The translations under genes were made by a program, and so were the position numbers. Below the pieces are notes generated by a model. It saw only the letters and a list, made by a program, of their open reading frames with translations, was not told the DNA's origin and searched no databases. This document shows positions 1 through 64,000 of a DNA stretch of 64,000 nt, piece after piece. Numbering within the stretch: position 1 is the first letter of the stretch; each line of letters begins with the position of its first letter. The stretch covers positions 87,050,001 through 87,114,000 of the forward strand of contig CM059432.1 of assembly GCA_030390025.1 (NCBI GenBank), in the 5' to 3' direction. The stretch comes from Squalus acanthias (taxonomy: Eukaryota).

Positions 1-1786
1 TTCCTCTGGGAGGAAAAAACCTACCCAGCAAACCAAAGCTGTGTGGCTGCAACTGGCTCAGGAGGTGAGCTCCAGATCGATGTGCAGCAGAACCTGGCTG
101 CAGTGCCGAAAGAGGTTCAATGACCTTGTCCACACAGGAAAAGTGAGTAGACCATCACCTTTACCCTCATTCTGCTCTCAATCTCCTCTCAGCACCAGCA
201 CTCTGCATTGCCAACCTACTCCTACACATCCCACTTTATCCTTACATCCCTTGCACCCTTAAACATCCCTCTCTCTCTATGTACACAATCACTTCACTAT
301 TCGACTATGCAGCCCTCACACTCCCTATCACTGTGATGCTATGACAACAACTAACAGCACACAGGGAGGGCCCTTGGTCTTGGCACCTCACTCCATCTTT
401 GTCTCCTTCTAAGCATCTATGCTATGGATTCTCTACACTCACTCCTTCATTCTCACTCAAACTCCACTTGTGTCCCTCATTGCAGGAAAAGAGAGCCCAC
501 AATAAGAGGGAGAGGGCGACGACAGGAGGAGGGCCACCCTCAATAGCCCAGCTCACCAATGCATAGGAGGCGGCCCTGGAGATTGTGGGAGTGGAGGAGA
601 ATGCGCAAGTGGGGGACGGACAGATGGGCGCATCACAGCAAGCTGGTGAATGAATAGTTTTGCATGACATTGCATGAGTGACTGATAATGATTCTGATGC
701 TCTAACAGATTGACTTATGATCATCTGCACAATTCAATGTGCATGCAACCTTTATCTCACATGTCTAACTCTTTCCTTTACTCCCCCACAGGACCATCGA
801 CAGCCCCCCTCCCACTGTCCAGGAGGAAGAGCCTGAGCATGAAGACTCCTCAGAGGAACCTGCAACCTCTGAGGGCGCAGCGTCAGCAGAATTAAGCGCT
901 CCCAGCACCAGCGCAGATATGCACACGTCGGTGGGGCCTTCGGGAGATAGAGTAGTGTTGTCACCTGGTGTATCACAGCTCACAAGTGAGCATCAGCAGA
1001 TTGTGGAGACAAGGACAGCAGTGGAGAGTGCTCGTCGGAGGCTGCAGGACTCTCCCAGCTTGGCTCAGCTGCATGTGGACCCTGTGCCTCTGGGTCCATC
1101 CAGAAAGAGAGCGGTGCTGGAACTCCAGGAACAGGTGCAGGAGTCTCTGGCAGGTTTTGTCTCCAGGGTTACTGCGAGTGTAGAGAGGATGGAGAAGTCC
1201 AACTCTGGAAAGGTTGGCGATGGTAGAGGAGAGGATGGCTACGGCCATGGAGGAACTAAGTCGCCAGCGTCAGGAAAACATGGTGAATCTTCAGAATAGA
1301 CTGACATCTCTGGAGGAGCGATGGGCAGCTATTGAGCAGAGAAACCAGAGCTTCATGGAAGTCCTTTTGAGTAGGACTGCCAGTGTAGATACGGGTCCTC
1401 ATGGCCCCACTGATATGCAGCAAGGTGCTGTCAAGCCACTTACTAGCACTGAAGTGGGGCTGACCCATGAGAGGGATGTTGGTGGCAGGCAACAAGGAAG
1501 TGGGGGCGCCACTCCAGGTGCTCACACTCCCCAGCCACTAAGTAGCCCTCGGCCAGAGCCCCACCAGAGTCCACACCCAACTGAGATCGGCGTCTCAGCC
1601 CCTGCACAAAGGCAGGAGGAGCAGACTGTTGCCGAGCCCTCACAGGCTCACAAACCCAGAGGAGGCCCGCCAAAGGTGTCAAAGCAGGAGCAGCATGAAA
1701 GTGAGCAAGGTGCCTCCACATCTGCTGAAGCCACAGGGGAAGCACCATGTAGAAGCACGTGTAAGAGGAAGATAAAGCACGATTAG
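1..1786 (+). pseudogene. Harbinger Myb/SANT-like DNA-binding protein gene, 3 exons (<1-142, 486-645, 792-1786), disrupted
   Basis: Exon 1 encodes WLQLAQEVSSRSMCSRTWLQCRKRFNDL followed by a GTGAGT donor. Exon 2 encodes EKRAHNKRERATTGGGPP, is flanked by AG/GT and has an in-frame TAG. Exon 3 is acidic/coiled-coil, ends in KRKIKHD*, and has a frameshift near 1200. The structure matches the copy at 47064-48951. Confidence 0.85.
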
Positions 1787-2051
1787 TCACGAGGGTAGTC
1801 ACTTGGGTGTTATGTTCTGTTGTATTTATTTTTTGTCACAGCCATCCTTTTGTGCATTGAATAAACAGAGGTAATGGCAAACAGTTGAAGTTCTGTCCTA
1901 TGTGATGTGGGAAATGAAACTTGCACATTGAGGGCTTAGGGCGACTTGCATTTGTAATAATGGTGGTGAGATTGATAGGAATCCACAGGTTCTTGTCCAT
2001 TGTCTATGGTCTGAAAAGAAGGTGCCAGCCACATATGGTTGGTTCGTCTAC

Positions 2052-3266
2052 CTAAGTAAATCTGGCAAATATTAGTGCATCCCTTGCATCCCGGGCAGCA
2101 ATGTGCTCGTGTGCTGCTGCAGCTGGCTCACCCGCCCCCACAGGGTCCTCCTTCTCCTCCTCCTCCTCCTTCTCCTCATCTGAGGAGGCTATGCGCTGAC
2201 CCACTTGTTCCTCAGGCAGCTGCAAGCCACGATGCTGTGCGCTGTTGTGCAGTGCACAGCAGACCACGGCGATTCTGGAGACCCTGGCTGCTGAATACTG
2301 TATGGCTCCACCTGATCTGTCAAGGCATCTCAATCGCATCTTCAGCAAGCCGATGGTTTGCTCAATAATGGATCTGGTGGAAATGTGGCTGGCATTGTAG
2401 CGCTCCTCAGCTTCGTTCACTGGCCTCCTCAACAGCGTCATCAGCCACGTCTTCAGGGGATAGCCCTTGTTTCCAAGTAGCCATCCGGAAAGTTGGTTTG
2501 GCGAATTGAAGAGTGGAGGCACACTAGACCGGCGCAGGATGAACGAGTCATGGCAACTGCCAGGGTATTGGCGCAAACATGCAAAATGTCCTTCCAGCTG
2601 CACGTTGAGGGAGTGGAAGCCCTTGCGGTTCACAAATACAGCTGGGTTGTAATGGCGTGCCCTAAGGGCTACATGTGTGCAGTCTACGATGCCCTGCACC
2701 CTTGGCAAGCCTGCCATATTTGCAAATCCGACCACACGCATGGTTACACTTGCTTGATCCGTCGAGAAATGTATGTAATTGTGCGCCTTGGCAAAGAGGG
2801 CATTGGTTACCTGTGTGATGCAAGTGTGTGCGGCCGACTGGGAGATGCCGATGATGTCTGCTGATGAGCCCTGGAAGGACCCTGAAGCAAAAAAATTGAG
2901 TGCGGTGGTAACTTTGACAGCCACTGGTAAGGGGTGTCCACCCGTTCCTCTGGGCTCCAGGTGTTGGTGCAGCATTGTGCAGATGTCACCGACTACCTCT
3001 CGCGAAAGTCTCAGCCTCCTGTGGCACTGCTGCTCACTCATGTTTAGGAAGCTGCTCCTCGGCCTGTAAACCCTGTGTTGGGGGTATCTCCTGTGGCGAC
3101 GTGCTTCCCTGCACTGATGCCTTCTGCCCTGTGCAGCTTCAGGTGGCTGAGCAGCAGGTTGGCGCTCCTGTTGTTGCTGCTGCTGTTGTGCCTGGTTCTG
3201 CTGCTGCTGTGGCTGCTCTTCCTCCGAATCTGAGGACCAGGATGAAAGGAAATAAATGGTTCCCAT
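2052..3266 (-). CDS. Harbinger (HARBI1-like) DDE transposase, 404 aa, open frame but probably inactive
   Basis: Motifs [62 protein letters not shown]. The LLGD aspartate is N, and residues are missing after NVQL. Confidence 0.9.
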
Positions 3267-4712
3267 GCTGCTGGTAGATTTCTCAGTTGAGGAAGCGCTC
3301 AGTCAATGTGGGGAGAGGGTTTTCCCAGGAGGCCACACTGGAGATGGATCTCAGCTTCGCCACTTCCAAAATCAGTGGACCTGCAAAAAGTTTGCCAAGA
3401 CCTGAAAAAACAAAGTTCTCCCACCTACAAGTGATCCTTGTTGAAGCTCCGTTTTTATGCTGGAGCTGCTGCTGTCAGGAAGCCAGCCACTTGTGAACCT
3501 GCCACAATTAGCTGGCATGGTTTGGTAGCAACGTGGAACACGCTGAAAATGTGGTAAAATGTAAAAGGTCAGGCAAAATAGGATTAAACAGGGAGTTAAC
3601 AACCAGTTAACTGCCTTAAGGGCCTATCCCACCGTTTGGTGGCGGGACCGACCGGGAATCTGCGAGCCCGACTTTGGAAAAGTTGGACGGAGGTGGGTTG
3701 ACGGCGGGATTGGAACCCGCTGGCATTTTTTTCAAATTTACCGCCTGACCCGCCTCCAACCCCGCCCCCTGAGCGCCGGCAAAATCGAGCCCTATATTTC
3801 TGACATTATCTTGTAATACACACCCTGCCTGCATAACTCCTATATGCCACGGAGTGACTCACACCTTCCATCCTGCGGATGTGGTTGTGCAGCATGATGC
3901 CATTGCACACAACACTCCTGTGCAATTCCAAATAACTGAAATCTTCCAGTGACTGTTAGGGAAATTTCCATCTTCTGTGGGATCATCAGAATTCCTTTTG
4001 TGTGTTCTGTTGCCAAGACAGATACAGACAGGAATCTATTTACTTTATGGCATAACACAGTCGAGTTTGTGAGATATTTCTATGAGGTCAACACAATTGT
4101 ACTGCATGCAAATGATATGTTCTTTCCACTAGTAGTGCCAGCATTTGCTTCCTGCAACTAAGAAGGGTATCGGGGGAATATCAATATGCCATTTCAGGCA
4201 CCATCACAGTTATTTTATTTTAAATGAAGGGCAGAGTTGGCACATTGGCTTTTGACTTCTTGCCAAACATCGCATCACTTGGAATCATAAATTTAAAACA
4301 AGTTATTCCTTCCCATCACCCTTCACACTGTTTTAAATAGATTTCCTGGTTACTGCTGTGTTCGGTTGATCTCGGGAGCAGATTTCTGCCCTCTGCAGCA
4401 TTCTTGGATTTTTTTTTCAGAAGGATTTTCCTGCAAATGTATGAGTTTGAACATGCCAAGAAAAAGAATGATAATAAAACTGTTTCCATATATTTTGAAC
4501 TTGTTCTTACTTGTGTCCATACATTTTTTTTACCCTAAAATGTTAATATTATATTTAAAACCTACTGGGGGTTCTGCCCTGCAAGTGCAATGGACAAGGC
4601 CGTAAACCCAGTCCCAAATTGCAGAGATGTCATTTCCACAGTCGGGGCAGGGTGTTGGTCCCTACAAGGGCGCTTCAGTGGCATCGGCCTAATCTATCTT
4701 GTTAAGGTGAAC

Positions 4713-5180
4713 AAACTCTGTTCTCCAGCCACCAACTCCCTCCCTCTCCCTGGCAACTGTCTGAGGCTGAACCAGACTGTTTGCAACCTTGGTGTCATAT
4801 TTGACCCTGAGATGAGCTTCCAACCCCATATCCATGCCATCACCAAGACCGCCTATTTCCACCTCCGTAACATCGTCCGTCTCCGCCCCTGCCTCAGCTC
4901 ATCTGATGCTGAAACCCTCATCCATGCCTTTGTTACCTCTAGACTTGACTATTCCATTGCACTTCTGGCCAGCCTCCCACATTCTACCCTACGTAAACTT
5001 GAGGTGATCCAAAACTCTGCTGCCTGTGTCCTAACCCGCACCAAGTCACCCCATCACTCCTGTGCTCGCTGACCTACATTGGTTAAGCAATGCCTCGATT
5101 TAAAAATTCTCACCATTGTTTTCAAATCCCTCCATGGCCTCACCCCTCCCTACCTCTATAATCTCCTCCAGCCCCACAAC
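4713..5180 (+). mobile_element. L2-clade LINE, 5'-truncated, left part (split by the hAT-like insertion)
   Basis: Encodes NLGVIFD..., AYFHLRNI.RLRP, LIHAFVTSRLDY, QNSAA. Collinear with the L2 copy at about 35655-36130. Confidence 0.9.
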
Positions 5181-5529
5181 CACTGTTACCCCTAAGCTGC
5201 GCGGTTCCCTCGAGGCTGCCACGCACCAGGTGTTGCAGGCCACGCAGTCCCACTGGTGCGGGCTCCATCATGCAGGCGCTCTTTTTAATTGTGTCCCACA
5301 GGCTCGTTCTTTAGGCCCGCTGGAGCGGGCTTCGGCACCAGCGCACTGGAATCCGCTACAGGTCTGACCCTGACCCTGAGGTACTGCCTGTCAATGCTGA
5401 TTATCCACACCACCATTCCTGTGGTCTAATGCGCGCGGTATCCCAGCGTGGTCACATTTTCTTCAGCTCCATGGGAGAACTGGATTCGCTAGTGGCTGGG
5501 GGGAGAAGAGAGGATCGAAAGGGGGTGTG

Positions 5530-6123
5530 GGGAGAGAGAGAGTGGGGAGAGAGAAACAGACTGGGAGAGAGAGAGAGAGACGGGGGGAGAGAGAGGCTGG
5601 GAGAGAGAGAGAGAGACGGGGAGAGAGAGAGACTGGAGGGGAGAGAGAGAATGGGGGGGAGAGAGAGAGAATGGGAGAGAGAGAGAGAGACTGGGGGTGA
5701 GAGAGAGAGACTGGGGGGAGAGAGAGAGAATGGGAGAGAGAGAGAGAGAGAGAGAAAGACTGGGGGTGAGAGAGAGAGAGACTGGGGAAGAGAGAGAGAG
5801 AGAGAGAGACTGGGGGAGAGAGACTGGGAGAGAGAGAGACCAGGGGAGAGAGACTGGGGAAGAGAGAGAGAGAGAGACTGGGGGAGAGACCAGGGGAGAG
5901 AGAGAGACTGGGAGAGAGAGGGAGTGAGACTGGGGAAGAGAGAGAGAGAGAGAGAGACTGGGGGAGAGAGAGAGAGACTGGGGAAGAGAGAGAGAGAGAG
6001 AGACCAGGGGGAGAGAGAGACTGGTGGGGGAGTGAGAGACTGGGAGAGTGAGAGAGACTGGGCAAGAGAGAGTGACTGGAGAGAGAGTGAGAGACTGGAG
6101 AGAGAGACTGGAGAGAGCTAGGC

Positions 6124-6158
<35 letters not shown>

Positions 6159-9100
6159 GAGAGAGAGAGACTGCAGAGAGAGAGAGACTGGAGAGAGTGA
6201 GAGAGAGAGACTGGAGAAAGCTAGGCTGGAGAGAGAGAGAGAGAGACTGGAGAGAGTGAGAGACTGGAGAGAGAGAGAGACTGGAGAGAGAGAGAGACTG
6301 GAGAGAGAGACTGGAGAGAGCTAGGCTGGAGAGAGAGAGAGAGAGAGACTGGAGACAGAGACTGGAGAGAGAGAAAGGCGGGGGAAGAGAGAAAGACTTG
6401 GGGGGAGAGAGAGACTGGGGAGAGAGAGAGAGGCGGGGAAGAGGAGAAAGACTTGGGGGGAGAGAGAGACTGGGGAGAGAGAGAGAGACTGGGAGAGTGG
6501 GAGAGAGACGGGGGTGAGAGAGAGAGAGACTGGGAGAGTGGGAGAGAAACGGGGGAGAGAGAGAGACTGGGAGAGTGGGAGAGAGAGAGACTGGGGAGAG
6601 AGAGAGAGTCTGGGAGAGTGGAAGAGAGACGGGGTAGAGAGAGGGACTGGCAGAGTGGGAGAGAGAGAGACTGGGGAGAGAGAGAGAGTCTGGGAGAGTG
6701 GGAGAGAGACGGGGGAGAGAGAGAGAGACTGGGAGAGTGGGAGAGAGACTGGGAGAGTGGGAGAGAGACTGGGAGAGTGGGGGAGAGACGGGAGAGAGAG
6801 AGAGAGAGAGAGAGAGACTGGGAGAGTGGGAGAGAGACGGGGGAGAGAGAGACTGGGAGAGAGAGAGAGACTGGGGGGAGAGAGAGAGCGAGAGACTGGG
6901 AGAGAGAGAGAGAGACTGGGCAAGAGAGAGTGACTGGGGAGAGAGAGAGAGAGAGACTGGGAGAGAGAGAGAGACTGGGGAGAGAGAGAGAGAGACTGGA
7001 GAGAGAGAGAGACTGGAGAGAGGGAGAGAGAGACTGGAGAGAGAGAGAGACTGGAGAGAGAGAGAACGAGACTGGAGAGAGAGAGAGACTGGAGAGAGAC
7101 AGACTTTGAGAGAGAGAGAGAGACTGGAGAGAGAGAGTGACTGGAGAGTAAGAGAGACTGGAGAGAGAGAGAGAGACTGGAGAGAGAGAGCGAGACTGGG
7201 TAGAGAGAGAGACTGGAGAGAGTGAGAGAGACTGGAGAGAGAGAGAGAGACTGGAGAGAGAGAGACTGGAGAGATAGAGAGACTGGAGAGAGAGAGAGAC
7301 TGGAGAGAGAGTGAGAGACTGGAGAGAGAGAGAGAGACTGGAGAGAGAGAGAGAGACTGGAGAGAGAGAGAGAGACTGGAGAGAGAGAGAGAGAGACTGG
7401 AGAGAGAGAGCGAGACTGGAGAGTGAGAGGGAGAGACTGTGGAGAGAGAGAGACTGGAGAGAGAGAGAGACTGGAGAGAGAGAGAGAGACTGGAGAGAGA
7501 GAGACTGGGGAGAGAGAGACTGGAGAGAGAGAGACTGGAGAGAGAGAGAGAGAGACTGGAGAGAGACAGAGAGAGACTGGAGAGAGAGAGTGAGACTGGA
7601 GAGAGTGAAATGAGAGAGAGAGAGACTGGGGAGAGAGAGAGACTGGAGAGAGAGAGAGAGAGAGAGACTGGAGAGAGAGAGACTGGAGAGAGACAGAGAC
7701 TGGAGAGAGAGAGAGACTGGAGAGTGAGAGAGAGACTGGGGAGAGAGAGAGACTGGAGAGAGAGCGAGAGACTGGGGAGAGAGAGACTGGAGAGAGAGAG
7801 AGAGACACTGGAGAGAGAGAGAGAGAGACTGGAGAGAGAGAGAGACTGGTGAGAGAGAGAGAGAGAGACTGGAGAGAGATGGAGAGAGACTGGGGAGAGA
7901 GAGAGACTGGAGAGAGAGAGAGAGACTGGGGAGAGAGAGAGACTGGAGAGATAGAGAGACTGGAGAGAGAGAGAGAGACTGGAGAGAGAGAGAGAGAGAG
8001 ACTGGAGAGAGAGAGAGAGACTGGAGAGAGAGAGAAAGAGAGAGAGAGAGAGACGGGAGAGAGAGAGACTGGAGAGAGTGACTGTAGAGAGAGAGAGAGA
8101 CTGCGGAGAGAGAGAGACTGGAGAGAGTGAGAGACTGGGGAGAGAGAGAGAGACTGGAGAGAGGAAAGAGAGAGAGAGAGACGGGGGAGAGAGAGACTGG
8201 AGAGAGAGAGAGAGACTGGGAGAGAGAGAAAGACTGGAGAGAGAGAGAGACTGGAGAGAGAGAGAGAGAGACTGGGGAGAGAGAGAAAGACTGGAGAGAG
8301 AGAGACTGGAGAGAGAGACGGGAGAGAGAGAGAGAGAGAGAGAGACTGAGAGAGAGAGAGAGAGAGACTGGAGAGAGAGAGACTGGAGAGAGAGAGAGAC
8401 TGGAGAGAGAGAGAGACTGGAGAGTGAGAGAGAGAGACTGGGGAGAGAGAGACTGGAGAGAGAGAGAGACTGGAGAGAGAGAGAGACTGGAGAGAGAGAG
8501 ACTGGAGAGAGAGAGAGAGACTGGAGAGAGAGAGAGAGACTGGAGAGAGAGAGAGAGATACTGGAGAGAGAGAGAGACTGGAGAGAGAGAGCGAGACTGG
8601 AGAGAGAGAGAGAGACTGGAGAGAGATGGAGAGAGACTGGGGAGAGAGAGAGACTGGAGAGAGAGAGAGAGACTGGGGAGAGAGAGAGACTGGAGAGATA
8701 GAGAGACTGGAGAGAGAGAGAGAGAGAGAGAGACTGGAGAGAGAGAGAGAGAGAGACTGGAGAGTGAGAGAGAGACTGGAGAGAGAGAGAAAGAGAGAGA
8801 GAGAGAGACTGGAGAGAGAGAGACTGGAGAGAGTGACTGGAGAGAGAGAGACTGCGGAGAGAGAGAGACTGGAGAGAGAGAGAGACTGGGGAGAGAGAGA
8901 GAGACTGGAGAGAGGAAAGAGAGAGAGAGAGACTGGGGGAGAGAGAGACTGGAGAGAGAGACAGAGACTGGGAGAGAGAGAAAGAGAGACTGGAGAGAGA
9001 GAGAGACTGGAGAGAGAGAGAGAGAGACTGGAGAGAGAGAGAGAGACTGGAGAGAGAGAGAGAGAGACTGGGGAGAGAGAGAAAGACTGGAGAGAGAGAG

Positions 9101-12100
9101 ACTGGAGAGAGAGAGAGACTGGAGAGAGAGAGTGACTGGAGAGAGTGAAAGAGACTGGAGAGAGAGAAAGTCTGGAGAGAGAGATAGAGAGACTGGAGAG
9201 AGAGAGAGACTGGAGAGAGAGAGAGAGACTGGAGAGAGAGAGAGAGAGACTGGAGAGAGAGAGAGAGACTGGAGAGAGAGAGAGACTGGAGAGAGAGAGA
9301 GACGGGGAGAGAGAGAGACTGGAGAGAGAGAGAGACTGGAGAGAGAGAGAGAGAGAGAGACTGGAGAGAGTGAGAGAGAGAGAGACTGGCGAGAGAGAGA
9401 GAGAGACTGGAGAGAGAGAGAGACTGGAGAGAGAGAGACAGCAGAGAGAGAAAGACTGGAGAAGGAGAGAGAGAGACTGGAGAGAGAGAGAGAGACTGGA
9501 GAGAGAGAGAGAGACTGGGGAAGAGAGAGAGACTGGAGAGAGCAGGAGAGAGACTGGAGAGAGAGAGAGAGACTGGAGAGAGAGAGAGAGACTGGAGAGA
9601 GAGAGAGAGAGACTGGAGAGAGAGAGACCGAGACTGGAGAGAGAGAGAGAGACTTTGAGAGATAGAGAGGCTGGGGGAGAGAGATAGACTGGAGAGAGAG
9701 AGAGACTGGAGAGAGAGAGTGACTGGAGAGAGAGAGAACGAGACTGGAGAGAGAGAACGAGACTGGAGAGAGAGAGAGAGACTGGAGAGAGAGAGAGACT
9801 GGAGAGTAAGAGAGACTGGAGAGAGAGAGAGAGACTGGAGAGAGAGAGCGAGACTGGAGAGAGAGAGAGAGAGACTGGAGAGTGAGAGAGACTGGAGAGA
9901 TAGAGAGAGACTGGAGAGAGAGAGAGACTGGAGAGAGAGAGAGAGACTGGAGAGATAGAGAGAGACTGGAGAGAGAGAGAGACTGGAGAGTGAGAGAGAG
10001 ACTGGGGAGAGAGAGAGACTGGAGAGAGAGAGTGAGACTGGGGAGAGAGAGACTGGAGAGAGAGAGAGAGACACTGGAGAGAGAGAGAGAGAGACTGGAG
10101 AGAGAGAGAGACTGGAGAGAGAGAGAGAGAGAGACTGGAGAGAGATGGAGAGAGACTGGGGAGAGAGAGAGACTGGAGAGAGAGAGAGAGACTGGGGAGA
10201 GAGAGAGACTGGAGAGATAGAGAGACTGGAGAGAGAGAGAGAGACTGGAGAGAGAGAGAGAGAGAGACTGGAGAGAGAGAGAGAGACTGGAGAGAGAGAG
10301 AAAGAGAGAGAGAGAGACGGGAGAGAGAGAGACTGGAGAGAGTGACTGTAGAGAGAGAGAGAGACTGCGGAGAGAGAGAGACTGGAGAGAGTGAGAGACT
10401 GGGGAGAGAGAGAGAGACTGGAGAGAGGAAAGAGAGAGAGAGAGACGGGGGAGAGAGAGACTGGAGAGAGAGAGAGAGACTGGGAGAGAGAGAAAGACTG
10501 GAGAGAGAGAGAGACTGGAGAGAGAGAGAGAGAGACTGGGGAGAGAGAGAAAGACTGGAGAGAGAGAGACTGGAGAGAGAGACGGGAGAGAGAGAGAGAG
10601 AGAGAGAGACTGGAGAGAGAGAGAGAGAGAGACTGGAGAGAGAGAGACTGGAGAGAGAGAGAGACTGAGAGAGAGAGAGACTGGAGAGTGAGAGAGAGAG
10701 ACTGGGGAGAGAGAGACTGGAGAGAGAGAGAGACTGGAGAGAGAGAGAGACTGGAGAGAGAGAGACTGGAGAGAGAGAGAGAGACTGGAGAGAGAGAGAG
10801 AGACTGGAGAGAGAGAGAGAGAGATACTGGAGAGAGAGAGAGACTGGAGAGAGAGAGCGAGACTGGAGAGAGAGAGAGAGACTGGAGAGAGATGGAGAGA
10901 GACTGGGGAGAGAGAGAGACTGGAGAGAGAGAGAGAGACTGGGGAGAGAGAGAGACTGGAGAGATAGAGAGACTGGAGAGAGAGAGAGAGAGAGAGAGAC
11001 TGGAGAGAGAGAGAGAGAGAGACTGGAGAGTGAGAGAGAGACTGGAGAGAGAGAGAAAGAGAGAGAGAGAGAGACTGGAGAGAGAGAGACTGGAGAGAGT
11101 GACTGGAGAGAGAGAGACTGCGGAGAGAGAGAGACTGGAGAGAGAGAGAGACTGGGGAGAGAGAGAGAGACTGGAGAGAGGAAAGAGAGAGAGAGAGACT
11201 GGGGGAGAGAGAGACTGGAGAGAGAGACAGAGACTGGGAGAGAGAGAAAGAGAGACTGGAGAGAGAGAGAGACTGGAGAGAGAGAGAGAGAGACTGGAGA
11301 GAGAGAGAGAGACTGGAGAGAGAGAGAGAGAGACTGGGGAGAGAGAGAAAGACTGGAGAGAGAGAGACTGGAGAGAGAGAGAGACTGGAGAGAGAGAGTG
11401 ACTGGAGAGAGTGAAAGAGACTGGAGAGAGAGAAAGTCTGGAGAGAGAGATAGAGAGACTGGAGAGAGAGAGAGACTGGAGAGAGAGAGAGAGACTGGAG
11501 AGAGAGAGAGAGAGACTGGAGAGAGAGAGAGAGACTGGAGAGAGAGAGAGACTGGAGAGAGAGAGAGACGGGGAGAGAGAGAGACTGGAGAGAGAGAGAG
11601 ACTGGAGAGAGAGAGAGAGAGAGAGACTGGAGAGAGTGAGAGAGAGAGAGACTGGCGAGAGAGAGAGAGAGACTGGAGAGAGAGAGAGACTGGAGAGAGA
11701 GAGACAGCAGAGAGAGAAAGACTGGAGAAGGAGAGAGAGAGACTGGAGAGAGAGAGAGAGACTGGAGAGAGAGAGAGAGACTGGGGAAGAGAGAGAGAGA
11801 CTGGAGAGAGCAGGAGAGAGACTGGAGAGAGAGAGAGAGACTGGAGAGAGAGAGAGAGACTGGAGAGAGAGAGAGAGAGACTGGAGAGAGAGAGAACGAG
11901 ACTGGAGAGAGAGAGAGAGACTTTGAGAGATAGAGAGGCTGGGGGAGAGAGATAGACTGGAGAGAGAGAGAGACTGGAGAGAGAGAGTGACTGGAGAGAG
12001 AGAGAACGAGACTGGAGAGAGAGAACGAGACTGGAGAGAGAGAGAGAGACTGGAGAGAGAGAGAGACTGGAGAGTAAGAGAGACTGGAGAGAGAGAGAGA

Positions 12101-12423
12101 GACTGGAGAGAGAGAGCGAGACTGGAGAGAGAGAGAGAGAGACTGGAGAGTGAGAGAGAGACTGGAGAGATAGAGAGAGACTGGAGAGAGAGAGAGACTG
12201 GAGAGAGAGAGAGAGACTGGAGAGATAGAGAGAGACTGGAGAGAGAGAGAGACTGGAGAGAGAGAGAGACTGGAGAGAGAGAGCAAGACTGGAGAGAGAG
12301 AGAGAGACTGGAGAGAGAGAGAGAGACTGGAGAGAGAGAGAGAGACTGGAGAGAGAGAGAGAGAGAGAGACTGGAGAGAGAGAGAGACTGGAGAGAGAGA
12401 GACTGGAGAGAGTGAGAGAGACT

Positions 12424-12456
<33 letters not shown>

Positions 12457-15400
12457 CTGGAGAGAGAGAGACTGGAGAGAGAGAGAGAGACTGGAGAGAG
12501 AGAGAGAGACTGGAGAGAGAGAGAGAGACTGGAGAGAGAGAGCGAGACTGGAGAGAGAGAGAGACTGGAGAGAGAGAGTGAGAGACTGGAGAGAGAGAGA
12601 GAGACTGGAGAGAGAGAGAGAGAGACTGGAGAGAGAGAGGGAGAGACTGCGGAGAGAGAGAGAGACTGGAGAGAGAGAGACTGGAGAGAGAGAGACTGGA
12701 GAGAGAGACTGGAGAGAGAGAGAGAGCTGGAGAGAGAGAAAGAGACTGGAGAGAGAGAAAGGCTGGAGAGAGAGAGAGAGAGACTGGAGAGAGAGAGAGA
12801 GACTGGAGAGAGAGACTGGAGAGAGTGACTGGAGAGAGAGAGAGAGACTGCGGAGAGAGAGAGACTGGAGAGAGAGAGACTGGAGAGAGAGAGTGAGACT
12901 GGAGAGAGAGAGAGAGACTGGAGAGAGAGAGAGAGATACTGGAGAGAGAGAGAGAGACTGGAGAGAGAGAGTGAGACTGGAGAGAGAGAGGGAGAGACTG
13001 GGGAGAGAGAGAGAGACTGGAGAGAGAGAGAGAGACTGGAGAGAGAGAGACTGGGGAGAGAGAGAGAGACTGGAGAGAGGAAAGAGAGAGAGAGAGAGAC
13101 TGGAGAGAGAGAGAGACTGGAGAGAGAGAAAGACTGGAGAGAGAGAGACTGGAGAGAGAGAGACTGCAGAGAGAGAGAGAGAGAGACTGGAGAGAGAGAG
13201 AGAGACTGGAGAGAGAGAGAGAGACTGGAGAGAGAGAGAGAGACTGGAGAGAGATGGAGAGAGACTGGGGTGAGAGAGACTGGAGAGAGAGAGAGAGACT
13301 GGGGAGAGAGAGAGACTGGAGAGATAGAAAGACTGGAGAGAGAGAGAGAGAGAGACTGGAGAGAGAGAGAGAGAGACTGGAGAGAGAGAGAGAAAGAGAG
13401 AGAGAGCGAGAGACTGGAGAGAGTGACTGGAGAGAGAGAGAGAGACTGCGGAGAGAGAGGGACTGGAGAGAGAGAGAGACTGGGGAGAGAGAGAAAGACT
13501 GGAGAGAGGAAAGAGAGAGAGAGAGAGAGACTGGGGAGAGAGAGAGATTGGAGAGACAGAGAGAGACTGGGAGAGAGAGAAAGACTGGAGAGAGAGAGAC
13601 TGGAGAGAGAGAGACTGGAGAGAGAGAGAGACTGGGGAGAGAGAGAAAGACTGGAGAGAGAGAGACTGGAGAGAGAGAGAGAGAGACTGGAGAGAGAGAG
13701 AGAGACTGGAGAGAGTGAAAGAGACTGGAGAGAGAGAAAGTCTGGAGAGAGAGATAGAGAGACTGGAGAGAGAGAGACTGGAGAGAGAGAGAGAGAGACT
13801 GGAGAGAGAGAGAGAGACTGGAGAGAGAGAGAGAGAGAGACTGGAGAGAGAGAGAGAGACTGGGGAGAGAGAGAGACTGGAGAGAGAGAGAGACTGGAGA
13901 GAGAGAGAGAGGACTGGAGAGAGTGAGAGAGACTGGAGAGAGAGAGAGACTGGAGAGAGAGAGAGAGAGAGACTGGAGAGAGAGAGCGAGACTGGAGAGA
14001 GAGAGAGACTGGCGAGAGAGAGACAGACTGGATAGAGAGAGAGACTGGAGAGTGAGAGAGAGACTGGAGAGAGAGAGAGAGACTGGAGAGAGAGAGAGAC
14101 TGGAGAGAGAGAGAGAGACTGGAGAGAGAGAGAGAGACTGGAGAGAGAGAGAGAGACTGGAGAGAGAGAGAGACTGGAGAGAGAGAGAGACTGGAGAGAG
14201 AGAGAGAGACTGGGAGAGAGAGAGAGAGACTGGGAGAGAGAGACTGGAGAGAGAGAGAGACTGGAGAGAGAGAGACTGGAGAGAGAGAGAGACTGGAGAG
14301 AGAGAGAGAGGACTGGAGAGAGAGAGAGAGAGACTGGAGAGAGAGAGAGAGACTGAGAGAGAGAGAGAGAGACTGGAGAGAGAGAGAGACTGGAGAGAGA
14401 GAGTGAGACTGGAGAGAGAGAGGGAGAGTCTGGGTAGAGAGAGAGAGACTGGAGAGAGAGAGACTGGAGAGAGAGACTGGAGAGAGAGAGAGAGCCTGGA
14501 GAGAGAGAAAGAGACTGGATAGAGAGAAAGGCTGGAGAGAGAGAGAGAGAGACTGGAGAGAGAGAGAGAGACTGGAGAGAGAGAGACTGAGAGAGACTGG
14601 AGAGAGAGAGAGACTGGAGAGAGAGAGAGAGACTGGAGAGAGAGAGAGAGAGACTGGAGAGAGAGAGAGAGAGAGACTGGAGAGAGACTGGAGAGAGTGA
14701 GAGAGAGACTGGAGAGAGAGAGAGAGACTGCAGAGAGAGAGAGAGTGTAAAGTGAGAGACTGGGGAGAGAGAGTGACTGGAGAGAGAGAGACTGGAGAGA
14801 GAGAGAGAGACTGGAGAGAGAGAGAGACTGGAGAGAGAGAGAGAGACTGGAGAGAGAGACAGACTGGAGAGAGAGAGAGCGAGAGAGACTGGAGAGAGAG
14901 AGAGAGACTGGAGAGAGTGAGAGAGAGACTGGAGAGAGCGAGAGAGACTGGAGAGAGAGAGAGACTGGAGAGAGAGAGAGAGACTGGAGAGAGAGAAAGA
15001 CTGGAGAGAGAGAGAGACTGGAGAGAGAGAAAGACTGGAGAGAGAGAGAGAGAGACTGGAGAGAGAGAGAGAGACTGGAGAGAGAGAGACGGGGGAGAAA
15101 GAGAGACTGGAGAGAGAGAAAGACTGGAGAGAGAGAGACTGGAGAGAGAGAGAGACTGGAGAGAGTGAAAGACTGGAGAGAGAGAGTGAGACTGGAGAGA
15201 GAGAGAGAGACTGGAGAGAGAGTGAGACTGGAGAGAGAGAAAGACTGGAGAGAGAGAGAGAGACTGGAGAGAGAGAGAGAGACTGGAGAGAGAGAGAGAG
15301 ACTGGAGAGAGAGAGAGAGACTGGAGAGAGAGAGAGAGAGACTGGAGAGAGAGAGAGACTGGAGAGAGAGAAAGACTGGAGAGAGAGAGAGAGACTGGAG

Positions 15401-17775
15401 AGAGAGAGAGAGAGACTGGAGAGAGAGAGAGACTGGAGAGAGAGAAAGACTGGAGAGAGAGAGAAAGACTGGAGAGAGAGAGAGACTGGAGAGAGAGACT
15501 GGAGAGAGAGAGAGAGCCTGGAGAGAGAGAAAGAGACTGGAGAGAGAGAAAGGCTGGAGAGAAAGAGAGAGAGACTGGAGAGAGAGAGAGAGACTGGAGA
15601 GAGAGAGAGACTGGAGAGAGAGAGAGACTGGAGAGAGAGACTGGAGAGAGTGAGAGAGAGAGACTGGAGAGAGAGAGAGAGACTGGAGAGAGAGAGAGTG
15701 TAAAGAGAGAGACTGGGGAGAGAGAGTGACTGGAGAGAGAGAGACTGGAGAGAGAGAGAGAGACTGGAGAGAGAGAGAGACTGGAGAGAGAGAGAGACTG
15801 GAGAGAGAGAGAGAGAGAGAGACTGGAGAGAGAGAGAGAGACTGGAGAGAGAGAAAGACTGGAGAGAGAGAGAGACTGGAGAGAGAGAAAGACTGGAGAG
15901 AGAGAGAGAGAGACTGGAGAGAGAGAGAGAGACTGGAGAGAGAGAGACGGGGGAGAAAGAGAGACTGGAGAGAGAGAAAGACTGGAGAGAGAGAGACTGG
16001 AGAGAGAGAGAGACTGGAGAGAGTGAAAGACTGGAGAGAGAGAGTGAGACTGGAGAGAGAGAGAGAGACTGGAGAGAGAGTGAGACTGGAGAGAGAGAAA
16101 GACTGGAGAGAGAGAGAGAGACTGGAGAGAGAGAGAGAGACTGGAGAGAGAGAGAGAGACTGGAGAGAGAGAGAGAGACTGGAGAGAGAGAGAGAGAGAC
16201 TGGAGAGAGAGAGAGACTGGAGAGAGAGAAAGACTGGAGAGAGAGAGAGACTGGAGAGAGAGACTGGAGAGAGAGAGAGAGCCTGGAGAGAGAGAAAGAG
16301 ACTGGAGAGAGAGAAAGGCTGGAGAGAAAGAGAGAGAGACTGGAGAGAGAGAGAGAGACTGGAGAGAGAGAGAGACTGGAGAGAGAGAGAGACTGGAGAG
16401 AGAGACTGGAGAGAGTGAGAGAGAGAGACTGGAGAGAGAGAGAGAGACTGGAGAGAGAGAGAGAGTGTAAAGAGAGAGACTGGGGAGAGAGAGTGACTGG
16501 AGAGAGAGAGACTGGAGAGAGAGAGAGAGACTGGAGAGAGAGAGAGACTGGAGAGAGAGAGAGACTGGAGAGAGAGAGAGAGAGAGAGACTGGAGAGAGA
16601 GAGAGAGACTGGAGAGAGTGAGAGAGAGAGACTGGAGAGAGCGAGAGAGACTGGAGAATGAGAGAGAGACTGGAGAGAGAGAGAGACTGGAGAGAGAGAA
16701 AGACTGGAGAGAGAGAGAGAGAGACTGGAGAGAGAGAGAGACTGGAGAGAGAGAGACGGGGGAGAAAGAGAGACTGGAGAGAGAGAAAGACTGGAGAGAG
16801 AGAGACTGGAGAGAGAGGGCGACTGGACAGAGAGAGAGAGACTGGAGAGAGAGAGACGGGGGAGAAAGAGAGACTGGAGAGAGAGAAAGACTGGAGAGAG
16901 AGACTGGAGAGAGAGAGAGACTGGAGAGAGAGAGAGACTGGAGAGAGTGAATGACTGGAGAGAGAGAGTGAGACTGGAGAGAGAGAGAGAGGCTGGAGAG
17001 AGAGTAAGACTGGAGAGAGAGAATGACTGGAGAGAGAGAGAGAGACTGGAGAGAGAGAGAGAGACTGGAGAGAGAGAGACTGGAGAGAGAGAGAGAGACT
17101 GGAGAGAGAGAGAGACTGGAGAGAGAGAGAGACTGGAGAGAGAGAGAGAGAGAGAGACTGGAGAGAGAGAGAGAGACTGGAGAGAGTGAGAGAGAGAGAC
17201 TGGAGAGAGCGAGAGAGACTGGAGAGAGAGAGAGACTGGAGAGAGAGAGAGACTGGAGAGAGAGAAAGACTGGAGAGAGAGAGAGAGAGAGACTGGAGAG
17301 AGAGAGAGACTGGAGAGAGAGAGACGGGGGAGAAAGAGAGACTGGAGAGAGAGAAAGACTGGAGAGAGAGAGACTGGAGAGAGAGGGCGACTGGACAGAG
17401 AGAGAGAGACTGGAGAGAGAGAGACGGGGGAGAAAGAGAGACTGGAGAGAGAGAAAGACTGGAGAGAGAGACTGGAGAGAGAGAGAGACTGGAGAGAGAG
17501 AGAGACTGGAGAGAGTGAATGACTGGAGAGAGAGAGTGAGACTGGAGAGAGAGAGAGAGGCTGGAGAGAGAGTAAGACTGGAGAGAGAGAATGACTGGAG
17601 AGAGAGAGAGAGACTGGAGAGAGAGAGAGAGACTGGAGAGAGAGAGAGAGAGACTGGAGAGAGAGAGAGACAGGAGAGAGAGAGAGAGACTGGAGAGAGA
17701 GAGAGAGACTGGAGAGAGAGAGAGACTGGGAGAGTGGAAGAGAGATGGGGGGAGAGAGAGACTGGGGGAGAGAGA
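5530..17775. repeat. Polypurine compound microsatellite/satellite, unit approximately (GA)n-CTG, 12.2 kb
   Basis: Continuous GAGAGAGAGACTG-type units with variable GA number and recurring diagnostic variants. Confidence 0.98.
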
Positions 17776-19199
17776 TTCCTTGCACTTTTTACAATAGCGA
17801 TAATTCAAAATGTTTAACATCCACCAACAGGGCCTCATTTAATCGTTTCTCTTAAAATCTGCAGGCAGTGATCGCTCAGGATTGCACTGTGCTGGGACAC
17901 TAAGGGCATTCAATTAATTGCGAACAGCTTAGTGGAACTGTGTCTGATATGAGCACCTTCATTATCACAAGAGCACAAATAGGAAAGCATTGTCAAGAAG
18001 CGTTTCTCTTAAGAGGGAAAGAATTCTGCTCATTTTTCAACATTGACAGGATTTCAATATTTTTTAATTGGGAGGAAAGTTCTCTCCTGAATCGACACTG
18101 ATTCTCTGCTTTTCCTTTTGCTCGGATGTTCTTTGCAGAGAGACATTTTATTTTATCTGTCGTTCTATAGTCCGAACAAGTCCCAGGAATAATGTAAATA
18201 TAGATTTCCTCTTAAATGTTTAGTGAAGTGTTAATAGTAACAAGAGTTATGTAATGATGTATAAAAATTGCAGGAAGCTACTTTAGAAGAAACCATTATT
18301 TGCTTATTGAGAAAGACACAGATAATGTACAATTTTGATTTGGTATAAATGTTTGAAATAGGACATTAAAAATTGAGAGTACAATGAAGTTTGTTTCCCG
18401 CTATTTAATTGCGAAGTACCTAAAATAATTCAACACTTTTCGTGATAACAGCAGGGATTAATATTGTGGAGAATGTTTGAGCGAAAAACATTAGAAGTGA
18501 AATTCGTAAATTAACATCTTTACGTCACCATTTTAGTAAACATTTCCAAGTCAGTCTGATTGGTTCTCCTGTCCTGGAAGAAAGATGAATGTTTATTTCT
18601 GTTAAATCACAGCTTTTCCTGCTTTTAAAAAAAAATTTGGTGACGCAAATTGTGTATGTGTTTTTCTGCACTTGTGAATAAGTGCTGCATTTCTGACATG
18701 TTACATGGGGGGTGTGCTGGTTCAAGAAGTGATTGAAGTTGAAAATACGGATACCTATTCTTGTTCAATTGTTGAATTCTTTTTAAAGTGTGAACTAAAG
18801 AACTACAGCACTTTATGTTTGGTTGTCTGGTTGCATTGTGATTAATATTCTAATCACTTATGTGGACGTACAGCACGTCAGCGCCATAGGAAAGCCACTG
18901 CTCCTGTTGCTTGTGCAGCCATTGGTATAGTGACATGAGGGATGGGCTAACACGTTGAAAACTTTAAAATTAATAATAATTGCACGAATAGATATGCCTC
19001 TTTCAGCTCACCTTGGGCTTTTGGATTGTTTGTCGATGCACAACCGTGTAACTGAGTGACGTTTCTGAAGTGTTAATGTATTATTATGCAGTTCTTTTAT
19101 AGCCCAGTCATTTCTGACAAGTAATTTTTTTTAAATAGAGTTTGTACATGACGAACTAAAAGTTTTTAATTAATTCTACCAGAAACAAACTTGCAGAAT

Positions 19200-19452
19200 A
19201 GGCATGGAAATGACAAATTAATTTCAATATGAGTGTGAGGTGGGAGGAATAAGGAGGCGACCTACTCCTTGGAAAATAAGAATCTAAATGGGGTAGAGGT
19301 GCGAAGGGATCGAGGGGTATAGATTCACAAATCATTAAAAGTAGCAACGCAGGTTAAAAAAGCCATAAAAGTGCAAATAAAGCACTGGGGTTCAGTTCTA
19401 GAGGAATAGAATTCAAAAGCAGAGCAGTTATGTTGAACCTGTATTGAGCCTT
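19200..19452 (+). mobile_element. CR1 LINE fragment (C-terminal RT region) inside the hAT-like element
   Basis: Degenerate IHKSLKVATQVKKAIK... and RGIEFKSRAVMLNLY, homologous to the CR1 at about 43915-44175. Confidence 0.75.
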
Positions 19453-19629
19453 GTCTGATTGTCTCATGATTTGAGACGGGGTGGCAGTATTGCATTACTG
19501 CATATATGCTTTTAAGTGGTTGCTGTTGTTGTTGTAAAAGTTGTTGTAAACTTTGCCCACGGACGAAAAGGTCGCACTCAAAGGAGTTCATGGCCCGCTC
19601 AGTACAAAAAAAAATTAGAGGAAACATTG

Positions 19630-19942
19630 CCTACAACCCTCCGAGATATCTGTGCTTCTCTAATTCTGGCCTCTTGAGCATCCCCGCTTTTAATCGTTCC
19701 ACCATTGGTGGCTGTGCCTTCAGCTGCCAAGGCCCTAAGCTCTGGAATTCCCTCCCTAAACCACTCTGCTTCTCTTTCCCCCCTTAAGATGCTCCTTAAA
19801 AGCTGCCTCTTTGACCAGATCTGCTCTAATATCTCCTTATGTGGCTCAGTGTCAAAGTTTGTTTGAAAACGCTCCTGTCAAGCACCTTGGGACGTTTTAT
19901 TACGTTAAAGACGCTATATAAATACAAGTTGTTGCTGTTGTT
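19630..19942 (+). mobile_element. L2-clade LINE, 3' part with (GTT)n tail
   Basis: Encodes IGGCAFSCQGPKLWNSLP. The 3' UTR and GTT tail match 36130-36434. Continues the fragment ending at 5180. Confidence 0.9.
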
Positions 19943-20789
19943 GAGAACGTTCACAGCCGCTTTGCCTGAGGTGCCTTGAGGCAATTTTCCAGCTGAAGAA
20001 TAACTTGATCATCAAGGTTCAATGGTCTTAGTCTGGGTAAAGCTTCGGGCCTTTCGAAAGGCCTCAACACAACAGTATTCGCACCAACCCTTATCTGGCA
20101 AGAGTTCTACTGAGGTCTTATAAAGGCAGAATGAGCTGAATTTCCAGAGTATCCTGGTAATTCCCCAAAACACACCGCCTTGTTGTAAGGGGTTGGCTGG
20201 TGGAGCAGCCTATTCCCTCCCTACCAATCTGCAAGGAACAGTGGAACCCCAGAAGAACCAGGTTCTGCCTCAAAATCCAGCTGCTGACGGGGGAAATCGA
20301 CCACTCTTTGTCCTTGGGTCTAACTGGAATTTTGAGCCGACTATTTTCCTCCCTTTACTTTTCTTCTCTGGCTGCTTTTAACATTTTATTTTGCTTTCTC
20401 TGTTCCGTTCCTTTCTATGGTTGATGTTCCTTTTCTTTTTTTTTAAAACATTCTTTTTTCTGAGCCCCTGCTGGTGCTGAGACAATGTTCCCACTGCAGT
20501 AAATGGCTGCTGAGGCTGTGTGAAGATATGCTGATCTCTGTACATTTTAGCGAATCATGATAGTTATTTTGGAAGTTTGCTGCAGCCATGAAACGACTGC
20601 TACTGGATATTTGCTAGAATTTTCTCTCTTACCTATTTATGGCCAAAATTTCTACAGAATATGGGAGTTTTGTAGAGATGACTACACAACATATCAAAGT
20701 AGAAAATGGTCTCTTTGTTCTTACTGTTCCTAATATTATTCCAGCACGCTGATATAAAACTCTACTGAAAGCTCACTAAAATGATCTTG

Positions 20790-21060
20790 TGAATGGTAAA
20801 TGTGAAGCCACCTGGTATGGTATTGAGTCCTATCAAGTGTCAGACTTCCAGGTACATTCTAGTTAGTTGATCTCAAGTGGGAGTGATTGCTACAACTGGC
20901 CTGCGGAAGGGGAGCAATCTGCAAGGATATCCACTCCTGATCAATGTCCAGTGATGCCTGTTGAAAATGCTCATGTGTGTATGTGAGAGGAGGACACTGT
21001 CAGACTTGTCTGTGTGGTTGAATGGACTGCGATGGCCTGTGCGTTATTTATTGACTAAGC
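20790..21060 (+). mobile_element. Old SINE-like repeat, degenerate
   Basis: Shares TTAG(T/C)TGATCTCA and CTCCTGATCA-type blocks with 27820-28115 and, on the reverse strand, 62590-62850. Confidence 0.35.
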
Positions 21061-21129
21061 TTGTCCATGAAGAATGTCTACTCGGAAGGGTGCTGCCTTT
21101 ACCTTGCCAGAGATGCTCACATCCTGAGA

Positions 21130-22400
21130 ATGCATTAAAAAAAATCTGGGTTTCATACATAGGGGCATTGAGTATAAAACCAAGGACGTGATGTTGAATT
21201 TCCAAATAACCTTGGTTGGACCACAATTGGACTATTGCATGGAGTTCTGGACTTCTGGACGCTGCATTAAAAGGATATTAAAGCCATAGAAAGGGTACAT
21301 TGAAGATTCTACAGAATTATACCAGGACTAAGTGGCTATAATTATGCAGAAAAGCTTGAAATATTGGGGCATTTTTCCACTGGAACGGAGAAAGTTAAGG
21401 GGAGATCTAAAAGCATTTTTTTAAATTATGAAAGGTTTACATACAAATGTATGAAAAGAAGGATGTGAAAAGACCCATCTAGACATGGGGCAACCATATA
21501 CATTAAAGACTACACTAACCACACCATGTTCTAGGAGAGAGAAAACAAATCTCACCAATTCAGGAAAACTCAAGCAAAGCTGCAGGAGACCATGCTCGTC
21601 CACACTCCTCATAATCCCAGATAATTAGCAACTTGACCTCTCCACTCAGGAATGATCAAGTTCCTTTTAAAAGACTGTAGAAAATCCATACCCACCGCAT
21701 ACTTCAGTAGTCTGTTCCAGAGGGAAATGATTGCCTACAACAATAAATACTTCCTGGAATCTAAACTAACTTTGTCCCTAGGGTATTATATACATGAAAG
21801 GTGAGGGCGGCGGAGCCGGATTAAGAATTTTTCGGGTCCTCCGCATCCCCTGCACAACTCCCCCATCCATTAAAACACAAACGCCTCGTAAAATGCTTGA
21901 AGAAATCGGCCCGTAGAATGTTTATACACTGCATTAATAATAAAGCAAGTCATATCACAATATACTATATTTAAATGAAACAGATCCAGAAGTTGTATGC
22001 AGTTTTTCTGAATTAAGGTGAGCATGACCGGGGAGCCCCATATTTGTCTGGGCCCCTGGGCACGGGCCCAGTAGGTCTGGGTATTAATCTGCCCCTGGAG
22101 GTTGGAGGCATAGATTCAGGATTAACACTAGAAGAGTAAAGGAGGTAGTTAGAAGATTTTTTTTTCCACACAGTGGGTTATTAGAAATTGGAGTTCTTTA
22201 TCACAACTGGTTATTGAGGCAGAGGCTGTAACATCATTTAAAAGGGAATTGGATAAGAATTTTAAAAGGAATATATGAAAGGGTATAAGGAAGCAGATTA
22301 GAGCAGATAGCTCCAGTTAAAGAGCTAGCATTGGCACTGGTACCGGCACAGCTATAACAAACTAATGGCCTCCTTCTATGCTATAAATTCTATTATAATA
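21130..22400 (+). mobile_element. Degenerate CR1 3' fragments with nested insertions
   Basis: LVGPQLDYCMEFW-like remnant near 21210 and CR1 3' UTR-like end (ATGGCCTCCTTCTATG...) near 22370. An inverted CR1-like piece lies at about 21620-21780. Confidence 0.55.
21811..22097. mobile_element. Small hAT-like MITE
   Basis: Termini CGGAGCCGGATTAA and reverse complement CAGGGGCAGATTAA (10/14). 8-bp flanks GAGGGCGG and GAGGTTGG (6/8). Confidence 0.5.
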
Positions 22401-23364
22401 TGTATCGTATGTGGGAATTGATCACATAATAACAAGTGAAAGATGCTTCCAGGCCAAATGAACCATGGAGGTAGAAATATAAATAGCCTTTATAATAAAT
22501 TATTAAGACAGCATTTATACTGTAACCGTAGCTCTAGTGCAAAATGTTTTTGCTTTGCAGCAAAGCTAAAGTTGTCGTGTAAATCAGAGGTCAGGGCATG
22601 ACCTGACTCTGGAGTGACGTGGAGTGAGGCTTTCTGGAAGTCATGTTAGGCTCTGACTGGATTTACTTGGCATCAGTGCAAAGCGAAACTACTTCATACC
22701 AATGCTACAGTTGTAGTCTAAATGAATCCTAAAAATAAAGATTTGAGAGTTACATATATATAACAATAAGAAATAATCAGATATCCTTCATACATGTACA
22801 AACACATAGACCACACTTGGTGTAGCACATACTTGCTTGAGTATATGCAGTGAAACTTGAGTTTTGAAGGATACCAGAGTGCCCAGTTGTATGCAGCTCC
22901 TTTAATCTGGCAAGCATTAGTGAGACAATATTTAATGTACTTCATTCATGCTGTCCAAGTATGCATAAACAACAGCATTAAACCCATTTTGGAAGTCAGA
23001 CTGCAGGGGGATTTACTCAGCAAATGACCTTTGCTATATCTGACCTGGAAATGCTTGATGCTGACACTGCCAAAAAGTAGAAAAGTCTTCCATTCCCGAG
23101 CACTGACTTTTTGGAGCAGAAAGTATTAATTTTTCCTCCTCCCTTTTCCCCTCTCCAAAAAAGCTTAGGGATTAAAACTCGTGCTACAGATATGCACCTG
23201 GATCAGAGGAGCATTAAAAAGAACTATACATTTACAGTAAGAGTGGCTCATGGGTCTTGTCTTACCTGGTTGGTCCTTAACGTGTTTGATGTGTAAATAT
23301 TTAAAGAAGTGCTCCTTTGGCACAGTGGGTCTCTCAGTATTGTTCTTTAAAGGAGCTGGAGGTT

Positions 23365-25215
23365 CGCAGTACAGAAGGAAACCATTTGACCAAGTGTGTC
23401 TGTGCTGACTCTTTGCTAGAGAATTCCAAAACTAATCTCACTCCTCTGAGCTCTCCCTCTGTATCTTCCTCTGATTAAAATAAAAGATGCAATTGTCTCT
23501 GACTCAACCACTCCCTGTGGCAAAGCATTCCATGCTCCAACAACCCTCTATGTAAAGAAATGTCTCCTAATCTCTCTCCTCACTCTCTTAGTAATAATAT
23601 TAAATTGAGGATGTCCTCATAACTGACTTGCCAACCAGAGGAAATAGCCTTTTAAATTCATTCTATTAAAGCTCTTTATAATTTTAAATACCGCTATTAA
23701 ATCCCCTCTTAGTTTTCTCTGCTCCAATGGAGATAGTCCCACTATCTCAATCTCTCCTCCTTATTATAGTTTCCCAACGCTGGCATCATCCTGGTAAATC
23801 TACATTGTATGCTCTATTACTTCGATATACTCTAACTGTGGCATTACCAATGTATTTTATAAATTCATCATTACGTCTTTTTTCCTGTACTCTATGCCCC
23901 TATTTATAAAATCCAAAAGCTATCAGATTGTTTTTATGACTTTATCTACCTGCACTTCTGATTTCAGGGAATCATATATTTGAAATCTTAGGTGTCTTTG
24001 TTCATCTATACCCTTAGGGGGAAAAATTCAGCTGCTTGCGCCTCCCGTTAGCGCCTTAAATGGGCGCTAATGGGGCGTAAAGCAGCTAACGCCCGGGCGC
24101 AGCGGCGCCCACGCCTCCCGAAAAATTTAGTGGGAGGTTAGCGGCGGCGGCAGCCGGTAGCGCCCTGTGGCGCTGCGCCGCCGGCGATGACGTCATCGCC
24201 GTGCGCAGCGCCCCGCTCGCGCCCCGGCCGTGATCTTCAGTCGCGCCCCCTGATTTACCGCCAGACGCTATGTCCGACGGGTTCAGGGGGGCGTACGTGC
24301 GGCCGGGGCGGCGATATTTAAAGGGGAGGTGGCAGGCGGCCATTTTTGTTGCTGGCCGCCTGCCAGCACCTGCCCCCGTTGCTGTCCCCGGCCCCCGTGA
24401 AGCCCCCCCACCGTGAAGTGCCGGCTGCGCTCCAAGAGCCCGGCACTTCTCTTGAGTGCCGGGCTCTTTTGCCGGCACTCCCGATCCCTGGGAGCCCAGC
24501 TGGGCCCCGGTTCGCGCTGCGCAAGGCCCCTCCCCTTTAAGAAGGGGAGGAAGGCCTGCAATACCGCGGCGCGACGTGCCGCAGCGCGTGGCGCTGCGGC
24601 ACGTAGCGCCAGGATATTCACTCGCAGCGCCCCAAGAGGGATGCGGGGTGCTTCCAGTTGCGCCCCGCTTCCCTCTTGGGGCGCAACCACTGAAGTTCCG
24701 GCGCGGGGCCGCTAATTTTTTCGGGGCGCTAAAAGTCGCGCCCCGGCGAGGTTAGCGCCCCAAATGGGGCGCGACTCAATTTTTACCCCTTAGTGTCTTT
24801 CTATTAAGTGTATACTCTCATTTCTTCCCCCCCCCTCCAAGATGTCTACATTAAATTGCATCTACCACCTGTCTGTCCATTCTGCTAATCTGTTTATATC
24901 TTTCTGATGTCTTTTACAGTCCTCCTCACTGTCAAAACTCCTGCTTTTGATTCTTCAGCAAGTTGCAAGATTGCGTTCCCTATACCCAAATCCAAATCAG
25001 CTACATATACCACAAACAAAAAGTGGACCCTATAATGGCCCTTGGGGTGCATCAGTTCCAACCCTTCTCCAGTCCCAGCATTTACCCTAACTCTTTATTT
25101 CTTGTCCATCAACCAACTTTCTATCTGCTTTTCCATTTCCTATTATGCCATTTGCCTGATCTTTTCTAATAAGCCTCTTGTGAGACATCTTACTGAACAC
25201 CTTCTTTAAGTAAGT
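23365..25215 (-). mobile_element. Degenerate CR1 LINE fragment interrupted by a Harbinger MITE
   Basis: The reverse strand resembles the CR1 3' end and RT region, by comparison with 43560-44750. Confidence 0.6.
24017..24789. mobile_element. PIF/Harbinger (Tourist-like) MITE, 773 bp, GC/CpG-rich
   Basis: TIR GGGGGAAAAATTCAG versus reverse complement GGGGTAAAAATTGAG (13/15). Perfect TTA TSD at 24014-24016 and 24790-24792. Repeated TAGCGCC/GGCGCTA subterminal motifs. Confidence 0.9.
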
Positions 25216-25649
25216 CTCTCGATATTCATACTTCAGTTGCTCTAGTTGTTTAGGATACGTTTTTGTTCCCTTCACTCAAAACCATTCCCCTAATGGCTTG
25301 ACTGAGATAAGGAACTTTCCATATCATTGGCTTCCGCTCACTCTGGAGCACAGCATGTTGACACATTGATTTGCCACAGTACCAGGCCATCCCCTTGCAC
25401 ATTTGAATGAATGAAAGTGATACAGAATACATACATTATTAGGACTCCCAGCATCTGAAAAAAAATCCAGCTGCAAGCTCTGAATGAGGATCAACAAGCC
25501 AGCATTACCAACAAAACAAAACATTTGCTTCCTTGTCCCCTTTCTGGATTCTAGCTAGTTGTACTCATAAACATTTCTCTACACTCAGAGCATGTTTAGT
25601 GCCTGTTCTATAAATGGATCTGATTCATTAGAAATCAACGACGAGATCT

Positions 25650-25733
25650 AGCTGGGAATTTCCTCGGGTCTTCTCCCCAGAAACCCTGGAGTTACGACGA
25701 CAGAGTGGGAAAAGCCTGAAGAAATTCACGCCC
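25650..25733. mobile_element. Possible very short MITE (about 85 bp)
   Basis: Imperfect inverted ends GAATTTCCTCGGG ... CCTGAAGAAATTC with Harbinger-like termini. Confidence 0.3.
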
Positions 25734-25783
25734 CATCATACGTCCTTATTTAAAATGTTTCTGTATTTGTTTTTTTTGGACAG

Positions 25784-25864
25784 AATTCCAACACACAAAG
25801 ACAGGTCAGCAATGGAACAGCAGTTGCCATGGAGATGGGGGTGGTGGTGACGTCAGAACTGTAA
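25784..25864 (+). CDS. Candidate terminal coding exon of an unidentified host gene (NSNTQRQVSNGTAVAMEMGVVVTSEL*)
   Basis: Strong acceptor TGTATTTGTTTTTTTTGGACAG, non-repeat context, C-terminal S-E-L PDZ-ligand-like end. The frame is not proven. Confidence 0.3.
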   Translation, partial: NSNTQRQVSNGTAVAMEMGVVVTSEL

Positions 25865-27411
25865 TGTCAGCAATGTCACTGCAGTTGACTGATTAAGGGT
25901 TCAGAGCAGCAGACAACACCAAAGTGTTTTACAGGAATGAGGATTAGAACATTTTTCTAAGCTTAGAGATAAAGAGAATAACAATATTTTTTAGCTTTAG
26001 GGCACGCAAAGTACTACACAAAAAAATCCCACCTCTATTTATTAGATTTTCCTTCTGTCCATTTTCTGTTGCCCTGAAAACATGTCATTCACCATTCCTC
26101 AGCTGACAGAGTGGACCAGTGACTGTCCCGAAGCCTAAGCCACTGGTCCTCTGTAAGAGGTTACCAGGAGGTCTGTGGCAGTGGTCCAGGTTAATTCACC
26201 CTCTGATTTTCCATCTGTTACAGTTGGAAAGCTCTTTAATTTTCTTATTTTACCTCTGCTCAGGTTCTTACCTACACTCAGTCTTACTTCTTTCCAAAGT
26301 CTTACTTTTACTCAGTCTTACCTTTGCTCAGTGTCTTACCTCCATTCTGAAAAAGGGAAGATACTCTCAACACTAATCTATGTCTTTCAGGACATTATCA
26401 GATGTGCTGTGTATTTCTGGCATTTACTGTTTTGATTTAGATTTCCAGCATTTGCAAATTTCCTTTTTGTTTTATGCAGTGAAATATTTTGCCCCAAATT
26501 CAAAAGAAGACTGCTTTCTCTATAAAAGGGAACACTCACTCAATTGGATCAGATCGGCTCCATTTGTAAGGCTTTTCTATTATTAAGTTTATGCCCATAC
26601 TCCCACACAATGACTTCCTGTCTCCTACACAAGCAAACAAGAAAGCAAGAACTGCAGACAATTATAATCCTACTACAGCTCTCTGTAAGATGAAACTAGT
26701 TATGTTATCCACTTTATACTGGCCTGGAAACAGTACAGATTGTGCAGGTATGTAGCTGGCACTGTAAAAGGGTGCCAACATAAAGCTAATGGTATAAAAC
26801 CAGTATAAAAGCTTCCCTGCTGGTTTGTCGCCTGCACGTCAGAAGTTTGCAGGTACGGACAGCTACATTTTTTGGTTTCCATTAAAAGCCCAAATTAAAT
26901 GATAGCGAAAAAGATTTGTTGTATGTTGGTACATTTAAATGAGAAAAGTTCATGGTCTGGGTTCTTGTGCAGAGGTATGTGTATTCTAATCAGTGAAGAA
27001 AGCTATCTTATTACAAATGCAATGTAAAAGGGCAGCTTTGACCTTATCATGAGTACCCAAGGGTGCAGAAAGCAGTATTACAGCAGTGCCCTCATCTCTC
27101 ATGCTGTCCTGAGTATCCATTATGTCAGTTTGTGTTACTAACGTTTGTTTTACACTGTTATGTGCTGCCATGTAGAGCAGCATGGTGTGCATATTACAGT
27201 TAGTCTTTTCCCTCTCCTAGGAGATTGCATGACTGTGGGGGGCTGGTGGAGAGGTGGGAATGTGGTTGGGGGTGATGACGCTGCACTATGTCGGGTCAGG
27301 ACAGAGTTGCTGAACCAGCTAGTCTTCGCCTGTCCTTTTTCGTGTGTTTGCATGTTAGGCTCAGAAGTGGCTGCTTTTGTGTTGCAGAACTGCTTAGAGA
27401 AAGCATTTTCT

Positions 27412-27635
27412 TTACATAGAATTTACAGCACAGAAACAGGCCATTCAGCCCAAAAATCTGTGCCGGTGTTTATGCTCCTCACGAGCCTCCTCCCACCTTA
27501 CTTCATCTCACCCTATCAGCATATCCTTCTATTCCTTTCTCCCCCCCTGTACTGATCTAGCTTTCCATTAAATGCATTCATGCTAATTGTCTCAACTGCT
27601 CCTTGTGGTAGTGAGTTTCACATTCTCACCACTGT
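27412..27635 (-). mobile_element. CR1 3'-end fragment
   Basis: CAGCACAGAAACAGGCCATTCAGCCC... and TTCACATTCTCACCACT, the reverse complement of a CR1-type 3' end. Confidence 0.6.
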
Positions 27636-27819
27636 TTTTGATATTGATAGGTGGATTCTAAGAACACAGGATCAGCAGACAAACGGTTGTGTATGTAGGG
27701 GAAGGCCAGCAATAGCCAGCCTGTACAGGCAAGTAGACCACGCAGCCTGCCTGCAGACAGAAAATAAGGCAGCTAATTTCACTGGAGGCATCAGAGAAAA
27801 CCACATGTTCAGGTGGGAA

Positions 27820-28115
27820 TTGGTGAGTTTATTCAGTGAGTAGCTGCGCCATACAGAGCAGGAAGGTGCCAGGTTTGATCACTGGCTTGTGCTGAATTAG
27901 CTGATCTCAGCTGTGGGGAGAGGGAGTGAGGGGGTGGCGAGGTGGGATTTGATTTTGATCTCTGTCATGTTTGTGGACATCAGGTGATGACCAGATCAGG
28001 TTCAGCTCTAATGACCCTACAGTTGAATAGTTTTCTGATGCAATTAGTTAAGGATTAACATATTAATAATGGATGCTTGTGTGAGGTACTGGAGAGTGCT
28101 CAGTGCACATGGAGC
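27820..28115 (+). mobile_element. Old tRNA-derived SINE-like repeat
   Basis: B-box-like GGTTTGATC followed by TTAGCTGATCTCAGC. Similar to 62590-62850 (-). Confidence 0.4.
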
Positions 28116-28126
28116 AATGAGTCAAT

Positions 28127-30810
28127 GGCCTAGAAATTCCTTGATGTGAATTACAATGCTGTTGCCCTTTTAAAAAAAGGCGCCCGCTGGTGGCTTCTAG
28201 AAATTACACGCGGGCTTCCTGGGTCTGCTCATCTACATTCCTATTGGAGCAGGCATCGGTGCAAAGTCTGTGTAGAATGGGTGTAAGTAGCTGAATTATC
28301 TGGAAACTTCGGTGCAGCCTTTAAAATGACAATTCAGCCTGTACTCTTCAGCAGCAGAACGGGGGACAAACAGGTAAAAAAGCAACAGTGCTTGGCTCTT
28401 TCACTTCACTGTAATAAGTTTACTGTATGACTTATCAATATTTTTATTATACTTGCACAGAATTATGACCACTCAAGCACCACCTGTGCCCAGAGGGCAG
28501 CAGGGCATGGCACCATCCAAGAGAAGGTCAGAAAACCTTACTGATTACAGATCCTCATGGTCTCCTCAAGAAACTCAAAGTCAGGAAGCACGGACACCAA
28601 GCCAACCTAGATGGAGGTGGCACTAGAATTGAATGCCAATTCCCTTACCCCTAGGACTGCAGAACAGTGAGCAAGAAGTTCAATGGCTTTACCAGGTTAG
28701 GCAAGGGCACTCTTGACACAAGCACACTTTTCACCCTCTTAAAGCAACATTTCCACAATTAACCCTTCACACTGCACTCTGATTCTAAGTCCATAACTCT
28801 AACTCCATATCCCGCACTACACAATTCTGCTAACAGCAATAACTAGCTTGCACAACCAGAAAACTCTTTCCTCCACTTTAATAAACTCTTTCCTCAAATC
28901 TCTTATTTCACCTTTCCCATGCCACTTGGCACACACCCCTCCACTGCCAGCCTTACCCTCATTCACTTTATCTTCTTGCAGTACAAATTGGCACACAATG
29001 CCTGCCAGAGGCAGGCCACCAGAGAAGGTATCCCCATGTTTACACCCCTCACCTTTGTAAGGGTAAGGACATGCAATTTGTGGGCACTTGTTCAACTCTT
29101 GCTATCAGAGACGGCCAGGTTAGTAGTGTCTTGCGGGTGCCATGTTAGTGACTGAGCACCTACATTGTTGCCCTGATGTCCCTCTGAAGCACCACACAGA
29201 CAGAACCTTCCACTCCCTTTCTCTGTTGCCTTAATCCCAAGGGAGTAATGCTCACCCATTCTAATTTTACCTTCTAATCTCCTTTCCTGCAGATCCACCA
29301 ATGGAGGACATGGGAGGCGGAAGATGAGGAGAAGCTAGGGAACTATTTCTCCCTGGTTGCATATGATGATGACAATAATGAGGAAGAAGAGTACAAGAAC
29401 TGGGACACTTTCCCCGTGGAGTTGCATTATCCTGCCTTGTCTTCCTCTGACCTAATCCCTGCTGATTCACCACATGCATAAATGACTTCCTCACTCCCGG
29501 GCAGCCACTCAGATTTTTTTCACATGGGTGGACTTAGGTAGTGGGAGTGAGCAATGTGGCAATGGGTGATTCACAGAACATGACTGAACCAGAGGAGTGG
29601 GAAGTGGATGAGAATGTTCCACCTTCTCAGCGGAGACTGAGGAGAAGGCTGCCCATGGCTCTAGATTTTTGGGAGCCAGCACGCATGGGTACTCGCCTGA
29701 AAAGAAGGATGTTTGATGAACATCGCACCTATGTGCAGCCTCTGAGGATAATTTCTAAGTATATGCAGCAACTGACAGGTGTGGCCCTCGAGCCTACAGC
29801 TCTCTTTTGTGGCAACATCACAGAAGTTTTGACTTCCTCACAGGTGCTAATGGAGCAAGTGGCAGCTTCAGTGGAATTTGCAGTAGATTCCCAGCTGAGC
29901 AGCAGCCAGGGACCAGTCGGTGCTCCACTCCTGGAAGCACAGACTGCAGCTCTGGAGGCAGTAGGGCACTGAGTGGAGTGAAGCAGGAATTGCAGCTTCC
30001 AGACTCTGGTGACCACTGTGTCTTAAGGCTTTCAGGACCTGATAGCTTCTATTAGACAGCTATGCTACTGATCATTGGGGCCACTGGCTTCAGGGTGAAG
30101 GCTGGAGTCCTCCTGCCTGATACTGCCTTCTCTCAGGACAGCAGCACATGCCAGACCTCTGGCCTTCCCCCTCAGAGAACCACGCCAGTGAAACCTGGGA
30201 GGAGAGACCAGCCTGCCTAGGAGCATGCTCCGAGATCCGAGGAGCCAGCTATAATGTGATGAGGGCCACCTCAGTTCCATGACCTTGCTATACAGCATGA
30301 AGAGCCAACCACCTCCTGCTATACAGGCCTTCAGGTGACACTTAGAACACTTTGGTAGGTGATAGAAAAGCATGTGTAGGCACCCAGTGTTAAGAAAGAG
30401 TAGGATGATTGTTTGCACTTTGCAATTATTGTACTGAAATAAACTGGTGCAGAAAATGGTGCACTCATTTGGTGTTGACTGTTACTTGGGTAATGACTAC
30501 TGGCATGGTCATGCCAGGCGAAAAGGGCTGATATGTTGCCATGTGGTAGGATGGGTAGTCGATTGAGGGAATGTCTCTTTATTTGCAAGTATGGGAGGAA
30601 AAGGTCCAAGTAGACTGAGTTAGAAAGAGAAGAAGACTCCTCAGAGCATCTTTCCTTTGTTGCCCCTTTCAGCAGTCAGCGAGGACTCCTGAGTAGGAGT
30701 AGGATAGAGAATTGAAGTGGCAAGTTACAGGGACTTCAGGGTCAAATTTGCAGACAGAACAGAGATGTTTGGCAAAGTGGTCGGTTTCCCCAATGTACAG
30801 AAGGACACAT
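28127..30810 (+). mobile_element. Old, heavily degraded Harbinger relic
   Basis: Terminus-like GGCCTAGAAATTCC. Myb exon-1 relic EVALELNANSLTPRTAEQ...KKFNGFTRLGK (about 28610-28705). Exon-2 relic YKLAHNACQRQATREG after CAG at about 28981. Exon-3-like ORF 29541-29972. Transposase-like EMFGKVVGFPNVQ at about 30763-30801. Confidence 0.65.
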
Positions 30811-30829
30811 TGTGAGCAACAGATATAGT

Positions 30830-31300
30830 ATACTAGGTTGATTGGAGGAAATTCCTGCTCCTCCAGTACTGGATGTCAGACAAGCAGTCTGACAATTTAG
30901 AGACTGGAGGGGTCAAGAGAAGTGGTGGTGAGATAGAGCTGGGTGTTGTCAGCGTACATGTGGAAACTGACGCTTTGTTTTTGAATGATGTCGCTGAGGG
31001 GCAGCATGTAGATGAGAAATAGGAGGGGGCCAAGGATAGATCCTTGGGGGACACCACAGGTAACGATGCGGGAGCAGGAAGAGAAGCCATTGCAGGTGAT
31101 TCTCTGGCTACGATTAGACAGATAGGAATGGAACCAGGCGAGTGCAGTCCCACCCAGCTGGACGACAGTGGAGAGGCGTTGGAGGAAGCTGGAGTGGTCA
31201 ACCTTGTCAAAGCCTGCAAACAAGTCGAGAAGGACGAGGAGGGATAGTTTACCATTGTCACAGCCACATAGGATGCCATTTGTGACTTTGATAAGAGCTA
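30830..31300 (-). mobile_element. L2 LINE RT fragment
   Basis: ALIKVTN, LLVLLDL..FDKVDH, GVPQGSILGPLLF, YADNTQLY. Confidence 0.9.
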
Positions 31301-31833
31301 GATGAGCTGTGAAGTAAGCCTTTTCCTTTTTAAAGTTGAGTGTATGGTAAGACATTTGCTGGAGTGAGAGTGCTGAAACTTTCTTTTTCAAATATATATA
31401 ATCAAGACATCTATATTTTGAAGTGTAATAACTATGTTATAAGGGAAGCAAATAACAGCTCATTGCAAGCTGCAGTGTGATCTGAGAGGCAGAAAGATAT
31501 AATTGAACAAACACTCATAACCATGTAAGTTCAGGTCATGTGCGAATGCAACTGAATAAAGTGTAAACTATTTGGTGGCTGGAGAGCCCCTTTAGTATCA
31601 CACGCAAATAAATCTGGCGCGTTACCAAGGGAGCCTGTAATTTGAAACGGTGTCTATTCCTAAAAATACATTTTTAAAGAATCTGTTGCAGAGTCTGGCT
31701 ATGTAGTGTCCACGTTCTTCAGAATTCACATGAGGAAATCAAGAAACTGGCTGTTTGAACCAGTAGTAAAGTGCGCAAGTTTTCTAAGTTGGTTTGCAGT
31801 GTGGTGATGCTTTGGCATGCAGTGACGCAGGAT

Positions 31834-31961
31834 TCAAACTGTGATTCTACCCACGATCTTGGCCGTGTCTCTCCACTCAACAGCAGGAGTGTACATGGAC
31901 CTGGGCCGCAGACCTGTGTCCCACTGCCTTCCCAGCACATAGACGCCACAGACGGCAAAGG
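31834..31961 (-). CDS. Candidate terminal coding exon of an unidentified host gene (xFAVCGVYVLGRQWDTGLRPRSMYTPAVEWRDTAKIVGRITV*)
   Basis: Acceptor CTTTATTTTTTAAG, phase-1 open frame of 128 nt to TGA, GC-richer than the flanks, unique (non-repeat) sequence. Confidence 0.4.
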
Positions 31962-32892
31962 CTTAAAAAATAAAGCCGTAGTTTGAGCTGCTCACATTAC
32001 GTTATGATCTACCAGCTCGTCACAGCATAACGCAGAGGTGAGGCACTCCTCCACCATAGGGGAGGAAAAATTAACCCAAAAAAAGCTCCGGTGCATTTAC
32101 TCATGGTCAGTTACATACGAACATCAGCAAAGAACAACAAATAGGTCGTCTGTTTCTCCCTCCCCTCCCTTCCCCTGTGTGCTGGAGTTGAATAAACGAG
32201 TCAAAAAAGTGGACATTTAACGGTTAACTATGCAAAATTCAAGAAACATTGATTCTCATTATGGGACTGGACATTAATGTGTGAGAGTGACTGTATCTTC
32301 AGTCCTCTTAAAGTGATGTTGCAGCAGTTAGTAACTGAGAGCCACTTAGGCTCGAGTGTTACAGACACAAACAGGTGGAGCTTGGGTTTCTTGTGCTGGA
32401 GCAGCTGCATGTACTGCCTGACTATTGAGAGTCAAGATTACCTCTGACCCCAGCTGACTATTAATCTTGTATTAATGGCTGTAAGATGAAGCAGAGTTAA
32501 TTAAAGAACTTCCAAGGGATGCGGTGGGGGTGCCAGGTGGGAAGGTGGTGGCTGGAATGTGCCGACGCAGTTTACATGGCAACAGCTGCACTTTTTCTTT
32601 ATTTAGAATGTACTTGGAGTTTAGGAGAAGAAATAAGCAGTTGATTTTTTTTAAAGTGCCACTATATTCAAGTGATACATTATAGCCCAGGGTGACATTT
32701 TAATTTGAAAAACACAAAACGTAAGATTGAATAAGTGCATCACACCAATTATACGCTGCAGTTTTGCTTTTAATTAGATCTAATTTTAGATGAATCGCAA
32801 GATGGCTCCAGCTGTAGTTTATTTTAGCCGGTTCTAAAACTGTCAGAGACTCAGCAGCAACAAAGAATAATAGCACAGATGGAGACACTCAC

Positions 32893-32908
32893 AATAAGGG
32901 CTCTTGAG
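32893..32908 (-). CDS. Candidate 16-nt microexon (CTCAAGAGCCCTTATT)
   Basis: Near-consensus acceptor TTCTTCTCCTCGCAG and donor GTGAGT. If entered in phase 0 (LKSPY), it is phase-compatible with the exon at 31834-31961. Confidence 0.3.
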
Positions 32909-33679
32909 CTGCGAGGAGAAGAATGGGATCCAGTTGTGCACATTGAATAATGAACTTTAGTTGACACAGAATCACCTTGCACCAAGTTTGTCAAATGTAT
33001 ATCAGTAAAAAAGGTAACATTTTATGTTTTCTCTCTTTTCCCCCTCTTCAAGGTCAAAGATGTCAAATATAAGTACAAATAAGAGAAACCATTTCACTCA
33101 TCTAGCTCATTTTTTTCACAGAAATCTAAGGTTATCCCATCACAACATCCAACTGTGTCTTGAATGACTCCAGAGTTTTTGCTTCTGTTATCCTACAGAG
33201 AAGACCATTTCATGTATTAATCATTCTTTGTGCAAAGAAGTGGTTCCTGACACCAGTCCTGAACTTACTGTTTTGCCAGTTTGTATCTATATCCACTTGT
33301 TCTACAGTTGTGTGATTTAACTTAAAATACTGCTCAGTATTTATGTTTTATGTTTCAGGATTTGTGATCAATTTTGTCTGCATGGAAAGAATTTTGGGAT
33401 TCAATTATATTTAAGGGATGTGTTTTAAAACAGTGACTTTGCACATATTTAAAAAGGAAGACCACAGGAAGGATGTGCATTAAAACCAGATGAGCCAGTT
33501 TGGGGGTTGTCACAATTTAGTCTACTTCAAACTGATCCATTGAGGATCTGTTGTTTAGTTCAGACCCATTTGCCAGGATGATCAGGGACATTATGCAATT
33601 TGTCATATTGTTGCAGGTGGCTAAATAATATTCATACCCATTTTGGTGAGGATGATTATGTTCGTGTGGCATGGGAGAA

Positions 33680-36434
33680 AGGCGGTAGTAGGTTTGACGG
33701 AAACTTGGGTGATGACACCTTCCCCCTTAATGAAGCCTCCCCACCTGGCTATACCTTTCACCTCATTCCCCATCCAGACCACTGCGGTGGTGATGTGGCT
33801 CTTATCACCAAATCACAACTTGGTCTGACTCCCAAATCCTCTGGCACCTACTCCTCCTTTGAGCATCAGGCCTTGTTACACGCCTCTCGGCTCTCTTTTA
33901 AAATCTTCATTCTCTACCGCCCACCCAAGACCACAGCAAGTTTCTCACCAAGATATCTTCACTGCTTTCCTCCCTTAGCCTCTGCACCATGTGACTTCGC
34001 ATCCTCTGTAATTTCAGCCTCCATCGCAACTCATCATGCTCTCTCCTCTGAGCTCACTGCCCTCCTATCCTCCCTTAATCTCTTCCTCCATATAAACTCC
34101 CCAACCCATATTCACGACCACTACCTCAACTTTGCCATCTCACGTGGCCTCTTTACTCCCATCGTGTCAATCACAGATACGGCCACATCTGATCACCTCC
34201 TTGTATCACTCTCCACCCACATCCCCCTTCCCCCTCCTAACTCTACTTCCTTCTGTGTCCACCCCTAGAAAAAACACTCCCCCCAAGTCATTTACATTGG
34301 CATTTTCAAATTCCCAAGTCTAGCCTCTGGCCTTCCATTCACCATGACATTTCTGCTCAATCAAACCCTCACCTCCACCTTTGATGCCTTTGTTCTGAGT
34401 AAAAGCATTACTCTCTCTCCCCGGGTCGTTCCCACTAGTATGGTCATCATCTCCGCTCCCTTAAGTGCAAGGGTCACAGACTTGAGTGTTTATGGCAGAT
34501 AACTCGTTTAGTTATTCATCGCCATAAAGCACTATCAGGTCCTACTCTCCTCTGCCAAAACTGCTCACTATTCCAGGCTCATCCTGGAAAGCAAAAATAA
34601 CCCCGGCTTCTCTACTTCACTACAAACCTCTCCCCTGTCTCCTCCACCCTCACCTCCAACAACAAGTGTGAGGAGCTCATGGACTCCTTTGTCACTAAGT
34701 TTGAGACCATCCGTTCAACGGCCTCTGCTACTTCCCTCTCTTCTCTTGGCCCACCAAGCTGAACTTCCCCTGTTGCCCCCTGCCCTAATCCTGAACTTGC
34801 ATCTTTCTCTAGTTTCTCTTCGATCTCTCCTCATGCCATCTCCAAGATCAACATGTCCCTGAGACCCATCTTCTACTCCCTCAACCCTATTCCCACCAAA
34901 CTCCTCACCACCCAACTTATCTTCCTGGCCCCCATGTTAGCTGATACTGTTAACGGTTCCCTCTCCTCAGGTACTATCCCACTCCCCTTCAAAGTGTCCG
35001 TCATCACCCGCCTCATCAAAAAACTCACCCTTGACCCCTCTGTCCTTGCAAACAACCGCCCCATCTCCAATCTGCCTTTCCTCTCCAAAGTCCTTGAATG
35101 TATTGTCGCCTCCCAAATCCATGTCCATCTTTGCTGCAACTCCATGTTTGAACCCCTCCAATCAGGTTTCTGCTCCTGCCACAGTACCGAAACAGCCCTT
35201 ATCAAATTCACAAATGACATTCTGTGTGACTGTGACCATGGTTAGATCTCTCCTCATCCTTCTTGACATGTCTTCAGCCTTTGACATGGTTGACCACAAC
35301 ATCCTCCTCCAGCTTTGTGGGACTGCTCTCATCTGGTTTCATTCTTATCTATCCAGTAATAGCCAGAGAATAACCTGCAATGGCTTCTCTTCCCACTCCC
35401 GCACCGCTGATTGTTACCTCTGGAGTGCCCCAGGATCTATCCTTGGGCCCCTCCTATTTCTCATCTACATGCTGCTCCTTGGCGACATCATCCGAAAACA
35501 CAACGTTAGGTTCCACACCTCACCACCCCTCTCTCGACCCCTCCACCGTCTCTGATTTGTCACGCTGCTTGTCCAACATCCAGTACTGGATGAGCAGGAA
35601 TGTTCTCCAACTAAATATTGGGAAGACCAAAGCTATTGACTCGGTCCCTGGTCCAAACGCTGTTCCCTAGCCACCGACTCCACCCCTTTCCCTGGTCACT
35701 GCCTGCGGCTGAACCAACCTTTCACAACTGTGGTGTCCTATTTGATCCTGAGCTGAGCTTATGACCACATATCTGCTCCATCATCAATATTGCCTACTTC
35801 CATCTCCGTAACATCGCCCATCTCGGCCCCTGCATCAGTTCATTTGCTGCTGAAACCCTCATTCATGCTGTTGTTATCTCTAGACTTGACTATTCCAATG
35901 CTCTCCTGATTGGCCTCCCCTCTTCACCCGCCATAAAATTGAATTCATCCAAAATTCTGCTGCCCATATCCTAACTCACACCAAGTCCTGTTCACCCATC
36001 ACCCCTGTGCTCACTGACCTATATTGGCTCCCGGTCCAGCAACGCCTCAATTTAAAAATTCTCATCCTTGTTTTCAAAGCTCTCCATGACCTCGCCCTTC
36101 TCTATCTCAGTAACCTCCTTCAGCCCTGCAACCCTTCGAGATCTCTGCACTCCTTCAATTCTGGCCTCTCTAGTTTTTAGAGTGTATCCCCGATTTTAAT
36201 CATTCCACCATTGGTGGCCATGCCTTCAGCTGCCTGGACCCTAAGCTCTGGAATTCCCTCTCTAAACCTCTCTACCTCTCTATCTCTTTCTCCTCCTTTA
36301 ATACACCCCTTAAAACCTACCTCTTCACCTGTCCTAATATCTTGTGGCTCAGTGTCTGATAACGCTCCTGTGAAGCGCCTTGTGACGTTTTACTACTTTA
36401 AAGATGCTATATAAATGCAAGTTGTTGTTGTTGT
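33680..36434 (+). mobile_element. L2-clade LINE, most of ORF2 (APE endonuclease and RT), pseudogenised, with (GTT)n tail
   Basis: LTETW, GGDVAL, LYRPP, SDHLLV (endonuclease). NRPISNLPFLSKVLE, HSTETALIK, SILGPLLF, SRLDY (RT and downstream). Many frameshifts. Confidence 0.92.
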
Positions 36435-37117
36435 TTGGTTTGCAGGCTTGCTGGCAAATCCCTCTATGAGAAGGTATCACTGCCCCTCTGCTTCCTGGGG
36501 CCAGAATTAACAGAACAGAGAGGGAAACCCATGTGTGGGGCAATCAGGTTTTGAACAAAAGGACTGTGAGTCGCAGGTCTTGGCTCAGAGCTGGATGCTA
36601 AAATGTAGGCGTTTAGGTCCTGCAATTAGAAGTTGTCTACAGAGAAAGGCATGACAGAGACCAGTAAATCAGTCCACAAATTAGGGCAGGTAGTGATTTT
36701 TCTTTCTATTTTTTGAAGAAAATAGTGAGTATGAGTTAAATAAGTAGAATTTGCTTTGACTATTCACGAAATAAAGCAGCTCAACAATTCCTAACCCGCC
36801 TCATCCCAAGTGTTTCAGTTCGCCTTCAGATAGATTAGAGCAGCCGACATGAGGACACATGTGAAAGACATTTCCAGTCCAAATCATAAAGCGGTACTAT
36901 CATTAAAACATTGGATTACACTATCGTACAGTTAGATATTGTGCAGTATGGGCACACTCTTGAATATTTATGGGAGCGATCAGCACCACTTGAAGAGAAT
37001 ATCGAAGGCAGACCCAACACTTGTAACTTATTTAATATTCTATTTGGTATCTTACATACCTCAGTAATATCACCTCTCATTTACCTCCTTTCAAGGTTGA
37101 GTAGTCTTATGTATTAT

Positions 37118-37861
37118 GGTCCGAATCTTGCAGTGGGTAATGACGGCGAACTGTCCGCATTCGCCGTCATTATCCCGCTGAAACTGACCTCAACTTCAGG
37201 ATATAGCGCATGCGCATCTAAACGCAGAATTCCTGAAGTTGCGGTCAGTGAAATCAGTGGAACCGACGAAATCTTGAGCTTTTCTGCGCTAATATTGCTG
37301 TTAAATACCCCATTAAATGTTAAGCCTTGTTGGAATAGGTGTAACTGGGGTTTTAATAGCATATTGACTGCTAATCCACCGTTCTGGCCCTGAAAAATGG
37401 ATTTTTATATTTGTGGAATATCAAATTTCTCCATTATGATAAAATTTACACTGTTTTTAAAAATAATTTTTTTAAAGTTTGTTCATGACAAATGGCCTCC
37501 TTCTGTGCCGTAAATTTCTATGATTTTATGAATCTATATTTCAGCTTCTACATTATCCCCATGTGAAAGTCCCAATCTTTATTTTGCTCTCTGTAACATT
37601 TATAAAAGTGAGGATAAAAGCTGCTTTTTATTTCCCGGTTTGCTGTCTGCGAGAATTCTTCAATGTGATTGGTTGGCTTAGACAGCTTAATGATGTCACT
37701 GCTGCATCGCACTAGGAATCCCCTATTCACAGCGCTACAATCAATTACACATCGAGAAACCTCAAGTTTTCGCCACAGAGATCGCAAAATCTCTGTGGGC
37801 AGCTTTCTTCAAGGTCAGTGGCGAGCGCCTTTGCTTCTTCGCTGAGCACAAATTACAGGCC
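37118..37861. mobile_element. Harbinger-like MITE with subterminal hairpins
   Basis: Termini GGTCCGAATCTTGC and reverse complement GGCCTGTAATTTGTGC. ATTAT on both flanks. Two internal inverted repeats at 37138-37172 and 37184-37248. Confidence 0.55.
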
Positions 37862-38377
37862 ATTATGTATTCATATATTTAATGTTTATATTTTCCTGTT
37901 TACTCCTCTTCCTAGCACCCCACCGGTTGGCAGCTCCATGGCTCATTCTTGGCAATGGTGCTTCTTCTAATTATCAGGAAAGTGCCCCTGCCTGTGGAGG
38001 GAGTGCAGTGAGAAAAAATGTCTATTTGATACAAGCAGCCATTTGGCCCATCATGTCTGTGCCAGCTCTTTGAAAAATCTATCCAATTTGTCCCCCTGTC
38101 CTGTTCTTTCCACATAGCCTTCCAAATTTTTCATGTTCAAGTATATATCCAAATTTCCATTGTGCTATGAGGCCTTTGAATTTTAAATCCCATCTCTACT
38201 TCCTTCGCAATGTTGGATGCTAGGAATGCATGGGGTTCCTGATGCCCAATGTTGCTAAAGCATAAATAAAGGACAATATGTTGGGAAATTTTTAACGTGG
38301 AGAAGGAGCCTGAGGAGCTGGTGGAATGGCTTCCTGCCATATTCCTTGCACCTGACAGCTCAGAGACCACCCTAAAA

Positions 38378-38550
38378 TAAAGAAAAGAACTTCAGGATGT
38401 CCCAGGGCAGCCAATTAAATACTTTTCGTGAAGTCTCGTCACTATTGTAATGTAGGGAATGTAGCAGCTAATGTGTGCAAAGCAAGATCCCACAAGCAGC
38501 AATGTGATAATGACCAGTAAACCTGTTTTTAGGTGTTGGTTGAAGGATAA
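38378..38550 (-). mobile_element. SINE 3'-tail fragment (Deu-SINE/L2-tail-like)
   Basis: Similar to a second copy at about 53170-53325 (TCAGGATGTC..., TGCAAAGCAAGATCCCACAA). Confidence 0.45.
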
Positions 38551-39119
38551 AAATGGATGGCAAGACAGAAAATCTGGGCCACTGTGTTTGAGATGAGGAG
38601 TGCTGTTCCATCGTCATTTCTCTTTATCCCTCATTATGTCACAATTATTCTGCACCTTCATTAAGATACAACTCCTCAAAACTGGGATTTCACCAAAAAG
38701 ATCAGGTAGCAAAGCTATGTAGTTTTATCTGAAAAATCTTAAACGAGAGCCTTGCCTTCCAAGGAGAGCTGGAATGATTGAGATATATCCAAATGATTAA
38801 TGAGATGTCAGGTTTGAGCAATAGGTGGGAATAAGTTACTTTGTGGATCACAAGCCATTCATAATTATCCTTTGGATAGCAGGTTGGGGAACTTTTATCA
38901 GCTTGTATTAATAATAATTACATTTATGAGGGAGAGAAAATGATCTCATAGAAATAGGAAATAAATACGAATGAGGATGAAACGTAGTTTATAGTGGTAA
39001 TTGGAACGAAATATTAATTTAGAATTGGCAGCTAGTTAGAAGAAGGCAGAAAATCACAGGTAAGCCTTTAAAGGGGTTAAAACTGTTATAGCCTTTACAA
39101 AGGCTGCTGATATTTTTTG

Positions 39120-39339
39120 AAATTGAGAGGTCGCACAACACCAGGTTATAGTCCAACAATTTTATTTTAAATCACAAGCTTTCGGAGTTACAACTCCTTC
39201 GTCAGGTGAAGTGAGGCGAAGGAGTTGTAACTCCGAAAGCTTGTGATTTAAAATAAAATTGTTGGACTATAACCTGGTGTTGTGCGACCTCTCAATTTTG
39301 TCCACCCCAGTCCAACACCGGCATCTCCGCATCATGACC
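39120..39339. mobile_element. Penelope-like element remnant: inverted pseudo-LTR palindrome plus short tail
   Basis: Perfect 82-bp inverted repeat (39120-39201 and 39217-39298) with a 15-bp spacer, a 41-bp tail, a 12-bp flanking direct repeat GATATTTTTTGA (39109-39120 and 39340-39351), and an embedded hammerhead motif. Confidence 0.8.
39172..39209 (-). ncRNA. Minimal type-I hammerhead ribozyme motif
   Basis: The minus strand reads UCAC-CUGACGA-A-GGAG-uuguaa-CUCC-GAAA-GC-UU-GUGA: core boxes CUGANGA and GAAA, stem II GGAG/CUCC, stem I UCAC/GUGA, palindromic AAGCUU stem III. Confidence 0.7.
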
Positions 39340-39648
39340 GATATTTTTTGATGCATGATTCAACCTTTTCAAAGGCTGTTTTGGTAACAAAATTACTTGG
39401 CAAAACCCAATGGCTGGCATAATAAATGTGGTGACAGGAACAGAGTCTGTGGTCACTTGATGGAGCGGCACAACCCTTCACCCCTTTGTTTGATGGCTGG
39501 TGAAGTGGAGGCAGTGCAGAGTAAGGTTAGAATGAGGAGAATGACCCGGTTTGCCATTCTAGGACATCCTCCCAATAGAACAGCATTGGAGTGAGACAAA
39601 AGAAAAGGATGAAGCAGCAGCTGACCATTACTAGCACTGGGACTGGTA

Positions 39649-41890
39649 GGCCGCGATTTCCCCTACCTGGGCGGGTCCATGGCGGGTGACATCGGTGGTG
39701 GGTCACGGCTCCGCTGCTGGCTCCATACCGGCCTCCAACATTACTTTCCCTAATTAGGCTTGTTAAGCCCTCCCAGTGCATTTCCCAGCCAATTGAAGGA
39801 CGTGGGTCTGATGACGTCATTTGATGAAGCGTCATCAGCCAGTTTCCTTAAAGGGACCATGGCCAAATTTACTTTGACATTTGTGCTGTCAGTGTTCTAC
39901 AGAATTGAGGTGCTACAAACACTGACAATGACTGCACAAAGGTGCACGGCTGCACCCAGGCTCTCCCCTGACTCCCTCCATATGCTTATGGAGGGAGTCA
40001 CAGCATGCAGGGAGGTTCTCTTCCCTTCCAATGGGTGGAAGAGACCTCCCCAGGAGCCCAATGCAGCTTGGTTGCACATTGCACAGGAGGGCACAAGCAG
40101 GGATGTCGTCAGGAGGACCTGGGTGCAGTGGCGCAAACCTTTCAATGATCTCAGTAGTTCATGAAACATTAATGCAAAGCCACACTCAACCTCATGCTGC
40201 TGTGCCGCTCATCACATCCCCATCACTCTGTCTTCCTTACCCTACACCTGCACATCTTTACTCACACCAACTTACCTTGAACCTCCACTCATCCCTCTCT
40301 ATCTACATTATCACTTCCCCAGCTCACTAGCCACCCTCACACTCACCCTCATCCTAGTCCAATCATACCAACTAACAAGACACAAGGGTAGGCACTTGTG
40401 TGTTTTAGCCAATGTTCATGTGAAGTTTCTGTTAATGTGCTGTCAAACATTGAAATCTTTATTTTCAGCACTTTGCGTTCTTGGACAGATTTGTGTGCAC
40501 CTTTGGAAGTGGCTTAGTGAGTTGCAGTGAATGGTGAGACATAACGGTACCCCCCGCAATGCTGATGTATGTGAAAGGAATGGCTTGGGCATTGTAGGGA
40601 TGCTTTATGTTGTTGGTGTGGGGTGGTGCCAACCTGGCGCATCATGTGACAGCCAGGGTGTACAGCGTCAAGTGAAGTAAATCTGGCCATGGTGAGGCCA
40701 TCCCTGGCGTCCTGGGCAGCAATGTGGTCGGGTGCTGATGCCCTCTGTCCTGTGCAGCATCAGGTGAGTGCAGAGAAGGTTGGTGGTGTTGTTGGTGCTG
40801 CTGGTGTGCCTGGTGATGCTGGTGTTGCGGCTGATCGTGGTTAGATTCTGAGGACCAAGGTGAGAGAGTATAAACCGTACCCATGCTGATGGAATAGATG
40901 GCAGGTGAACTTGAGATGGCAGAAGCGATCTGTCAATGGTGAGAGAGGTTGTTCCAATGAGGTGACACTGGACAGAGAGTTTGCTCCAAACACTTGTAAA
41001 CACTGCATAAAGCTCAATCTGTCTTCCAAATGCAGCAAGCAACAACTTCTGAGCTTGGAAAGTGAACAGCTGTGAGATGGGAGATTTTAAGAACATAAGA
41101 ACATAAGAAATAGGAGCAGGAGTAGGCCATTTGGCCCTTCGAGCCTGCTCCACCATTCAATAAGATCATGGCTGATCTTCTACCTCATCTCCACTTTCCT
41201 GCACTATCCCCATATCCCTTGATTCCCTTAATATTCAAAAATCTATCGCTCTCTGTCTTGAATATACTCAACGACCCTCCACAGCCCTCTGGGGTAGAGA
41301 ATTCCAAAGATTCACCACCCTCTGAGTGAAGAAATTTCTCCTCATCTCAGTCCTAAATGGCCGACCCCTTATTCTGAGACTGTGACCTCTGGTTCTAGAC
41401 TCTCCAGCCAGGGGAAACATCCTCCCTGCATCTACCCTGTCAATCCCTGTAAGAATTTTGTATGTTTCAATGAGATCATCTCTCATTCTTCTAAACTCGA
41501 GAGAATATAGGCCTAGTCTACTCAATCTCTCTTCATAGGACATTTATAGCACATTTAAAGCTGTCAAGTAATGAGATGATTCCATGGCCATTCAACTCCC
41601 ACCCAGCTTAACAGATGTGATCCCCGAGCAGAGTGGACACCGTTGGCGAGCTGGTAAATTCTAAAGTTGAGCTCAAAATTGTTGTTAATCCTCTGTTAAC
41701 AAGGTCATAATGACCTGAATTGCCTCCCCCACCGCTGCGTGTCGAGTCTGCTCAGCGCTGACCGACCCGACATTTGGTAAAGGCGCGTAGCGGCGGTTTG
41801 ACAGTGTGGTCCCGAGCCGCTGTCAAATAAAAACACTTTCCCACCCGACCCGCCACCGATCCCACCCGCTGTCCCCCGGAAAATTCCCCC
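39649..41890. mobile_element. Non-autonomous Harbinger deletion derivative, copy A
   Basis: Ends GGCCGCGATTTCC ... GGAAAATTCCCCC with GTA on both flanks. Retains Myb exon 1 (MTAQRCTAAPRLSPDSLHML...RTWVQWRKPFNDL) and fused transposase N- and C-termini (40642-40884, -). Confidence 0.9.
41090..41542 (-). mobile_element. CR1 LINE 3' fragment nested in Harbinger copy A
   Basis: MSYEERLSRLGLYSLEFRRMR...RNFFTQRVVNLWNSLP, (TTCTTATG)n tail, TTTA duplicated at both junctions. Absent from copy B. Confidence 0.92.
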
Positions 41891-43084
41891 GTAGTGTCAG
41901 CCCTATGGTGCACGTTAGGTGCAGGAATCGCTGCCACAAATGCTACAGGCATCAGATGCTACAGATGTCTACTGACCTGGAGTTTATGTAGCCAATTCCA
42001 CAAAGTCATTGCCAGTTCGGTGCACCTTTGCCGATAAATATGGGTGGGAGAGTACCTGTAGCTAGGTGCAGGTTCACCTGTCTGCCATTCTTCCTTTTCT
42101 TCCTCCAAAAACATAAGTAATGGGAGAATTCCAATTGGGAAAATGATTGCTCCATACTGTGAACATTCAACAAAATGGCCGTAGCAGAAAACTTGACACA
42201 AATTCTGCTGGTCAACTATGTGGAAACCAAAAAGTAAGAAAAAAACGTTAAGAAATAGCTTCAAAATTCTGCTACAAATCTTGCTATAGAAATCTTTAAA
42301 TGCACTTCCATAAACAGCACACTCAGCAAACCGGGATCTCTATCTCATATAGGCAGGTAGATGACTGAGCACTACACAGGTATGAACACCAGATGATGCC
42401 ATCAGGGCCTAATTTTAATTTAATTAACTGCAAACTGGCAGTGATTCTGGCTTCTTTACAAAATATTACCGGAAAATTGGATTGGATGCTAAATGGGCAG
42501 AAATCTGGCATAATAGATTTCCACCCATTTTTCCAATCCATGATATCCACTTTACATCCATTAATTAGGTATAATTCAATGATAAATCTTCCTTGGTATG
42601 AATATGGATGTGGAAAATATGTTGATGAGGACTAAGTACAACACAGTTACGCTGACTGCCTGGCATAACTTGAGTGGACTGGGTGGAGAATTGCTCTGGT
42701 AACTGCCCTGCCCATTCCCTGCTCTCTTCCGTCATCTCTGAAAAAGACAGGTGACATAGAATATATCCACCCAGATATGGGTGGCAATATTCGAAGGGCA
42801 TGAAAATGATGCGGAATACATTGCCTGACGCATTCCCCATCATTAGTGCCTTAGCAACGTTGGGCACTAGGAACGGGTGTGTGTTGCTGGCTTCCAGCCT
42901 TGCTATTGTGTCCTGAGGGCCATTTAAATTTTCAAGGGCCCGCAGGGAGCTGAACTGGTAGGAAGTGATCAGTTCAACTTCCCAGGTCTGGGAAAAGAAT
43001 TCGCAATGTCATGTTTAGCTACACCGCAGGCTGCCTACCCCGATACGTTGAAGCAGGTGCCTGAGGCCTGTACAGTGATTTTTC

Positions 43085-44755
43085 TGATGAAAGGGAGGAA
43101 CTGAAAGAAATCAGTATTTGCAGGGAAATGGTGTTAGGGAAATTGATGGGATTGAAGGCCGATAAATCTCCAGGGCCTGATAATCTACATCTTAGGGTAC
43201 TTAAGGAAGTGGCCCTAGAAATAATAGATGCATTGCTGATCATCTTCCAACATTCGATGGAATCTGGAACTGTACCCATGGATTGGAGGGTAGCTAATGT
43301 TACCCCACTATTCAAAAAGGGTGGTAGAGAGAAAGCGGGGAATTACAGACCGGTAAGTCTGATGTCGATAGTGGGGAAAATGCTAGAGTCCATTATAAAG
43401 GATGTAATAGCTGAGCACTTGAAAAACAGTGACAGGATCGGACAAAGTCAACATGGATTTACAAAAGGTAAATCGTGCTTGACTAATCTACTGGAATTTT
43501 TTGAGGATGTAACTGGGAAAATAGATAAGGGAGAACCAGTAGATGTGGTATATTTGGACTTTCAAAAGGCTTTCGATAAGGTCCCGCATAAGAGATTAGC
43601 GTGTAAAGTTAAGGCACATGGGATTGGGGGCAAGGTATTGACTTGGATAGAGAACTGATTGGCGGACAGAAAGCAGAGAGTAGGAATAAATGGGTCTTTT
43701 TCCAAGTGGCAAGCAGTGACTAGTGGGGTACCGCAGGGATCGGTCCTTGGACCCCAGCTATTCACAATATACATTAATGATCTAGATAAGGGAACTAAAT
43801 GTAATATCTCCAAGTTTGCAGATGACACAAAGCTGGGTGGGAGTGTGTGCTGCGAGGAGGATACCGAGAAACTCCAGGATGATTTGGACAGGTTGGGTGA
43901 GTGGGCAGAAGCGTGGCAGATGCAATATAACGTGGATAAATGCAAGGTTATCCACTTTGGTGTCAAAAACAGAAAGGCAGACTATTATCTGAATGGCAAT
44001 AGATTGGGAGAAGGGCAAGTGCAACGAGACCTGGGTGTCCTTGTGCACCAGTCGCTGAAGGTAAGCATGCAGGTGCAGCAGGCGGTGAAGAAGGTAAATG
44101 GTATGTTGGCCTTCATAGCAAAAGGGTTTGAGTATAGGAACAGGGATGTCCTGCTGCAGTTGTACAGGGCCTTGGTTAGACCACACCTTGAGTACTGTGT
44201 GCAGTTTTGGTCGCCTTATTTGAGGAAGGATGTTCTTGCCATGGAAGGAGTTCAGCGAAGATTCACAAGGCTGATACCTGGGATGGCAGGAATGACATAT
44301 GAGGAGAGATTGGGTCGATTGGGCTTATACTCGTTGGAGTATAGAAGAATGAGAGGGGATCTCATCGAAACATATAAAATTGACAGGTCTGGACAAACTA
44401 GATGCAGGAAGAATGTTCCCGATGGTCGGAGAGTCCAGAACCAGGGGTCATAATCTAAGGATAAGGGGTAAGCCATTTAGGACAGAAATGAGGAAGAATT
44501 TCTTCACCCAGAGAGTGGTGAACCTGTGGAATTCTCTACCATAGAAGGTAGTTGAGGCCAAGTCATTAAATATATTCAAGAATGAGTTAGATATATTTCT
44601 TAAAGCTAAAGGTATCAAGGGATATGGGGAGAAGGCAGGGACAGGGTACTGAGTTTGGATGATCAGCCATGATCTCATCGAATGGCGGAGCAGGCTCGAG
44701 GGGCCGAATGGCCTACTCCTTCTCCTATCTTCTATGCTTCTATGTTTCTATGTTT
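43085..44755 (+). mobile_element. CR1 LINE, 5'-truncated, full RT domain plus 3' UTR
   Basis: KSPGPD, NYRPVSL, YLDFQKAFDKVPH, GVPQGSVLGP, FADDTK. One TGA at 43656-43658 and a frameshift near 44380. TTCTATG-type repeat tail. Confidence 0.95.
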
Positions 44756-44844
44756 CCTCCTTCCTTGAGGCAGGCTGCTTCTGGGAAACTGTTAATGCAA
44801 ATCACCCTCGCCCTGGATAAATTGCATAAAGCTATTCATTCCAC

Positions 44845-45028
44845 AAGAACATAAGAACATAAGAAGTAGGAGCAGGAGTAGGCAATACGGCCCCTCTAGC
44901 CTGCTCTGCCATTCAATAAGGTCATGGCTGATCTTCTACCTCAACTCCACTTTCCTGCCCGATCCCCATATCCCTTGATTCCCCTAGAGTCCAAAAATCT
45001 ATTGCTCTCAGTCTTGAATATACTCAAT
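44845..45028 (-). mobile_element. CR1 3' end (left part of the copy split by the Harbinger element)
   Basis: AAGAACATAAGAACATAAGAA tail. Near-identical to 41090-41270. Confidence 0.9.
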
Positions 45029-45577
45029 GGCCGGAATTTTCTGGGGTCCGTGAGGGCACGATTGGAGGCGGGTCGGGTGGGAAATTTGAAAAATCTTGCA
45101 GCGGGTTGGGAACCCGCCGTCATCCCGCCCCCACACGCCTTTTCCTCGGGCGTGTTTGCTGGCGTGGCAGCGAACCAAATGGCCGAGGCGGGCGAGCTAA
45201 TTTAAATCATTATTAGGTACTTGTCAGACCCTGAAGTGCCTTTTTCACCCTACCTTTCAAATTTCCCTGGATGAGCACGGAAATCACGCAGCTCGGGAAC
45301 CACTTATGTGAACCTGAGGCGGAGGTTGAGTGGCCATTGATCCACCTCATTAGTGCACAGCATGAGAAGTACAATAAAAACTCCTACCTGACAGCTGGTC
45401 ACTATGCTAAGGCAGATGCTTTTGCTGACTGCATTGTCAGCACAGATTTAGCTTTCTGGAGGTTGCAAGTGTTTCCAGCAACGTCGGCATCCAGTGTCAC
45501 CTCAGTGGTAGAACCTATCACACCATTGACAGATTGCTTCTGTCAGCTCTACTTGACCTGCCATCTATTCCATCAGC

Positions 45578-46773
45578 ATGGGTGCTATTTATACTGTCTC
45601 ACCTTGGTCCTCGGAATCGGACCACGATGAGCCTCAACACCAGCAGCACCAATAACAACACCACCAACCTTCTCCTCAAACACCTGAAGCTGCACAGGAC
45701 AGAGGGCATCAGTGCAGGCCTGCACTGTGCTGGAGGTGATACCCCCAACACAGGGTATACAGGCAGAGGATGAGCTTCCTCAACATGACGGAGCAGCAGT
45801 GCTTCAGGAGGCTCAGGCTATCGCGCCAGGTTGTCGCAGACATTTGCACATTGCTGGAGGAAGACCTGCAGCCCAGAGGAGCGGGTGGACACGCCTTACC
45901 AGTTGCTGTCAAAGTCACCAGCGCCCTCAATTTCTTCGTCTCAGGCGTCTTCCAGGGATCTGCAGCAGACATTTGCGGCATCTTGCAGTTGGCCGCCCAC
46001 AGATGCATCACCCAGGAAACCGATGCACTCTTTGACAAGTACACCAATTATATCAACTTTGCCACTGATAAAACCAGTGTTACTGAGCGGGCACGCGGCT
46101 TTGCGGCTCTGGCTGGCTTCCCACAGGTGCAGGGCGTCATCGACTGCACACGTGTGGCCATCAGGGCACTCCATCATTACCCAGGAGTCTTTGTCAACCA
46201 CAAAGACTTCCACTCCCTCAATGTGCAGCTCGTCTGCAACCATAGGAAGATCATCATGCATGTGTGCGCAAAGTTCCCTGGCAGCTGCCGTGACTCTTTC
46301 GTCTTGCGCCAATCCACCCTCCCTCACTCCTCTTCACTCCTCCAAACAGACTTTCTAGCTGGCTTCTTGGAGACAAGGGCTATCCACTGAAGACGTGGCT
46401 CATGACCTCCTTGAGGAGGCCAAGTACTGAGGCCCAGGAGCGATATAATGAAAGCCACATTTCCACCAGATGTGTCATAGAGCAGACAATTGGCATGCTG
46501 AAAATGCGCTTCAGATGCCTTGACAGATCTGGAGGAGCCCTTCAGTACGCACCAGCCAGGGTCTCCAGAATCGTCGTGGTCTGCTGCACCCTGCACAACA
46601 TAGCGCAGCAGCGAGGATTACCGCTGCATGAGGAGCAAGGCTCTGAGCACTCAGCCTCTTCAGAGGAGGAGGAGCATCAGCTGGAAGATGAGGAGGAGGA
46701 ACAGGAGGAACCTGCGGTCCAGATCCCACCAGCACCTGAGCACATTGCTGCCCGGGAGGCCAGATTTACTTAA
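45578..46773 (+). pseudogene. Harbinger DDE transposase pseudogene
   Basis: [23 protein letters not shown] (shifted frame), [13 protein letters not shown]. Two early stops and a frameshift near 46330. Confidence 0.92.
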
Positions 46774-47063
46774 CTTTACGTATTACACCCATATGGCTGC
46801 CACATGCTGCACCAAATTGGCACCACCCCACAGCAACACCTTAAAGCATCCCTACAATAACCAAGCCATTCCTTTCACACTGACCACCATTGCTGGGGGT
46901 AACATTATGTCTCACCATTCACTCCAACTGACTAAGCCACTTCCAAAGGTGCAGACAAATTTGTCCATGGTGGTGAAAATAAAGATTTTTATCTGTGACA
47001 TCAGAGTAACGGAAACTTTACAGAAACATTTAATAAAACACCCAAGTGGCTACCCTCGTGAAT

Positions 47064-48951
47064 CTACTTGTGTTTCATCTTTCTATTATGCGTGCTTCTA
47101 CAAGGTGCTACCCCTATGGCTTCAGCAGAGGTAGAGGCAGCCTGCTCACTTCCCTACGGCGACTGCACAGACCCTTTTGGCAGACGTCCTCTGGGTTTTG
47201 GAGCCTGTGATGGCCCCGTCAAAGTCTGCTCCCCCTGCGACTGTGCAGGGGCAGACTCAGCCATCGGGATCCGAGGAGGCATCTGGGGCTCTGACTGAGG
47301 GATGGGGGTGGCGGGGTGGGGGGGACAACAGGGGAGAAGTGTGTGCGCTTTGAGTGGAGCCCACACTTCCATGTCCCTTCTCACCATCATCCCTCTCATG
47401 GGCCACCCGCATTTCCCTGCTAGCAAGGAGCTGGAGAGCACCTTGCTGCACATCAGTGGGGCCATGAGAACGTCTATGAGCCTCAGCCATCTATTCTCCA
47501 TAGATAGCCATCTATTCTCCATAGATAGCCATCTATTCTCCATAGAGACCATGTGCTCCTGTGAGTGGCGCATTAGCTGCTCCATGCAGGTGGCCATCCT
47601 TTCCATGGAAGAGCCTACAGTCACCATCGCCTGCGACACGGTGGTGCTCATGTTGGAAATGGACTCCTTCATTCTCTGGACATTTGCAGACAACGCGGTC
47701 GCAAAACCTGTCAAAGCCTCCTGCACATCTTGCTCCACCTCCAGGAACGCCGTTTTCTGGATGGTCCCCGAGGCTCAGCGTCTGCATGCAGCTGAGCAGA
47801 GCTGGAAGCGTCCTGCGCCCTCTGGCAAGGACTCTCCACTGCTGTCCCTGTCTCCACCATCTGTTCTTGCTCACTTGTGAGTTGTGAGACACCAAGTGAC
47901 AACACTACTCTATCTTGCGTGGGACCCACCGAGGTGTGCGTATCTGCGCTGGTGCTGGGTGCGCTTATGTCTGGTGACGGTGCGTCCTCAGAGGCTGGAG
48001 GCTCCTCTGAGGAGTCATCTTCCTCTTCCTCCTGGTCAGTGGGGGGTGCTCTTGATGGACTTGTGAGAGAGTAAAGAGATGAGTTAGATATGTCATATGA
48101 AGAATGGGTACAGATACCATTATGCACATGATGAACATTCACTGGCTGCTGACATTAGTCCCCATATGAGTGACTGCTGTATGATATGTAGCTGTATAAT
48201 ATGTAATTCTGTCACCAGGTTGCTGAGATGTTCTCCTCTCTCCGTCTCCCACCTCCAGCTGCTCGGTGACTCCAGAGACTTCCAAGGCAGCCTCCTCTGC
48301 CGATGTTAGGGTGGCCAATGATGGAGTGCCACCTCCGGTTCTCTCCCTCTCCCTCTTATTGGGGGCTGTCTTTTCCTGCAAAGAGGGAAAGAAGAGAAGG
48401 ATGAGTGAGAGTGATCGAATGAGTGTAAGGAATGAATGGGTTACATCTGTAGAGGGTGCCTATGATGGAGTGGGGTGGCAATGCCAAGTGGCCTCCTTGT
48501 GTGTTTTTAGTTGTTATGATTGCATTAGAATGAGGGTGAGTGTGAGGGGTGGTTAGTCAGATGGGATGTGATAATGTAGATAGAGAGAGAGGGATGGGTG
48601 GGCGTGCAAGGTATGTTGGTGTAAGGATGTGCAGGAGCAGGGTTGGGAAGGCAGAGTGATGGGGATGTGATGGGAGGCACAGCAGGATGAATTTGAGTGT
48701 GGCTTTGTACTCATGTTTCCTGATCTAATGAGATCATTGAAACGTTTGCGGCACTGCACCCAGGTCCTCCTGACCACACCCCTGCTGTTGACTGCCTCTG
48801 CTATTGGAGCCAGGCTCCTTTTGTCTCCTGGGGAGGTCTCTTCCGTCCATTAGAAGGGGAGAGGACCTCCCTGCGTGCTCTCACTCCCTCCACAGCATAT
48901 GGAGGGAGTCATCGGAGAACCTGGGTGCACCCTCTGTCTCAGTGCAGTCAT
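47064..48951 (-). pseudogene. Harbinger Myb/SANT gene, 3 exons (48951-48715, 48375-48216, 48060-47064), disrupted
   Basis: RRTWVQCRKRFNDLIRSG and EKTAPNKRERERTGGG. Exon 2 is 160 nt as in copy 1. Intron-1 donor is mutated to ATGAGT, intron-2 acceptor AG>AA. Frameshifts and a premature stop at 47154. Confidence 0.88.
47485..47546. repeat. 21-bp tandem repeat, 3 copies (AGCCATCTATTCTCCATAGAT)
   Basis: Directly visible. Encodes (SMENRWL)3 in Myb exon 3. Confidence 0.95.
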
Positions 48952-49245
48952 GTTTGGCACTCTTTGTAGCAGTCCAATTTTGCAGTGTGCTGTCTGCACT
49001 ATCCTAGATGAACATTCGAATGCAATGTGGCCATGGCTCCTTTACATATCCCAGCTGAAAATGCATCATCACTGACGTCATCAGACACGCACCATTTAAT
49101 TGGGCCGGGTAACGCGCAGAGTGGCCTTAATAGGCCCAATTAACGGAAAGTCAATCTTAGGAGTTGCATGGTATGAAGAACGGGGTCGTGACTCACCACG
49201 ACGACTGCCCGCACCCGACCCGCCCAGGTACAGAAAGTTCTGGCC

Positions 49246-49688
49246 AATGACTAAGCATACCCCTCTGGCGTAGAGAATTCCAAAGATTCACAATCCTCTG
49301 AGTGAAGATGTTTCTCTTCAACTCAGTCCTAAATGGCCGACTCCTTATCCTAAGACTATGACCCCTAATTTTAGACTCTCCAGCCAGGGGAAACAGCCTC
49401 TCAGCATCTCCCCTGTCAAGCCCTCTAAGCCCTCGAAGCATTTTATATGTTTCAATGAGATCACCTCTCATTCTTCCAAACGCCAGAGAATAAAGGCCCA
49501 TTCTACTCAATCTTTCCTCATAGAACAACCCTCTCCTCCCAGGAATCAATCTCGTGAACCTCCATTGCACCCCCTCTCAGGCAAGTGTATCCTTCCTTAG
49601 GTAAGGAGACCAAAACTGTACACAGTACTCCAGGTGTGGTCTCACCAAAGTCCAATATAATTGCAGCAAGACTTCCTTACGCTTACAC
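49246..49688 (-). mobile_element. CR1 fragment (right part of the split copy)
   Basis: RFTRLIPG...YEERLSRMGLYSL...FTQRIVNLWNSL. Continues the sequence broken at 45028. Confidence 0.9.
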
Positions 49689-49696
49689 TTGTTGTT

Positions 49697-50630
49697 GTCA
49701 AGGGGAAAAACTTCCAGTGGCTGCAGTTACACAATACACAACAGGAAGAGTTGTGATTAATCAAGGCCAAGCAACGTAACCCCGGGACATTGCTGGAGTT
49801 TCTCAAGGCAGCGCCCTTGGCCCAACCATCTTTAGCTGCTTCAACGATGACCTTCCCTTTGTCACAAGGGCAACACGGTGGCATAGTGGTTAGCACTGTT
49901 GCCTCACAGCGCTAGGGACCCGGGTTCGAATCCGGCCTTGGGTGACTATCTGTGTGGAGTTTGCACATTCTCCCCGTGTCTGCGTGGGTTTGCTCCGGTT
50001 TCCTCCCACAGTCCAAAGATGTGTGGGTTAGGTTGATTTGGCTATGATAAATTGACCCTTAGTGTTAGGGGGATTAAATACATGGGGTTACGGGGATAGG
50101 GTGGGATATGTGTCGGTGCAGGCTCGATGGGCCGAAATGGCCTCTATCTGCACTGTGGGGATTCTGTGATTCTGTGAAGGTCAGGATTGATGATGATTCG
50201 AACATTCAGCTCTATTCATAACTCCTCTGATAACTAAACAGCCCAGTAGGATTTGGACAACATGTAGGCTTGGGCCAACATGTGGTAAGTAGCATTAACA
50301 CCAGATAAGTTCCAGGCAAAAAGAAAAAGCTCAACCACCTCCCCTGACTTTCAACAGCATCATCATTGCTCATTTCCTCCACCATCTACAAGTCACAAGT
50401 TTATTTTGACAGCACCTCCCAGCCCATGAGCTCCATCACTGAAGGTCAAGGGCAGCAGTTTCATGGAACACTATCACCTCCAAGTTTCACGCCAACCTGC
50501 ATTGAACATATATCACTCTTCATTGTCACTGGGTCAAAATCCTGAAATTCCCTATTTATCATTGTGGAGCACCATCACCACAATAACTGCAAGGGTTCAA
50601 GAAGGCAGCCCACCACCACCACCTCAAGGT
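49697..50630 (+). mobile_element. Degenerate LINE fragment of the same family as 58264-61243, interrupted by a SINE
   Basis: Collinear with about 60148-61170 (GGCCCAACCATCT..AGCTGCTTCA.C.ATGACCTTCCC and GGGTCAAAATCCTG). Confidence 0.75.
49868..50177 (+). mobile_element. tRNA-derived V-SINE, HE1-like, full length
   Basis: A box TGGCATAGTGG, B box GGTTCGAATCC, V-domain TGTGTGGAGTTTGCACATTCTCCCCGTGTCTGCGTGGGTTT, CR1-like tail (GGGCCGAAATGGCCT...(ATTCTGTG)2), AAG at both junctions. Confidence 0.9.
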
Positions 50631-51070
50631 AACAATTTATACACTGGCAATGGTTAGGCCACAGTTACAGCAGAGTGTGCAGATTTTGGTGTCCCAGTAT
50701 AGAAAGGATATTAAAGCCATAGAGATTTAGCATAGATTCATCAGGATAATACCAGGGATGGAAACCTGTAGTTAAGAGAGACTTGAGATTACTAACACTG
50801 GAGCTGGGGAGACCAAGAGGAGCTGTAATAGTGACCAATTTAAAATGGTCATGAAGAGAATGACAAGAGTGATTAGGAATAATTTATTTATGCAGAGTTT
50901 TGTTGAAGCAGGGCATGCTTTGCTACAAGAAGTGGTTGAGGAGACATCACTGCACCTTTTAAGGAAAAATAATGGTTAAGTATGTGAAACAGGGAAGGGA
51001 TTAGTTCTAGCCTTCTCCTGTTAATAAACTTCTTCAGTTCTATTGTTGGCCGAATGGCCTTTTCTCATCC
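50630..51070 (+). mobile_element. Old CR1 3' fragment
   Basis: GGTTAGGCCACAG...TGTGCAG..TTTTGG remnant and GGCCGAATGGCCT 3' motif. Confidence 0.55.
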
Positions 51071-51419
51071 TTCATTTCATTGTCACATGTAGTCTATATT
51101 TTAATATTATATCATGCAGTTGCAGTGAGCATTGCAGTTCACACATGCCTTGAGTTGCAATACCCAAGGAAAAGCTGAATGTTGCCAGTAGACCCTTTCC
51201 ATCCACCCCCACCCACCCTCCCATTTATTTTTGTAGCCTTTCTCACCTAGTGATTAGACAGGTTAGGTATAAATATTTATTTCAGAGTGAGTATTGACAC
51301 CACTATGTCAGCCAATGAGTTGGAGACAGGGCAGGACTGACAGAACACAATCTATTTACTCAGCAAACAGAGTCTATTTAAACAGAGACTCTATGAACTA
51401 CAGCAAACAGAACTCATGA

Positions 51420-51870
51420 CTGAAACTTATCTCCTTTAAGTACAGCCAGCCTTTCTAATACTTCTTCTTTATCAATTTTTATACTATCAAGAGTCTTCAC
51501 TACCTCCTCCTTCACTATGTATAGGGCAGCATCCTCTTCCTTGGTGAAGACAGATGCAAAGTATTCATTTAGTACCTCAACCATACCCTCTGCCTCCATG
51601 CATAGATCTCCTTTTTGGTCCCTAATCAGCCCCACCCCTCCTCTTACTACCCTTTTACTATTTATATGTCTATAGAAGACTTTTGGATTACCTTTTATGT
51701 TGGCTGCCATTCTATTCTCATACCCTCTCTTTGCCCCTCTTATTTTCTTTTTCCCTTCTCCTCTGACCTTTCTATATATAGCCTGATTCTCAGATGTATT
51801 TGCAACCTGACATCTCTTTTTCTGCTTCATCATATTGGCTATCTGTTTCTTCATCCAGGGAGCTCTGACT
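51420..51870 (-). mobile_element. CR1 ORF2 internal fragment (endonuclease-RT linker)
   Basis: IKGNPKVFYRHINSKR and EVLNEYFASVFTKE. Confidence 0.85.
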
Positions 51871-53629
51871 TTTTGAAGTGTCTCCTATAATGCCTCAGTG
51901 TATTTACTTGTAATTGAAACAAATCAAACTAAAATAAAGAAATAAAAAAAGTTGAGCATCTTTTGGCCAAATCAAGTTGGAAGTTACAAAATATAAACTG
52001 AGAAATAATTTCAAAATGCAGAAATGATGACTGTGACGGAATGAGTGGGAATTATTTAAAGAAAAGAAAAGTAAAAGCTTATGGACATGCACAAGACCTC
52101 CCCCAATTCTCCCATCCACAAGCATCTATAAGTCTGTACTGAGTTACAGGCTTGTGACATCTCACATCACAAGCTCTCAACCATAGACACGCTACTTCAG
52201 GAAGTTGCAGAGCACAGACTTGGAACTGGCAATATAGAAAATGCTACTGCTGTTGAGGCTGCCGCGAAACACGAATTAAGGCTGAATCCATGTGTGGAAA
52301 ACAAGAGACTTTTTTAATGTAACTGCATGGTACAAAATGGCTGAACAGGCTGCTCCCAGAATTCTCTGGAAAAATCCTGAGGCCCCGCCCACTCCTGCCT
52401 TAAAGGTAAGGTGCCTTAAAGGGAAGGTGCTCGATATTTGTCCACAGACGGAAAAGTGGATAATGCCCGTATAGGTGGCGATCCGCCACACTGCTAGTAT
52501 TGCGCTAAATTCTGGTACTAGTAAACCTACATCAGATAGAAGAGTGCTAGTAGGAAATCTTACTCAATTACAATATTTATCCACTGATATACTTGAAAAA
52601 GAAACATTTGCATGGCTTTGGGGAAAGAGCGGGGGTGAGGGATTAATTGGATAGCTCTTTCAAAGCGCACAATGGGCAAAGTGGCCTCTTTCTGTGCTGT
52701 TAAATTCTATGATTCTACATACATTCATGAATAGTCTTTCAGAGGGTCGCTCCCCTTCAATTATCTCCCCCTGAAGACTGCGACTCATGCTGAGGTTAGT
52801 TCCATGGGTGCAGCTGCCTCTCCAATAGCTTGCAAAAGTGGCCATTTTTCTCTTCCAAGCCCGGATAGGACTGTGATCATCATCAGACTATCTGAGCATA
52901 ACGGGGAAGTGGGCAGGAGGAAGGAGAGCATTCAAGCTGCTGTGACACATCCTCACCCAAGGTCTCCACACCAACGCACATCTGGAGTGGGAAACCTGAA
53001 TAATTATTTTTGGCTTTCAGGCACACAAGTATCAGGGTCGAATATGGAACCCATGAACACCCAGCTCACATCAATTCTGTTCCCAAATACTAAACCACAA
53101 TTCCCTCAGTGTCATATAATGTCATGGGTTTAACTATTGAGCAGTTCTGGAGTGCGACTGAATTACTGCAAAGAAAGAAAGACTTGGCATTTACAGAGTA
53201 GCTTTCACCACCTCAGGATGTCATAAAGTGCCCCACAGCCACCCCTAAAGCTTAGCCACCATTGCAATGCAGGGAAACACGGCCGCCAACCTGCGTACAG
53301 CATGGTCCCACAAAGAGCAATTTGAAGTTAAGGCTTAAAATAGTCAGACAAAGATTCCAGCCAGCCGCCAGTCCTGTAACTTTTTTAATGTGTTTCCCAT
53401 TGCATTACACCCACAGTTTAAATTAAAATCTCTTGCAAATTCTCCACCTTTTCTGCAGTATTCTACCCTCACCCGCTCCCAGGCAGCACAGCACACCACA
53501 GTAATATCAAGCACAGAATTAAAGCAGCATTGTTTGATATGCCCACGGTCAAGTCTGTCCTGACAGTCACACATAGGGAATGGCCATTTGGGTGAGGTTC
53601 CAGTGGGCTGCTGACACCTGTGGGAGTAT

Positions 53630-54495
53630 GGGGCAAATTTTAACCCCAAAAAAACAGGTGGGTTGGGGTCGGGTGGGAAGTTAAAGTGTTAACAATTTGA
53701 ATCCCGACCAGAACCCGCCTCCAACCTGCCCACTTCTGGTTTTAACAGGGGCGGGACAGGGGACGGGCAGCCAACCCGCTCCCAGGGTTAAAATTTAAAT
53801 ATTATAATGAGGCTGGCGTGCCTCAGATTTAACCACCATTTTAAATTTAACAGTGGCTGATCGGGCTTTGCAGGCCTCGTGAAACTCGCCAGCTAATGGA
53901 AGACAAGGACTGCTGGATCCAGGACGTAAGTGCCTTTACACTGGATCCAGTGTTCCTACCTAACCCACCCCCGCTATCGGAGACACCTCACAAGGCCTCC
54001 GATCCCCCACCCAGGCCTCCGACTCCCTCCACGAAGCCACCTCTCCCATGTTCCTCTGGCCCCCGATGTCATCTGTCAACCCCACCACCCCCCTCCACCG
54101 CGCTCATCCTGCCCTCCGATGATGCTCCTGGGCTCCCGATGAGCTCCCGACCCGTCCCCGCCCCCTGCTGCTTTAGCCTTCCGAAGAGCCCCCCACCACG
54201 AGGCCTCAGATGCTCTACCCCAGTCCTCTAATTCCTCCCAAGAGGCCTCCCCTCCCATGCTCCTCTGGCCCCCCCCGATGTAGTCTTCCTCCCCCCCCAA
54301 TGCTCCTCCGGCCCCCTGTTGTACTCTGGAACCCTCCCCCTGCTCATCGGGCCCTCCGATGATGCTCCCGACGCCCCCCCCCCACTCATCCAGCTGTCCG
54401 ATCAGCTGCTCCGGCCCCCAATAAGCTCCCGACACCCCTCCGCTCCTCCGGCTTTCCGATCAGCCACTCCAGTCCCTGATGAGCTCCCGATCCAC
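53630..54495. mobile_element. Partial Harbinger-like non-autonomous element with a C-rich repetitive interior
   Basis: Start GGGGCAAATTTTAACCCC. Subterminal GGGTCGGGTGGGAA and AACCCGCCTCCAACC motifs shared with 3700-3790 and 45060-45130. No right end found. Confidence 0.55.
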
Positions 54496-54499
54496 TCTA

Positions 54500-55085
54500 C
54501 TACAGCACAGAGGGAAGCCATTTGGCCCATTAAACCTGTGCCAGGTCTCTGAAGATGCTATCTACTTAGTTCCATTCCTCTACTCTTTCCCTGTAGCCTT
54601 CAAAATTGTCCTTTTTCAAATATTTATTCACTTCCCTTTAAAAATCTATTATATATTCTGTTTCTGACACTGTTTTTGGTAAAGCTTTCCATGTGCTAAA
54701 ACACATAAAAAAATCTTCTCCTGATGATGATCTTAAATTTGTGTGCTCCAGTTTCTGACTGACGGGCCTGTGGAAATAATGATTCCCTATTTACCTCATC
54801 AAAATTTCTCATCATATTGAATCTCTATCAGATCTCTTCTTAACCTTCTCAGTTCTCATGAAAAGAGTCCCTCTTTTTATATAGTTTCATAATTATGGCC
54901 TCTCAACCATAGTATCTTTTTAGTAAATGGCTTTTGTACCCACACCAAGGCCTTGATATCCTCCCTAAAGTAAGGCACCCAGAACGGGACACAATATGCT
55001 AACTGTGGCCTCACCAATGATTTGTTTAGGTTTAGCAATACTTGCTTGTTTTTGTACTCTGTGTGTCTAATCTTTTACAACTTCA
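54500..55085 (-). mobile_element. Old CR1 3' fragment
   Basis: CAGCACAGAGGGAAGCCATTTGGCCC 3' motif and reverse-strand VRPQLAYCVPFWVPY-like remnant near 54970-55015. Confidence 0.65.
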
Positions 55086-55492
55086 TCCAAACCAATTAAT
55101 CTCCTGAAAAAAAGTTCTGCAAAGTTTATCAAACAAAACTATTTAACCTTACATCTTACTTATTCATTCAAAACCAGTTGCCCTCCTTTGCATAACATTT
55201 TGATAGTCCAGTAGCTCAGGAACCATCATGTTCCACATAACATTCAACTGCTTGTATCTGTATTTATCCTTATATCCTATTCCAAGTTAGATATTCACCC
55301 AGCTCTTTAAAAAAAGCATTATTTTTGACAAAGCATTAACTGCTTTACCATCTCCATGACTGTGGATAAAAAATGCTTCTAATCTTTAGTCTTGCTTGCA
55401 GTTTGTTAATTTTACACTCATGTTCTCCAGTTTTGCATTCACACATCAAATTTGCACCTACATTATTCACTCCTTGCAGCATTTTAACATCA

Positions 55493-56535
55493 GGAGGGTT
55501 ATTTTGGCCAAAGGGTGAAAACAGGCGGTAAATGTGTGCTGTGCTAATAAGAAACGCCTGTTTTGTAAGTGTGGATTTAGCATGCAATTTTCAGATTAAT
55601 TGATAATTATCATGATTTAAACATGCCTGCAGGCGCTGAAACTGACAACTGCAGGTTTAGCACTCAAGCGCTGATTAGACACAATTTTCCTGGAGCTGTA
55701 TATGTAGCCTATATTCACCCACTTCCACTGAAGGTGTGGAGTGCGCTGGCTGGGAGTGAAGCCAACGTGGAAGGATGTCTCAGGGACCTAGAGAGAGGGC
55801 GCCCAGGTTCTCAGATGCAGCACTGGAGGTCCAGGTGGGAGAGGTCCAGGGAGGAAGGATGTCCTCTACCCGTAGGGGTGACGGAGTCCACCTCGGCCTC
55901 CTGTCCCTCTCTCCTGCAGCAGCTGGTGCTGCTCTGCCTGGCCTCTCATGTCCTCCTCCCATTCCTCCTGCAGACCAAGGGGACCCTTAGAAAGGTGCCC
56001 ATGACCAAGCACTCCCTTTCTCCTGGTGACTCCTATAAGGTGTCCAATAAGGTCGAGTAGCATAGCACTCACTCTTTTTAGCTGAAGTCCTCAGAGAATT
56101 TCCAGAATAAATGTTGATAGTGTGTTGGTGAAGTCTTGACAAAGTGTCCCAGAAATTCTCCTGATGTGTTTCAAAAGTCCTCTTCAAACTTCCAGCAGCA
56201 AGTGACCAGTAAAAGGTGATATACCTTTAAGTAGCACTCGCAATCCTCTGCAATGACTAGTTTACTCCCAGTCAGCTGGTTGCTGTTAGGAGAGGGTGTT
56301 AGATCATGCGCTATTCACCAAAGTACTGTGCAGTCTTCTTAATGAGCGTTACTAGGCAATTACAGTGACAATCAGCTGCTTAACGATCCTCTGGGTGGCC
56401 ATTCCTAGCGCGTGCTTCAAATCCTTTATCAAGATGGCGTCTTGCACGAAACGTGGGCTAAAGTAGCGTTTCAGCTTAAGACCCCCATCTTGGCCACCTC
56501 TTTAGTGCCTAAAGTATCCAGGGAAAATCGCCACC
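55493..56535. mobile_element. Old internally deleted Harbinger relic
   Basis: Myb N-terminus MSQGPRERAPRFSDAALEV (55775, +) abuts a transposase 5'-like segment on the minus strand. Terminus-like GGGAAAATCGCCACC near 56521-56535. Confidence 0.55.
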
Positions 56536-56861
56536 CAGGTCTCCTCTCAAGATTCTTTTCAGTAACAAAAGCAAGTTCAGCTCTAAGGGTCTTTTCCCAT
56601 AATTTAGAGCCCTAAGTCTGGAACATCCTTGTTGCTCTCCTCTGAACTCTCTATAGTACATGAATGCCCTTCTCAAAGTAAGCTTTCCAAAACTGCACAC
56701 ATTGTTCGAACTGAAGCCTCGCTAATGATCCACACAGGAATAACTTGTTCCATCTTATAGTCTTTGATATTATTTATTGTGGGCTGAAATTCTTCAGATC
56801 ATGGACAGTAATACTTCAGTGTTCCAGCTAATTAAACATTTTTTTTAATCACAGAGATCTA

Positions 56862-59800
56862 GGCCGGAATTTTCCAGGGGGTCAGTGGGTGGGATCGGTG
56901 GCAGGTTGGGACCCCGCTGTCAACCCGCCGCCACGCGCCTTTCCCAATGTCAGGTCTGTCAGCGTTGAGCAGACCCGCCACGCAGTGGCGGGGGACCCAA
57001 TTAAGCTGATTATTGCCTTGTTGACAGATCATTAATAATACGTTTAACCTTACCTTTTCTCTTCAACTGCTTGCCCATGGGGTCCATGTTGCTAGGGGAT
57101 CAAGTCTATTAAGCTGAGGTGGAAGTTGAATTGCCATTGAATGAGCTGATTTCTTGACAGTTTGAAATGTGCTATAAAAGCTCCCACCTCACAGCTGTTC
57201 ACTTTCCAAGCTCAGAAGCTGTTGCTTACACCATTTGGAACACAGATTGAGCTTTATGCAGGCTGCAAGTGTTTGGAGCAAACTCTCTATTGGAACAACC
57301 TCTCTCAGCATTGACAGCTTGCTTCTGTCATCTCAACTTCACCTGCCATCTATTCCATCAGCATGGGTACCATTTATACTGTTTCATCTTGGTCCTCAGA
57401 ATCCCACCACGATCAGCCCCAGCTCCAGCAGAACCAGGCACACCAGCAGCACCAACAACACCAACCTTCTCCACAATCACCTGATGCTGCACAGGACACA
57501 GGGCATCAGCAGTGACCACATTGTTGCCCGGGAGGCCAGGGATGGCCTCACCATGGCCAGATTTACTTCACTTGATGCTGTACACCCTGGCTGCCACATG
57601 ATATGCCAGGTTGGCACCACCCCACACGAACACCATAAAGCATCCCTACAATGTCCAAGCCATTCCTTTCACACTCATCACCATTGCGGGGGTAACGTTA
57701 TGTCTCACCATTCACTGGAACTTACTGAGCCACTTCCAAAGGTGCACACAAATCTGTCCGAGAATGGAAAGTGTTGAAAATAAAGGTTTCAATGTTTGAC
57801 AGCACATTAACAGAAACTTTACATGAACATTGGATAAAACACCCAAGTGCCTACCCTTGTGTGTTGTTAGTTGGTATGATTGCACTAGGATGAGGGTGAG
57901 TGTGAGGGGTGGCTAGTGAAATGGGGATGTGATAATGTAGATAGAGAGAGAGAGAGAGAGGGATGAGTGGAGGTGCAAGGTATGTTGGTGTGAGTAAGGA
58001 TGTGCAGAAGTAGGGTTGGGAAGGCAGAGTGATGGGGATGTGATGAGTGGCACAGCAGGATGAGGTTGAGTGTGGCTTTGTACTAATGTTTTGTGATCTA
58101 TTGAGATCATTGAAAGGTTTGCGTCACTGCACCCAGGTCCTCCTGACCACATTCCTGCTTGTGCCCTCCTCTGCAATGTGCAACCAGGCTGCGTTGATCT
58201 CCAGTGGAGGTCTCTTCCACCCATCAGAAGAGAAGAGGGCCTCCCTGTGTGCTCTGACTCCCTGCCCTCTGAAATGGCCTAGCAAGCCACTCAGTTGTAA
58301 CAAACCGCTATGAAACACAATAATAAGAATAAAACCGGACGGACCACCCGGCATCGACCTCGGCACCAGCTACGGACACGACAACAGCACACCCAGCCCA
58401 GTCGACCCTGCAAAGTCCTCCTCACCAACATCTGGGGACTTGTACCAAAACTGGGAGAGCTGTCCCACAGACTAGTCAAGCAACAGCCTGACATAGTCAG
58501 TACTCACAGAATCATACCTTTCAGCCAATGTCCCAAACTCCACCATCACCATCCCTGGGTATGTCCTGTCCCACCGGCAGGACAGACCCACCAGGAGTGG
58601 GGCACAGTGGTATACAGTCGGGAAGGAGTGGCCCTGGGAGTCCTCAACATTGACTCCAGACCCCATGAAGTCTCATGGCTTCAGGTCAAGCATGGGCAAG
58701 GAAACCTCCTGCTGATTACCACCTACCGCCCTCCCTCAGCTGTTGAACACCACTTGGAAGAAGCACTGAGAGTAGCAAGGGCACAGAATGTACTCTGGGT
58801 GGGGGACTTCAATGTCCATCACCAAGAGTGGCTCGGTAGCACCACTACTGACCGAGCTGGCCGAGTCCTGAAGGACATAGCTGCCAGTCTAGGCTTGCGA
58901 TAGGTGGTGAGAGAACCAACACGAGGGAAAAACCTACTTGACCTCGTCCTCACCAATCTGCCTGTCGCAGATGCATCTGTCCATGACAGCATTGGTAGCA
59001 GTGACCACCGTACAGTCATTGCAGAGACGAAGTCCCATCTTCACACTGAGGACACCCTCCATTGTGTTGTGTGGCACTACCACCGTGCTAAATGGGATAG
59101 ATTCAGAACAGATCTAGCAGCTCAAAACTGGGCATCCATGAGGCGCTGTGGGCCATCAGCAGCAGCAGAATTGTATTCCACCACAATCAGTAACCTCATG
59201 GCCCGGCATATCCCTCACTCTACCATTACCATCAAGCCAGGTGACCAACCCTGGTTCATTAAGAAGTGTAGAAGAGCATGCCAGGAGCAGCACCAGGTGT
59301 ACCTAAAAATGAGGTGCCAACCTGGGGATGCTGCAACACAGGATTACATGCATGCTAAAAAGCAGAAGCAGCATGCTATAGACAGGGCTAAGCATTCCCA
59401 CAATCAAGGGATCAGATCAAAGCTCTGCAGTCCTGCCACATCCAGTCGTGAATGGTGGTGGACTATTAAACAACTAACGGGAGGAGGAGGCTCCATGAAT
59501 ATCCCCATCCTCAATGATGGTCGAGCCCAGCACGTGAGTGCAAAAGACAAGGCTGAAGCATTTGCAACCATCTTCAGCCAGAAGTGCCGAGTGGATGATC
59601 CATATCGGCCTCCTCCTGAGGTCCCCACCATCACAGAAGCCAGTCTTCAGCCAATTCGATTCACTCCACGTGCTATCAAGAAACGGTTGAGCGTAAAGGC
59701 TATGGGCCCCGACAACATCCCGGCTGTCGTGCTGAAGACCTGTGCTCCAGATCTAGTCGCACCTCTAGCCAAGTTGTTCCAGTACAGCTACAACACTGGC

Positions 59801-61486
59801 ATCTATCCGACAATGTGGAAAACTGCCCAGGTATGTCCTGTCCACAAAAAGCAGGACAAATCCAACCCGGCCAATTACTGCCCCATCAGTCTACTCTCAA
59901 TCATCGGCAAAGTGATGGAAGGTGTCATCGACAGTGCTATCAAGCGGCACTTACTCACTAATAACCTGCTCACTGATGCCCAGTTTGGGTTCCGCCAGGA
60001 CCACTCAGCTCCAGACAGCCTTGGTCCAAACATGGACAAAGGAGCTGAATTCCAGAGGTGAGGTGAGAGTGACTACCCTTGACATCAAGGCAGCATTTGA
60101 CCGAGTGTGGCATCAAGGAGCCCTAGTAAAACTGAAGTCAATGGGAATCAGGGGAAAAACTCTCCACTGGCTGCAGTCATACCAAGCACAAAGGAAGATG
60201 GTTGTGGTGGTTGGTGGTCAATCATCACAGCTCCAGGACATCACTGCAGGAGTTCCTCAGGGCAGTGTCCTAGGCCCAACCATCTCCAGCTGCTTCATCA
60301 ATGACCTTCCCTCCATCATAAGGTCAGAAATGAGGATGTTCGCTGATGACTGCACAGTGTTCAGTGCCATTCGCAACTCTTCAGATAATGAAGCAGTCCA
60401 TGCCCGCATGCAACAAGACCCGGACGACATTCAGGCTTGGGCTGATAAGTGGCAGGTAACATTCGCGCCACACAATTGCCAGGCAATCACTATCTCCAAC
60501 AAGCGAGAGTCTAACCACCGTCCCTTGACATTCAACGGCATTGCCATCGCTGAATCCCCCACCATCAACATCCTGGGGGTCACCATTGACCAGAAACTTA
60601 ACTGGACCAGTCACATAAATACTGTGGCAACAAGAGCAGGTCAGAGGCTAGGTATTCTGCGGTGGGTGTCTCACCTCCTGACTCCCCAAAGCCTTTCCAC
60701 CATCTACAAGGCACAAGTAAGGAGTGTGATGGAATACTCTCCGCTTGCCTGGATGAGTGCAGCTCCAACAACACTCAAGAAGCTTGACACCATCCAGGAC
60801 AAAGCAGCCCGCTTGATTGGCACCCCATCCACCACCTTAAACAGTCACTCCCTCCACCACCGGTGCACCGTGGCTGCAGTGTGTACCATCTACAAGATGC
60901 ACTGCAGCTACTCGCCAAGGCTCCTTCGGCAGCACCTCCCAAACCGCGACCTCTACCACCTAGAAGGACAAGGGCAGCAGGCGCATGGGAACACCACCAC
61001 CTCCAAGTTACCCTCCAAGTCACACACCATCCTGACTTGGAAATATATCACCGATCCTTCATCGTCGCTGGGCCAAAATCCTGGAACTCCCTCCCTAACA
61101 TTACTGTGGGAGTACATTCACCACATAGACTGCAGCGGTTCAAGAAGGTGGCTCATCACTACCATCTCAAGGGCAACTAGGGATGGGCAATAAATGCTGA
61201 CCATGCCAGCTACGCCCAGATCCCATAAATGAATTAAAAAAAAAGCACAAATGTCAAGATAAAGTTGGCCATGGTCCCTTTAAGGAAACCGGCTGATGAT
61301 GCGTCATGAAATGACGTCACCAGACCCGTTTCCTCTAATTGGCCCTGGGTAAACGTGCTGGGTGGGCTTAACAAGCCCCTTCAAAGGAAATTCACTTCAC
61401 AGAGCGGGATGGATCCAGCAGCGGGGTCGCAACCCGCCACCGACATCGCCCGCCACGGACCTGCCGAGGTCAGCAAACTCGCAGCC
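56862..61486. mobile_element. Non-autonomous Harbinger deletion derivative, copy B (inverted relative to A), with a nested LINE
   Basis: Ends GGCCGGAATTTTCC ... GCAAACTCGCAGCC. Collinear with the reverse complement of 39649-41890, including the same deletion junctions. Confidence 0.9.
58264..61243 (+). mobile_element. APE/RT non-LTR retrotransposon (CR1/L2/Jockey group, clade unresolved), near-complete ORF2
   Basis: TNIWGL, YRPP, GDFNVHH, LDLVLTN, SDH (endonuclease). GPDNIP, LDIKAAFDRVWH, GVPQGSVLGP, FADD (RT). AATAAA and A-tail. A few stops and frameshifts. Confidence 0.93.
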
Positions 61487-62589
61487 TAAGTTTTTTTTAA
61501 ATAGATTTAAATATCCAGAAAATTTCTTGTGTAATTACACAGTATTGGATACACATGATAGCCCCTGAACAGAAACAGTAATGACTCTGATCTCAAATTT
61601 TTGTTAACTGCAGTTTCTTTTGTTAAGTTGTTTTTTATTTCCTTAATTCAGCTCCTTTACTTCAGTGGTAATAAATATGATAATTAACATTTAGAAACTG
61701 ATCTGTTGAACGCAGACTGCAAGGGAGTTGATGTGTTTCGGCGTTTGTGAGCTCTCCTCCAGCGTCATGAGTCACATCCCCAGTGGAATTGTAATATTAT
61801 TCTGATGCCTATATTTACCACAGTGCTGCAGAGCATTTAACAGAAAATCAGCTCCAAAATAGATTGCTAAAACCTTTAAAGTCCATGGCTGCTCTCATAC
61901 CATTTCTGCATGCAACCAACAACACAGTTAAATTACTACAGGCAGGGTAATTAAATTCCCCCACCCCCTTCCTGTTCATAAGACAGATGTTTATTAAAAT
62001 AAACAAGATAATAGCTGGCAGTTAAATAAGTCAGTTAATTGCTGGTCATAAATTTCGCAGCAGTAGGTGATATCCATCTAACCCTAAGAGCAGCAGGGAA
62101 GAAGACCTGGGTGAAAATGAATTGTTCCTTTAAATGATTTCCTCATGAAATAGGAGGGAGCCCATTCTATTCCCAGGAATGTCTTTCAGTGTTAGAAACA
62201 TCAATGCACAGGGTGGGAGAGTAATGAACACAGTTTTATTTTCTTGATGGAACAAAACAGAACTTTTAATTATTTCACAAATAAATCACCTTGTTGGGTC
62301 AAATATGCTTTCAAACTAAAATCTACTTATTAGCCCTTCAGCTGCCTACTAAATGTTTGCCAGCTGAGCGAACCTGATGATTTCACTGATCTGGTCACTG
62401 CTGAAAATAAGCAGCTGTTCAATGAAAGACTTTGATGGTTATTGCTTCAGTTGAAATATTCACACCCTTATGTTGCCTATTAAAAAATAACTCTTTTTCT
62501 CGTAAATTATCTTGCCTCCCCACTCTGCTCCTGAAGGTGGTAACTCTTTGGTGGGATATTATTCCATGGTTTCCGGGCTCTCTGGCACC

Positions 62590-62850
62590 TCATCCAAGTG
62601 GCCATTATTTAACTGCAAAGGGAATTACAGTCAAGCCTGTCCTGTCTTTACATGACCTTCACACCTATGCACTTCCCAGCAAAAGTCATGGATAATGATC
62701 AGGAGCTTGAACCGTGGCCAATTTTCCCCTCATTATCCCTAGGTACTAGGCTAATTGTGGTGACTCTGGCCGTCCCTTCTGGGATCATCTAACTGGGGAT
62801 CGAACCTGGAATCTTACTGGTCTTATGACTGGTCTTCAGCTACTCAATGT
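62590..62850 (-). mobile_element. Old tRNA-derived SINE-like repeat
   Basis: Reverse-strand B box GGTTCGATCCC near 62796-62806. Blocks shared with 20790-21060. Confidence 0.45.
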
Positions 62851-63079
62851 GTTACCTTTACACTACAATTTTGGCAGTGAGGCCACATCTCTGTGGTGCT
62901 TCGCTGATACTTCGAGGGAAATTTTACGGGTTTGCATTCCAAGCTCAGACCTTCATCTGCTGGGAGCACATACTGGGAACAGACAGTCTCCAAAGTTCCG
63001 ATATGCGCTTGTGCTGCACGGCCAAATATCCTACATATCTAGTCTCGCACAATATTCCTTATTTAAAAAAAAACACTTT

Positions 63080-63180
63080 TAACAGCACCATATTCTCTTA
63101 GTACCTCATTGGAGGGTCAGCCTAGATTATTATTTCTGACGCACAAGTGACAGTGCTACTAACTGAGCCAAGCTGACAGA
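63080..63180 (-). mobile_element. SINE 5' fragment (Deu-SINE-like)
   Basis: The reverse strand reads TGTCAGCTTGGCTCAGTTAGTAGCAC (A box) ... TAATCTAGGCTGAC. Confidence 0.45.
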
Positions 63181-63727
63181 CTTGAAAGAGTGGAGAAAAC
63201 TAGAAAAAACTTATAGGTTCAAATTCCTGTGGATTCAAAAGATATATTTATTCGGTGACAATTCTGATACACATGCAACTCGGTGCTGATGCCTGAAGGT
63301 TTTTATTTTGTTGACAGCCCATGTTGCCAACAAAAATTCAAAAATTGGAAGTTGTGTCAGTTCTAACTCATCTTTAGTTGACCGGAAGCAATATTTCAAA
63401 TTACTGCAATGTAAACATGATTTTATATTTTGTGTGAGGAAAATAAACCTTTCCCTAGGATCTCTGTGAGCCTTTATTGTTTGGACTGGACACATTTAGC
63501 CACCACAGATCCATTATATTTTAATCATCTTAATTTTTTCTCCTTTGTACAAACTAAAGTGTAGATTTTATCTGATGTTAAATTTGTTTATGTTGGCATG
63601 TTTAAAACAATTTTTGTGTGACAGTTCTCTTCTATACCAATATTTCTCACCTCCCCATCTCTTCTGCTGAGGGCTATAGTTAAAACATCTCCTGGGGCAT
63701 TGTTCATGGTGAGTTGGAGGTTACTCT

Positions 63728-64000
63728 GGGGGTGAAATTGGGCTCGGTCGCGCCCGTTTGTTGGGCGCTACAAGGCCCCTTAAGGTTCCAAAATGGCTGC
63801 GGCACGTGTGTACACTTCTGACACAAAGTGCACCAGACACCATATTGGTAAAAGAGTTAGCACGTGCACCTAACTTCCACGGGAAGTATTCAGAGCAGGC
63901 AGATCATAACGTCAATCAGCATGCAACGCTGATTTGACACCAGCGCTGCCATTTTGGAGCTCCACACTCCAGCCTGTGCCCTCTCTCAACCTCCCATAGC
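63728..64000. mobile_element. Start of another Harbinger-like element running off the window
   Basis: GGGGGTGAAATTGGGCTC terminus and GGGCGCTA motif, similar to the MITE at 24017-24789. Confidence 0.55.

Follow-up and report, generated by a model that had tools for sequence, protein, structure and literature searches.

What left a hammerhead ribozyme inside a long palindrome at this locus, and how was the palindrome made? In the window, by which we mean the whole 64-kb stretch of DNA analysed here, the segments 39120-39201 and 39217-39298, separated by a 15-nt spacer, match each other exactly as reverse complements over 82 nt; the longest other perfect inverted repeats, with arms less than 600 nt apart and a GA satellite excluded, are 17 and 16 nt. 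A 12-mer at 39109-39120 is present again at 39340-39351 and, since its left copy shares one base with the first arm, we place the insert at 39121-39339, a length of 219 bp inside 12-bp direct repeats. Our preferred reading, to which we give a probability of roughly 85%, is that an abundant, endonuclease-bearing Penelope-like element (PLE) left this insert, a dead, 5'-truncated insertion, recently and in a single event. The features of the locus are as follows.

39109-39120, plus strand: left copy of the target-site duplication (TSD) in an AT-rich target, identical to 39340-39351 and seen in empty-site contigs of public runs X1, X6 and X9.
39121-39216, minus strand (sense): pLTR-end copy of 96 nt, 5'-truncated and without the tail, the spacer 39202-39216 included, from the inverted-repeat comparison.
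39172-39209, minus strand: minimal type I hammerhead, from the sequence, a descriptor match and identity at 34 of 40 nt to the metagenome stretches L002 and L003.
39202-39219, no strand: head-to-head junction, at most 2 nt from a 3-bp TGA/TCA self-complementary match that overlaps the ribozyme core.
39217-39298, plus strand (sense): the other pLTR-end copy, cut short within the ribozyme core so that CUGA is missing, from the inverted-repeat comparison.
39299-39339, plus strand: one-sided 41-nt tail, 68% A+C, with predicted back-pairing onto 39261-39268 and family ends at 39335-39336.
39340-39351, plus strand: right copy of the TSD, 12 bp, from the repeat match and the empty-site contigs.

The first-pass annotation of this DNA had described a perfect palindrome. 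The arms are indeed exact, but the insert as a whole is asymmetric, with an overlooked 41-nt tail (39299-39339) after the right arm only; measured to the commonest family ends at 39335-39336 rather than to the TSD, the tail is 37-38 nt long. The loss of CUGA from the plus-strand arm, which had also been described, is confirmed, as the plus copy begins at 39217, past these letters. The two 5'-truncated copies stand inverted, head-to-head, and sister junctions occur in the contigs of public runs too. No tandem array is present at the locus (there is no TRF row there), and the window holds no second copy of the repeat family.

Long perfect inverted repeats with a TSD and a high copy number are also what a MITE or fold-back DNA transposon would show, with the arms as its terminal inverted repeats, and Harbinger-like DNA transposons are common in the window. 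The inverted repeats are not terminal, however, for the right arm stops 41 nt before the right TSD copy. Copies of the family have variable centres but a fixed 3' end, and the ribozyme inside the arms is of the PLE type. The one-sided tail largely refutes the MITE reading, which we regard as very improbable.

To place the insertion in time we compared the contigs of four of 21 public runs (X1, X6, X9 and X19) with positions 38600-39900. X1, X6 and X9 are DNA-type or unlabelled runs, X6 and X9 coming from two organisms other than that of X1, and X19 is a run guessed to be RNA. In all three DNA-type runs single contigs join 39108 directly to 39340 with no extra letters, and the 12-mer is single at this empty site. 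The 12-bp repeat is therefore a true target-site duplication, as the description of a duplication on both sides had implied, save that the left copy overlaps the first arm by one base. The empty site in X1, X6 and X9 also shows that the 219-bp insert is young. X1 is the best-matching run, containing 0.72 of the stretch's words, and its flank differs at only four listed letters. Because this flank is near-identical and yet the site is empty, the insert is probably polymorphic within the species, on the assumption that X1 comes from the same species as the window. A 15-nt imperfect direct repeat (39092-39106 and 39364-39378) surrounds the insert, and its copies would lie 41 nt apart in the empty site.

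Perfect palindromes are a known class of assembly and library artefact, and a fold-back chimera has to be weighed here. Among the contigs listed (there were 47,798 further pieces) none connects a flank with the insert, and the evidence for the filled allele is thus the assembly. Against a chimera, the insert lies precisely where a 12-mer found once in the empty allele occurs twice in the assembly, its asymmetric tail stops at the natural end of the family, and no flank sequence lies inside it. We consider an artefact most unlikely.

The same contigs show that the insert sequence comes from a very high-copy family. Over the insert their summed depth reaches about 1e5 to 3e6, compared with about 16-40 on single-copy flank contigs, although depth does not equal copy number. 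Among the loose ends listed, family copies end at 39335-39336 in 67 and 61 contigs of X1, 177 of X9, and 12 and 13 of X19; contigs exit there into unrelated sequence, which places the 3' end of the family at these positions. No family-end cluster was present at the inner, tail-less site among the loose ends listed (1,518 more exist). The loose-end consensus behind 39187 matches the spacer in X9 (37 contigs, agreement 0.58) and X19 (9 contigs, agreement 0.82). The spacer is thus family sequence from upstream of the ribozyme and part of the left, tail-less copy. In X19 family sequence is present and the unique flanks beside the insert are uncovered, making the run uninformative on expression of the locus. 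The run comparison reported no position at which molecules start or stop in large numbers, and contigs are unable to reveal a cleavage end. One X1 contig joins 39337 to 39864, which is probably another insertion of the family, into a neighbouring high-copy repeat.

All three organisms (X1, X6 and X9) commonly have head-to-head forms, and the centres of these vary. Of the 15 joints listed (123 more exist), 13 run from an antisense arm to a sense arm at centres other than that of the insert. The commonest centre among them is the stem II palindrome, with four contigs in X1, one in X6 and ten in X9; these stem II-centred joints could be library fold-back artefacts. We take the 39187-to-39231 joints to be either sister palindromes or fold-back artefacts, not variants of the stem II loop. 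At 39215-39217, too, contigs of X1, X6 and X9 cross with one to three letters missing, and we interpret these as sister junctions formed almost at this point. The differing centres of the head-to-head joints suggest that the mirror half is rebuilt at each insertion. Some sister centres reach a depth of tens of single-copy equivalents (for example 669 in X9). A39159 is common to both arms as a minority variant, about 97% of X1 depth reading G at this position; minority variants common to both arms point to one template or one source locus.

On the minus strand the ribozyme begins with a 4-bp stem I (39209-39206 paired with 39175-39172), followed by the core CUGACGA at 39205-39199, a 5-bp stem II capped by a 4-nt loop, then GAAA, the palindromic AGCU that replaces stem III, and U17. 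The cut predicted from the sequence lies between 39176 and 39175. The first-pass description of a complete minus-strand hammerhead stands as regards the intact minimal fold; it had omitted an extra unpaired A, 39198, between A9 and G10.1. A minimal-hammerhead descriptor, composed after the motif had been seen, matched once in the 64-kb window (39209-39172) and not at all in 200 Markov-1 simulations of 51.7 kb each, both strands being searched. Rfam scans gave no match to a hammerhead family. MIR5380 of Rfam was rejected as a generic long-hairpin match, at 43 bits against a gathering score of 150 bits.

We also compared the stems across three distinct sequences of different families that had been picked by their shared pattern. 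All 30 cells were paired, and four of the ten stem pairs were changed on both sides, a value reached by 16 of 500 shuffles. Covariation drawn from three sequences of different families can only be suggestive. Inside the family, the fifth pair of stem II is U-A at the insert and C-G in the loose-end consensuses.

Would this ribozyme work where it now lies? In the computed fold of the minus-strand transcript the closing pair of stem II has a probability of about 4e-17, and stem II is not formed in the computed full hairpin. For dimers, the active-like structure was computed at -18.3 kcal/mol and the best inactive one at -30.0 kcal/mol. The ribozyme is unlikely to work at the insert, because the antisense copy would be transcribed first and because of the very low closing-pair probability. 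It is predicted to be buried in the 82-bp hairpin, and hence to be inactive. A long hairpin RNA from the insert, with a computed energy of about -151 to -153 kcal/mol, is physically possible.

We then looked for the proteins that might have carried such an element. The window contains no PLE ORF: the 67 open frames of at least 105 aa outside the satellite gave Pfam matches to LINE reverse transcriptase (RT) and endonuclease, DDE_Tnp_4 and Myb/SANT only, and tblastn of two PLE-type proteins against the 64-kb window found nothing (best E value 0.40). The window around the insert is occupied by other repeats. Positions 5528-17775 hold a GA-rich satellite of 12 kb, whose consensus period is 17 bp and whose strand skew is extreme. 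Harbinger/PIF-like remains with Pfam DDE_Tnp_4 and Myb/SANT matches lie at 2055-3302 (minus), 39754-40161 (plus) and 45740-46770 (plus), and broken LINE ORFs with RVT_1 and endonuclease matches at 30900-31436 (minus), 43065-44450 (plus) and 58301-61190 (plus). A high-copy repeat starts at about 39650, some 300 nt to the right of the insert.

Outside the window, the core patterns were found in none of the viral contigs and none of the prokaryote genomes, and a family-specific 19-mer matched no stretch among viral and metagenome contigs. A looser core pattern returned seven metagenome stretches, three of which (L002, L003 and L007) passed the descriptor and four of which failed it. L002 and L003 (1-1050 and 1-1470) are overlapping contigs, and their ribozyme is the one identical to that of the insert at 34 of 40 nt. 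In L003 the ribozyme lies downstream of an ORF with a GIY-YIG-like signature. This ORF has no Pfam match; it is 44-47% identical to the C-terminal part of the RT-type proteins P0002 and P0003, and its GIY-YIG-like identity comes from motif inspection and homology to RT-bearing proteins. P0003 carries an RT domain, and L002 holds an RT fragment, inverted. We conclude that L002 and L003 belong to a PLE of another animal. They have only the ribozyme core in common with the insert, the rest of the arm and the tail being different, and so they support the type of ribozyme and not a family link. L003 also contains an inverted piece, 1-109 against 983-1091. The looser pattern further returned nine bacterial genome stretches (L008-L016) with a CUGA-N-GAA, stem II and GAAA core, none of the nine having the AGCU palindrome. 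Some of these may represent ordinary hammerheads of bacteria, in which stem III is longer.

How does the insert compare with known PLEs? In the Pen PLEs of Adineta vaga an inverted pLTR is accompanied by a one-sided tail of 31 bp and by TSDs of 8-10 bp that an empty site confirms (PMC3846280), and Craig et al. 2021 describe the typical PLE as having a one-sided tail of 30-40 bp and inverted, 5'-truncated copies (PMC8557442). The insert resembles these and endonuclease-bearing PLEs in general in its head-to-head truncated copy, its tail at one end, its TSD with an empty site, its AT-rich target and the short palindrome at the inverted junction (PMC3846280, PMC8557442). It differs from the PLEs of these papers in having no ORF between the repeats, both copies being truncated within the last 125 nt to give 219 bp in total. 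Its 12-bp TSD, against 8-10 bp, and its tail of about 38-41 nt, against 30-40 nt, are slightly longer. The accessible parts of PMC8969392 and PMC6155905 agree with the other PLE papers and contain nothing different.

The ribozyme points in the same direction. Cervera and de la Pena characterise the minimal hammerheads (min-HHRs) of PLE pLTRs by a set of traits, and describe pairs on opposite strands 100-700 bp apart, many solo copies from truncated PLEs, and low cleavage even for dimers (PMC4209133); dimer cleavage of hammerheads is summarised in the review PMC6765202. The min-HHR traits are all present in the insert: the type I CUGANGA/GAAA/UH core, the extra base between 9 and 10.1, G10.1-C11.1, a short helix I (4-5 bp in the PLE ribozymes) and a stem III palindromic at 15.2-16.2 (PMC4209133). 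Helix II is 5 bp here, against 7-8 bp in the Schistosoma families (PMC4209133), and unlike the min-HHR pairs in the part of that paper available, the core is kept in only one of the two copies. The identification of a young, protein-free Penelope remnant, made in the first-pass annotation, is accordingly supported by the empty site in three of three runs, the identical arms, the layout of inverted pLTR, tail and TSD, and these ribozyme traits.

The same annotation had offered a short non-autonomous ribozyme element as an alternative, that is, a retrozyme-like or SINE-like retroelement with a palindromic unit or a short hammerhead RNA, mobilised in trans by a PLE protein. In the data examined no ORF lies at the locus and none is linked to the family, some palindrome centres lie well above single-copy depth, and family sequence occurs in X19, the run guessed to be RNA. 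Non-LTR retrozymes have been proposed as non-autonomous PLE derivatives and have turned up in one chondrichthyan, and like the insert they are protein-free, carry a type I hammerhead and are related to pLTRs (available text of 10.64898/2026.07.22.740005). They are, however, tandem repeats with a hammerhead in each unit, the defining form of animal retrozymes, whereas the insert is an inverted pair with tail and TSD and its locus is not tandem. The transcript of a palindromic unit would, as computed, be an 82-bp duplex without a folded ribozyme. The many palindrome centres, which vary widely among copies, the tail-less left copy and the ribozyme locked in a hairpin make such an element improbable. 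It is possible that a short, non-palindromic donor RNA was the source.

If the insert is a truncated PLE, the remaining question is how its mirror half was made. One copy ends at the family 3' end with a tail and the other about 40 nt earlier, and the DNA directly inside each TSD copy, read inward, is antisense to the family RNA. An antisense start after both TSD copies is as expected of two first-strand cDNAs. The RT/GIY-YIG protein of the element probably nicked the two target strands 12 nt apart, and both 3'-OH ends would then have primed reverse transcription, on one side at the tail's outer end and on the other at its inner end. The cDNAs would stop after about 96 and 123 nt and be joined in the middle, at or beside the 3-bp self-complementary match, either because they annealed to each other or because the tail-less one folded back. 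The two copies do meet at most 2 nt from this match at the ribozyme core. The hammerhead itself would be a passenger belonging to the parent pLTR, predicted to be sequestered and unable to cleave at the insert.

A biochemical parallel is offered by PAc, a Poseidon element of Anolis carolinensis, whose protein cleaves AT-rich DNA on both strands and extends both (Frangieh et al. 2024, PMC11167929). In vitro PAc starts at two sites bounding the tail, and ribozyme cleavage is not required (PMC11167929). The insert is PAc-like in having a hammerhead about 80-120 nt upstream of a two-ended tail, an AC-rich tail with a predicted stem, an AT-rich target and the use of both strands. In a weak predicted fold of 39255-39339 (plus strand) the tail folds back on 39261-39268, leaving the inner, tail-less end inside a stem-loop reminiscent of the AC-rich one where PAc starts. 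The PAc ORF begins in stem II, and no long frame begins there at the insert. Two-primer formation of inverted inserts is our inference and is not stated in PMC11167929. A literature search at the level of listings, with subscription papers mostly outside its reach, found no two-primer model of PLE inversion.

The same PLE origin is compatible with another route, in which the palindrome comes from self-priming on an antisense template or from a single cDNA that folded back, followed by endonuclease trimming or a central deletion. Arkhipova et al. explain head-to-head PLE junctions, which are palindromic, by self-priming on an antisense template (PMC3846280), and an 'EN-mediated resolution' of the tail appears in PMC8557442, both as far as the available text goes. 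The junction at a short self-complementary match fits this route, as do the minority variants common to both arms, with their single template or source locus. The simplest version of fold-back fails on the spacer, for one tail-primed cDNA cannot supply the 15 nt that belong to the tail-less copy, and the clean 12-bp TSD with an antisense start at both nicks fits two primings directly. Self-priming or fold-back is a possible origin that we hold to be somewhat doubtful. In the fullest version of the two-primer model, the stumps would be the product of twin-priming by a dimeric RT-endonuclease, with nicks 12 nt apart, one cDNA from each end of the tail and closure through microhomology in the short palindromes of the ribozyme, namely stem II and the TGA/TCA match at the core; we put this forward only tentatively.

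The insert belongs to a known class of which very many dead fragments exist, and its layout has already been published as a signature of PLE insertions. The ribozyme of its family may already be listed in the supplements of PMC4209133 or 10.64898/2026.07.22.740005. As a single locus it matters little; its value lies in being a clean record of an insertion, with the empty allele known and the arms unmutated. The way in which PLEs produce inverted copies, and tails on one side only, is described as unresolved in PMC11167929 and in the available part of PMC8557442, and a genome-wide set of young inserts of this kind could separate the two-primer from the self-priming models. If the insert were transcribed within host RNA it would form an 82-bp duplex, possibly a source of small RNAs or a substrate for ADAR. 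Should twin-priming prove true, the hammerhead would set the closure point of inverted insertions, a structural role without cleavage, and the many polymorphic loci would let counting alone test how inverted pLTRs and tails arise.
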